A stretch of DNA of 32,000 nucleotides, taken from positions 2,683-34,682 of the forward strand of contig NZ_JBNASF010000004.1 in NCBI RefSeq assembly GCF_049720995.1. The letters run 5' to 3'. The position numbers and the translations under genes are program-made. The notes under the pieces are model-generated. The model ran no database searches and was not told the origin of the DNA. It was given only the letters and a program-made list of their open reading frames with translations. The stretch is from Methanothermobacter sp. GTDB lineage: Archaea; Methanobacteriota; Methanobacteria; Methanobacteriales; Methanothermobacteraceae. Positions 1-32,000 of this stretch are shown here, piece by piece; within the stretch, counting starts at the first letter, position 1, and each line of letters starts with the position of its first letter.

Positions 1-594
1 TGCCAGCACCACGGGACCCACTGTTATGAGTGCTATGAAATGGGTCCAGAGTGCAAGTGTCCCTGTCACCGCTGCAGAGAGACGGTCCTCTGATAGCAGA
101 TATACTGTGAGGACCAGGAGGACAGGTATGTAGGCTGCCGGCATTATAACTGAGAGGGTGTCTGGACGGGGAGATGCGAGTACCAGTGCCCCTGCGATGA
201 GACCGGCCCTCCTCCCGTACCACCTGGAGGCCACCCATGAGGCCGTGAATACCGTGAGAAGTATCTGCAGCATGCACATGATGGAATGGGCAAACCTGAC
301 ACCACCCAGGGTCCAGAGCCCGGCGAGTATAACATGAAGCAGGGGCGGATGTCCCAGGGGCCTCCCGGCGGGATAGTAAACCAGGTAGTCCCATGTAAGA
401 CCTCTTAGCGGTTCAATCATTATCTCCCTTGCCCTCACAAGGTGAAAGTCAATGTCACCATGGGTTGGAAAGAGGTAGTATGGTTTGAGGATGAGAAGCA
501 CCGCTATGATGATGAGGGGGATGTATGGCAGAAGCCGGTCTGGGATATACCCTTTGAACATTCCGCTCCCATCGTCGGGCATGGCAGATTTCAT
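1..594 (-). CDS. Integral membrane protein, N-terminal portion (gene continues beyond window start); possibly a GT-C-type (STT3/PMT/ArnT-like) glycosyltransferase
   Basis: Absent from the supplied ORF track because it runs off the edge. The minus-strand frame from ATG (594-592) to nt 1 is open for 198 codons; I checked every aligned plus-strand triplet for tta/cta/tca. Translation: MKSAMPDDGSGMFKGYIPDRLLPYIPLIIIAVLLILKPYYLFPTHGDIDFHLVRAREIMIEPLRGLTWDYLVYYPAGRPLGHPPLLHVILAGLWTLGGVRFAHSIMCMLQILLTVFTASWVASRWYGRRAGLIAGALVLASPRPD... It has several hydrophobic helices. The first-loop pattern (DxD-H-R, YPxG) resembles GT-C enzymes, but the function is tentative. Confidence 0.6.
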   Translation of the reverse strand, partial: MKSAMPDDGSGMFKGYIPDRLLPYIPLIIIAVLLILKPYYLFPTHGDIDFHLVRAREIMIEPLRGLTWDYLVYYPAGRPLGHPPLLHVILAGLWTLGGVRFAHSIMCMLQILLTVFTASWVASRWYGRRAGLIAGALVLASPRPDTLSVIMPAAYIPVLLVLTVYLLSEDRLSAAVTGTLALWTHFIALITVGPVVLA

Positions 595-640
595 GGTAAC
601 CTTATTATACCTCTGAAATAAAAATAATTGTGGTGTTATT

Positions 641-1165
641 ATGGTTACAAGTGAGGAGATGAAGAGAAGACTGGCCGAGAAGAAAGGTGAGGTGGCTCCA
701 GCTTCCAGAACCACGACTTCAGCAGAAAAATTCTGCCCAAACTGCGGGAAGGAGTATGGGGCAGAATCAAATTTCTGTGACGAGTGCGGCACGAGGCTTG
801 AGGAGCGAAGAGGAGCGCCTGCAGTCGAGGAGCATGGTGACGTGGTATACGTTACAAGCAACTATGTCCCGGGATACAGAGCGGTTAAGACACTTGGATT
901 CGTTTACGGGCTAACAGTGAGAAGCAGGGGACTTGGAGGTCAGATAGGTGCCGGATTAAGGTCCATTGTGGGTGGTGAGATCAAGGAGTACGTCACCATG
1001 ATGGAGCACTCAAGGGAGGAGGCCCTTGAGAGGATGCTTGACCATGCCCGTGAACTGGGGGCCAATGCGGTTATAAGTGTCCGGTTCGACTCAGACTCCA
1101 TATCCGACATAATGCAGGAGATCCTTGCCTACGGCACAGCCGTCATCGTTGAGCCAGAGGAGTAG
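641..1165 (+). CDS. Zn-ribbon plus YbjQ/UPF0145-family (putative heavy-metal-binding) domain protein
   Basis: 174-aa ORF. SD-like GGTGT lies 4 nt upstream of the ATG. N-terminal CPNCG...CDECG zinc ribbon. The C-terminal ~105 aa (VVYVTSNYVPGYRAVKTLGFVYG...GGEIKEY...REEALERMLDHARELGANAVISVRFD...AYGTAVIV) matches the YbjQ family pattern. Confidence 0.85.
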   Translation: MVTSEEMKRRLAEKKGEVAPASRTTTSAEKFCPNCGKEYGAESNFCDECGTRLEERRGAPAVEEHGDVVYVTSNYVPGYRAVKTLGFVYGLTVRSRGLGGQIGAGLRSIVGGEIKEYVTMMEHSREEALERMLDHARELGANAVISVRFDSDSISDIMQEILAYGTAVIVEPEE

Positions 1166-1227
1166 GCACAGCCCGGGATATCCCCTGATCGGGCAGATGA
1201 CCGACCATTCAATTAAAGACCACAAAC

Positions 1228-1250
1228 TATTTATAACATTTATTTATTAT
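1228..1250 (+). promoter_or_regulatory. Candidate TATA region for the nurA-herA-mre11-rad50 operon (short or no leader)
   Basis: tatttataacatttatttatt lies in an AT-rich stretch 20-40 nt upstream of ATG 1269. There is no SD before that ATG, consistent with a leaderless or near-leaderless transcript. Confidence 0.35.
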
Positions 1251-1268
1251 TCAATATTAAACGTTTAC

Positions 1269-2333
1269 ATGGGGGATTTTTTATTGGACATTTTTGATAG
1301 TATTGCACAGACCCTTGAGAATAGGGTGAGCTCAGGGATCGGAAGACCCTACTTCAGGTCAGCGAAATACAGGGTGCATGAATTCAGCACAGATAACTTC
1401 ATACCCATTGAGGGGGGAGAGGAGCGTCTCATGGCCTTCATAGACGGCGGCAACAGCCCCATACTGGAGGGACCGGGCATATCAGTCCACCTAAACAGGG
1501 TTGCCCTGGGCCTCTTCAGGGGGGCTCAGAGGGTTCAGCCTGAGATGCCAGCGAGGATTGAGTTCTTCTCTGTTATGACCATAAACCCGGAGGAGGAGAT
1601 GTGCAGATTCCAGATACACCCCATCAGGGAGGAGTACCTGGAATTCCTCCCTGATGAGGATGACATGCACCTTGAATTTAAAGACACTGACACTGTTGAT
1701 GAGTCAACCCTCAAGGGCCTCCCCAGGCGTTTTGCAGAGTGGAGCATGGCACTGGGGGCCCTTGATGAACTGGATGCAGGAGATATTCTGGTCAGGGACG
1801 GATCACTGCAGGCATCATTCGAGAAGGAAAACAGCCACATCAGTAAACTCGGGGACAGGGCAGGGGACATCCACGTGGCAGGGCTCTCAAAGACCTGCAC
1901 CCTCTACACCACCACTTCACTCTCACTCCTTTCAGCCATCGGAAGGCTCGCATCAGAGCAGGGCCTGAAGGGGGCCTGGTGCTACCACCCCATAGCCATC
2001 AGGACCGACAGGCCCACCACCCTCACGGCGGTTAAGCTGAACCCCGCAGGGAGGATATTCCGCATGGACATCCTGGGGGAATGTGAATCCAATGAAACAC
2101 TGGACGTGACATCCGCCCTCTTGCTGAACGCAGGGGACGCATGCTTCCCGGGCTACCCCTACGGTCTGGTGGACGTGGACATGAGGGCCCGTGTCTCAGC
2201 AGATGAGGTTGAAATCTACAGGAGAAGAGTCCTATCACAGGTCAGTGATGGTAAGATCCTTAAGGGAATAAAGGATGAGACAGAAAGTCTTGACTACCAC
2301 GATACACTTAACAGGTATGCAGGTGAGGATTGA
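1269..2333 (+). CDS. nurA: NurA 5'-3' nuclease
   Basis: The ORF is open from 1125, but 1125-1165 overlaps the upstream gene and 1200-1268 is AT-rich promoter-like sequence, so ATG 1269 (MGDFLLDIF...) is the likely start. NurA-type acidic motifs AFIDGGNSP and ILVRDGSL are present. Its stop overlaps the herA start, in the canonical archaeal nurA/herA/mre11/rad50 context. Confidence 0.8.
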
Positions 2334-3856
2334 TGGAAATCGCAGGTCAGATAATAGGTGGCGAAACAGCCGCGGTACTCATAAGGCAGAAATCAGGTGA
2401 ACCCATAGAACTGGGCGACCTCCTCGTCGCTGAGGGGGACGGCTACACGATACTCCAGGTCAAGGACCTGAAATACAGGTCCCAGATACCCCAGGGGATG
2501 AGGGAACTTGCATCCGGCTTCAACCTTGAGGGCTACAGGGGGGACGTGGAGTTCCTTGAACCGGAACTACGGAACTACATCATCGCAGAGGCCCGCCCCC
2601 TACTCCATGTGAGGGATGGGGAGCCGATGCTACCCAAACGCCTGCCGGGCTTCTTCAGGGAGGTCAAGAGGATAAGGGATGGGGACCTTGCCTTCCTTGA
2701 AAAGCCCCGCAACCCGGTATTCCTGGGAAATGTGAGGAGCGGCTCAAAGGTCCTTGAAACACCAGTCTACATCGACGCCCTGGACGCCATAACCCACCAC
2801 ATCCTCATACCTGCAACCACCGGTAGGGGTAAGAGTAACCTGGTGAAGGTCATGCTCTGGAGCCTGGCAGATATGGACCGTGTGGGCATGCTGGTACTGG
2901 ACCCCCACGACGAGTACTATGGGAGGAACGAGCCTGGCCTCGGGAGGCACCCATCAGGCAATGTGGTCTACTACTCACCCGACGCACCGGTCGGCGGAAA
3001 CACCCTGGCAATAAATCTGAGGTCCCTGAGACCGGAGCACTTTGAGGGTATAATACCATTCACACAGGCACAGGAGCAGGCAATTGCAAGGTACCACCAC
3101 AGCCACCGTGATGAATGGATCATCAAAATCGTTGAAGGGGAAAGAATTGAAAACGTGGATCCAAGAACACTGAGCGTCCTTCGAAGGGTCTTTGATGTTA
3201 TCCTCGGAGTTTACCTGGATGAGGACACAGGTGAGATAAAGTCCCGTGGAGGTGTATTCCGGGATGTGGGTGGTGAGTCAGCCATAAGGGACATGGCAGG
3301 ACACCTGGAGGATGGAAGGATAGTCGTGGTGGACACATCCAGGCTCATGGGTGAGGCTGAACTCCTTGTTGGGAGTGTGATATCAGGTGAGATCTTCAGG
3401 AGGTACCAGAAGTACAAATCCACCGGGGAGCTCAGGCGAAAACCCGTCATAGGGATAGTGATAGAGGAGGCCCCCCGTGTCCTTGGAAAGGAGGTCATTG
3501 AAAGGCAGGGAAACAACATCTACAGCACCATCGCAAGGGAGGGCCGTAAATTCAACATAGGCCTCGTAGCCATAACCCAGCTTGTGAGCCTCATTCCCAG
3601 GACAGTCCTTGCAAACATGAACACCAAGATAATCCTGGGGAATGAGATGGCCCAGGAGAGGGCTGAGATAATAGGAAGTGCCTCCCAGGACCTCTCAGAT
3701 GACAACAGGGCAATAGCCAGCCTGGATAAGGGTGAGGCCATAGTGAGCAGCATATTCACAAAGTTCGCGGTGCCGGTGAAAATACCCCTCTTCGAGGAGT
3801 TCATTGAATCCACGGATTATGAGGATGATGATGGGGACATTGAATTCATAGGGTGA
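2333..3856 (+). CDS. herA: HerA hexameric DNA helicase/translocase (FtsK-HerA superfamily ATPase)
   Basis: ATG 2333 overlaps the nurA TGA (tgATG), with AGGTGAGG upstream. Walker A is [10 protein letters not shown] and the Walker-B-like motif is GIVIEEAP. Size (~507 aa) and position between nurA and mre11 fit HerA. Confidence 0.9.
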
Positions 3857-3865
3857 GGTGAACTG

Positions 3866-5122
3866 ATGTACAGATTCGCGCACCTGTCAGACTGCCACCT
3901 GGGGGCACAGAAACAGCCTGAACTCCGGGAACTGGAATTCCAGGCCTTCAGGATGGCCCTGGATGATGCGCTGGAGAATGATGTCGACTTCATGCTAATA
4001 GCCGGGGACCTGTTCCACTCCAACATCCCGAACATGGAGACCGTCAAGAGGGCCACACTGGAACTCAGGAGGGTCAGGGATGAGGGGGTCCCCATCTATG
4101 TCAACTATGGCAGCCACGACTACAGCCCATCAAACACCTCCATGATAGACATACTGGAAACCGCGGGGGTCATAGAGAAGGTTGTGCGCCCCATCCCCGG
4201 AAAGAAGCTGGGACTGGATTTCACGGTGGATGAGAAGACCGGGGCAAAGATCACGGGCCTGTCAGGGAGGTCAAGGGCACTGGAGGTTGACTACTTCAGG
4301 AACCTTGACAGGGAGGCCCTTGAGGCCGAGGACGGCTTCAGGATATTCCTGTTCCACAGCGCCATAACCCAGTTCAAACCCGTGGACCTTGCAGAGATGG
4401 ATTCCATCGACCTCAACCTCTTTCCCCGTGGCCTGGAATACTATGCAGGGGGCCACGTCCACAGGAGGGGCTGCTACATGGAGGAGGGCTACGGCCCAAT
4501 AGTATACCCTGGGGCACTCTTCGGTTCATACGCAGGTGACCTTGAGGAGAACGCCAGGGGAGAGGAGAGGGGGTACTACCTTGTTGAATTCAGGGAAAGG
4601 GCAAAGGCCCCACAGTTCAGGGCAATAAGGCCCGCTGAATTTGAATACATAGAATGTGATGTGACAGGTAAGAACTCCCAGGACGCATTCCTCCTAATAC
4701 GTAGAGAAATGGGGGAACACGATGTTGAGGGCAGGGTTGTGATGTTAAAGATCAGGGGTGAGCTCAGCTCCGGGAGGAGCTCGGACATAGATTCAGCATG
4801 GATAAGGAGGGAACTTGAATCCAGGGGTGCCCTTGTTGTCCAGATCAACAGGCACGGCCTTAGCACCCGTGAGATACAGAAGGTGAGGGTTGCCGAGAGC
4901 GACATCCCTGAACTTGAGAGGAGGATCTTCAGGGAGAAACTCGCAGGACTCGACATCAGAAACACCAATCTCGTGAAGAGGGGCGATTCCCTTGCGGTTG
5001 AGCTCCTCAGGAAACTTGAGGACGAGATCGCCCCCGGTGAAAATAAGGGCGAATATGAGAGGAGAATCATTGAGGAAGCAGAGGCTGTTATGGGAGTGAA
5101 TCCAGATGATGATAACCGATGA
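3866..5122 (+). CDS. mre11: Mre11 nuclease (calcineurin-like metallophosphoesterase)
   Basis: SD GGTGAGGTGA lies 4 nt before the ATG. Phosphoesterase motifs: [31 protein letters not shown]. Confidence 0.92.
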
Positions 5123-5187
5123 CTTCAGGATGGATGAGGGTGCTGGCTCCCTCCCCAGCTGGTTGAATCCAGATGATGATAACTGAT
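5097..5187. repeat. Direct duplication of the mre11 3' end (24 nt, 1 mismatch, period 67)
   Basis: tgaatccagatgatgataaccgat (5097-5120, the last mre11 codons through the start of the TGA stop at 5120-5122) recurs as tgaatccagatgatgataactgat (5164-5187) in the mre11-rad50 spacer. Confidence 0.9.
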
Positions 5188-5203
5188 CCCGTGGTGATGC
5201 TCT

Positions 5204-7717
5204 TTGATCATCAATTCACTTGAACTCAGGAACATAAGGAGCTATGAATCAGGAACCGTCGAGTTTGATGATGGAGTGACCCTCTTTGAGGGGGATATAG
5301 GTTCAGGTAAGACGACGCTTCTACTTGCAATAGAATTCGCACTCTTCGGGCTGGGTGACCAGAGGGGTGACAGTCTTCTGAGGGCCACATCAAATTCAGG
5401 TTCGGTCAAACTCACCTTCACGGTTGATGGTGCAGAGTACACGATCTACAGGGAACTTAAAAGGACCCCCTCAGGGGTGCAGCAGGGGGAACTCTACATC
5501 AGAACACCCACCGGCAGAAGGAAACTATCTGCAAAGGAACTGAAGGCCGAGGTACTTAACATCCTGGGTTACAGGGAACCCCTGAATCCAAGGGCCAGGA
5601 GCAGGATATACCGCTACGCGGTCTTCACCCCACAGGAGCAGATGAAGAGCATAATAGAAACCGGGAGCAGGGACCGGCTTGAAAGGCTAAGGAAGGCCTT
5701 CGACCTTGAGAAGTACAGCAGAGCAGCGGATAATGCCAAGTTGCTTTCCGGGAAAATCAGAAGATCCGCAGAAAGCCTTGAGAATAAATCCTACGACCTG
5801 GAGGATAAGAAAAGGGAACTCAGGAATATTATCAGTGAGAAGGGGAAAATGGAATCTGAGAGGAAAAAGCTTGACGCTGAAATCAGGGAAATCGAAGCAG
5901 AGATCAGCCAGCTGAAACTGGAACTTAAAGAACTCCAGAAGGAGGAAAACAGGATCCGGGCAGCGGAAGATAAGATAGAATCCCTTCAGAATGAAATTAA
6001 AACCCTGATTTCATCCTCAGATCGTCTCAGGGAGAGAAACAGGGAGATAGAGGAGAATTATAGGAAATCCATGGATGAACTTCAGAAGTGCCGGAGGATG
6101 AGGGAGGAGCTTCAGGAGGAACTTGATTCACTCAGAAAGAATATTGAAGAGATGAAGGATGAAAGAGAATCCCTCAGAGAGGACTACGAAAAGTTCAGAG
6201 ATGCTTCTACCAAGCTTGAAGGCCTCAGTAATCAACTTGAGATCCTCTCAGATATCAGAAACAATATGGAACTTGAAATCACCACAATTCAGGGTGAGAT
6301 TGGCGGCCTCAAATCAGAGATAGGGAAACTGAAGTCCCTTGAGGATCCACGGTGCACTGAGGATGAGGTGAAAGCTGAGATAGCTGAACTTGAGGGCGAG
6401 GTATCGAAGCTCCAGCGGGAGCTGGGCGCCATATCCGGGAAGATAGAGGACTACATGTCCATCAAAGATATTGGTGTCTGCCCCACATGTGACCAGGACG
6501 TGGACCCTGAGTACATAGACGATAAACTCAGAGATGCCCGGAAGAGGAAAAGGTCAGTTGAATCCAGCATAAATAAGCTTAAAGCGAAAATCGAAAATAA
6601 AAACAGACTCCTCGATCGTGTAAGAGAATACACAGGGTCCCGGGAAAAACTCAGTAAACTCACTGAGGACCTCAGGAAGAAGAAAGCCGAATGCGCTAAA
6701 AAGCAGGGGAACCTTGAGAACAATGAGAAGGAAATCAGGGAGATTAAATCAGATATAAACAAAAATGAAAGGATAATCAGTGACCTGAAGGATGTGGAAT
6801 CCCGTTTCAGAAGAATTGACGGGGATCTGGAAGCCCTCCGTGAGGGGGAGAGGGAATGTTCAGGCAGACTTTCGGAAACAGATTCAAGAATAAGGGAACT
6901 CCAGCGAAGAATCCCTGAACTCAACCCTGAAACCAGTGAGGAATACAGAAAGAACCTCCAGAAGATCAGAGAAAACAATGAAACCATCGCTGAAAGGGAA
7001 GCGGAAATAAAGGAAAACAGGGAGGCACTCAAAAACAGGGAGAAGGTGGAGGCCAGTATACAGGAGATCAGTGAAAGGCTTCGTAAACGTGAAGAATCAA
7101 AGGATGAGAAGAAACAGATGATAGGATCAGTTGAGGGGAAAATCGAGGAAAAACAGTATCAGATCGAAAGGCTTAAGGCTGAAATTGATGAAAAGAAGAA
7201 ACTCAAAAAACGGGCCAGTGAACTGAAGGACCATGTGACCTGGCTTGAATCCTACTTCATCCCTGCCCTCAGTGACATTGAGACCCATGTGATGGCACAG
7301 ATAAACCATGAGTTCAATGAGAGGTTCCAGAAATGGTTCAGGGTCCTGGTGGATGACCCGGATAAATCGGTGCGGGTTGACGAGGACTTCACACCCATCG
7401 TGGAGCAGGACGGCTACGAACAGAACCTTGAGTACCTCAGTGGTGGTGAGAGGACCAGCATAGCGCTTGCATACCGACTCGCCATCAGCATGGTGGTACA
7501 GACCCTGACCGATGTGAGGTCAGATATACTCATACTGGACGAACCAACAGATGGATTCAGCAAGGAGCAGCTCTACAAACTCAGGGACATCTTCGATGAA
7601 CTTGAGGCCAGACAGATAATCCTGGTATCCCATGAGGAGGAACTTGAAAACCTTGCAGACCACATATACCGGGTTGAAAAGTCCGATGGATTATCAGCCA
7701 TCCAGCAGGCGGGTTAA
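5204..7717 (+). CDS. rad50: Rad50 SMC-like ATPase
   Basis: TTG start at 5204; an in-frame TGA at 5195 excludes any earlier start, and GGTGA lies 6 nt upstream. N-terminus (M)[13 protein letters not shown]. Walker [10 protein letters not shown]. Long E/K-rich coiled coil with the CPTC zinc hook at 6479-6490. Signature LSGGERT, Walker [10 protein letters not shown]-loop LVSHEE. Confidence 0.95.
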
Positions 7718-8000
7718 ATTTTTAAAAGCCCATAGATACCTTTATTTCGATTTTTGAGACTTTGAAGAGTCCTTTAGATTTATATAAGTCTTTAAAATCA
7801 TTTTAAATTCAAATTTCCATTTTAATGTTGCTTTTAATTTGTTGAACATTCTGGTTCTTCTTTTAACATAAATAAGCTCTATAAGTGGCTCTTTATACAG
7901 GATTTATCTTCTGAATCTCCATTCTATCGGGGAGCCCCTCTGCCCCCAAACCTTAAATGGGATTCCATGAGGATCCCTATCTCCAAATAAAATGGGATGG

Positions 8001-8072
8001 ATTCTCAGAGAATATACTGATATTAGAAAAGGATTCTGGTGGCTTTTTTTGATTAAAGGAGCTCTCAGAGCT
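8001..8072. promoter_or_regulatory. Pair of 13-nt palindromes sharing the core TCTCAGAGA (candidate operator sites)
   Basis: attctc-a-gagaat (8001-8013) and agctct-c-agagct (8060-8072) are both perfect inverted repeats. Their centres are 59 bp apart. They lie just upstream of the TATA box at 8090. Confidence 0.35.
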
Positions 8073-8089
8073 TTTATTTCATGGAAACA

Positions 8090-8097
8090 TTTATATA
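8090..8097 (+). promoter_or_regulatory. Consensus archaeal TATA box for the downstream secreted-protein gene
   Basis: TTTATATA lies about 75-100 nt upstream of the candidate starts (8171/8195). The expected TSS is near 8120. Confidence 0.45.
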
Positions 8098-8194
8098 CTA
8101 TGATGATGTAACAATTGACTCAGTGTCCTAAGCGACCTGAAGGGTTAGTATTGGACATGGAGGCGATAGAATTACGCGATTCAAAGCAGTCACA

Positions 8195-8704
8195 GTGCTC
8201 TTTGCACTGATGTTCACGGTGGGTTCAGTGCCCATCAGTGAGGCAACAAATACTGAAACAGAAAACGCAAAAATAGTGGCAAAAACACATACCATAAAGG
8301 CGGAACCTGTGAAGGTTGAAGCCGCATACAAGTACAAGAAATATAAAAAGACCTACAGGAAGAAGGTCAGGGCTACATACCGTACCAGTGTGAAAAAGAG
8401 GTACTCCAGATATAAGTACTACAAGAAGAAGAGGGTACGGGCAGCCTACAGCACCAGCACGTACCGCTATGACCCGAACATAGGGGACTGCTGGGCTATG
8501 AGTGAATACTTATATAAAAGACTCACATCAGCCGGGAAGAAGGTGCGTATAATACAGTACGCCACTAGCATGTCCCCAAGACACCGCACAGTACAGGTGT
8601 ACAGTGGCGGAAGCTGGGTGGACTATGACTACAGTGGCTACAACAAGATATACCACCCCACATCAAGGAAACCCGGCATGTTTGTGGTTAAATCATCGGC
8701 CTAA
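8195..8704 (+). CDS. Secreted transglutaminase-like (Cys-His-Asp) protein with a Lys/Tyr/Arg-rich repeat linker; possible pseudomurein-active peptidase or cross-linker
   Basis: 169-aa ORF from GTG 8195; the frame is open from 8141, and see the finding on a possible ATT start at 8171. N-terminal hydrophobic signal ending ...SEA. Basic repeat KYKKTYRKKVRATYRTS / KYYKKKRVRAAYSTS. The C-terminal GDCWAMSEY...HRTVQVY...WVDYD spacing is typical of the transglutaminase-like cysteine peptidase core. Confidence 0.7.
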   Translation: MLFALMFTVGSVPISEATNTETENAKIVAKTHTIKAEPVKVEAAYKYKKYKKTYRKKVRATYRTSVKKRYSRYKYYKKKRVRAAYSTSTYRYDPNIGDCWAMSEYLYKRLTSAGKKVRIIQYATSMSPRHRTVQVYSGGSWVDYDYSGYNKIYHPTSRKPGMFVVKSSA

Positions 8705-8728
8705 AGAGGCCAACCCCCTTTATTTTTT
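8698..8728 (+). terminator. Hairpin plus oligo-T terminator
   Basis: ggcct-aaag-aggcc hairpin (8698-8711) enclosing the TAA stop, followed by ctttatttttt (T-run 8723-8728). Confidence 0.5.
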
Positions 8729-8730
8729 CA

Positions 8731-8887
8731 GATTTGATTCTTATCTCTGGATTCATCATATCATGATGTTTCCATAACTTTGGTTTTTTACTCTGGTTGC
8801 TGTGTCAAGGTTTGATTTTATGGTGTTTCAATAACTTTGGTTTTCACCCTGGTTGCCGTATCAATCATTCAGGGTTTGATTCTTATC
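8731..8887. repeat. Imperfect tandem repeat (about 2.5 units of ~57-64 bp) spanning the convergent intergenic region and the 3' end of the TIR-like gene
   Basis: tgatgtttccataactttggttttttactctggttgctgtgtca (8764-8807) versus tggtgtttcaataactttggttttcaccctggttgccgtatca (8821-8863). The word g[ag]tttgatt[c]tta recurs at 8731, 8809 and 8873. Confidence 0.8.
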
Positions 8888-9214
8888 CTCGGGGTTAACC
8901 GCATCCTCAATGGCTCCCCCTATGCAGTGGGGGTTCCAGCCAACGATCTCGGAACTAACAGATTCAAGCTCCACCGGCACATTCTCAAGACCATATGGCC
9001 TCACGGTTATTATGGGCTTAGAGAGTTTCACAGCCCTCTTCACATCATCCATTATTTTTTTCTTCATGATTCCCCAGAGACCAGCAAGGATTATCACAGC
9101 ATCTGCATCCTCGAGATCCGTCTTTCTCCACCTGTGACCTGAAAGGTCAAGTTTCTGTCTGAAGACACGGTAGTCCTCAATGTCACCCTCTGTTATGTAA
9201 AGCCTGACTTCCAT
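8861..9214 (-). CDS. MTH538-family TIR-like domain protein (DUF1863-type)
   Basis: ATG 9214 ([15 protein letters not shown]...) is preferred over GTG 9238, because GGAGA lies 7 nt upstream, the same spacing seen for other genes here. About 117 aa with an alternating beta/alpha flavodoxin-like pattern ([22 protein letters not shown]). I recognise it as the M. thermautotrophicus MTH538 type protein, which Pfam classifies as a TIR-like domain. Confidence 0.75.
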
Positions 9215-9290
9215 ATCAGATTCTCCAGCATCACCCACTTCACGGATTCTCCGGCATAATACTTGAAGGTAGCATCAATTAAAATGCATA

Positions 9291-10157
9291 TCAGAGCACC
9301 CTCCTTGATTCAAGGAGGGCCTTCAGCTTACCAGGATCATGACTCCTCCTCCAAAGTGGAGTTTTGTCCTCACCGTATACACTGAGGTTCTCCTCAAATG
9401 TCCTTCCACCATCGGAACGGTAGATCACACCCAGTGGAAACTTCCCTGAACCGTAACCCTCAAGGGACTTCTCAAAGGCAAGCATCCTGTCGGATGTGTC
9501 ATGGTCAGTGTAGTAGGTGTTCTCACGGAACCACTGGAATGTATTGACACGGTTGAAGGTCACACAGGGCTGGAATATATCCACAAGGGCATAACCATGG
9601 TGTCTGATGGCATCAGCAAGAATCTCCCCTGTCCTCTCAATATCACCAGCAAAGGCCCGGGCAACGAAGGTGGCCCCCAGGGCAATGGCAACCGCAAGGG
9701 GGTTGAAGGGCTCCTCAAATACACCTTGAACCTGCAAAGGGGTCCTGAAGCCGGGCTGACTGGTGGGGGAGGCCTGCCCCTTTGTGAGACCATAGACCAT
9801 GTTGTTATGGACTATATTTGTTATATCAGGGTTCCTTCTGATGGCATGCATGAAGTGATTGCCGCCCTCACCGTACATGCATCCATCACCGCTCACATCA
9901 ATAACGGTGAGCTCCGGGTTCACAGCCTTTATTGCCACAGCAGCCGGGAGGGACCTCCCATGAAGACCGTTGAAGTAATTGCACCTGAGATACTGGGGGA
10001 GCTTCCCTGCCTGACCTATACCTGAGACAAGAACCAGCTTCTCAGGTGGTATATCAAGATCTGCAAGTGCCATCTTGAGGGCACGGAGAATCGAAAAGTT
10101 ACCGCAACCAGGGCACCAGGCCACGTCTGCCTCAAGGTCATAGTCCCCGGGTTTCAT
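9291..10157 (-). CDS. 2-oxoacid:ferredoxin oxidoreductase, beta (TPP-binding) subunit
   Basis: 288 aa. N-terminal WCPGCGNF cluster Cys motif. TPP motif [22 protein letters not shown]. Its start overlaps the alpha-subunit stop (ATGA). Confidence 0.9.
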
Positions 10158-11827
10158 GCAAGAACCTCCCCTATGAATTTCCTTATCTCTTCAACACTGA
10201 AGGGCATACCATCATACTTGTTGAGACGATGGTCAACCTCAAAGCCGGCCTCAAGTTCAAGTAGATCAGCAAACTGTCCCCGGTAATTGTTCTCAATGGT
10301 GGCTGTCACCTCAAATGAGCCGAGAAGCTCACGGGTGTAAGGTGCCAGGGGGTAGACCTGACTGAAGTGCACCATGGTGACCTCAGCATCGGATGACCCG
10401 ATGGCCTCCCTCACAGGCCAGTAGTTTGAACCCCAGCATATAACTGCACTGGAGTCATCACCCCAGACCTCAGGGGGAATGGCATCATCCCTGAGCATTT
10501 CAAGGCGCAGATTCCTCTTCTCAACCATTCTCCTTCTTATATTGAGGTCCTCTGTTATGAAGCCGTCCTCATCATGTTCATCTGAATCAACACGCACAAG
10601 CCCCTCGCCGTAACCTGGAATCCCCCGGGAGGAGATACCGTCCTCTGTGAAGCTGAACCTCCGATAGCCGGCATCCGTCTCAATGATATGATGCTCCGGC
10701 TCCACTCTGATTTCAGGTTCAGGGAGATTGTAGTAGAGGTCCGCCAGGTACTGGTCTGAGAGTATGAAGACAGGTATCTGGTACCTGTCTGCAAGGTTGA
10801 AGGCATGGGCCGCTATTTCAGAGGCATCCTCCAGTTTTCCGGGGGCGAATATGGCCCTTGCAAACTCCCCTGGTCCGGAGTAGAGGGCCAGGTTCAGGTC
10901 CTCCTGGGCTGTCCTCGTTGGAAGCCCAACCGCCGGTCCCGGACGTTGACCGATATATATCACCACCGGAGTCTCTATCATACCAGCAAGACCTACGGCC
11001 TCCTCCATCAGGGCAAATCCACTCCCAGAGGTTGCAACAAGTGACCTGGCACCTGCATATGACGCCCCAAGGCACATGTTTATGGCTGCAATCTCATCCT
11101 CAGCCTGCTCAAATACCATCTCAAATTCATCTGCATTCTCTGCAATGAATATCTGGAGGGGACTTGAGGGGGTCATTGGGTAGGAGGACATGAACCTGCA
11201 ACCCCCTGCTATGCACCCGATACCCACGGCCTCAGTGCCATTGAGGATCACGTGTTCCCTGACAGAGGGGTCAGGGTCAACGGAGACTCTCAGGTGGTCC
11301 CTGAGTTCCTCACCCAGTTCGTAACCTCTCCTTCCAGCCATGAGGTCTGCATTGAGGATCTCGGGCCCCTTGCGCTCAAAGAGTGACCTTATGGCATCAT
11401 CAAAGACACTCTCCCTGACCCTGAAGAGACGGGCTGCGGCGCCTGCAGCCACAACATTGGCGAATATCCGCCCCCCCAGCTTCTCAGCCTCCTCAAGTAT
11501 GGGCAGGCCCACGGCATCCTCCTCACCAAAGCTCTCATCTGCAATAATCAGTGTCCCGTTGATTCTCTCCCTCAGGTGGTCCACTGCCCCGGGGCTCAGG
11601 GCAAAGAGGACATCGATACGGTCCACAAATGCCCTCACAGGCTCTGATGAAACCCTTATCAGGGTGGAGTTTTCACCGCCACGCACACGGGACATGTACT
11701 CCTTGGAGGAGAATATATGGTACCCTGTGGCCATGAAGGCCCTTATAAGGAGTGCCTCAACGGTCTGTATCCCCTGCCCGGCCTCACCGCAGAGGACCAG
11801 TGCAACATCATCCATGACCTCCTTCAT
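10154..11827 (-). CDS. 2-oxoacid:ferredoxin oxidoreductase, fused gamma-alpha subunit
   Basis: 557 aa. The N-terminal gamma-type domain ([18 protein letters not shown]...[11 protein letters not shown]) is followed by the alpha domain ([28 protein letters not shown]...[11 protein letters not shown]). No delta/ferredoxin subunit is adjacent. Substrate is not assignable from sequence. Confidence 0.9.
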
Positions 11828-11879
11828 TTAAACATTCACCCCCATTCTCTATTTTCATATTCTTTTTCAGGTGGCCCCA

Positions 11880-12371
11880 TCAGAGGAGCCTCCTGAGGTA
11901 GCATCTTCGCTCCCTGTTCTTCTCAAGGTACTGCTGGTGGTACTCCTCGGCCTCATAGAAGGTACCTGCCGGTTCAATTGCCGTCACAATCCTTCCACCG
12001 AACCCTCCAGACTCCTCAAGTTTCCGCCTTGACTCCAGCGCCAGCCTCCTCTGCTCATCGTCATGGTAGAATATCACTGACCGGTACTGCTCACCGACGT
12101 CAGGGCCCTGCCTGTTGAGGCTTGTGGGGTCATGGATGCTCCAGAAGACATCAAGGAGTTCGCTGTAGCTTACAAGAGCAGGGTCAAAGGTGACCTCAAC
12201 AACCTCAGCGTGTCCTGTAAGTCCGGTGCAGACATCCTCATAGGCTGGGTTTTCCATGTGGCCGCCCATGTACCCCACACGGGTGGATACAACACCCCTG
12301 ACTCTCCTGAATGCGTCCTCAACTCCCCAGAAGCATCCGGCACCGAAGGTGGCCTTCTTATATCTCTCCAT
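11880..12371 (-). CDS. msrA: Peptide-methionine (S)-S-oxide reductase MsrA
   Basis: GAGCFWGVE active-site motif, plus GYMGG...[20 protein letters not shown] 12371 is preferred because the GTG at 12380 sits inside the SD AGGTGA, 5 nt upstream of that ATG. Confidence 0.93.
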
Positions 12372-12446
12372 AAATTTCACCTACCTGATACGTTACTATA
12401 TGGCCCCCTCCCTGGTATATCGGGTCTTTCAGGCCATTCATGTCAC

Positions 12447-13010
12447 CTACCCTGATACGTTACCACGCACCTGGGCCTGGTCTGCGGTGAACCTGAAGGG
12501 TGAGCCGCCACCTCCGGCTATTGAGAACGACATGATTACACTTCCAGTGGGGTTCTTACGGTAGTCAAAGGGGCCGCTGATGGTCCAGGAGTAGGTCTGG
12601 TTTCCAATCTTCAGTGTCCACCTTCCCCTCTGGCCTATGCCCTTTAGGTCATCAGCACCTCCCATGGGGTCACCGACACCACCCTCCACCGTGAAACTGG
12701 TGCCGGCGCTCATCCGTCCAAGGTTGAAGGTCCTGCTTGATCCTGGCTGGAGGAGGAAGAAGTAGTTTCCAGGGTCCCCTGATATGATGTGCCGGCTGCC
12801 CCCATCTGTGGTGTTATTGGCCTCATAGATGAACTTGCTCTTCGACGGACCTATATTGGTTACTGTGAGCTTCACCTCAACTGTCTCGTTACCCGGGACC
12901 TTGAAGTAGGAGCTGTATATGTAGAGGGCTGCAACCGCGATTATTATGATGGCTGCGAAAAGAAGTATGTACTCTGCACCCCCCTGTCCACCTCTATCCT
13001 TCATTATCAT
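12447..13010 (-). CDS. Class III (type IV pilin-like) signal-peptide protein, putative archaeal pilin or surface-structure subunit
   Basis: The N-terminus [32 protein letters not shown] has the archaeal prepilin pattern: a basic residue-Gly, then Q..E, then a hydrophobic helix. The rest is beta-rich and looks extracellular. There is no SD, and tatataaata lies ~25 nt upstream, suggesting a leaderless transcript. Confidence 0.6.
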
Positions 13011-13057
13011 GTAAGATATATATTGTATGATTATTTATATAAAACTGAGGTGTGACA

Positions 13058-13297
13058 ATGGGACCCGGGGCAGCTTCTGAAACTCCGCCTGTGAGCATGG
13101 AGGTTATATTAACTGCGGCGGCCGTGACCCTTGCGGTTGCAGCGGTCATCATACTGATTTTATTTATAGGTAAACGCAAGAGGTCAGGGAAGGAAGAGGA
13201 AAAACCTCTCAGGCCAGAGGTGTCAAAGAACGAGGATATAATATCCCAGCTCAAGGAGGAATACGGGGTTTCCGATGATGATTCAGGGGACGATTAA
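13058..13297 (+). CDS. Small single-pass membrane protein with basic then acidic C-terminal tail
   Basis: ATG 13058 with GAGGTGTGA 2 nt upstream (its GGTGT core 4 nt upstream). TM helix VILTAAAVTLAVAAVIILILFIG followed by KRKRSGKEEE...DDDSGDD. It ends 20 nt before the first Mur-type ligase gene. Confidence 0.55.
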   Translation: MGPGAASETPPVSMEVILTAAAVTLAVAAVIILILFIGKRKRSGKEEEKPLRPEVSKNEDIISQLKEEYGVSDDDSGDD

Positions 13298-13317
13298 AAG
13301 TTAAGATCGGTGAACCA

Positions 13318-14529
13318 ATGAGGGTTGCGGTGCTGGGACTTGGAGCTGAAGGTTTGAGGGCAGTTGAGTCACTGAAGAGAAGGGGTCACAGCGTATATGC
13401 AAGTGACATACGGCGTGAAATCCCTGTAAACCCTGAGGGGGTTGACCTTGACCTTGGCTTTCATGATACAGGGAAAATAGAGGCTGCAGATGCGGTTGTA
13501 ATCAGCCCATCAATGATAAAAACTGAACTCATGGAGCGGTTCAGTGATAAGCTCCTCTGCAGGGTCCTTGAGGGCCACAGAAAACCCAGAACCATCGCGG
13601 TCACAGGGACCAACGGCAAGACCACAACCGCCACAATGATAGCACATGTACTTGAATGTGCAGGTAAGAGGGTACTTCTTGGCGGGAATGCTGGCGGAGG
13701 ATTTGATGGCTACACAGAACTCCTTTTAAGGGCATCTGAGGAGGAATTTGACTACCTTGTGGTTGAGGTCTGCGATATGACCCTGGAATTCGCATCAGAG
13801 TGCTTTGACATTGACCTCGTTGTCCTCACAAACCTTGGCGAGGACCACATGGACTTCCACGGTTCAATGGAGAACTACAGAATGGCAATGGCAGAATTCC
13901 TGAGGGGAAGGGATGCTGTAATCGGCCCCGGGGATTCAGATGAAGAACTCAAAGAGGTCCCCTCCAGTCTCAGGACCTACAGTGAGTACACCGGGCCCCT
14001 GAGGGTTGAGGGCGGATTCAACAGACTGAACGCAGGGGCGGCATCAGAGGCCCTCAGGTATCTGGGTGTTCCAGAGGATATCATAGGGGATGGACTTGCC
14101 AGTTTCGAACCTGTGAGGGGTCGTATAAGGTCATTCATCATCAACGGGGCATCCGTTGTTGCTGGTAAAACCGACAACCCCCATGCCCTGAGGGCCGTAC
14201 TCTCAGAATCAGAATTCGATGTCATGTTCATCGGAACACCCCGGAGGTCAGAGAAGTGGCGCCTCCACATCCTTGATGAGGTCGCAGAGTCACCCCCGGA
14301 GGTCCTTGTGATATTCCCGGGGCTTGAGGACACGGTTGACATGGTAATGGAATACCTTGAGGGTCTTAAAATCCCATCAGAGGTCATAACAGTTGATGAA
14401 CCTGAGAAAATCCCCTGGATGGTCCTTGAGTTTTCCAGGAAATACAGGAGAATCTTCGTGGGTGGAAACGGGCAGGACAGGATAGCCACGGTCCAGGAAA
14501 AACTCGAGGAGATCTCCTCCTGTGAATGA
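13318..14529 (+). CDS. Mur-ligase-family ATP-dependent peptide ligase (MurD-like architecture); probable pseudomurein stem-peptide ligase
   Basis: GGTGA lies 4 nt before the ATG. The N-terminal Rossmann segment VAVLGLGAEGLRAV resembles MurD. P-loop VTGTNGKTTTATMIAHVL. Central-domain motifs LVVEVCD and NLGEDHMDFHG. 403 aa. Confidence 0.85.
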   Translation: MRVAVLGLGAEGLRAVESLKRRGHSVYASDIRREIPVNPEGVDLDLGFHDTGKIEAADAVVISPSMIKTELMERFSDKLLCRVLEGHRKPRTIAVTGTNGKTTTATMIAHVLECAGKRVLLGGNAGGGFDGYTELLLRASEEEFDYLVVEVCDMTLEFASECFDIDLVVLTNLGEDHMDFHGSMENYRMAMAEFLRGRDAVIGPGDSDEELKEVPSSLRTYSEYTGPLRVEGGFNRLNAGAASEALRYLGVPEDIIGDGLASFEPVRGRIRSFIINGASVVAGKTDNPHALRAVLSESEFDVMFIGTPRRSEKWRLHILDEVAESPPEVLVIFPGLEDTVDMVMEYLEGLKIPSEVITVDEPEKIPWMVLEFSRKYRRIFVGGNGQDRIATVQEKLEEISSCE

Positions 14530-14692
14530 ACAGCATCACCTGCGTAAGTGGTATATATGAATAACCATAATAATAACTGGACTGCATATTTCTCTAAAAG
14601 CCAGGAAACCTGGATTGATCATAAACTATTACTTCATGGCATGCATACCTTAAATTAAAACAGATCTATGGGTGCATAAATTGATCACGAAC

Positions 14693-17689
14693 ATGAAAGT
14701 GCTTGTGCTTGGAGCTGGAAACGCTGGCAGACCCGCCGCAAGATTGCTGAGACACCTTGGAAACAGTGTACTTGTAAATGACGTCAGGGAACTGGATGAA
14801 CTACCCCCAAAGGCCAGGAAGAGGATAGATGAGATGAAAGATGAGGGTGTGAGATTCAGGTTTGGGGGTCACAGGATTGAGGACATGCTATGGGCAGATG
14901 CCGTCTTCGTATCCCCCAGCATACCCCCTGATGCACCTGTACGTGATATGCTGGGGAGTGTGGAGAAGGATCTGATCCACATAACAACCTCAGACATAGG
15001 TAGGGTCCTCAACCAGCTCATAGGCATCCCCATGGTGGGAGTTGCAGGTACAGACGGGAAGACAACAACCACCAACATGATAGACCACATACTCTCATCA
15101 CGCCACAGGACGGTGTCATTCTCATCAATCCAGGACTCACTGGTAATTGAGGGACTTGTTGAACTCGTGGTGAATGGTGATGTGAACAGCAGGGACATGG
15201 CCGTATTTGAACTCCCACATGGAACCATAAGGATGGCTGATGGCCTTGAGATAGTGGCCGGGGTAGTGACAAACCTCACACCAGACCACATGGATGAGTT
15301 CAGGGACTACGATGAATACATTGAGAGGAACTTCTCAATAAAGAACCTCATAGCTCCAGGAGGTGTTCTGGTACTCTGTGGGGACGACCCGGTCATCGCG
15401 GGGCTCCTGGATGACCTTGAGGTTAAAAGTGTGGTTTATGGGCTGGGGAATGGAAGGACAGTTGAGTTCATGGATAGAACCTTCAGCGGCTCAGCAGAAC
15501 CACAGGTAAGCGCATCGGATATAGACCTCAGGGGTCTTGAGGGCTCAGAGTTCACCCTGAAGGTATCAGAGATACCAACGGCCCTCTGCAGCACCTGCGG
15601 ATCCCTGAACTGCGCGGAACATGAGGGGGTGGTCCATGCCGGTCCCCTCACAGAGAGGATAAAACTCAGGGTGCCGGGCCTCTTCAACGTGGAGAACGCC
15701 CTTGCAGCCATAACCGTTGCACTGGTACTCGGATTTGACATTAAGGACATCAAAAATGCAATAGAGGAATTCAGGGGTATAAAGGGTAGATTTGAATTCA
15801 TAGATCGGGTTGAGGGGGTCCCTGTTTACATGGACGCAGCACACAACCCTGAGAGTATGGAGAAACTTTTTGAGGGCATTGAATTCAAGGGGAGGCTGAT
15901 AATAAGCCTGGATAACCCCGACACCCTCACAGTGAGGGACAAGTACAGGATAGGTCAGATACTTGGTGAAAAAGCCGATGTATTGATTGTGAGCGGTAAA
16001 AATGAGACAACAGGTAAGATTGACATGGAAGCGGCCTCTGAGGTTGAAAGGGGCGCTGGCAGGGGTAAAACCATAAAGACCGATAGTGTATATGATAGCA
16101 TAAGGAGGGCACTTGAAATCGCCGAAAAGGGGGATACGGTACTCCACCTCGGCCCCGGGGTTGTCAACGCATATGACAATGTTAGGGATGATATTGAGAG
16201 GGCCATAGAGTCAATGAGGGACTTCACGGTTGTTCTTGGAGGCTGCGGGAATGTGGGAAGCCTCATGGCAAGGAACCTCCGGGCAAGGGGTTACCGGGTC
16301 GTTGTCTCGGATCTGAAGGAGAGTACACCCCTCGAGGATGTCTTCAGGGGTGAGGGAATAGAACTTGACCTGGGGGGTCACAGCATGGAGGTCCTCAGGG
16401 GCGCGTCCACCATAGCCATCACACCAGCCCTGGAGAATAACAGGAGGGTTCTTGACCTCATCAGGGACCTCAACGCTGATGTGATAGGTGTTGAGGACGT
16501 CCTGAACATGTGCCCCGTTGATAAACCTGTGGTGGGGGTCACAGGGACAAATGGAAAGACCACAACCACGGGTATCCTAAAATCCATAATGAGGGCTGCC
16601 GGAAAGACTGTGCCAGAGCACCACCTCAACATACAGGGCAACACTGAACTGGTACCGGCCCTCCAGGCAAGACTCCCTGGGGACGTGGCTGTGGTTGAGA
16701 TAGGGACATTCGGGAGGATGGGTGAGATAAGGCAATCAGCCCTTCTATCAGGGGTCTCAGTGGGCGTCATAACCAACATATCAAGGGACCACCTTTCAGG
16801 TGGAAGGAGGTTCTCTGATTACATTGAATGCAAGAGGGAGATCATTGATACAGCGGAGGTTCTGGTACTCAACGCCGATGACCCCATCGTCGCATCATTC
16901 GCAGAGGAACTGAGGGAGGAGAGAGCTGTGCTCTATGGCATCCAGAGCATGGAGTCATCCCAGGTCATGCCTGAGGGCAGGGAATGCCCCAGATGTGGCA
17001 ACCCCCTCAGATATACCCGCAGAACCATGGGGCACCTGGGGGATTACCTGTGTGTCTGCGGCTACCGGAGACCCCAGCCTGAGGTTATGGCCCTGGAGGC
17101 ATCAGCCACAGGATTCAAACTGGTAATTGGATCCGAAATGAGGGATGTGAAACTCAGGGCACCGGGGATCTTCAATGTCTACAATGCACTGGCAGCCGCT
17201 GCCGCCGCATGGTCCCTTGGCGTGAATATGGATGATATAGTAAGGGGAATTGAGTCATTTGGTGGTGTGAGGGGAAGGTTCCAGAGGCTGATGGACTCAC
17301 CACGGGTTATACTTGACTACGCCCACAACCCGGCCGGTGTGAGGGCTGTGATGCAGGAACTCAAAGGTACCGGCGGAAGGCTGATAGTCGTGAACACCGT
17401 GGCATCTGAGAGTGGAATAGATGGTGATCTGGAAATCGCATCACTCCTGAAGGATGCCGACACCGTTATACCGGCATCCTATGCTGCAAGGAGAGCCTCA
17501 GATATCCTGGGTAAGAGGGTGGTCCATATAGAATCCAGCAGAAAACGTGCAGGGTCCGGGACCCTTGGAGCTAACCGTGAACAGGTTGAGGAGGCTGTAA
17601 ATAAGGCCCTTGAAATTGCAGAACCAGATGACACTGTACTCATAATAGGTGAGGGGGGATTCAGATATGCAGAGGATTATATCAGTTAA
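14693..17689 (+). CDS. Tandem double Mur-ligase-family protein (two complete MurD-like modules in one frame); probable pseudomurein peptide ligases
   Basis: The track ORF starts at GTG 14672. ATG 14693 (MKVLVLGAGNAGRPAA) is preferred because a TATA-like ccttaaattaaaa at ~14650 would place the TSS after 14672. Module 1 has GxGxxG, AGTDGKTTTT and NLTPDHMDEF. Module 2 starts near ATG 16214 (MRDFTVVLGGCGNVGSLMA) and has TGTNGKTTTTG and NISRDHLSGG. No stop separates the modules. Cys clusters lie at 15587-15622 and 16985-17059. Confidence 0.85.
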   Translation: MKVLVLGAGNAGRPAARLLRHLGNSVLVNDVRELDELPPKARKRIDEMKDEGVRFRFGGHRIEDMLWADAVFVSPSIPPDAPVRDMLGSVEKDLIHITTSDIGRVLNQLIGIPMVGVAGTDGKTTTTNMIDHILSSRHRTVSFSSIQDSLVIEGLVELVVNGDVNSRDMAVFELPHGTIRMADGLEIVAGVVTNLTPDHMDEFRDYDEYIERNFSIKNLIAPGGVLVLCGDDPVIAGLLDDLEVKSVVYGLGNGRTVEFMDRTFSGSAEPQVSASDIDLRGLEGSEFTLKVSEIPTALCSTCGSLNCAEHEGVVHAGPLTERIKLRVPGLFNVENALAAITVALVLGFDIKDIKNAIEEFRGIKGRFEFIDRVEGVPVYMDAAHNPESMEKLFEGIEFKGRLIISLDNPDTLTVRDKYRIGQILGEKADVLIVSGKNETTGKIDMEAASEVERGAGRGKTIKTDSVYDSIRRALEIAEKGDTVLHLGPGVVNAYDNVRDDIERAIESMRDFTVVLGGCGNVGSLMARNLRARGYRVVVSDLKESTPLEDVFRGEGIELDLGGHSMEVLRGASTIAITPALENNRRVLDLIRDLNADVIGVEDVLNMCPVDKPVVGVTGTNGKTTTTGILKSIMRAAGKTVPEHHLNIQGNTELVPALQARLPGDVAVVEIGTFGRMGEIRQSALLSGVSVGVITNISRDHLSGGRRFSDYIECKREIIDTAEVLVLNADDPIVASFAEELREERAVLYGIQSMESSQVMPEGRECPRCGNPLRYTRRTMGHLGDYLCVCGYRRPQPEVMALEASATGFKLVIGSEMRDVKLRAPGIFNVYNALAAAAAAWSLGVNMDDIVRGIESFGGVRGRFQRLMDSPRVILDYAHNPAGVRAVMQELKGTGGRLIVVNTVASESGIDGDLEIASLLKDADTVIPASYAARRASDILGKRVVHIESSRKRAGSGTLGANREQVEEAVNKALEIAEPDDTVLIIGEGGFRYAEDYIS

Positions 17690-18836
17690 ACACATCATTT
17701 TGCTGGTGATTCTGGCGGCTATCATAACAGCATCGGGTGCATACATCGAGGGAAGCGTTGAACCCCAGCACCCGGGGGAGATAGCTGCCCTTGAGCCTGG
17801 AAGCACGGTACTGAAGGGTCAGGATGTTATCGATGAATCCCGGGTGAGGAGCGTCCCTCTCATACTCCACCCGGACTACCTGCTTGATGAATTCAACTAC
17901 ATGGACCCTGGAAACCTCCTCCAGGCGGTCCTCACAGGGGCTGTGCATGTCCCGATATCTGAGATGACCTCAGGGATAGACCCATCAGGGAGATCCACTG
18001 TGGATGGTCCGGGGGTGCTGAGGGTTTCAGGGGATAAACTGGTGGTGCAGGAGCCACCGGTCTTCCTCTGGGCCTACAAGACACCCTACACCTATGGTGT
18101 GAAGAGAGAGAATGGTATGGATATCATTGAGAACGGAAGGAAGGTTAGATTTGTCCCGGCAGATAGTATAGGTAACAGCACCGTCCCCCACAGGTACAGA
18201 TCCGTTAACAGGATAAAGAGCTGGTTCAGAAGGGCTGACGAGGGGGACGAGATAGTCCTGGACTACCAGCTATCCAACTTCAGCGACGGCAGACTCCCTG
18301 TTCCACCAGGGATGATAGAGAAACTCTTTGGTGGGGATGTTCTTGACTACATGGAGAACTACCCCTCAGGGGCGCCTGTAATGGTGTACACAGGGGGCCA
18401 CAGAAAGGTCCTGGTATCAACTGCAGTGAGCTACCTGGGCTCATACCCCCAGTACGATGATAACAGGAGGGCCTTCAATGCAAGGGCATTCGCTGAGGCA
18501 TGGAATGGCACTGTGATTCCACCTGGAAGTGAGGGTTCAGGTAAGGAGACAGTCAGGTTCACTGCATCAAGGGACCCTGAGGCCCCTGGCGGATACGCCT
18601 CCCACGGCTCATGTCCACCTGCAAGGGCACTCAGGGCCGTTGTAACTGATGCAGGGATGCCCCTCCCCAGGGGCATGACATGGGAGTTCCATGCGGTTCT
18701 ATTCGGCTTCAACCCGGCGACCGGGATAAAGGTCAGAAATACCGGAAGGTACCCTGTACTCATTGAGATGTGGACGACGGGTTCAGGTGCAGGTACAACC
18801 ATATACGCCAGAATCTACAGGCTTGAACCGGCATAG
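17667..18836 (+). CDS. N-terminally membrane-anchored extracytoplasmic protein with a VanW-like C-terminal region (tentative)
   Basis: ATG 17667 (MQRIISVKHIILLVILAAIITASGAY, a signal anchor) overlaps the upstream stop by 23 nt. The C-terminus GSCPPARALRAVVTDAGMPL...EFHAV...IKVRNTGRYPVLIEMWTTGSGAGTTIYARIY resembles the VanW pattern (GG.C...LY.A...AG...H...F.N.T.YP..I......L...IY). This is from memory and not searched. Confidence 0.65.
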   Translation: MQRIISVKHIILLVILAAIITASGAYIEGSVEPQHPGEIAALEPGSTVLKGQDVIDESRVRSVPLILHPDYLLDEFNYMDPGNLLQAVLTGAVHVPISEMTSGIDPSGRSTVDGPGVLRVSGDKLVVQEPPVFLWAYKTPYTYGVKRENGMDIIENGRKVRFVPADSIGNSTVPHRYRSVNRIKSWFRRADEGDEIVLDYQLSNFSDGRLPVPPGMIEKLFGGDVLDYMENYPSGAPVMVYTGGHRKVLVSTAVSYLGSYPQYDDNRRAFNARAFAEAWNGTVIPPGSEGSGKETVRFTASRDPEAPGGYASHGSCPPARALRAVVTDAGMPLPRGMTWEFHAVLFGFNPATGIKVRNTGRYPVLIEMWTTGSGAGTTIYARIYRLEPA

Positions 18837-19484
18837 GTGGTGGGATTGGTCTCAGCGGTTGTTACAGCGGCAGGGAGGGGTAGCCGTATGTGCAGGGACA
18901 TGCTGGAACTCGGCCTTGAACCCATCCACAAATTACTGCTCCCCCTCAACTCAGTTACTGTAATAGAAAAGACGGTGGATTCCGTGCTCAGGGCAGGTGT
19001 GGATGAGTGCATCGTGGTCACAGGCCACCATGCAGGGGAGGTGGAGGCGGCGATATCAGGTATGGATGTGGAGATTGTGAGGAACGATCCTGCTGAGGTT
19101 CCACTATCAGCATCACTCCTAAATGGTGTTCTCGCTGCTTCGGGTGAAATCATACTCTGCGTGGCAGGTGACCAGCCGGCGGTATCCCCCGGGACCATGG
19201 GGAGAATCAGTGAACATGCGGATCATGAGACGGTTTCGGTACTTGCAAGGGGAAGCAGTGGCTGGCTTGAGAGTGCTGAGGGCCTCGGGATGCCCCTTGC
19301 AGCGAGTTCAGAGGTCCTTAAAAAATATCTCCCCCTGGGTGATGGCAACATAAATCCGCTGCTGCGTTTGATGGTGGATGATGGCATCAGACTGTACGGT
19401 GTTGAGGCATCAGACCCCATTGAACTTGTAAATATAAACCACTACAGTGATTACCTCAGAATAAGGGGTTATCCTGGGGTTTAA
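18837..19484 (+). CDS. MobA-like/NTP_transf_3-type nucleotidyltransferase
   Basis: GTG start directly after the upstream TAG. The N-terminus VVTAAGRGSRM is the G-x-G-x-R NTP-binding loop of the GT-A-fold nucleotidyltransferases (MobA/MocA/IspD type). About 215 aa. Last gene of the ligase operon. Confidence 0.75.
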   Translation: MVGLVSAVVTAAGRGSRMCRDMLELGLEPIHKLLLPLNSVTVIEKTVDSVLRAGVDECIVVTGHHAGEVEAAISGMDVEIVRNDPAEVPLSASLLNGVLAASGEIILCVAGDQPAVSPGTMGRISEHADHETVSVLARGSSGWLESAEGLGMPLAASSEVLKKYLPLGDGNINPLLRLMVDDGIRLYGVEASDPIELVNINHYSDYLRIRGYPGV

Positions 19485-19510
19485 ACCACTGCTGTGATTA
19501 CCTCAGAATA
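19437..19510. repeat. Direct duplication of the nucleotidyltransferase 3' region (27 nt, 3 mismatches, period 47)
   Basis: aaccactacagtgattacctcagaata (19437-19463, inside the last codons) recurs as aaccactgctgtgattacctcagaata (19484-19510), starting at the last base of the stop codon. Confidence 0.85.
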
Positions 19511-19576
19511 GTGGAGTTAAAATAGCTGAAGGAAGGGTCTAAAACTAGATTTAAAAGAAAAATAGGAGACCGTACA

Positions 19577-19786
19577 CTAGAATTCCTTTTCCTCGGTCTC
19601 CTCTTCAAGAAGATCCAGTCTATCCTCAATCTCTTCAAGGAGCTTACCCACGTTCCTGAGGATCTCAAGGGTGTCATAGATCCAGTTTATAACAAGCTCC
19701 TGGTCTGCCTCACCCTCATACTTCTTTATCTTCTCCTCGAGGTCAGCAACATCCTCAAGGATCCTGAAGGTCTTTGTCTCAACCAC
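19577..19786 (-). CDS. Small acidic coiled-coil protein, unknown function
   Basis: 69 aa, E/D/L-rich helical (…DVADLEEKIKKYEGE…LLEEIEDRLDLLEEETEEKEF). It lies 30 nt downstream of the DUF169 gene on the same strand. Confidence 0.5.
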   Translation of the reverse strand: MVETKTFRILEDVADLEEKIKKYEGEADQELVINWIYDTLEILRNVGKLLEEIEDRLDLLEEETEEKEF

Positions 19787-19816
19787 AGTATCACCCCCTT
19801 TATTTTTGGATTGAGC

Positions 19817-20506
19817 CTACTGGCTTATGGCCTCAAGGGCATTGACAACACACCCTATGTTCTCGCCGTTGAGTCCCACGATGAGTTCGTCGTCCCTTAC
19901 ACCGGCGTACTGCCTTGAACCGCTGCACCCCATGGTTATATTTGGCCTCTTCCTCATGTAGGGCCCTGCAACTGCGTCTGCACAGAGTGACTGTATACCT
20001 GAGAAGTCAGCCTCCACGCGGCCACCGAGGGTGTATACGAGGGCCTGTGAGATCTTCATTGCCTGGGCAGGGTTGCAGATGATCACTATGACGTCAGGGT
20101 CAAAGGTTGCATCCTCAAGGGGTGCGTACACTGCGGCGTAGAACCTGAGGTCAAGGGAGGGTATCCCATCAAAGGTTCTCTTGGCGGATGCAAAGCTTGC
20201 AAAGCGACCAAGGTTGTAGTAGAACTCCCCTGTTTTGACCTTCTCTGGCGCCTCATCTATTCCAAGGGCATCTGCACCACCCTTGCATGCCTGGGCCTCC
20301 GCCGTTGCATAGAATGATTTCCCTGCAGCAGCCATCTGGACCATTTCACAGTGCCTTGCAGGCTTCTCTATTTTTTCAACACCCTCCGGAAGGTCATCCT
20401 CCCTTAGAACGAGTTTTATCGCCACCGGGGACTTCTCAAGTCCAAGGAGGGTTTTCAGCTTTTCTGATATCTCATCATATCCATTCACAGCGCATACATC
20501 AACCAC
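19817..20506 (-). CDS. DUF169 (COG2043)-family protein
   Basis: 229 aa. The pattern SPVAIKLV...ARHCEMVQMAAAGKSFYATAEAQACKGGADALGI...MGCSGSRQY matches my recollection of DUF169. Confidence 0.7.
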   Translation of the reverse strand: MVDVCAVNGYDEISEKLKTLLGLEKSPVAIKLVLREDDLPEGVEKIEKPARHCEMVQMAAAGKSFYATAEAQACKGGADALGIDEAPEKVKTGEFYYNLGRFASFASAKRTFDGIPSLDLRFYAAVYAPLEDATFDPDVIVIICNPAQAMKISQALVYTLGGRVEADFSGIQSLCADAVAGPYMRKRPNITMGCSGSRQYAGVRDDELIVGLNGENIGCVVNALEAISQ

Positions 20507-20515
20507 AAGATCACC

Positions 20516-20707
20516 TCAATCAATAATCTTCACGGGTTTACCGTACTGGCGTTTCTCGAGATGGCCACAGTCGCGGCACCTGTAGATCACCAGGATGAAG
20601 TTTCCTGATTCAGGGTATGTCTCCTCAACCTCATCTGCAACTCCACCGCAGACACTGCACCTCACCCTTTCTGGCTGATCCATTCTGTAGTGTATCATCA
20701 GAACCAC
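20516..20707 (-). CDS. Small zinc-ribbon protein
   Basis: 63 aa or shorter (alternative ATG starts at codons 4 and 9). CSVCGG...CRDCGH four-Cys ribbon. 9 nt upstream of the DUF169 gene; ttaatata lies upstream. Confidence 0.5.
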   Translation of the reverse strand: MVLMIHYRMDQPERVRCSVCGGVADEVEETYPESGNFILVIYRCRDCGHLEKRQYGKPVKIID

Positions 20708-20831
20708 AATGTAATATTATGTAAAAAAGAGTTATATTAATTTCTCGGTCCCGGTGTTCCTGTCATGACCCGGTACTGATCTTCTGCTTCCCTGAGTTTT
20801 TTGCTGTTCTGTAGAGGAGGATCTCTTAAGT

Positions 20832-21566
20832 TTATGATGGGATGTCAGTGGAGTCAAGGGTTCTTACAAACTCCCGGGCATGTTCCAGGGTTCTTGAATA
20901 GTCCTGGTACATGTAGTTCTCATAGAGTATGGCCGGTGTTCCCCCCTGAATTATGGGTTCAGTCACATAGGCGGGGCTTGTCTGTGACTCAGGGAAGTGG
21001 TAGGATAGCCAGCTGATTCTGGATGCGAGTTTCAGGGCTATCAATCTGCTTTGCTCATGGGGGAGTGGTGTGAAAACGAACCTCTTCATACCATAGTTGC
21101 CCCTGTTGGAGTGCACATCAACTGCCAGGCTGTAGTTGCCCCTGGCTACATCTGGGACCACGTATCTTCGTGCAAGGAGCTGTCCCGCCATCCTCCCCCT
21201 TTCGTAGTCCTCAGGGTTAAGTGTAACGTTGACCCGGTATACGAAGTACACGTACCTCAGTTTTTCCTGGTTCTCCTCAAGGGCCTGCAGTATTGCCCTG
21301 TGGGAGTCCCTCTCCAGGGGGTGGACCCCTGTTATGTAGGCTATTTTCACCTCTGAGTCCCTGTTACCGTAGGGTCCAAGTTTCTCAACTGTGCCCATCT
21401 TATCTGAGCCAAGAACCACAGCTTCGTTCCTGTTATCTGTACTGTGGAAGGAGGGGTTCAGAAGGTAAAAAGTGATTAAAGCTCCGGTGATTATAAATGG
21501 GAGGATCAATTTTCTCTGCATGGTGAACTTCCATTGGTATTGATCGTAAGAACTCTGTTCACTCAA
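20832..21566 (-). CDS. Membrane-anchored extracytoplasmic protein with HxxE...H zinc-carboxypeptidase/deacylase-like motif arrangement (tentative)
   Basis: TTG 21566 per the track; ATG 21518 (MQRKLILPFIITGALITFYLL, TM anchor) is a plausible true start. IAYITGVHPLERDSH (HxxE), NPEDYERGR, LAVDVHSNRG and AILYENY resemble the M14/AstE-type metal-ligand layout. Confidence 0.6.
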   Translation of the reverse strand: MSEQSSYDQYQWKFTMQRKLILPFIITGALITFYLLNPSFHSTDNRNEAVVLGSDKMGTVEKLGPYGNRDSEVKIAYITGVHPLERDSHRAILQALEENQEKLRYVYFVYRVNVTLNPEDYERGRMAGQLLARRYVVPDVARGNYSLAVDVHSNRGNYGMKRFVFTPLPHEQSRLIALKLASRISWLSYHFPESQTSPAYVTEPIIQGGTPAILYENYMYQDYSRTLEHAREFVRTLDSTDIPS

Positions 21567-21599
21567 CGATGTTAGGTTCCTGTAAAAATAAAAGGTTAT

Positions 21600-22145
21600 T
21601 CAGACATTTATAACTTCTGGTAGAGTCCCTGTTCTCCTGTATTCAACAAGAACCTGTCTGAAGATCTTCCTTGCAAGTGATGGTGTTATGTCGGGGGATC
21701 CCTCAACATAGATACCAACATGGTTGGGGCTTCTGCCATTGGCGTCCATCCAGGTGTATGTGCGCTCCGCCATATCTGTGTATTCGCTCCTTGTAAGGGT
21801 GACGGTATCCATAAATCCATAGGGGTCCTCAGGTCCACCGTATTCACTCACATGAATCTTTCCTGTCTCATTGGCTTCCAGCATCACAATCCCCCTTGCA
21901 AAGATGTACAGTAGCTGGGGGCCTGTGAAGTTGAATCCCCTGTACGTCACTGTACCGTTACCTGAGTCCATCTCTGCAAGTTCAAGAACAGCCTGAAGGT
22001 TAAGCTGGTATCCATCTGAGGTTTTTTCAACCACTGCATCTTTTGTCTCTACAGGCATGCTCTGGGGTATGAACTGTATAACAACAGCTACGGCAAGAAG
22101 GAAAAATGTCATGGCAGTTAAAATAGGTATATTCCTTTCATTCAT
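21600..22145 (-). CDS. Membrane-anchored pseudomurein-binding-repeat (PMBR)-like protein
   Basis: GGGGGTG SD 5 nt before the ATG. N-terminal TM IPILTAMTFFLLAVAVVIQFI. The C-terminal LTRSEYTDMAERTYTWMDANGRSPNHVGI...ITPSLARKIFRQVLVEYRRTGTLPEVINV matches the PMBR pattern known from the N-termini of PeiW/PeiP (Y.dMa.r...f...nGr.PnyV). Confidence 0.65.
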   Translation of the reverse strand: MNERNIPILTAMTFFLLAVAVVIQFIPQSMPVETKDAVVEKTSDGYQLNLQAVLELAEMDSGNGTVTYRGFNFTGPQLLYIFARGIVMLEANETGKIHVSEYGGPEDPYGFMDTVTLTRSEYTDMAERTYTWMDANGRSPNHVGIYVEGSPDITPSLARKIFRQVLVEYRRTGTLPEVINV

Positions 22146-22228
22146 ATAAACACCCCCTTTGCACCAGCGAAATTCAATTATACTTTTTAAAAAAATGAAT
22201 ATTGTTTTTAAAGAAGAATATTGAGAGG

Positions 22229-22792
22229 TTATCCGCTGTACCTCTTACCTGTCTTTTCAACAATGGCATTTGATATGAGGGGTATGGTTCTTTCGGCTTC
22301 TGTAACGGTAATATATGTGGTTGAACCACTGTATATGCCGTAAATTATGACCTCATCGTTTTCGTAGATACCGTCAAATGCACCCTCTACCATAATATCA
22401 TTGTCATAGGATCCTATGGGGCATACCCTTATGCTGTCTGAACTTGACTGAACAACATAACCCTTTGTTTTCACGGGTGTTCCCTTTGCTATGGAACCGC
22501 TGTAGAGTTCAGATATGCTTACTTCCTTAGCCTTTTCTTTTATCTCTGCGCTGGTCATGTAAGTGCCTGTAACTTCGCCTGTGTAATCTGTTGATTCGTC
22601 AGGTGTCCCCATGGAGGTTATAAAGATAAGAAGGACGATTCCTATACAGCATGCGCCTCCTATGAGCCCTATTTTGGACTTTGATCCCAGTTTACTCCAC
22701 CAGCTGCTTTTGATACTTTCAAATTCTTTTCCGCATTTTGCGCAGAATTTGGAGTCTTTCTTGTTTTCTGTTCCACAATCAGGACATTTCAA
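22229..22792 (-). CDS. Zinc-ribbon / single-TM / extracellular-domain protein
   Basis: TTG start with GGAGGTAA 5 nt upstream. MKCPDCGTEN..CAKCG ribbon, TM IGLIGGACCIGIVLLIFI, then a ~120-aa beta-rich ectodomain. 12 nt downstream of the DUF2085 gene. Confidence 0.7.
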   Translation of the reverse strand: MKCPDCGTENKKDSKFCAKCGKEFESIKSSWWSKLGSKSKIGLIGGACCIGIVLLIFITSMGTPDESTDYTGEVTGTYMTSAEIKEKAKEVSISELYSGSIAKGTPVKTKGYVVQSSSDSIRVCPIGSYDNDIMVEGAFDGIYENDEVIIYGIYSGSTTYITVTEAERTIPLISNAIVEKTGKRYSG

Positions 22793-22804
22793 AACAATTA
22801 CCTC

Positions 22805-23134
22805 CTATAGAATTGTCCATATGAAGTACTTAATTGCCTTTGTGATTATTCCAAGACCTACACCTGCAGGAACACCTGTTGAGAACCTCAGAACATTGTT
22901 GCTTTCCCTGTAACCGAGTAGCTGTGTGAATCCATCAAGGAATGTTGGAACTATCATAATGAATGCTGAGATTATCAGAGTGATGTCATATTCAATCACT
23001 GTGAGGTAAGCGTATATGAAGTATGCGAATGCACCAGTGTAGATTCCAGTACACCTTGAACATACAGGAAAGTAGTGACCTCTTACTGAAAATGTTCTCT
23101 CTGGTTTCCTGTGGCACAAGTACCTTAGCTTCAT
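22805..23134 (-). CDS. DUF2085-family membrane protein
   Basis: The N-terminus LCHRKPERTFSVRGHYFPVCSRCTGIYTGAF is the characteristic DUF2085 motif. It has 3-4 TM helices and 109 aa. Confidence 0.75.
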   Translation of the reverse strand: MKLRYLCHRKPERTFSVRGHYFPVCSRCTGIYTGAFAYFIYAYLTVIEYDITLIISAFIMIVPTFLDGFTQLLGYRESNNVLRFSTGVPAGVGLGIITKAIKYFIWTIL

Positions 23135-23556
23135 ATGGACAGCACCATCTCTACTAATTATTCAGTAAGCATGGTATTGTATTTAAATGTTTACTTTTTT
23201 CATTTACATTAATAAATTTTTTAATGATAGTAGGACAATTTTCCATCATGGATTCTCTGCCACCATCCATTAACTTCATTATACCTCATGACATATGATG
23301 GCGCAATCATGATAAGCCACGCATCACATGAAGGGTATGGGCAATTTTGGTGTAATGTAATGGGTAATATCCATCTTTTCAATGACACCCTGCAGGATAT
23401 CCAGTGATTCAGAATAAAAAAGGAGCCATTTCTGAATGTCAATCTGTTTAGAGGAAAATATATATAGAATAATCAGAATAAGATAACACCATATGTAATG
23501 AATTGTTTTCCCTGAACAGATCTTTGTGATAGGAAAACTTAAGGGAAGTGATAATA

Positions 23557-24150
23557 ATGGATACAACACTTATATCCACAATATACTCCATTGAACCGGT
23601 GATGTTCTGCATAACACAGTTCTCACCAAAGAAGGTTGTGCTGCTCAAGGAAGATAAGGCGCCAAGGGAGAAGGAACAGGTCGAACAGGTCCTCAGAGAC
23701 ACTCTGGGTAACTTCGTTGAGATAACGACCTTTGAGACAAGCCTTTATGATGTTGTCACCATTGCAAGGGATATGGTTGAGATCATAGATGAGGAAAGGG
23801 CCAATGGAAGGCGTGTCGTGGTTAACATAAGCGGGGGCAGAAAAACCCAGGCACTCGGCGCACTCTTCGGCTGCTACGCCAGGAACCATGATGTTCAGCG
23901 CATAGTGTACGTGACCGAGGAGGACAGCGAACTCATAGACCTCCCCATACTGAGCTTCGGAATATCCAAGACAAAAAAACAGGTCCTTGAGGAACTCAAG
24001 GCCGGTGAAACATCTGTTAAGAACCTTGCAGTCAAGATAGGTATAAGCAGGGGGATGACCTACAACCATATAAGAGAACTCCGTGACATGGGGTTCATAG
24101 ACCGTGAAAAACTTGAAATAACCTCTGCAGGCGAGCTTGCAGTCCTTTAA
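23557..24150 (+). CDS. Csa3-like CARF domain plus winged-HTH transcriptional regulator (CRISPR-locus-related DNA-binding protein type)
   Basis: ATG 23557 with GGGAAGTGA 5 nt upstream. The N-terminal Rossmann-like domain has the CARF-type loop [20 protein letters not shown]-terminal wHTH: [29 protein letters not shown]. About 197 aa, the typical Csa3 size. Confidence 0.7.
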
Positions 24151-24187
24151 ATCATTTTAATGGACACATCTACTATAAGGAACTAAA

Positions 24188-25063
24188 GTGTCCTCAATGC
24201 CCATAATCTCCTTAAACACAACGCAGGATTTTTTTGGAAGGGAAAAGGAGATCAGGGAAATTAAGGAAGCCCTCAATGACCCGGGATTTGTGGTCGTTAC
24301 GGGTAAGATGGGCTCAGGAAAAACCGCTATTCTCAGGAGAATCCATGAGGAGAACCCCAATAGAACCACCTTCATTGATATGAGGTGCACCGATGTCAGG
24401 AAGACCCATGAGGGCATACCAGACTTCAGGAGGATAACGGTTCTTGCAAGAACCGTGGAGTGGAATGTACTCCTTGACGGTGCGCCACCTGAAAAATCTG
24501 CCTTCACAGATGCATGGAAGATGTCACAGATGCATAATATGAGGTGTGCGGTGGCAGTGAGGTACAGTGAAGGACTTATCAGAGATATTCAGGAGGAACT
24601 CCCCCTGATGTCTGTTGTTGAGGTGCCACCCCTCACAGAAAGGGATACAGAGAGGTACATCAGGCTCAAGGCACCGGGTTTCAGGGCCGTCAGGTCTGGA
24701 ATAGAATACATCCATGAGGTCACAGGGGGCATGCCTCTATTCATTGACAGCTTCCTGAATGTGCTATCAGATGGAGTCATATATGGTCCCGCGCTCCTTG
24801 AGGAGAACTTCAATGCCAAGTTTCAGCAGATAGCCTTTCCATGGATCGCTGAACTGAACCGCTTAACACGTGGGGAAAAGGATATATTGAGTCTTTTAAA
24901 GGAAGGTCCCCTTGGAGGAGATGAAATACCTGCCAGCAGCAGAGAACTTGAGGAACTTGAACTCCGGGGCCTCATTGAGCTTCATGGGGATGAATGGAGT
25001 CTCGGTTCAGAGCTCCTCAGAAGGGTCATTGTTGAACTTGAGAATCAGACTGGATGTATCTAG
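24188..25063 (+). CDS. P-loop ATPase of the archaeal-ATPase (Arch_ATPase/AAA-like) type with C-terminal wHTH-like region
   Basis: [15 protein letters not shown]...VVVTGKMGSGKTAILRRI is the standard N-terminus of that family. C-terminal LTRGEKDILSLLKEGPLGGDEIP...LEELELRGLI is wHTH-like. It lies 37 nt after the CARF gene. An alternative ATG is at 24197. Confidence 0.7.
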   Translation: MSSMPIISLNTTQDFFGREKEIREIKEALNDPGFVVVTGKMGSGKTAILRRIHEENPNRTTFIDMRCTDVRKTHEGIPDFRRITVLARTVEWNVLLDGAPPEKSAFTDAWKMSQMHNMRCAVAVRYSEGLIRDIQEELPLMSVVEVPPLTERDTERYIRLKAPGFRAVRSGIEYIHEVTGGMPLFIDSFLNVLSDGVIYGPALLEENFNAKFQQIAFPWIAELNRLTRGEKDILSLLKEGPLGGDEIPASSRELEELELRGLIELHGDEWSLGSELLRRVIVELENQTGCI

Positions 25064-25102
25064 CTTCCATTTAGGATCAGACGGGATGTATCTAGCTTCC
25101 AT
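25044..25102. repeat. Direct duplication of the ATPase gene 3' end including its stop codon (27 nt, 1 mismatch, period 32)
   Basis: atcagactggatgtatctagcttccat (25044-25070) recurs as atcagacgggatgtatctagcttccat (25076-25102). Confidence 0.92.
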
Positions 25103-25105
25103 CCA

Positions 25106-25120
25106 ATAAAAAAAATAAAA
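25106..25120 (-). terminator. Oligo-T tract downstream of the CobN-like gene
   Basis: The minus strand reads ttttattttttttatt immediately 3' of the stop at 25126. Confidence 0.45.
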
Positions 25121-25125
25121 TGGGG

Positions 25126-28100
25126 TTATCTACCCCTCCAGTAACCGAATCCAACAAGCAAAACCAGGCTCACAACGCCCAGGAGCGCGTAAAGCGGCAC
25201 CTGACTCTCTGATGATCCGCTCCTGGTTGAGGCTGAAACCTCGTAGGCTTTACCTGATTCAGCCCCAGTTCCTGTTTCAGTTGCGGGCGTCTGGCCCTGA
25301 CTTTCACCCATGGAACCTGATGATTCACTGTATGATGCGCCTGATGAACCTGAGGGTCTCTGTCCTGTTCTCCCGGCGCTCTCACCGTTGCTGTCTGAAT
25401 CTGAATGGACTGGATTCTCTGAACCTCCTCCCGGTATGCTGACTGATGCGCCTGTTGCAGCTGCAAGGGCTGCGGCAAACCTTTTGAGGGACGCCTGGTT
25501 GATGGAGGAGACCTTAACAACCCAGTTATTGAAGACAATGTTTGCGCAGGTATGGTGGCAGCACACAACCCCGTACTGCCCTGCAAGTTCAATGTAACGG
25601 TTTGCAAGGTCCCTCAGAACAGCCTTATCTGCATTACAGATGTTCCGCCTTGCAGCCTCAAGGACCCATGCGATCATTGACTGTGTTGCAACAGCCTCAT
25701 AGTCATTTGATACCCGGAAACGGTCACTAATAAGGTTTCTGGCAACCTGGTCCCACAGTTCATTGCTCACAGCGCCAGTTGTAACTGCAATCCCAAAGAG
25801 GTTCCTGTACCTTGAGGCGTATTCCAGCCAGCCGCTGGGTGAGCTGAGGAGTGAGTCCATGTAGCGCGGGTTGAGCAGCTGGGATCTCACCTCAACTTCG
25901 ATCTCCTCTGCAACGGTCCTCACGGTAACCGTGTTCCTGTTCCGTATATCCACCAGTGCGGTATCAGGGTTGCCGCCGAGGTGGCGTGATGCAAGGACCA
26001 TTCCACCGAACCAGTCATAGTAGTCGTCTGTGTCAGTGAGCCTCCAGGTGCTGTCCAGGTTCTGCGTAACAAGGTCCACCTTACCCAGGAGGTACTGGAA
26101 GGTGCCCCTGTTCTGCTGTATATCCACGCCCCCCGGGGTTGACCTCCAGGCATAGGAGACCCTTGAGAGGTAGACATCTGCAAGTTCAGCGCTGCTATTC
26201 CACCTTGAGGTTGCCGGTGTCATATCTGATACGCCTGTACCCTCAAGTACAAGGCCCCTGAGTCCGAATACACGGTCCAGTGAGCCGCATTCACTGTAGT
26301 GCCTCTTAACATAGTTTTCGGTGTCATCTGCCTCTGCAGCCATCCTAACAGCGGCGTTCATGAGGTCTATCCAGAGCTGGTTACCGGTAACGGCAGTTAC
26401 AAATACGTCGATGCGTGGTCTTGGTATCTCAACGCCGTTCACCGTGATCCTGAGTTCTGATGCATCCATCAGGACAGGTTCAGGTTTGACGTCGCCGTTG
26501 GTGTTCCACTGGGGCTTGACCCCAAGGAGGTACATGAACTCTGCGATGGCAATCCCATCGGTCCTCAGAAGCTCGGTACCCCACATCACCATTCCGATGA
26601 GTTCAGGGAATCTGCCGTGCTTCATGTAGTACTCTGCAAGGAGGGTGTCTGTGATTCTCTTAGCGGTCTCCCAGGCGGCCCTTGTTGGCATCTTCCTGGG
26701 GTTGGTGGCGTAGAAGTTGGCTCCGGTTGGAAGCACATCACACCATGCAGGGTCACCTGCAAGTCCTGGCCTCACAAAGCCGCCTCCAAGGGCTGAAAGC
26801 AGGCTCTGCCATTCGGTGTTTCCACGTATCTTCCTGATCGTCTCATTGATGAATTCAAGGTCCGCACTGTTTATACCTGCAGGGACAGTCCCGTTTATTA
26901 TGTTCCTGATCCATGTCCGTGCAAGGTCCTTAACCGAGGCTATATCGTCACTGTATCTCAGGGGGTCCTTGAGCATTTCACTGTAGGCTGGCCTTGAGGG
27001 GTGAAGGGTTTTTCTGATGTTCTCCAGGAACTCGGACCTTGATGATGCTATGGTGAGCACCTCTTCCACCAGCTCATCACCCTCAAGCACCCTTCCAAGG
27101 CTGTGGAGTCCCAGGGGGATTATGTCTGATTCTATCTCATGGAGACTGAGATGAAGCCTCTCAAGGGCATCTGTGAAGTTGCCTGTCATGTTGAATCCCA
27201 TCTCTGAAGCCTTCGATCTGATCTGGGACTCAAGGGCCGGGAGTATCTGGCTGTTACCAACCTTGAGGGCGTTCTCGTACTGGTGGATGAGGTCATGTAT
27301 CTCAATGAGTTCACCGTAGAGGCCGCTCTCAACCATGGCAGGGGTCATGTGGTCTATGATGAGGGCGCAGCTGCGGTCCTTTGCCACCATACCCTCCCCC
27401 GGGTTGGAGACTATGTAGGGGTAGATGTTTGGTATTCCTGTGAGCTGGAATGGCCAGTCATCCTCCATGAGCCCTATCATTCTTCCTGGGAGGAACTCCA
27501 GTGTCCCGTGGGTTCCAAGGTGTATCATTGCATTTGCCCTGAAGACGTTTTCCATCCACCTGTAGAAGGCTATGTACTGGTGGTGCGGTGGCAGGTAGGG
27601 GTTGTGGTAGTCTGTGACCTCGTCCCAGCCACGTGCTGGCTGGACCGTCACGAAGATGTTCCCCAGCATTATACCAGGTATCACGATGCTGCCGTTCACC
27701 GTCATTATGTTGCCTGGTGCGGCCCCCCATTTTGATGTGACCTCTGACCTGAGTTTTTCGGGGAGTTTGCTGAACCATTCCAGGTATTTCTGCACATCAA
27801 GAAGCTGCCCGCTGGCCTGCAGTTCCGCCTTGTGCTCCATCACATACCTTTCAAGGAGTGGCTGGGCCCACGTACCCTTATTACCGAACTCTGAGATGAT
27901 CCTGTAGAGTTCATCCACGCCGGGTATCCTTTCGACCCTGTAGCCACTTTCATTGAGCTTAACAAGGAGATCGTGGAGGCTCCTGAAGACGTCAAGATAT
28001 GATGCCGTAAACCCATCCTTACCTGGCGGGTAGCTGTAGAGTATCACCGCGATTTTCTTCTCTGAATTGTCAAGTTCCCTGAGTTTAGCCCATCCATCTG

Positions 28101-29583
28101 CGATTTTAACTATCTTCTCCACTCCAGGCTGCAGTGTGATCTCATTCCCAGATGCATCGGTGCAGGATACAACGATGGGTGAGAAGACACCCTCGAATCC
28201 GGGTATCGTGAACTGCCAGGTCCACTCGTACTGGGCGCCCATGGGGTTTGTGAGGCTTGAGTTGCTGTAGAGCTGCACCCCCTTGATCACGGGGATGTTG
28301 ATCCTCTCAAACTCTGCAAGCGCTCCGCCTGATGGCAGGTTGGCGTAGTTCAGTGACCAGGAATAGAGGGATATGACTGCGTCTATGCTGCGGTTCAGGG
28401 GCCCCTTACCGTTAACTCCCAGTGTGAGCTCCTCAAGGAGTGAACTCACAGCAGGGTTTGTGGCGCCCTGGTAGAGGTTGAAGATGGCCCTTCCATGCCT
28501 CTCCGCCTCCCTGATTATGGCGTCCACTGTGGGTGATGACCCATAGCTTACAACCACCAGGAAGGGTCCTCTTATGTTTTTGTTTGCTGTGTACCATTCC
28601 TCGAACTGTCTGTAGACATCCGCCCTCTGGTTCTCTGCCCAGGATGAGAAGTTCTGGTCCATCCACCTGAGGCTGTCATATGGTGGAATGAATCCAGGGT
28701 TGCCCTCTATCCAGGCCTTTATTCTGGATCTTTCTGCAACCACACTCATCACCCCACAGTCAGGGTGGTAGAGTCCCCAGTCTGGGGCTGCCATTACCGG
28801 TCCCTGATTGTTCTCAACCGGGTTGAAGGTTGTCTCGCCGAGGAGATACTGTATGTACTTTATCATGTTCTCAAGGTTCTCCCTGGTTGCCCCTCCTGAT
28901 GCAAGGGCGTAGTAACTTGCAACGTAGGTGTTCTCCACTGTATCCGGTGTGTCATTTCCAGGTGTTCCGCCCAGGAGGTTCAGTCCGGTTCCGCCGTAGG
29001 GGTCGCTGTCTGTGTCTGTTGGGTAACCGAAGCCCGCCGCTATCATGTTCCTCTGGTTCGCGGGACTCCTCAGTAGGTAGGGGTACCAGGAGTCACCCCA
29101 GCCTGTCCCGGGCATTGCCATGTCCAGGTAGGCGAAGTTCACGTACTCCATTATCCAGTCGTTTGCCGCTGATGACGGATCCCACATGTCATGGTAGATT
29201 ATCCTCCTATTATCCATTGACTTCAGTAGGCGTCCCTTCTCAGGGACCGAGCTTATGATGGCTATATCCGGCATGAATGTGTGGTTCAGGGTGCAGCTGG
29301 AGTTTATGGTGTATGTCACCGGCCGGTAGGTGTGGTAGCTTATCCTCACCTCAACAGGGAATCTGTCACTGAATGTAACCCTGTAGGATCCTTCTGCTGC
29401 TGTTAATGTTTCATTGAGAACCGAACCATTGTATATCACGGTGATTGTGGCATTCTTCACTGGCAGCGCGTCCTGTAGTGTGGTGTACCCTCCTGATGTT
29501 TCATTGTAGATCTCCTTTATGTGTCCTGAAACCTCCGCTGCACTGGCTGTGCCTGTCAGTGCAACTGCGAGTATCACTGCCAT
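25126..29583 (-). CDS. CobN/Mg-chelatase-H-family protein, exported and C-terminally membrane-anchored
   Basis: 1485-aa ORF. N-terminal signal (…AVILAVALTGTASA/AEV) followed by a ~100-aa beta-sandwich-like domain. The long CobN-type body includes HGTLEFLPGR, PNIYPYIVSNPGEG, IIDHMTP, GGFVRPGLAGDP, LPTGANFY, GMVMWGTELLRTDG and DYYDWFGGM. The C-terminus is a Ser/Gly-rich linker, then TM LYALLGVVSLVLLVGFGYW and RGR. See the finding on an alternative ATT start at 29604. Confidence 0.9.
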   Translation of the reverse strand: MAVILAVALTGTASAAEVSGHIKEIYNETSGGYTTLQDALPVKNATITVIYNGSVLNETLTAAEGSYRVTFSDRFPVEVRISYHTYRPVTYTINSSCTLNHTFMPDIAIISSVPEKGRLLKSMDNRRIIYHDMWDPSSAANDWIMEYVNFAYLDMAMPGTGWGDSWYPYLLRSPANQRNMIAAGFGYPTDTDSDPYGGTGLNLLGGTPGNDTPDTVENTYVASYYALASGGATRENLENMIKYIQYLLGETTFNPVENNQGPVMAAPDWGLYHPDCGVMSVVAERSRIKAWIEGNPGFIPPYDSLRWMDQNFSSWAENQRADVYRQFEEWYTANKNIRGPFLVVVSYGSSPTVDAIIREAERHGRAIFNLYQGATNPAVSSLLEELTLGVNGKGPLNRSIDAVISLYSWSLNYANLPSGGALAEFERINIPVIKGVQLYSNSSLTNPMGAQYEWTWQFTIPGFEGVFSPIVVSCTDASGNEITLQPGVEKIVKIADGWAKLRELDNSEKKIAVILYSYPPGKDGFTASYLDVFRSLHDLLVKLNESGYRVERIPGVDELYRIISEFGNKGTWAQPLLERYVMEHKAELQASGQLLDVQKYLEWFSKLPEKLRSEVTSKWGAAPGNIMTVNGSIVIPGIMLGNIFVTVQPARGWDEVTDYHNPYLPPHHQYIAFYRWMENVFRANAMIHLGTHGTLEFLPGRMIGLMEDDWPFQLTGIPNIYPYIVSNPGEGMVAKDRSCALIIDHMTPAMVESGLYGELIEIHDLIHQYENALKVGNSQILPALESQIRSKASEMGFNMTGNFTDALERLHLSLHEIESDIIPLGLHSLGRVLEGDELVEEVLTIASSRSEFLENIRKTLHPSRPAYSEMLKDPLRYSDDIASVKDLARTWIRNIINGTVPAGINSADLEFINETIRKIRGNTEWQSLLSALGGGFVRPGLAGDPAWCDVLPTGANFYATNPRKMPTRAAWETAKRITDTLLAEYYMKHGRFPELIGMVMWGTELLRTDGIAIAEFMYLLGVKPQWNTNGDVKPEPVLMDASELRITVNGVEIPRPRIDVFVTAVTGNQLWIDLMNAAVRMAAEADDTENYVKRHYSECGSLDRVFGLRGLVLEGTGVSDMTPATSRWNSSAELADVYLSRVSYAWRSTPGGVDIQQNRGTFQYLLGKVDLVTQNLDSTWRLTDTDDYYDWFGGMVLASRHLGGNPDTALVDIRNRNTVTVRTVAEEIEVEVRSQLLNPRYMDSLLSSPSGWLEYASRYRNLFGIAVTTGAVSNELWDQVARNLISDRFRVSNDYEAVATQSMIAWVLEAARRNICNADKAVLRDLANRYIELAGQYGVVCCHHTCANIVFNNWVVKVSSINQASLKRFAAALAAATGASVSIPGGGSENPVHSDSDSNGESAGRTGQRPSGSSGASYSESSGSMGESQGQTPATETGTGAESGKAYEVSASTRSGSSESQVPLYALLGVVSLVLLVGFGYWRGR

Positions 29584-29729
29584 TACTGTGATGAATCCTT
29601 TAATATTTTCACCTCCCTTTAATTCTATTCAGGTTTACTTTAAGGGAGGCAATATTTAAAATTAACTTTAATTATTTTAAAAAAATTTTAAATATGCTCA
29701 CCCGGATGGTCACGTTAAATGCCTTTGAT

Positions 29730-29872
29730 GATAATAAATAGGTTGATGGGTTTTCAGTTATTTTGCAGGGCTTTTCAGCTGTTCAGTGACAATAAAAGAA
29801 GTTAATGGGGGTTTCAGATTATTCAGCAGGGATTTTTTAGTTGTTCACTGATAATAAAAGATGATTGGAGTT
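29730..29872. repeat. Imperfect tandem repeat, about 2.4 units of ~58-62 bp
   Basis: gataataaataggttgatgggttttcagttattttgcagggcttttcagctgttcagt (29730-29787) / gacaataaaagaagttaatgggggtttcagattattcagcagggattttttagttgttcact (29788-29849) / gataataaaagatgattggagtt (29850-29872). The last unit abuts the stop (29871-29873) of the upstream minus-strand gene. Confidence 0.85.
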
Positions 29873-30956
29873 AAATGTAGTTGTTGTTTCTCATCATGGT
29901 CTCGGCCCTCTCCCTGTAGCCTCTAATTCGCCCGCTATCATCCTGTAGGTTGAAGAACACCGAGTGTATGACCTCACCTGCATGTGTGAGGGCTGAGCCC
30001 ACAAGACCCTCGGAGGTGTACCTGTGGTCTATCCCGTAGCCGGGGGATGGGTAACGGTGTTCATCTGAGTTCATGATCCTCTCAATGAAGTCCTCATGGT
30101 CCACAGGGTCGTATGTGGCCTCATCATGGAGCATGGCCTCGATTGCATAGCTCTTTATTATCTTATCATGGAGTTCCCTGTAGACCGAGCTTCTTGATAT
30201 AAATTCAAATCCCGCAATTCTACCGTTGATTGCAACAAGAACTCCTTTCTGATCCTTCACGGGTTTGAATGGTTTTTTGAATTCCTCCAGTGTCTTTCTC
30301 TTCTTTCTGTAGGCATCTGCCATCGCACCTGTTTTTGAGGTTGAGCCTGTCCTCCTGTGTAGTCTGTTAACTTCATCCCATACGCTGCTCTGGCGTGCGC
30401 AGTAAACCTGCAGTAACTCTTCCTGGTTTCCGATGTTGGTCTCCCGGATATCCTCAAAGTTGTCACGGATGACATTCTCATCTGTGACGGCATAATCTAT
30501 TTCAGCCCTTCTTCCAAGGTTCTCAAGGTTCTCTGTCACTGTCCTTGTCTTGGTAACCCTTACATTGAGTGCAGCGACCCTTTCAGGGTCCCTGAACTCC
30601 TTTGAGGTGTAGGACCATCTGCCCTGCTCCACGCAGCTTACAGGTATTATGGTTTCTGACTTCTCAGGCACCAGAACGGTGGCGTTGGCCACACGGTTCT
30701 GCTTGGCACCCTCAAGTTCCTCCCCATCAATTATGAGTACGGGTTCAGCAGCCCGGTTAACTGCAAGTACCTTGGTTACTGAGCCATATTCGTCAACCTC
30801 ACCTATACTTATGAGGTCATTGCTCATGGCCTCTTTGAGTGTAATGTAGTTCTGGCTCCCCTCAGGTGCCCTTAGCGGGATGACCTCCATCTGACCTGAA
30901 ACCTGGGGTTTGAGGAACTCCAGGCTTCCAAGCCACCTCTCAGCTATCTCATCCAA
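29871..30956 (-). CDS. Conserved hypothetical protein (GEELxGAKQNR / PVSCVEQGRW motif family; I recall this as DUF6569/ARPP-1-like, unverified)
   Basis: The track ORF starts at TTG 30971. TTG 30956 is preferred because GGTGA lies 4 nt upstream, inside AGGTGATGTT. Motifs: MEVIPL, LIIDGEELEGAKQNRVANATVLV, IIPVSCVEQGRWSY, VWDEVNRL..., QKGVLVAINGRIAGFEF. Confidence 0.7.
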   Translation of the reverse strand: MDEIAERWLGSLEFLKPQVSGQMEVIPLRAPEGSQNYITLKEAMSNDLISIGEVDEYGSVTKVLAVNRAAEPVLIIDGEELEGAKQNRVANATVLVPEKSETIIPVSCVEQGRWSYTSKEFRDPERVAALNVRVTKTRTVTENLENLGRRAEIDYAVTDENVIRDNFEDIRETNIGNQEELLQVYCARQSSVWDEVNRLHRRTGSTSKTGAMADAYRKKRKTLEEFKKPFKPVKDQKGVLVAINGRIAGFEFISRSSVYRELHDKIIKSYAIEAMLHDEATYDPVDHEDFIERIMNSDEHRYPSPGYGIDHRYTSEGLVGSALTHAGEVIHSVFFNLQDDSGRIRGYRERAETMMRNNNYI

Positions 30957-31222
30957 AACATCACCTCTCAATGTTAATAGCCAGATAATTCACTCTGACT
31001 CTAGAATAGTATATGTAAATTATTGAATATAAATACTTTTACTGGATAATCTAAAATATTTTATTCAACATGAGTGAAATATATGTTTAATAAAATAATT
31101 GCATTTAAATGTGGTATTCTGAAAGATTTTAAGTGTTCACATGGACGCCCTTTGATTCTGGATTTATTCTCTGAGAGCTTCTAAGCATTTAATAAGAAAA
31201 ATAAAGGTATTCTGAGGGTATA

Positions 31223-31738
31223 TCAGCTGTTATCCCTGAGGGCGGTCCTCAGGTCCTCAACAGGCACATCGTATGTTTCACAGACCCTCTGAAGCCATGC
31301 CATTGTCGATTCAGGTGTGAGGGACATGGCAACCCTTAAGAGCTCTGCAAGGACCTGAAACTGTGGTAATGTGGTATCAAGGATTTTTACAAGTGATCTG
31401 AAAAGTTTAAAGCATTTTCTGGAGTCTGATATGAATGAGCTCAGGGTCTCCTGGTATTCAAGGGCATCCACGTCCCTCTCATCATCCATCATAATCGTGG
31501 GTGTGAAGATGTCGTACTCCCATCTGAAGAGTCCAAGGATGAACCTCCTCTTATCCTCTGCCCCCTCAAGGTAGTCTGATATGAGGGATAGAATACCGTG
31601 GGATACTGCTGAGGGGCTTGCCCTCGTGTTACCTGTAATTCCAAGGTTTGCCTCCAGCAGTTTCTTCAGGGAGGTCTTCATCCAGCCGCTCTGGGGGTCT
31701 TCGAGGTCATTCACTGTGGCCTCCACAACCTTCCTCAC
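31223..31738 (-). CDS. Hypothetical protein (helical, no recognised domain)
   Basis: 171-aa ORF with codon usage like its neighbours. The GTG start overlaps the upstream stop (GTGA), which suggests translational coupling. Confidence 0.55.
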   Translation of the reverse strand: MRKVVEATVNDLEDPQSGWMKTSLKKLLEANLGITGNTRASPSAVSHGILSLISDYLEGAEDKRRFILGLFRWEYDIFTPTIMMDDERDVDALEYQETLSSFISDSRKCFKLFRSLVKILDTTLPQFQVLAELLRVAMSLTPESTMAWLQRVCETYDVPVEDLRTALRDNS

Positions 31739-32000
31739 CTCAAAGGGCTTTCCTTGAGGTCAAAGAAGTGGGGGTACCTTAATTTCATTTCCATCTTCAT
31801 TTCCTCTGCATCATATTCCCCAGGCTCTTCCAGGATCTCCCTGAAGGCCTCGAAGAGGATCATATCCCGTAACCGTATGTGGGACGTCCAGTCGGTGAAG
31901 TATTTTATCCGGATGTCTTCCGCTGTTTTTCGTCCCATGGGGGTTTTCAGGAGGGAGGGGTGATGTTTCAGGAACTTCTCCCATCCCTCAAGGCCTGTGT
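31735..32000 (-). CDS. Hypothetical protein, C-terminal portion (frame open to window end)
   Basis: The track lists it from ATG 31938, but the same frame stays open to nt 31998 (…TGLEGWEKFLKHHPSLLKTPMGRKTAEDIRIKYF…). The gene may therefore start outside the window. Confidence 0.45.
   Translation of the reverse strand, partial: TGLEGWEKFLKHHPSLLKTPMGRKTAEDIRIKYFTDWTSHIRLRDMILFEAFREILEEPGEYDAEEMKMEMKLRYPHFFDLKESPLR

Follow-up and report, generated by a model that had tools for sequence, protein, structure and literature searches.

The pseudomurein stem-peptide operon of a Methanothermobacter and its VanW-like protein PmurA as a candidate cross-linking enzyme

Positions 13058–19484 of the window (the whole 32,000-nucleotide stretch of Methanothermobacter sp. 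DNA that was analysed) very probably represent the known pseudomurein stem-peptide operon, and one of its products, PmurA, resembles VanW in its C-terminal domain and is, on sequence and structure models, a plausible candidate for the missing pseudomurein transpeptidase. The cluster itself has been described as Gene Cluster 1 type 1A (Subedi 2021, PMC10117817) and was recovered as cluster B (Lupo 2025, PMC11915815); the addition made here is the VanW likeness of PmurA and hence its candidacy for cross-linking, a role that was not found for a VanW-like PmurA in the literature searched. If this reading of PmurA is true, the protein is a candidate, open to experimental test, for the cross-linking step still missing from pseudomurein synthesis. 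The operon was identified by the agreement between NCBIfam equivalog matches, a Methanothermobacter protein of 100% identity, and the published cluster descriptions and assays, in line with a preliminary description of this DNA as the pseudomurein operon of a member of the Methanobacteriales. Five co-oriented ORFs were read in the region, in the order small TM protein, pMurD2, pMurD1-pMurC fusion, PmurA and PmurB (5' to 3'), and the boundaries of ORFs and modules agreed with those given before (Table 1). With the exception of the small protein, curated NCBIfam models exist for pMurD2, pMurD1, pMurC, PmurA and PmurB. The earlier statement that the partner genes have no known function or assigned enzyme is out of date, given the work of Subedi 2021 (PMC10117817), Lupo 2025 (PMC11915815) and Cha 2026 (PMC12996149) and the NCBIfam names of four families.

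Table 1. Features of the operon and its upstream flank (positions in the window; aa, amino acids).
Feature	Position	Strand	Details
Pilin-like gene	12447-13010	-	Neighbour across the divergent intergenic region
Divergent intergenic region, 47 bp, A/T-rich	13011..13057	.	Between pilin-like gene and operon
Small single-pass membrane protein, 79 aa	13058..13297	+	ATG 13058, alternative start GTG 13052
TM segment of small protein	13103-13171	+	Followed by KRKR and acidic tail, terminal motif LKEEYG
pMurD2 (Mur-gamma of Lupo 2025), Mur-type peptide ligase, 403 aa	13318..14529	+	NCBIfam, Pfam
A/T-rich gap between pMurD2 and fused ligase ORF, 163 nt	14530..14692	.	Sole sizeable gap of the operon
pMurD1-pMurC fusion, single ORF	14693..17689	+	998 aa (ATG 14693), 1002 aa (TTG 14681), 1005 aa (GTG 14672)
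pMurD1 module of fusion	14693..16213	+	Best NCBIfam family NF053646
pMurC module of fusion, stop included	16214..17689	+	NF053645
PmurA (Mfer335 family), 389 aa	17667..18836	+	N-terminal membrane anchor; family-specific domain about aa 40-254; VanW-like C-terminal domain
Predicted membrane helix of PmurA, aa 7-30	17685..17756	+	Helix 7-30 in AF2 model
VanW-like domain of PmurA, aa 263-388	18453..18830	+	hhalign against diverse VanW-domain alignment
His313-Gly-Ser-Cys316 of PmurA	18603..18614	+	Invariant motif A-[ST]-H-G-x-C-P-[PA]-x-R-x-L-R
PmurB (Mfer334 family), MobA-like nucleotidyltransferase, 215 aa	18837..19484	+	NCBIfam, Pfam

The ligases of the window contain the Pfam domains Mur_ligase_M, Mur_ligase_C and MurD-like_N, and the GxGxxG motifs and P-loops previously claimed for three ligase modules were found in all of them. 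pMurD2 matched NF053647 over its full length (552.7 bits, cut-off 550) as well as Mur_ligase_M (3.2e-22), and carries GLGAEG at 13336 and TGTNGKTTT at 13603; in related loci the next gene downstream of it is either PmurA or pMurD1. The pMurD1 module contains GAGNAG at 14711, AGTDGKTTT at 15044 and a Cys-rich insert (CSTCGSLNCAEH) at 15587, and the pMurC module contains GCGNVG at 16241, the Asn-bearing P-loop TGTNGKTTT at 16541 and a four-Cys segment (CPRC...CVC, 16985–17065) that corresponds to the published Zn site of pMurC (PMC10117817, PMC12996149). A 3-copy DNA repeat (family D1) corresponds to the three P-loop segments. Against NF053646 the pMurD1 module alone scored 361.1 bits (cut-off 610; next family pMurC, 145.1), and against NF053645 pMurC scored 501.9 bits as a module and 641.8 bits as part of the fused ORF (cut-off 560). 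Taken singly, both modules of the fusion remain under the curated cut-offs, which is a point against the identity of the cluster.

All three modules proposed earlier are real, but the second and third form one ORF, which spans 14672–17689 with an in-frame ATG at 14693 and a TAA stop at 17687–17689; there is no stop or gene boundary at 16213/16214, codon 16211–16213 being TCA (Ser). A 1002-aa 'Mur ligase family protein' of Methanothermobacter sp. shows 100% identity to this ORF, which shares a 90% cluster with M. marburgensis ADL58513.1. Where both genes were adjacent in related loci, they were separate in 13 of 25 cases, as would be expected if the single 1005-aa ORF were an assembly or sequencing artefact in which a stop between two genes had been lost. 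Such an artefact is nevertheless extremely improbable, since the identical fusion recurs in the genomes of isolates (M. marburgensis, M. wolfeii and several Methanothermobacter strains), the other 12 of the 25 loci, from other genera, also carry a fusion, about 50 distinct full-length fused homologues (980–1200 aa) were found, and the fusion is already in the literature. In Methanobacterium, an alternative fusion joins pMurD2 to pMurD1.

The genes downstream of the ligases were assigned to PmurA (NF053640, 535.7 bits, cut-off 400) and PmurB (NF053639, 266.6 bits, cut-off 260; Pfam NTP_transf_3, 3.1e-21; signature AAGRGSRM at 18867). As previously noted, PmurA overlaps the ligase ORF (by 23 nt, with GGTGAGGGGGG located 8 nt upstream of its ATG) and PmurB abuts PmurA, starting at the base right after the TAG at 18834–18836 (gap of 0 nt). 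Profile-HMM searches, structure prediction and synteny had been proposed as checks; the first two yielded the family assignments and an AF2 model of PmurA with a pLDDT of 91, and among 80 kept loci, all of Methanobacteriales type, PmurB was directly 3' of PmurA in 75/77 and a Mur ligase directly 5' of it in 72/74. In Subedi 2021 (PMC10117817), Mfer335 and Mfer334 already appear as invariant partners, and the nucleotidyl-transfer step is proposed for Mfer334; this agrees with the earlier suggestion that the product of the MobA-like gene, PmurB, may activate Glu with a nucleotide.

The PmurA family is confined to pseudomurein archaea: 86 of 86 word-indexed homologues were of Methanobacteriales type, and only 75 matches were obtained when 1.84 billion proteins were searched with a profile. 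As a point against the reading of PmurA given here, one homologue, from a lineage with 62% G+C (probably Methanopyrus-like), has no adjoining Mur ligase or PmurB. The membrane anchor claimed for this protein was supported by a predicted helix at aa 7-30 that is flanked throughout the family by a K/R-rich N side and an acidic C side, which by the positive-inside rule predicts an N-in/C-out topology. Many N-x-S/T sequons and Asn/Ser/Thr-rich tails occur in the Methanobrevibacter and Methanosphaera homologues. The positive-inside pattern, the typical single Cys and the sequon-rich homologues suggest that the body of PmurA faces the outside; Lupo 2025 predicted neither a TM segment nor a signal peptide for the PmurA orthogroup (PMC11915815). 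Across 41 family members H313, G314, C316, P317, R320 and R323 are invariant, C316 is the sole Cys in most of them, and the motif around it is retained in a 31%-identical homologue.

Evidence for the VanW likeness, with which the preliminary label 'VanW-like' Cys/His protein proved consistent, came mainly from profile-profile comparison. When the C-terminal 125 aa of PmurA were aligned with a diverse VanW profile (hhalign; 93.6%, P 2.1e-7, score 46.6), 113 columns covering nearly the whole VanW domain were matched, and Cys316 was placed on the catalytic Cys of the VanW GGGxCQ motif. Controls (reversed, shuffled, N-domain) scored 11–32.5, with maxima of 32.5 for block shuffles and 20.1 for column shuffles (150 of each). 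In AF2 models of PmurA and VanW-B, 7/8 secondary-structure elements occur in matching order and a helix starts at the aligned Cys in both. VanW was also the sole Pfam family to recur among weak matches (15/41 PmurA members). Sequence-to-profile methods stayed below threshold: PmurA reached 12.5 bits against the Pfam VanW gathering score of 27, a VanW HMM scored at most 11 bits on PmurA sequences, and no VanW protein was reached by the PmurA profile in the 1.84 billion proteins. With a narrow profile of VanW-B alone, P was 0.055. PmurA does not conserve the VanW triad's His and Asp at the positions aligned with them, and Foldseek found nothing in PDB or BFVD, the PDB result being uninformative either way because PDB holds no VanW structure. 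These negative results would fit a chance or convergent likeness of short motifs in proteins of unrelated fold and function; we consider this unlikely, as the score over 113 columns exceeds both shuffle maxima and the order of secondary structure is congruent in independently predicted models.

What PmurA does is a separate matter. VanW domains are Cys-dependent L,D-transpeptidases (PMC11348318), cross-linking requires that a terminal residue be removed, and PBP-like enzymes are absent from these organisms (PMC2812497, PMC10117817); cross-linking specifically is a tentative assignment, to which we give somewhat less than an even chance. Subedi 2021 (PMC10117817) and Cha 2026 (PMC12996149) favoured phosphoryl transfer, with PmurA as a possible glutamate kinase or NTPase. 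The pathway still lacks such an enzyme, the PmurA gene is translationally coupled to genes of cytoplasmic enzymes on both sides, and ADP and AMP were formed from ATP by the purified PMurA of M. ruminantium, but the expected Glu-phosphate product was not detected (PMC12996149). No kinase, NTPase or P-loop family was found in Pfam, NCBIfam or PDB profile searches, and the sole P-loop-like string, GSEGSGKE, is not conserved (family consensus ssGKE). Together with the predicted topology, the sequon-rich tails of homologues and the VanW-like domain, this makes a kinase or NTPase quite improbable. The same string probably accounts for a weak kinesin match of PmurA (E about 0.1).

More serious, if still doubtful, is the possibility that PmurA is a wall-side Cys enzyme other than a cross-linker: it could trim or remodel stem peptides as a carboxypeptidase or endopeptidase, or it could link proteins or polymers to pseudomurein. 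This alternative draws on the same structural and topological evidence as cross-linking; VanW-type LDTs have carboxypeptidase activity, even as Cys-to-Ala mutants (PMC11348318), the loss of the VanW His and Asp means that the chemistry may differ, and extracellular transglutaminase-like proteins remain candidate cross-linkers. Those transglutaminases, however, cluster with no wall gene, whereas PmurA is present in pseudomurein producers and near-invariant inside the core stem-peptide operon of Methanobacteriales, a position more in keeping with an essential step of biosynthesis than with remodelling.

In the pathway that we propose, PmurB would supply the UDP-linked glutamate starter, a step proposed in 2021 (PMC10117817) and partially supported in vitro in 2026 for the M. 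ruminantium orthologue (PMC12996149). pMurC would then join Ala to the gamma-carboxyl of UDP-Glu, a reaction that an orthologue was shown in 2026 to carry out in vitro, and Lys would be added by pMurE, encoded elsewhere; Cha 2026 reported in-vitro activities for PMurB, PMurC and PMurE (PMC12996149). The remaining Ala and Glu would be added by pMurD1 and pMurD2, taken together for these steps, and the alternative fusions pMurD1-pMurC and pMurD2-pMurD1 suggest that the three ligases may act as one assembly. PmurA, as a membrane-anchored protein with a wall-facing body and a remote relative of VanW at its C terminus rather than a cytoplasmic kinase, would, as its likeliest function, use Cys316 for thiol-based acyl transfer on the stem peptide, cross-linking it with release of the terminal Ala.

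The small TM protein would be a lineage-restricted add-on, to which this scheme assigns no role. It matched no Pfam or NCBIfam family, and homologues (layout MGPG...TM...LKEEYG) were present in only two of the related loci, likewise upstream of pMurD2; the gene is conserved only among close relatives, and the export or anchoring role once suggested for it is unsupported. Between this gene and pMurD2 lie 20 nt, and GGTGA precedes the pMurD2 ATG. The divergent intergenic region, with TATA-like stretches (GATATATATT and TTTATATAA) and GAGGTG before ATG 13058, is a putative promoter region, and the gap upstream of the fused ligase ORF may contain an internal promoter (GTATATATG at about 14551).

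The gene order and orientation of pMurD2, pMurD1, pMurC and the Mfer335-like and Mfer334-like genes are identical to those of type 1A/cluster B in M. thermautotrophicus Delta H and M. marburgensis, the latter's proteins share 90% clusters with those of the window, and in Methanothermobacter and Methanobrevibacter this very pMurD1-pMurC (Mur-alpha/Mur-beta) fusion has been noted; apart from the small TM gene, which the published cluster does not include, there is no substantive difference. Bacterial MurE-MurF fusions likewise unite two consecutive Mur ligases in one polypeptide, but the paralogues fused here differ (a MurC/D-like pair) and the fusion partner depends on the genus. PmurB shares the NTP_transf_3 fold and G-x-G-x-R-M signature of MurU/GlmU/MobA-type nucleotidyltransferases, and structural similarity to MurU has been reported (Cha 2026, PMC12996149); its family, however, is specific to pseudomurein archaea and its proposed acceptor is phospho-glutamate, not a sugar phosphate, a UMP-Glu analogue having been used in the published assay, in the reverse reaction (PMC12996149).

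With the VanW-domain L,D-transpeptidases (Ldt4 and Ldt5 of Clostridioides difficile; Pfam PF04294) PmurA shares a membrane anchor and, as predicted, a wall-facing body, a similar domain size and order of helix and strands, the aligned Cys at the start of the central helix, and the motifs N-x-x-x-A-x-x-x-N-G-x-x-I-x-P-G and x-K-V-x-N-x-x-x-x-P-[VI]-x-I. It differs in lacking the VanW His (HS) and Asp (DAT) at the aligned positions, while an invariant His313 of its own precedes the Cys by three residues, in lacking the beta-hairpin of about 13–25 residues before the Cys, and in having a family-specific domain of about 215 aa in place of PG_binding_4 or G5 domains; it would act on an all-L peptide that contains epsilon and gamma bonds. 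The bacterial dcw cluster (ftsI-murE-murF-mraY-murD-...-murC) also contains adjacent genes for Mur-type ATP-dependent ligases, and ftsI, the gene for a bitopic wall-side transpeptidase, is embedded among them. The pseudomurein operon has another gene content and order, the system has no PBP, FtsW, MurA or MurB homologues, and UDP-Glu takes the place of UDP-MurNAc as the starting point of its stem peptide; if our reading of PmurA is right, its gene would be placed among the ligases like ftsI.

The + strand between 13058 and 19484 carries five ORFs rather than six, among which pMurD2, a fused pMurD1-pMurC, PmurA (Mfer335 family) and PmurB (Mfer334 family, MobA-like) follow one another in this order. 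With a C/D-type ligase and Mfer335-like and Mfer334-like genes on the same strand, the arrangement fits the definition of Gene Cluster 1, also called cluster B, and the preliminary description was correct in reading it as a pseudomurein operon. Gene Cluster 1, which consists of Mfer334, Mfer335 and at least one C/D-type ligase, is present in all pseudomurein producers and absent from other methanogens, occurs as type 1A in M. thermautotrophicus and M. marburgensis, and had already attracted remarks on its fused gene annotations; the same study reported an N-terminal membrane segment in Mfer335 and a similarity of Mfer334 to MobA/GlmU, for which a nucleotidyl-transfer step was proposed (Subedi 2021, PMC10117817). 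The same gene set was recovered as 'cluster B', including a Mur-alpha/Mur-beta fusion (pMurD1-pMurC in the naming used here) in Methanothermobacter and Methanobrevibacter (Lupo 2025, PMC11915815). In vitro, PMurB has been reported to be active, as have PMurC, which attached Ala or Thr to a UMP-Glu analogue, and PMurE, which attached Lys; PMurD was found to hydrolyse ATP, with no product found (Cha 2026, PMC12996149). The operon, its conserved partners and the ligase fusion are already known, having been described three times and being covered by NCBI naming models. The idea that nucleotide activation of Glu lacks an assigned enzyme is out of date, since Mfer334 was proposed in 2021 and PMurB assayed in 2026. 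The partner genes had moreover been presented as having no known function; both have been published and PmurB has been proposed and assayed, but the role of PmurA is indeed not settled in the literature. The window operon is one more copy of a described cluster, and its interest lies in the middle gene, PmurA.

The coordinates claimed for the ligases, PmurA and PmurB and all named motifs were recovered in place, and the three complete Mur-ligase modules are all real, their P-loop segments forming a three-copy DNA repeat. The second and third modules are not separate genes, however: the codon preceding 16214 is TCA, so that both belong to one ORF. As had been claimed, PmurA overlaps the ligase stop (its start lies 23 nt ahead of it, with a strong GGTGAGGGGGG upstream) and PmurB abuts its predecessor, its first base directly following the PmurA TAG; the sole sizeable gap in the operon, of 163 nt, separates the first ligase from the fused ORF. 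The G+C content of the window is 50%. No RNA families were found in the window (Rfam), and a scan for sigma-70 promoters and intrinsic terminators, which is not applicable to archaea, gave counts equal to those of shuffles. A 29-nt direct repeat, whose copies are 93% identical and 47 nt apart, spans the PmurB stop codon, apparently the result of a short duplication at the PmurB 3' end.

Genes and other features of the operon and its surroundings (window positions), with matches to NCBIfam (NF) and Pfam (PF) models
Feature	Position	Strand	Product	Model match
Type IV pilin-like gene, archaeal class III signal peptide, divergent	12447-13010	-	187 aa	PF04021, E 1.6e-5
Single-pass membrane protein	13058-13297	+	79 aa	
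pMurD2, Mur-type ligase	13318-14529	+	403 aa	NF053647, 552.7 bits (cut-off 550), model positions 1-405 of 405
pMurD1-pMurC, long ORF with two complete Mur-ligase modules	starts 14672/14681/14693, end 17689	+		NF053645 (pMurC), 641.8 bits (cut-off 560); NF053646 (pMurD1), 476.8 bits (cut-off 610)
pMurD1-type module alone		+		NF053646, 361.1 bits (cut-off 610)
Cys-rich insert of pMurD1-type module	15587-15622	+		
pMurC module alone		+		NF053645, 501.9 bits (cut-off 560)
P-loop TGTNGKTTT of pMurC module	16541	+		
Four-Cys segment of pMurC module	16985-17065	+		
PmurA	17667-18836	+	389 aa	NF053640 ('Mfer335 family protein PmurA'), 535.7 bits (cut-off 400), model positions 1-378 of 378
ORF in +1 frame of PmurA 3' end	18763-18963			
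PmurB	18837-19484	+	215 aa	NF053639 ('pseudomurein biosynthesis protein PmurB'), 266.6 bits (cut-off 260); PF12804, 76.6 bits (cut-off 27)
29-nt direct repeat	19435-19463 and 19482-19510			
Small coiled-coil ORF	19577-19786			
DUF169 (COG2043) gene, convergent to PmurB	19817-20506	-		
Zinc-ribbon ORF	20516-20707			
Protein with H-x-x-E ... H motifs	20832-21566	-	244 aa	
Protein with two pseudomurein-binding repeats	21600-22145	-	181 aa	Pfam PMBR, E 8.8e-16

Curated NCBIfam equivalog models are available for every operon gene except the small TM gene, and pMurD2, PmurA and PmurB score above their cut-offs. The fused ORF exceeds the pMurC cut-off with a score to which the paralogous module contributes part, whereas the pMurC module alone stays below it. 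This module has both marks of Mfer336-type pMurC, a GTNGKTTT P-loop with Asn (here TGTNGKTTT) and an inserted four-Cys Zn ribbon (CPRC...CVC). The second module remains below the pMurD1 cut-off alone and within the fused ORF; pMurD1 is by far its best family, the runner-up being pMurC at 145.1 bits, and best match and synteny class it as pMurD1-type, although it is not a member by the NCBI criterion. Roughly where pMurC has its four-Cys Zn ribbon, the second module contains the Cys-rich insert CSTCGSLNCAEH, possibly a metal site in degenerate or variant form, and this insert may be one reason why the module scores low against the pMurD1 model. Other uses of Mur ligases (CfbE/F430, MurT, cyanophycin synthetase, FolC) were rejected, as their models scored far below those of the pMur ligases. 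A protein from a Methanothermobacter sp. assembly matches the fused ligase at 100% identity, and M. marburgensis and M. wolfeii proteins of 998-1002 aa fall into the same 90% cluster.

A genome scan with one genome per species yielded 197 loci with a PmurA relative, the best 80 of which were read and were all Methanobacteriales-type. Judged from these best 80 of 197 loci, 86 word-indexed matches and 75 profile matches (E <= 0.001) among 1.84 billion representative proteins, the PmurA family is small and confined to pseudomurein-containing methanogens. Among the best 80, PmurB lies immediately 3' of PmurA in 75 of the 77 loci with room, a Mur-type ligase lies immediately 5' in 72 of 74 (pMurD2 in 46, pMurC in 26), and pMurD1 and pMurC are fused in 12 of the 25 loci in which the two are adjacent. 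An in-frame pMurD2-pMurD1 fusion of about 930 aa, a size consistent with the 928-938 aa matches of the homologue search, was found in 12 loci (L012, L016-L018, L020, L021, L028, L031, L032, L034, L037, L054), all taxon-labelled ones among them being Methanobacterium-type; pMurC is separate in all 11 of them with a scorable pMurD1-pMurC junction. The window, with pMurD1 joined to pMurC, shows the opposite arrangement, and no mention of the pMurD2-pMurD1 fusion was found in the pseudomurein literature searched. A distant lineage with 62% G+C (L095-L097), probably Methanopyrus-like by inference, has a PmurA homologue (P0188) that is 31% identical and keeps the motif AAHGCCPPARALR; its gene and a MoaA-like radical SAM gene overlap by 4 nt, an alanyl-tRNA synthetase gene follows, and neither a Mur ligase nor PmurB was found within 7 kb. 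In a MAG labelled 'Methanomicrobiales archaeon' (JBNGDB010000006.1, locus L009, protein P0108), the order is MsrA ... pMurD2-PmurA-PmurB-DUF169; either this label or the binning is probably in error, because this arrangement is typical of Methanobacteriaceae.

The synteny that holds for PmurA, PmurB and the ligase in Methanobacteriales does not extend to the small TM gene, whose homologues (MGPG...TM...basic...LKEEYG...acidic) were restricted to two loci, L004 and L015. As a lineage-restricted neighbour it was rejected as a conserved partner, and no support was found for the export or anchoring role suggested for it. Both loci also have a divergent pilin-like gene, and that of the window is thus co-conserved with the small TM gene. 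On the other side of the operon, DUF169 is convergent to PmurB in 59 of the 60 related loci with enough flank (at a distance of up to 2.5 kb in 49), frequently accompanied by the small coiled-coil and zinc-ribbon ORFs; we know of no relation of DUF169 to the wall. About 2 kb downstream of the operon, the gene with two pseudomurein-binding repeats encodes, judging by these repeats and an N-terminal membrane segment, a wall-associated protein. At its N-terminus, the 244-aa product has a hydrophobic, signal-like segment; it also contains H-x-x-E ... H motifs (HPLERDSH, VDVHSNRG) and matched no Pfam or NCBIfam family. One candidate identity is OG0000169, a pseudomurein-specific extracellular 'Zn peptidase' that in M. 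thermautotrophicus lies three genes from the MobA-like gene (Lupo 2025, PMC11915815).

The middle gene had been called VanW-like. Against Pfam VanW (PF04294), the window PmurA scored 12.5 bits (E 0.1), short of the gathering score of 27, and VanW was the only family recurring among weak Pfam matches (15 of 41 PmurA members, best E 0.0091). A diverse VanW alignment was assembled from the domains of 14 annotated plasmid-borne VanW-family genes of Bacillota, Actinomycetota, Deinococcota, Bacteroidota and Pseudomonadota, and in hhalign the C-terminal 135 residues of PmurA matched its profile with a score of 46.6 (93.6% probability, P 2.1e-7) over 113 columns (VanW positions 7-139 of 151). The signal was significant only with this alignment and not with one of 27 close VanW-B relatives (P 0.055). 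Control scores were 11.1 for the reversed VanW profile, 12.2 on average (maximum 20.1) for 150 column shuffles and 16.2 on average (maximum 32.5) for 150 shuffles of 8-column blocks; the PmurA N-terminal domain scored 14.5 against the VanW domain and matched neither the N- nor the C-terminal flanks of bacterial VanW proteins (18.2 and 9.5). This profile-profile test (46.6 against a control maximum of 32.5) supports the VanW likeness, and PmurA is probably a remote VanW homologue, which is not to say that it is filed as a member of the VanW family. The diverse VanW HMM gave at most 11 bits with PmurA sequences, Mur-ligase decoys being slightly lower (maximum 2 bits), and the PmurA family profile reached no VanW protein among 1.84 billion proteins; its few matches outside the family (fn3, NHL and Ig repetitive beta-sandwich proteins) look spurious. 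Foldseek searches with the PmurA model found nothing in the PDB (best E 0.03, TM about 0.1) or in BFVD, of which the PDB result says nothing either way because the PDB has no VanW structure. In the literature searched, nothing linked VanW to pseudomurein or Mfer335, and of four apparent co-mentions, the two inspected proved to be the author name Vanwonterghem.

The AlphaFold2 model built from the PmurA family alignment (pLDDT 91) comprises a helix (residues 7-30) followed by two mainly beta domains. PmurA and the AF2 model of VanW-B have in common the order helix, two strands, helix starting at Cys, three strands, with one extra hairpin in VanW-B that is absent from PmurA. Cys316, which is invariant and the only Cys in most family members, was aligned to the Cys of the VanW motif GGGxCQ, and in the two models both residues stand at a helix N-terminus; the GGGxCQ Cys is needed for transpeptidation by VanW-type L,D-transpeptidases (PMC11348318). 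Across the 41-member alignment, Cys316 is part of the invariant block A-x-H-G-x-C-P-x-x-R-x-x-R (H313, G314, C316, P317, R320, R323), further invariant residues being D207, R209, Y228, R268, N271, W279, N358 and W369. The His and Asp of the VanW triad are not conserved in PmurA, where the His column holds Met337 and the Asp column is variable (N/D/S/R/Y); the invariant His313 may substitute for them.

In almost every full-length PmurA, a single N-terminal segment is hydrophobic, preceded by a K/R-rich flank and followed by an acidic one, and in homologues from Methanobrevibacter and Methanosphaera the number of N-x-S/T sequons reaches 19 and the C-terminal tails are rich in Asn/Ser/Thr. From these charged flanks, sequons and tails, the body of PmurA is predicted with good confidence to lie outside the membrane. 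A genuine PmurA-PmurB fusion would argue against this orientation. The 606-aa protein of Methanothermobacter sp. K4 (P0395, WP_237779656.1), annotated 'NTP transferase domain-containing protein', has the appearance of such a fusion, which was rejected as a frameshifted gene call in which PmurA runs on into PmurB through a frameshift close to the PmurA end: its junction is in the +1 frame of the PmurA 3' end, corresponding to an ORF in the window, and the joined reading frame is probably a sequencing or annotation artefact.

An outside-facing body is hard to reconcile with a role of PmurA in forming the cytoplasmic UDP-Glu precursor. A kinase or NTPase role has been proposed for PmurA in the literature and is assumed in current schemes; in the one published assay, PMurA showed ATPase-like activity, but the expected Glu-phosphate was not found (Cha 2026, PMC12996149). 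Searches of PmurA against Pfam, NCBIfam and PDB profiles revealed no kinase or NTPase domain, and the P-loop-like GSEGSGKE of the window PmurA is not conserved across the family, which has no conserved Walker A. Pseudomurein organisms have no PBP-like enzyme (PMC2812497, PMC10117817), no enzyme is known to cross-link pseudomurein, and the field's guess has been unclustered transglutaminases. Cross-linking as the actual function of PmurA is a tentative assignment, to which we give somewhat less than an even chance, its main rival being a trimming or remodelling peptidase. The fuller proposal, that PmurA is the missing cross-linker in the form of a membrane-anchored archaeal offshoot of the VanW fold with its body in the wall space, using Cys316 with the help of His313 instead of the bacterial His/Asp pair, is held at least as tentatively.

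The most probable working of the operon is as follows. In orthologous systems, PmurB handles uridylylated glutamate, pMurC ligates the Glu starter with Ala or Thr, and Lys is attached by pMurE (Cha 2026, PMC12996149). The last Ala and the gamma-linked Glu would be added by pMurD1 and pMurD2, and the alternative fusions (pMurD1-pMurC here, pMurD2-pMurD1 in Methanobacterium-type loci) suggest that the three ligases may work as one unit. Outside the membrane, PmurA would carry out a thiol acyl transfer on the stem peptide, in which Cys316 would form a thioacyl intermediate, the terminal Ala would be released and the acyl group would pass to an amine of the neighbouring stem.

The VanW domain was demonstrated to be a Cys-dependent transpeptidase only in 2024, and its link to PmurA contradicts the role now assumed for PmurA and makes the cross-linking step testable. 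Should the link hold, the common ancestry of the murein and pseudomurein pathways would take in the extracellular step as well, current pathway schemes would be corrected, and a methanogen-specific, surface-exposed drug target would become available, of interest for rumen methane mitigation and for gut Methanobrevibacter. Cross-linking by PmurA would be independent of transglutaminases, and the glutamate kinase role given to PmurA in current schemes would fall away. An evolutionary relation would then connect pseudomurein cross-linking with the VanW-type L,D-transpeptidation of Gram-positive bacteria. In bacteria, ftsI is located among the mur genes, and a Cys transpeptidase inside the stem-peptide operon would fit the cross-linker gap in the same way.

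Follow-up and report, generated by a model that had tools for sequence, protein, structure and literature searches.

A single Methanothermobacter gene encodes two joined pseudomurein peptide ligases, pMurD1 and pMurC

One open reading frame in the 32,000-nucleotide stretch of Methanothermobacter DNA analyzed here (the window) contains two successive Mur-ligase modules, which raises the questions of whether it specifies one protein or two, which ligases these are and what their joining could achieve. The frame runs from GTG 14672 to 17689 on the + strand, as do all features described below, and comprises 1005 codons with no stop. The Pfam domains MurD-like_N, Mur_ligase_M and Mur_ligase_C are each found twice in the protein, one set per module, and the preliminary description of two complete modules in a single 1005-codon frame is therefore borne out. 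The gene itself occupies 14681-17689 (stop codon at 17687-17689) and encodes 1002 residues if translated from TTG 14681 or 998 from ATG 14693; residues are numbered here from the ATG. An identical database protein (P0002) has 1002 residues, implying a start four codons 5' of ATG 14693, so on sequence grounds TTG 14681 is the more likely initiation codon. GGGTG is present six bases upstream of this TTG, and the resulting MIxx N-terminus agrees with the family consensus. A single gene thus encodes two joined pseudomurein peptide ligases, pMurD1 and pMurC, and chance is no concern given the E-values found.

Both modules consist of a Rossmann-like N-terminal domain, a P-loop central domain (PF08245) and a C-terminal domain (PF02875), and the secondary structure of the AF2 model together with Foldseek matches to MurC, MurD and MurE is consistent with Mur-ligase domains in each. 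The P-loop GxxGKT(T), TNxxxDH, DxxHNP and GR(F)/GRFE arginine motifs are invariant in both modules among 48 fused homologues. Within the P-loop of module 1, GVAGTDGKTTTT (15038-15073, residues 116-127), these homologues share Gly116, Gly119, Asp121, Gly122, Lys123 and Thr124, and within that of module 2, GVTGTNGKTTTT (16535-16570, residues 615-626), Thr617 to Thr623 are invariant. MurD, MurE and MurF have a carbamylated lysine; alignment of the modules places Lys714 of module 2 and Arg212-Asn213 of module 1 at this position. With its full three-domain ATP-dependent machinery, each module would most likely form an independent active site.

Module 2 (16214-17686, residues 508-998) matches the pMurC family (NCBIfam E = 1.8e-150) and, with ∼60% identity between its residues 6-490 and residues 9-488 of the target, Mfer336 (PDB 6VR7, E = 3.6e-164), the pMurC of Methanothermus fervidus (Subedi et al., 2021); the Foldseek target TM-score for this pair is 0.91. 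Mfer336 has the same three domains and central-domain Cys4 zinc ribbon but is a stand-alone protein of 492 residues, whereas module 2 is fused behind pMurD1 with no linker. Cross-hits between the modules inflate whole-protein NCBIfam scores; each module was also scored alone. Against the pMurC model (NF053645, equivalog cut-off 560 bits) the whole protein scores 641.8 bits and module 2 alone 501.9, with the next-best family at 139. The pMurD1 model (NF053646, cut-off 610) gives 476.8 bits for the whole protein and 361 for module 1 alone. Both isolated modules are below their cut-offs, and assignment by the NCBIfam cut-offs was set aside. ATP-dependent Ala/Thr ligase activity onto UDP-Glu has been measured for pMurC (PMC12996149), and module 2, as a homologue of that assayed enzyme, would add L-Ala (or Thr) to UDP-Glu.

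Module 1 (14693-16213, residues 1-507; NCBIfam pMurD1 E = 8e-108) scores far better as pMurD1, at the 361 bits just given, than as pMurC (145) or pMurD2 (97). The fused gene is part of pseudomurein Gene Cluster 1, where it is preceded by pMurD2 and followed by PmurA and then PmurB. The separate upstream ligase gene, pMurD2 (13318-14529), scores 552.7 bits with NF053647 (cut-off 550); PmurA, of the Mfer335 family (17649-18836, with the family match beginning at residue 19 of the frame), 535.7 bits with NF053640 (cut-off 400); and PmurB, a nucleotidyltransferase of the Mfer334 family (18837-19484), 266.6 bits with NF053639 (cut-off 260). The whole genome contains only five Mur-ligase modules, namely pMurE, CfbE, pMurD2 and the two fused ones, and module 1, between pMurD2 and pMurC, is the only one not otherwise assigned. 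The best family by a wide margin, the position in the cluster and the elimination of the other modules all identify module 1, by sequence, as the pMurD1 of this genome. Canonical pMurD1 proteins (NF053646; 464-519 residues, in genera g2, g6, g10 and g12) likewise directly precede pMurC and have an identical domain set. They are, however, just 28-30% identical to module 1 and lack both its cysteine cluster and much of the insert that bears it. pMurD1 proteins without the cluster pass the NF053646 cut-off, whereas the tested members of the cysteine-bearing subclade, to which module 1 belongs, all fall under it (353-506 bits). Scored module by module, this subclade is passed over by the NCBIfam cut-offs for pMurD1 and pMurC alike, and in public records its proteins go under the names 'Mur ligase family protein', 'cyanophycin synthetase' or 'hypothetical'.

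The two assignments bear on the proposal in the preliminary description that a covalently tandem ligase could channel two consecutive peptide additions, with product passing from one module to the other. In the published order, pMurC adds Ala/Thr to UDP-Glu, the unlinked pMurE, encoded in another cluster, then adds Lys, and the two final steps are proposed to fall to pMurD1 and pMurD2 (PMC12996149). The pMurE step thus separates those of the fused pair, which makes channeling improbable, and the plausibly consecutive pair under this scheme is pMurD2 and pMurD1, which are fused in another genus. What can be said for channeling is that the pMurD1 step lacks an experimental assignment, that there is no linker between the modules and that a bacterial MurE-MurF chimera joins consecutive steps with neighboring active sites; several other bacterial Mur chimeras link non-consecutive enzymes (PMC10214165). 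The Bordetella pertussis MurE-MurF chimera (PDB 8F5D; PMC10214165) resembles the present protein in having two full Mur ligases head to tail without a linker, and it is the second-best Foldseek match, extending across both modules, although at 17% identity and an rmsd of 12.7 Å the module arrangements are not superimposable. In joining consecutive steps and in having no zinc inserts it is unlike pMurD1-pMurC on the published pathway. pMurD1 has so far given no detectable product in vitro (PMC12996149), and its catalytic step is for this reason a guess; module 1 would most likely perform one of the two late additions, of Ala or Glu after Lys. By analogy with the argument made for the bacterial Mur chimeras, the benefit of the fusion would most likely lie in expression at a fixed 1:1 ratio and in joint assembly of several ligases into a complex, not in hand-over between consecutive steps. 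The Bordetella chimera binds other Mur ligases, which has been taken as evidence for a multi-ligase complex (PMC10214165).

The junction between the modules (16163-16219) is compact: in the AF2 model (pLDDT 86.8) the last helix of module 1 (residues 491-509) leads straight into the first strand of module 2 (residues 511-515), leaving no free linker, while the pTM of 0.55 means that the geometry between the modules is not reliable. The ATG at 16214-16216, noted earlier as lying at the module boundary, does so and is codon 508. In the sister family pMurC is a gene of its own, and its ATG falls opposite this codon in the alignment; a stop codon and an AAGGAGA Shine-Dalgarno (SD) motif accompany that start at the Met508 position. 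On sequence evidence codon 508 is a relic start codon of a formerly separate pMurC gene. Were it still in use, free pMurC would be made beside or in place of the fusion, and the locus would effectively specify two proteins. That reading has in its favor the alignment with the sister-family start codons and a purine-rich GAGAGGG 11 nt upstream of ATG 16214, for which the equivalent in a related locus (L006) is GAGGAGG. The SD-like motif is nevertheless weak and too far upstream, an unbroken helix is predicted across Met508, Phe takes this position in the M. wolfeii-type gene (L008) and the fused genes of Methanobacteriaceae lack a Met here, so internal initiation appears unlikely. A literature search for proteomic detection of the ∼110 kDa product found none and returned only two genomics papers, and a promoter/terminator scan, which had no model of archaeal promoters, gave counts not above those of shuffled sequence.

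Examination of the junction in orthologous Methanothermobacter loci, as had been suggested, gives an uninterrupted frame in 8 of 9 sampled genomes of the genus, and across the order the fusion is likewise uninterrupted in ∼26 of the 151 genomes sampled. An error of assembly or sequencing, or a very recent strain-specific fusion, is scarcely credible as the origin of the single frame: the source genome is a draft of 50 contigs and one genome of the genus (G018) has a broken frame, but that break is within module 1, away from the junction, and the uninterrupted frame recurs in seven more genomes of the genus, each assembled independently and 75-94% identical, in no fewer than 17 sampled genomes from other genera and in ∼50 database protein clusters with this fusion architecture. 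Of the alternatives raised earlier, a recent fusion or artifact thus falls away across the genus and many other Methanobacteriales, and two separate genes are found in the sister family, where pMurD1 and pMurC are translationally coupled. Trees of module 1 and module 2 have matching supported groupings. The fusion would have arisen when two neighboring genes, coupled in translation, lost the stop codon that separated them, Met508 being the old pMurC start. pMurD1 is fused to pMurC here and pMurD2 to pMurD1 in another genus, and the sister family has no fusion among the three; fusion or splitting of these neighboring ligase genes has happened repeatedly. Candidate triple fusions (pMurD2-pMurD1-pMurC frames of 1456-1471 residues in G140 and G056) were rejected, as these loci contain a pMurD2-pMurD1 fusion of 933-950 residues followed by a separate pMurC behind stops.

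As first described, each module carries its own cysteine insert, CxxCx4CxxH in module 1 and CxxC...CxC in module 2; the spacing of the second is CxxC-x18-CxC. The module-1 cluster, CSTCGSLNCAEH (Cys299, Cys302, Cys307 and His310), lies exactly where it had been placed, at 15587-15622 (residues 299-310). In the AF2 model it forms the tip loop of an additional hairpin, flanked by strands 294-299 and 313-316, and homologue alignments show it to be a clade-specific Cys3-His variant of the CxxCx4CxC knuckle of its subclade; among the genomes looked at, the knuckle is confined to the pMurD1 subclade that takes part in fusions. The M. wolfeii-type protein (L008) has lost the module-1 knuckle altogether, and the Cys3-His motif, a predicted zinc site by sequence, is for this reason not essential. 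The module-2 cluster begins at 16985 as initially given but ends at 17062 (residues 765-790), one codon beyond the 17059 first assigned. Its Cys765, Cys768, Cys787 and Cys789, flanking a ribbon hairpin at residues 773-786 in the AF2 model, align to the CxxC...CxC of Mfer336, for which the Zn ligands are numbered Cys257, Cys260, Cys279 and Cys281 (Subedi et al., 2021).

A resemblance of the second insert to the zinc ribbon of bacterial MurT had been suggested, and it holds cysteine for cysteine in the alignment with Staphylococcus aureus MurT, with CxxC-x18-CxC spacing and flanking residues in common. In MurT of the MurT/GatD lipid II amidotransferase (PDB 6GS2, 7Q8E; Morlot, 2018) the ribbon is at the equal central-domain site, and the match to module 2 extends over the central domain and no further than the beginning of the C-terminal one. 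MurT is described with central and C-terminal Mur-ligase-like domains and acts with GatD; module 2 has in addition a MurD-like N-terminal domain. With the MurT models (cut-off 800 bits) the scores are 102-154, so the ribbon insert is shared and MurT membership is not.

Homology between the two cysteine clusters was also considered, as hhalign pairs CxxC with CxxC and CxC with CxC. Judged by the canonical strands on either side and by the strand order of the AF2 model, the module-1 knuckle follows the 'F-T-L' strand and the module-2 ribbon precedes it; the hhalign match is probably cysteine-driven, and homology was not adopted. The module-1 cluster and the pMurC ribbon appear to occupy different loops. 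Both are probably structural zinc sites on protruding central-domain hairpins, zinc binding by the Cys3-His motif being predicted. The MurT ribbon forms part of the GatD interface (PMC6085368), and by analogy both clusters may serve as protein-contact surfaces.

Taken together, these results make it highly probable that the fusion protein genuinely works in pseudomurein stem-peptide synthesis as a bifunctional enzyme, with pMurD1 at the N-terminus and pMurC at the C-terminus, together with the independent active sites, origin by gene fusion and zinc sites proposed above. A more far-reaching reading is offered tentatively, and we consider it possible rather than probable. The alternative pairings would act as a 'Rosetta stone' pointing to a physical complex of pMurD2, pMurD1 and pMurC, with the knuckle and ribbon as its contacts. 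If such a complex exists, pMurD1 may work only inside it or in a fusion, and the failure of the isolated enzyme to give a product would then be explained. As a separate point, the ribbon common to MurT would be a rare insertion specifically linking MurT and the pMurC lineage, in contradiction to a published claim that such a ribbon occurs only in archaeal ligases.

The tandem ligase is an already known, documented trait of the genus and not a discovery. The pMurD1-pMurC fusion was noted in the Figure 2 legend of Subedi et al., 2021 (PMC10117817), where the Cys4 zinc ribbon of pMurC was also described, and is mentioned in one sentence by Lupo et al., 2025 (PMC11915815). The published fusions (Mur-alpha/Mur-beta; Methanothermobacter and Methanobrevibacter) have an identical gene order and architecture, in the former case within the same genus; the published accounts do not cover the relic start codon, the junction itself or how the module-1 cysteine cluster varies, and otherwise nothing essential differs. 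Small additions made here are the Cys3-His variation in module 1, its apparent placement in another loop than the pMurC ribbon, the alignment of the ribbon with MurT, the relic ATG and the repeated fusion and splitting of the ligase genes. Activities have been measured for only two pseudomurein ligase steps, and the natural fusion is a ready-made thermostable construct for assaying pMurD1 and for testing the ligase complex. [quoted passage not shown]

Both Mur-ligase modules are encoded on the forward strand in a single open frame of 1005 codons (14672-17689), and translation from ATG 14693 gives 998 residues with zero stops. MurD-like_N, Mur_ligase_M and Mur_ligase_C are each present in two copies (Pfam), and with the whole protein NCBIfam places pMurD1 on residues 1-507 and pMurC on residues 513-994, confirming the preliminary description of two full ligase modules in one frame. 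The internal ATG at 16214 is codon 508 and, as described, lies at the module boundary. The true start is probably TTG 14681 rather than ATG 14693, because an identical database protein (P0002) is 1002 residues long, GGGTG lies six bases upstream of the TTG, and the resulting MIxx N-terminus agrees with the family consensus. Residues are numbered here from ATG 14693. Between pMurD2 and the fusion gene lies an A+T-rich spacer of 163 nt (14530-14692) with TATA-like stretches (TATATATG near 14553 and TTAAATTAAAA near 14651), from which the fusion gene may have its own archaeal promoter.

The neighboring genes for pMurD2 (13318-14529), PmurA (Mfer335 family, 17649-18836) and PmurB (Mfer334 family, 18837-19484) score above the NCBIfam cut-offs. 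This arrangement is the Gene Cluster 1 that was described for pseudomurein by Subedi et al. (2021; PMC10117817), who state a 'Type 1A' pattern for M. thermautotrophicus and M. marburgensis and whose figure legend flags genes 'annotated as being fused/overlapping'. Five Mur-ligase central domains occur in the genome (1.64 Mb, 50 contigs): pMurE (708.8 bits), CfbE (426.9 bits), pMurD2, module 1 and module 2. Since the others are assigned, module 1 is the genome's sole pMurD1 candidate. Scored singly, both modules fall under the strict NCBIfam equivalog cut-offs, module 1 with 361 bits for pMurD1 (cut-off 610), 145 for pMurC and 97 for pMurD2, and module 2 with 502 bits for pMurC (cut-off 560) and 139 for the runner-up family; the full-length protein seems to pass as pMurC (641.8 bits), but that score is inflated by cross-hits from module 1. 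Module 2 matches the founder pMurC, Mfer336 of Methanothermus fervidus (6VR7), over its full length with ∼60% identity (E 3.6e-164), and the AF2 model superimposes on that crystal structure with a target TM-score of 0.91.

The comparison of orthologous loci across the junction that the preliminary description had proposed was run in a survey of 151 genomes of the order Methanobacteriales. The pMurD1-pMurC arrangement is present in all nine sampled genomes of the genus, the window's genome counted, and is uninterrupted in eight (75-100% identity). In the ninth (G018; complete genome of ∼1.8 Mb) the frame is broken in module 1 near residue 268, away from the junction, owing to a sequencing error or to pseudogene formation. 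This break (L009:3500-3800) yields two frames, 312 and 752 aa long; P0021, a database protein of 648 aa named 'cyanophycin synthetase [Methanothermobacter thermautotrophicus]', resembles a truncated annotation of such a broken copy. Uninterrupted frames of ∼1000-1200 aa also occur in genera g4, g14, g15, g17 and g20-g27, for a total of ∼26 of the 151 genomes. The protein database holds ∼50 clusters of full-length pMurD1-pMurC fusions, under names including 'Mur ligase family protein [Methanothermobacter wolfeii]'; Methanobrevibacter filiformis proteins are among them. Lupo et al. (2025; PMC11915815) describe the fusion, as Mur-alpha-Mur-beta, in some Methanobrevibacter and Methanothermobacter genomes. 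An artefact is thereby excluded; the fusion as such is in print already.

Other layouts of the same genes were also found. All nine genomes of genus g8 contain a pMurD2-pMurD1 fusion (933-957 aa) with pMurC separate downstream, and ∼30 such fusions are in the protein database (e.g., from Methanobacterium oryzae); examples, 928-957 aa long, are loci L017, L018, L020 and L031-L033 of g8 and proteins P0053-P0083. All ligase genes are separate in the sister family (f3), and likewise in the g2 and g5 genomes with a pMurD1 match (three each). Canonical pMurD1 and pMurC are separate adjoining genes of ∼460-550 aa, 16-142 nt apart, in five genomes (g2, g6, g10 and g12). The module-1 and module-2 trees agree in the groupings that are supported: the fused genus shares a single clade with the unfused sister family (support 100/100 for module 1, 100/99 for module 2), and the pMurD2-pMurD1 genus is nested among pMurD1-pMurC genera. 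The pMurD1-pMurC state requires at least two changes on either tree; both trees are unrooted and do not fix the direction of fusion or fission. In three g8 genomes (L017, L018 and L020) pMurC follows pMurD1 in the same frame with one TAA between them, the layout expected from fission by one nonsense mutation, or from fusion by its reversal. The occurrence of both fusion types points to repeated fusion or fission among three adjoining ligase genes.

The sister family has AAGGAGA at the end of pMurD1, and the stop and the pMurC ATG come within a few bases of it, or the genes overlap, the classic layout of translational coupling. The pMurC N-terminus there is M-E-N-I-V-V-L-G-G-C-G, and Met508 is the relic of the pMurC start codon because the frame in the window continues across this position as M-R-D-F-T-V-V-L-G-G-C-G. 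Residue 508 is Met in closer relatives and Phe in L008 (genome G010), and the fused Methanobacteriaceae genes have a linker that is 3 residues longer and contains no Met. Initiation at ATG 16214 could in principle still give a separate pMurC product, but the sole SD-like element there is GAGAGGG, 11 nt upstream, and the Met is not conserved among relatives, making such a product improbable. In an AF2 model built from 48 aligned fused homologues (mean pLDDT 86.8; pTM 0.55, too low for the inter-module arrangement), the last helix of module 1 (491-509) continues without a break into the first strand of module 2 (511-515), and hence no flexible linker is predicted.

The Cys cluster of module 2 (residues 765-790, 16985-17062) had been placed correctly except for its end, given as 17059, which is one codon short. 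C765, C768, C787 and C789 line up with CxxC...CxC in Mfer336, whose four cysteines (C257, C260, C279 and C281 in the paper's numbering) are Zn ligands in the crystal (Subedi et al., 2021). The suggested resemblance to the MurT zinc ribbon is borne out: the module-2 and S. aureus MurT ribbons (6GS2, 7Q8E) match Cys-for-Cys with the same CxxC-x18-CxC spacing, pMurC and MurT have residues in common around and between the Cys pairs, and MurT is the top PDB match outside pMurC (E 7e-28). This link seems to be unstated in the literature searched, because Subedi et al. (2021) term the ribbon 'unique to archaeal peptide ligases' and in Lupo et al. (2025) zinc and cysteines go unmentioned and the ribbon is not used as a phylogenetic character. 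The MurT insert forms part of the GatD interface, and replacement of its four Cys by Ser leaves some activity but weakens GatD binding (PMC6085368). At loci L034-L038 (g2, g6, g10 and g12) the pMurC ribbon has CxC in place of CxxC at its first knuckle.

The Cys cluster of module 1 lies at residues 299-310 (15587-15622), where it was first located. Across the alignment of 48 fusions C299 never varies, C302 and C307 are conserved to at least 90%, and Cys occupies column 309 in at least 90% of sequences, where the window protein instead has E309 and then H310; the motif of the subclade reads CxxC-x4-CxC. Between the two pairs of cysteines the loop can expand to more than 35 acidic residues of low complexity; L030 (G068), P0037 and P0043 carry a 30-40 residue low-complexity insert there, rich in Asp, Asn and Ser. 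CxxC-x4-CxxH with an invariant His is found in all seven other sampled genus genomes that keep the motif, which suggests a Cys3-His site that may bind zinc. The M. wolfeii-type protein (P0004), like L008 of G010, has lost the motif, with a short deletion after CSKGGDLE and the rest of the fusion intact, and at least one species of the genus can thus do without the knuckle. Canonical pMurD1 proteins (L034-L038; 618-755 bits on NF053646) lack the cluster and much of its insert and are 28-30% identical to module 1, in agreement with the occurrence of Cys residues in 'some pMurD1 sequences' (Subedi et al., 2021). All tested members of the Cys-bearing subclade, window included, score 353-506 bits on NF053646, under the cut-off, and will therefore go unnamed in automatic annotation. 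The two Cys inserts are probably not homologous: hhalign pairs their Cys motifs, but this conflicts with the AF2 strand order, in which the module-2 ribbon hairpin (773-786) follows the 'YG' strand and precedes canonical strands 798-801, 807-812 and 815-820, whereas the module-1 knuckle tips an extra hairpin (294-299, 313-316) between the second and third canonical strands. From the model, we consider these probably two distinct insertions, consistent with the original view of a different cluster in each module.

P-loops and the TNxxxDH, DxxHNP and GRF motifs are invariant in both modules of the 48 fused homologues, and both modules are therefore expected, judging from these motifs, to be probably active. 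MurD, MurE and MurF have a carbamylated lysine. At its position module 2 has invariant K714 (C713-K714, 16829-16834) and module 1 an invariant Arg then Asn (R212-N213, 15326-15331), which hints at a different metal or CO2 chemistry in pMurD1. Activities have been measured for three enzymes: PMurB, PMurC, which adds Ala or Thr to UDP-Glu, and PMurE, which adds Lys to what PMurC makes; PMurD gave ATPase activity only, the expected product being absent, and the last two additions are proposed for PMurD1/D2 (Cha et al., 2026; PMC12996149). The earlier proposal that the tandem ligase channels consecutive peptide additions fares poorly on this assignment, because pMurD1 and pMurC are then non-consecutive and the plausibly consecutive pair is pMurD2 and pMurD1; direct channelling between the fused modules is thus unlikely. 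A better analogy is provided by bacterial Mur chimeras, several of which fuse non-consecutive enzymes and are taken as a sign of co-expression and a multi-ligase complex (PMC10214165). The MurE-MurF chimera (8F5D), likewise linker-less, uses its central domains to bind MurC and MurD (PMC10214165) and is the second-best structural match, covering both modules. The step ascribed to module 1 is presumptive, and the Cys inserts may serve as protein-contact surfaces.

Taken together, the observation is correct and the biology interesting, yet the feature is a documented one, the fusion having been published by Subedi et al. (2021) and Lupo et al. (2025) and the ribbon by Subedi et al. (2021) and Cha et al. 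(2026). Minor additions are the relic start codon, the candidate Cys3-His variant and its loss, the confinement of the knuckle to a pMurD1 subclade that is divergent and scores under the NCBIfam cut-off, the recurrent alternative fusions, and the MurT-type identity of the ribbon.

Follow-up and report, generated by a model that had tools for sequence, protein, structure and literature searches.

The window analysed here, a 32,000-nucleotide stretch of Methanothermobacter DNA, carries the gene for PmurA between those of the pseudomurein peptide ligases and that of PmurB (Table 1). The open reading frame called in the initial annotation is genuine. Its 389-residue product is a member of the NCBIfam family NF053640 ('Mfer335 family protein PmurA'), matching NF053640.1 as a full-length equivalog (535.8 bits; cut-off 400). 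The ligase immediately upstream is a fusion in which residues 8-514 match pMurD1 and residues 520-1001 match pMurC, and its Pfam matches make up two sets of Mur ligase domains. The PmurA start codon, an ATG, is preceded at a gap of 8 nt by the Shine-Dalgarno-like GGTGAGGGGGG. The first 23 nt of the PmurA gene are shared with the tail of the ligase reading frame, the TAA of which lies at 17687-17689, bearing out the overlap noted earlier. The PmurA gene is coupled in translation to pMurD1-pMurC, and PmurB adjoins it, beginning directly after the PmurA stop codon.

Table 1. Genes and protein features at the PmurA locus (window coordinates).
Feature	Position	Strand	Basis
pMurD2 pseudomurein peptide ligase	13318..14529	+	NCBIfam NF053647.1, 552.7 bits (cut-off 550)
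Fused pMurD1-pMurC ligase ORF, 1005 aa	14672..17689	+	NCBIfam and Pfam
Shine-Dalgarno-like GGTGAGGGGGG	17648..17658	+	Sequence inspection; within 3' end of ligase gene
PmurA (Mfer335 family) CDS	17667..18836	+	389 aa plus stop
N-terminal membrane anchor, residues 7-30	17685..17756	+	Kyte-Doolittle, AlphaFold, 83/83 loci
N-terminal ectodomain, residues 31-256, beta-rich	17757..18434	+	AlphaFold pLDDT mostly >90
VanW-like C-terminal domain, residues 257-389	18435..18833	+	hhalign, shuffles, secondary structure, weak Pfam matches
Putative active-site motif A311-x-H313-G314-x-C316-P317-x-x-R320-x-x-R323	18597..18635	+	Invariant in 87/87 members
PmurB (Mfer334 family, MobA-like nucleotidyltransferase)	18837..19484	+	NCBIfam NF053639.1, 266.6 bits (cut-off 260)

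The PmurA family, also known as OG0001147 (Lupo et al. 2025) and Mfer335 (Subedi et al. 2021), is described in the literature as part of pseudomurein gene cluster 1 and as confined to pseudomurein methanogens. This restriction holds in our searches: the family profile found 72 matching representatives among 1.84 billion proteins, and of 197 genome loci with PmurA the best 80 all belong to Methanobacteriales-type genomes. PmurA occurs once per genome locus, within the cluster. Among the same best 80 of 197 loci, PmurB lies directly 3' of PmurA in 77 and a Mur-type ligase lies upstream in at least 72. The window protein shares both the operon position between pMur ligases and PmurB and the restriction to pseudomurein methanogens, and does not differ from the family in any respect. 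One divergent lineage, on contigs of 62% GC, is Methanopyrus-like in appearance, and there the PmurA gene does not adjoin cell-wall genes. The fold assignment and topology described below are additions to this already named family.

The N-terminus of PmurA carries basic residues (R3, K8) followed by some 20 hydrophobic residues. The Kyte-Doolittle score of this segment is 2.5 over 19 residues, the AlphaFold model places a helix at residues 7-30, and a comparable in-frame hydrophobic 19-mer is present in all 83 loci examined, in agreement with the signal anchor first annotated. The predicted topology has the N-terminus inside the cell and the C-terminus outside. Two further features were counted towards an outside location: 56 of the 87 family members contain a single Cys, and the members from Methanobrevibacter and Methanosphaera have C-terminal tails rich in N-x-S/T. 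The beta-rich N-terminal ectodomain contains four invariant residues (W186, D207, R209, and Y228). No relative of it was detected, Foldseek giving no matches. It is unlike the PG_binding_4 domain of VanW proteins, hhalign giving a probability of 0.1% against that region.

The initial annotation likened the C-terminus to VanW. The resemblance stands as remote homology and fails as Pfam membership, as the window protein scores 12.5 bits against a gathering cut-off of 27. Weak Pfam VanW matches are nevertheless found in 33 of the 87 members (best E 8.8e-5), while the next most frequent family is matched by three. Aligned by hhalign with verified VanW domains, PmurA gives probabilities of 84-93% and E values of 7.5e-6 to 2.6e-7 over 105-129 columns, covering nearly the whole VanW domain and residues 257-389 of PmurA; one run gave 84.1%, and runs with a 132-sequence VanW profile gave 89.7-93.3%. 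The real scores (43-45) lie about 14 SD above those of 200 column-shuffled controls (mean 12.4, SD 2.2, maximum 22.2), and negative controls with real alignments reached at most 0.2%. The probability drops to 44% when the VanW profile is limited to the VanW-B/G clade, and the PmurA family profile reached no VanW protein at E<=1e-3 in a HMMER search of the 1.84e9 proteins. Three-state secondary structure agrees at 77% along the alignment between two independent AlphaFold models, of PmurA (pLDDT 92.3) and of VanW-B (pLDDT 90.5), against 16-52% when the alignment is shifted. Foldseek returned no matches for the PmurA model, nor for a genuine VanW model, from libraries that hold no VanW structures. 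The reading of this domain as a probable remote VanW homologue, and not a Pfam VanW member, survives testing by profile alignment and modelling. VanW itself, earlier called poorly understood, has been established as an L,D-transpeptidase catalytic domain since 2024 (PMC11348318).

Conservation within the family centres on C316. All 87 members have this residue together with H313, G314, P317, R320, and R323, and all six are retained in a lineage with 31% identity. In the AlphaFold model C316 opens the helix 316-328, and in the alignment C316 and G314 fall on the VanW G-x-C, placing C316 at the position of the VanW catalytic Cys. The invariant Cys proposed at the outset is C316. The His proposed with it, in 'EFHAV' (H342), is variable across the family; the invariant His is H313, which lies three residues ahead of C316 and falls where the VanW GGG has its middle Gly. 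PmurA N271, P286, S291, G314, C316, G347, and N358 fall on VanW positions that are 93-100% conserved. The invariant VanW His aligns with W339 (W in 52% of members) and the invariant Asp with G353, so the alignment offers no conserved PmurA counterpart of either.

Close known parallels include the VanW L,D-transpeptidases (PF04294) such as Ldt4 and Ldt5 of C. difficile (Bollinger et al. PNAS 2024). They share the layout of PmurA, with a membrane anchor at the N-terminus, a large part outside the cell, and the catalytic domain (putative in PmurA) at the C-terminus, and also secondary-structure elements in the same order, a nucleophilic Cys at a helix N-terminus behind Gly (G-x-C), and common hallmark positions (R/K-x-x-N, I-x-P, S, G, N). 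They differ in that GGGxCQ in VanW corresponds to (S/T/A)HGxCP in PmurA, in the VanW His and Asp that PmurA lacks, and in distribution: the PNAS 2024 survey of VanW covers bacterial phyla only, whereas PmurA is archaeal. VanW enzymes cut the residue 3-4 bond of murein (PMC11348318) and transfer the product to an amine, which is the chemistry needed for pseudomurein. The would-be substrate of PmurA is a peptide of L-residues throughout that contains gamma and epsilon isopeptide bonds, and its reaction would accordingly be L,L rather than L,D. The YkuD L,D-transpeptidases (PF03734) also use a Cys-dependent acyl-enzyme mechanism of the kind proposed for PmurA, and their (S/T)-x-G-C-phi-R resembles (S/T/A)-H-G-x-C-P-x-x-R with a different G-to-C spacing. 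This likeness is probably coincidence or convergence. VanW and YkuD are not superimposable (PMC11348318), so the YkuD fold differs from the VanW-like fold of PmurA, and YkuD is absent from the 25 Pfam families most matched by PmurA members at E<=10.

Published work on pseudomurein cross-linking, in which the terminal residue is removed and a Glu-Lys linkage made by an enzyme called unidentified (PMC2812497; PMC10117817), prefers exported transglutaminase-like proteins (OG0000044; the PeiW/PeiP C-terminal domain) (PMC11915815). These share with PmurA an extracytoplasmic location, Cys-based chemistry, and the Glu-Lys linkage as proposed target. The Methanobacteriales genes for them are multi-copy and lie outside both pseudomurein gene clusters (PMC11915815), and many of the proteins are adhesin-like (PMC10117817), in contrast to the single, clustered PmurA, which has no Pfam transglutaminase match.

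We tentatively propose that PmurA works outside the cytoplasm as an anchored enzyme that depends on its Cys and has pseudomurein stem peptides as substrate, and infer that its activity is most likely that of a transpeptidase. As a type II membrane-anchored protein it would hold a body of roughly 360 residues outside the cell, the C-terminal 133 residues forming a divergent version of the VanW-type domain, whose fold serves in Bacillota for L,D-transpeptidation by means of a cysteine. C316, at a helix N-terminus as in VanW, would attack an exported stem peptide at its Lys-Ala peptide bond, releasing the terminal Ala and forming a thioester that the amino group of Glu on a neighbouring stem would resolve into a Lys-Glu cross-link. 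Outside the cell this reaction would not require ATP. H313, at position -3, may serve as general base in place of the absent VanW His. Free carboxylates of the stem may be bound by R320 and R323 on the same helix face, and the N-terminal ectodomain could hold the sacculus or a lipid-linked precursor. The remote VanW similarity, invariant C316, and phyletic restriction make PmurA credible as a candidate for cross-linking or remodelling, as first suggested, though not through H342 or a Pfam-level VanW match, and its candidacy as the cross-linking enzyme of archaeal pseudomurein can be tested. Counted against the transpeptidase, along with the sub-threshold Pfam score, the HMMER search that reached no VanW protein, the 44% probability with the VanW-B/G profile, the missing His and Asp, and the published preference for transglutaminase-like proteins, are the Methanopyrus-like gene context and a report that recombinant PMurA breaks down ATP (PMC12996149). 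Further, when seven foreign VanW proteins were tested in C. difficile, four had no LDT activity, so a VanW fold is no guarantee of transpeptidation.

Among the alternatives, an extracytoplasmic pseudomurein hydrolase using the same Cys on a VanW-like fold, either an L,L-carboxypeptidase trimming the terminal Ala or an endopeptidase opening cross-links for growth and division, is unlikely but fits the topology and VanW homology equally well. The C. difficile VanW enzymes have carboxypeptidase activity too, some of which even their Cys-to-Ala mutants retain (PMC11348318), and the absent His and Asp could mean an altered reaction. Whether PmurA hydrolyses or transfers cannot be read from its sequence alone; its single copy per genome and its coupling to precursor-synthesis genes (77 of 80 genomes) look more synthetic than lytic. 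It is improbable that PmurA instead tethers S-layer or surface proteins to pseudomurein without forming stem-to-stem cross-links, in the manner of YkuD-type LDTs that join Lpp or outer-membrane proteins to murein. Bacterial Cys-transpeptidases of the LDT kind do attach proteins to the wall (PMC12729407), and fold and topology fit likewise, but no candidate substrate protein is encoded beside PmurA in the best 80 of 197 loci, and universal single-copy presence in pseudomurein organisms better suits a core wall function. Equally improbable is a non-catalytic PmurA, in which a degenerate VanW fold without its triad would serve as a membrane-anchored scaffold, as a sensor, or to bind pseudomurein. 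The unconserved His and Asp, the replacement of Cys by Ser in some bacterial VanW proteins (L006, L007), and the lack of detectable LDT activity in others would agree with this, yet the invariance around C316, kept also in the lineage with 31% identity, is the pattern expected of an active site and atypical of a degenerate domain.

The published hypothesis that PmurA is a cytoplasmic first-step glutamate kinase or NTPase supplying glutamyl-gamma-phosphate to PmurB (PMC12996149) is already weakened and now very improbable: Subedi et al. proposed a phosphoryl-transfer role, the gene sits among those of cytoplasmic enzymes, recombinant M. ruminantium PMurA turned ATP into ADP and AMP (PMC12996149), and 'SSGKE' at residues 290-294 is slightly P-loop-like, but the same authors did not detect glutamyl-phosphate (PMC12996149), 'SSGKE' falls in the alignment on the PGETFSF strand region of VanW and is followed by no helix in the model, Pfam and NCBIfam searches matched no kinase or NTPase family, the Walker A motif GxxxxGK[ST] occurs in 0 of 87 members, and the basic-then-hydrophobic anchor in 83 of 83 loci would put the body outside the cell, without ATP. 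The assigned fold and predicted topology contradict this cytoplasmic hypothesis and the published one of '0 TM' alike.

The gene between the pMurD1-pMurC ligase gene and PmurB encodes a member of the Mfer335 family PmurA. The protein scores 535.8 bits (E 5.3e-161) against NCBIfam NF053640.1, an equivalog model with a curated cut-off of 400 bits, and its residues 13-388 align to positions 1-378 of the 378-position profile. The ORF is intact and spans 389 codons. The longest ORF in the same frame opens with GTG at 17649, but the ATG at 17667 is preferred as the start owing to its position 8 nt downstream of GGTGAGGGGGG. The initial annotation described a 23-nt overlap between the two genes, which is borne out by this start and the ligase stop codon (TAA, 17687-17689), and PmurB begins immediately past the PmurA stop codon. 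NCBIfam matches give the gene order pMurD2, pMurD1-pMurC, PmurA, PmurB, with PmurA adjoining PmurB and a pMur C/D-type ligase. Pfam and NCBIfam identify PmurB as a MobA-like nucleotidyltransferase and pMurD1-pMurC as an apparent fusion, either a true one or the product of a lost stop codon. The operon corresponds to what Subedi et al. 2021 named pseudomurein Gene Cluster 1; the same authors noted that some clusters are annotated as fused or overlapping (PMC10117817). The pMurD1 and pMurC halves are contiguous upstream of PmurA in other genomes too. If PmurA is a transpeptidase, the location of its gene has a bacterial parallel in the transpeptidase gene ftsI, which sits within the mur/dcw cluster.

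A HMMER search of 1.84e9 representative proteins with the PmurA family profile returned 72 at E<=1e-3. Family members or fragments account for 70 of them; about a dozen of the hits are clusters of full length, and fragments make up most of the others. The remaining two, matches to repeat proteins, look spurious. Both of the latter are non-archaeal: P0143 (1598 aa) aligns seven repeats to profile positions 122-173 (E 8.8e-8) and P0157 (380 aa) aligns three NHL-like repeats to positions 87-133 (E 9.7e-4). They were rejected as relatives; composition or beta-hairpin repeats probably account for the matches. With one genome taken per species, PmurA relatives are encoded at 197 loci, the best 80 of which are all Methanobacteriales-type. 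Across the 72 representatives and the best 80 of the 197 loci, the family is restricted to pseudomurein methanogens (Methanobacteriales/Methanopyrales). One metagenome-assembled genome labelled 'Methanomicrobiales archaeon' (L021, JBNGDB010000006.1) carries pMurD2-PmurA-PmurB-DUF169, which points to a wrong label or a misbinned contig.

PmurB lies downstream of PmurA on the same strand at 77 of the 80 loci, and a Mur-type ligase lies upstream at 72 or more of the 80. Six loci were counted as lacking the ligase; five of them have a same-strand ligase match starting slightly beyond the distance cut-off, and at the sixth, L075, none of the neighbours gave a match. A DUF169 (COG2043) gene lies just downstream of PmurB on the opposite strand in the window, a position kept in most of the 80 loci. 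A different arrangement is that of P0101, a PmurA homologue of 31% identity encoded on contigs of 62% GC (L093-L095), which are probably Methanopyrus, an assignment made by GC content alone. Its gene (L093 5001-6179) is not beside PmurB or a Mur ligase, so operon linkage of PmurA is not universal; it is flanked by a TP_methylase gene on one side and by a MoaA-like radical-SAM gene followed by AlaRS on the other.

PmurA appears to face outwards from the cell. At the N-terminus of the window protein, R3 and K8 lead into a hydrophobic stretch of about 20 residues with a Kyte-Doolittle 19-mer score of 2.5; the protein has no second hydrophobic segment on the same scale, and AlphaFold models residues 7-30 as a helix. 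A basic-then-hydrophobic N-terminus is present in 55 of the 87 family sequences; the remainder start at an internal Met right behind the anchor ('MYPxG...'), which looks like the product of truncated gene calls. When the DNA itself is read, an in-frame basic stretch and hydrophobic 19-mer (score >=1.8) are encoded upstream of the ectodomain at all 83 loci considered (the 80 genome loci and three divergent ones). The anchor is therefore universal, and its positive-inside arrangement places the body of PmurA outside the cell. An outside location agrees with the presence of a single Cys in 56/87 members and with the N-x-S/T-rich tails that end the Methanobrevibacter and Methanosphaera proteins. 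These tails, lacking in the window protein, are 10-30 residues long (P0033, P0060, P0066 and P0078-P0086; columns 416-445 of family alignment A1) and are probably N-glycosylated linkers, which would fit the same location. Subedi et al. reported relatives of Mfer335 in pseudomurein methanogens only and described a membrane-insertion segment at their N-terminus (PMC10117817). In contrast to the universal anchor found here, Lupo et al. 2025 list the PmurA orthogroup as uncharacterised and assign it 0 TM segments and no signal peptide (PMC11915815).

The C-terminal part of the ectodomain is a remote relative of VanW (PF04294). The initial annotation had noted a resemblance to the VanW consensus; this fails the Pfam threshold but emerges as homology across the domain when profiles are compared. 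Alone, the window protein matches Pfam VanW over residues 268-297 and no further, with E 0.1 and 12.5 bits, short of the gathering threshold of 27 bits. VanW is matched by 33 of the 87 members scanned singly (best E 8.8e-5), and no other Pfam family is matched by more than three of them. Ranked by how many members match them at E<=10, the top 25 Pfam families do not include the L,D-transpeptidase family YkuD (PF03734), and the 26th has at most one matching member. For profile-profile comparison, a VanW consensus was used as bait only, yielding 68 plasmid records annotated VanW. Twelve genes were taken from Bacillota, Actinomycetota, Deinococcota and a Bartonella, among them VanW-B of an E. faecium vanB operon, and the ten of these that were scanned against Pfam all matched VanW (E 1e-32 to 1e-52). 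Aligned with hhalign, the PmurA family matches these 12 domains with a probability of 84.1% (E 7.5e-6, 105 columns), and a profile of 132 domains (the 12 genes and 120 more Pfam-annotated proteins) with 89.7-93.3% (E 1.8e-6 to 2.6e-7, 126-129 columns). The latter alignment spans PmurA from residue 257 to the C-terminus and positions 7-156 of the 166-position VanW profile. Against the VanW-B/G clade alone the figures are 44%, E 2.3e-4 and 128 columns. Column-shuffled VanW alignments, 200 in number, reach at most 5.2% with scores of 12.4 +/- 2.2 (maximum 22.2, against 43-45 for the real ones), and three comparisons with unrelated real alignments give at most 0.2% and scores of 10-13. The HMMER search with the PmurA family profile did not reach VanW proteins among the 1.84e9 representatives at E<=1e-3. 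For the remainder of the ectodomain (residues 31-256), PG_binding_4 (PF12229), the usual partner domain of VanW, was rejected, since an hhalign comparison with the N-terminal parts of eight VanW proteins gave a probability of 0.1%. Two plasmid-encoded actinobacterial proteins with strong Pfam VanW matches, from Streptomyces (L006:250-1950) and Tsukamurella (L007:253-1956), have a Ser where VanW has its catalytic Cys (GGGVS/GGGIS) and may be Ser-nucleophile or inactive variants.

AlphaFold models of PmurA (pLDDT 92.3, pTM 0.84) and VanW-B (pLDDT 90.5, pTM 0.88) were compared along the sequence-derived alignment. DSSP assignments, a measure of secondary structure only, agree at 98/128 positions (77%); shifting the register lowers the agreement to 16-52%. 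The two models share an order of elements consisting of an R/K-x-x-N helix, two strands, a hairpin and a helix starting at the Cys, followed by three or four strands, in which the conserved Asn is found. In PmurA this helix (316-328) begins at C316, as the VanW-B helix (127-139) does by C128. Foldseek finds no match at E<=1e-3 for the PmurA model in the PDB and BFVD. The VanW-B model likewise retrieves nothing from the PDB, and sequence profile searches of the PDB return no VanW. The PmurA null is thus uninformative rather than negative, because a genuine VanW model is equally matchless, in agreement with the description of VanW as a fold without a solved relative (PMC11348318).

Residues invariant in all 87 members include A311, H313, G314, C316, P317, R320, R323, P334, G336 and N358, together with W186, D207, R209 and Y228 in the N-terminal domain. 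The initial annotation had pointed to a conserved Cys and His; the Cys (C316) is indeed invariant, whereas the chosen His (H342, in 'EFHAV') varies across the family and is rejected as a catalytic residue. The VanW His lies about 23 residues past the Cys, and no invariant His is found downstream of C316 in the 87 members; the triad Asp, aligned with G353, is not conserved in the family either. PmurA has an invariant His of its own, H313, three residues ahead of the Cys. Of the VanW motif G-G-G-x-C-Q, PmurA has lost the first and second Gly and the Gln, which are replaced by S/T/A, H and P, respectively. The divergent P0101 retains A-H-G-x-C-P-P-A-R-A-L-R, R-x-x-N, D-G-R and the Asn. The YkuD motif, H-G-(S/T)-x10-(S/T)-x-G-C-phi-R, differs in spacing from H-G-x-C of PmurA, YkuD having x-G-C. 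From the residue correspondence, PmurA keeps the nucleophile and scaffold of VanW and not its published Cys-His-Asp triad (PMC11348318). The domain is most readily viewed, on sequence grounds, as a putative archaeal VanW-like domain with a remodelled active site.

Correspondence of PmurA residues with conserved VanW positions
PmurA residue	Within PmurA family	VanW residue	VanW conservation	Motif
N271		Asn	100%	
P286		Pro	98%	
S291		Ser	99%	
H313		Gly		middle Gly of G-G-G-x-C
G314		Gly	100%	last Gly of G-G-G-x-C
C316		catalytic Cys	98%	
W339	Trp in 52%	invariant His	100%	
G347		Gly	93%	
G353	Gly in 53% (and in the window protein), mostly Asp in the rest	Asp	99%	L-D-L-x-F-x-N
N358		Asn	99%	L-D-L-x-F-x-N

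VanW domains are Cys-dependent transpeptidases that cut after residue 3 of the murein stem, release residue 4, and then transfer the acyl group onto an amine of another stem (PMC11348318, PMC12729407). In pseudomurein cross-linking, a terminal residue is removed and a Glu-Lys link is formed between stems by an enzyme described as unidentified (PMC10117817, PMC2812497). The literature reports no transpeptidase homologue in these archaea and favours transglutaminase-like proteins, which are unclustered (PMC10117817, PMC11915815, PMC2812497); Lupo et al. 2025 assign the cross-linking preferentially to transglutaminases that are exported (PMC11915815). No link between VanW and pseudomurein was found within the literature searched. 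A cross-linking role suits a VanW-like Cys protein that faces outwards and is translated together with the stem-peptide ligases, and we therefore rank a transpeptidase first. PmurA may be such an enzyme and is a candidate pseudomurein cross-linker. The proposal stays tentative, since PmurA lacks the His and Asp of VanW, its Pfam match is below threshold and the activity is read from sequence. More specifically, it could be the missing pseudomurein transpeptidase, an archaeal offshoot of the VanW fold whose active site was rebuilt for all-L, isopeptide-linked stems; H-G-x-C would then stand in for the Cys...His...Asp triad.

Other roles for an outward-facing domain of this kind appear less probable. 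PmurA is unlikely to be a carboxypeptidase or endopeptidase, and it is improbable that it serves as a protein-anchoring transpeptidase or, equally, as a non-catalytic scaffold. Subedi et al. proposed a phosphoryl-transfer role for Mfer335 (PMC10117817), and a paper of 2026 took PMurA to be an enzyme that phosphorylates glutamate; it observed ATP breakdown, and glutamyl-phosphate was not detected (PMC12996149). The protein in that paper belongs to the same family, as its M. ruminantium gene lies between PMurD2 and PMurB (PMC12996149). That PmurA is this cytoplasmic kinase is very doubtful: an ATP-dependent cytoplasmic enzyme is hard to reconcile with the anchor encoded at 83/83 loci, Walker A (GxxxxGK[ST]) occurs in 0/87 members, and Pfam and NCBIfam give no kinase or NTPase family match. 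A P-loop reading of 'GSEGSGKET' was rejected on the same Walker A count and on the residue correspondence with VanW.

The gene family and its pseudomurein link are already known; the proposed fold assignment, the universal outward topology and the ensuing transpeptidase hypothesis appear to be new. The analysis corrects the current working model of PmurA as a cytoplasmic glutamate kinase and places a probable divergent, outward-facing version of a proven transpeptidase fold within the conserved pseudomurein operon. If PmurA is the transpeptidase, the shared ancestry of murein and pseudomurein synthesis would reach beyond the cytoplasmic Mur ligases and MraY to extracellular cross-linking, and the enzyme would offer a Methanobacteriales-specific, Cys-dependent drug target for methane mitigation, including rumen methane.

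Coordinates of features in the window
Feature	Coordinates	Strand	Remarks
ORF without family match	1125-2333	+	first ORF of DNA double-strand-break repair operon (1125-7717)
HerA-like	2330-3856	+	repair operon; well below equivalog cut-offs
Mre11-like	3866-5122	+	repair operon; well below equivalog cut-offs
Rad50-like	5204-7717	+	repair operon; well below equivalog cut-offs
pMurD1-pMurC	14672-17689	+	single 1005-aa ORF; pMurD1 residues 8-514, pMurC residues 520-1001
PmurA	17667-18836	+	
PmurB	from 18837	+	
DUF169 (COG2043)	19817-20506	-	
CobN/BchH-type chelatase large subunit	25126-29583	-	1485 aa; far under every equivalog cut-off

The stretch at 22001-24000 has a GC content of 40%, against about 50% for the whole window.
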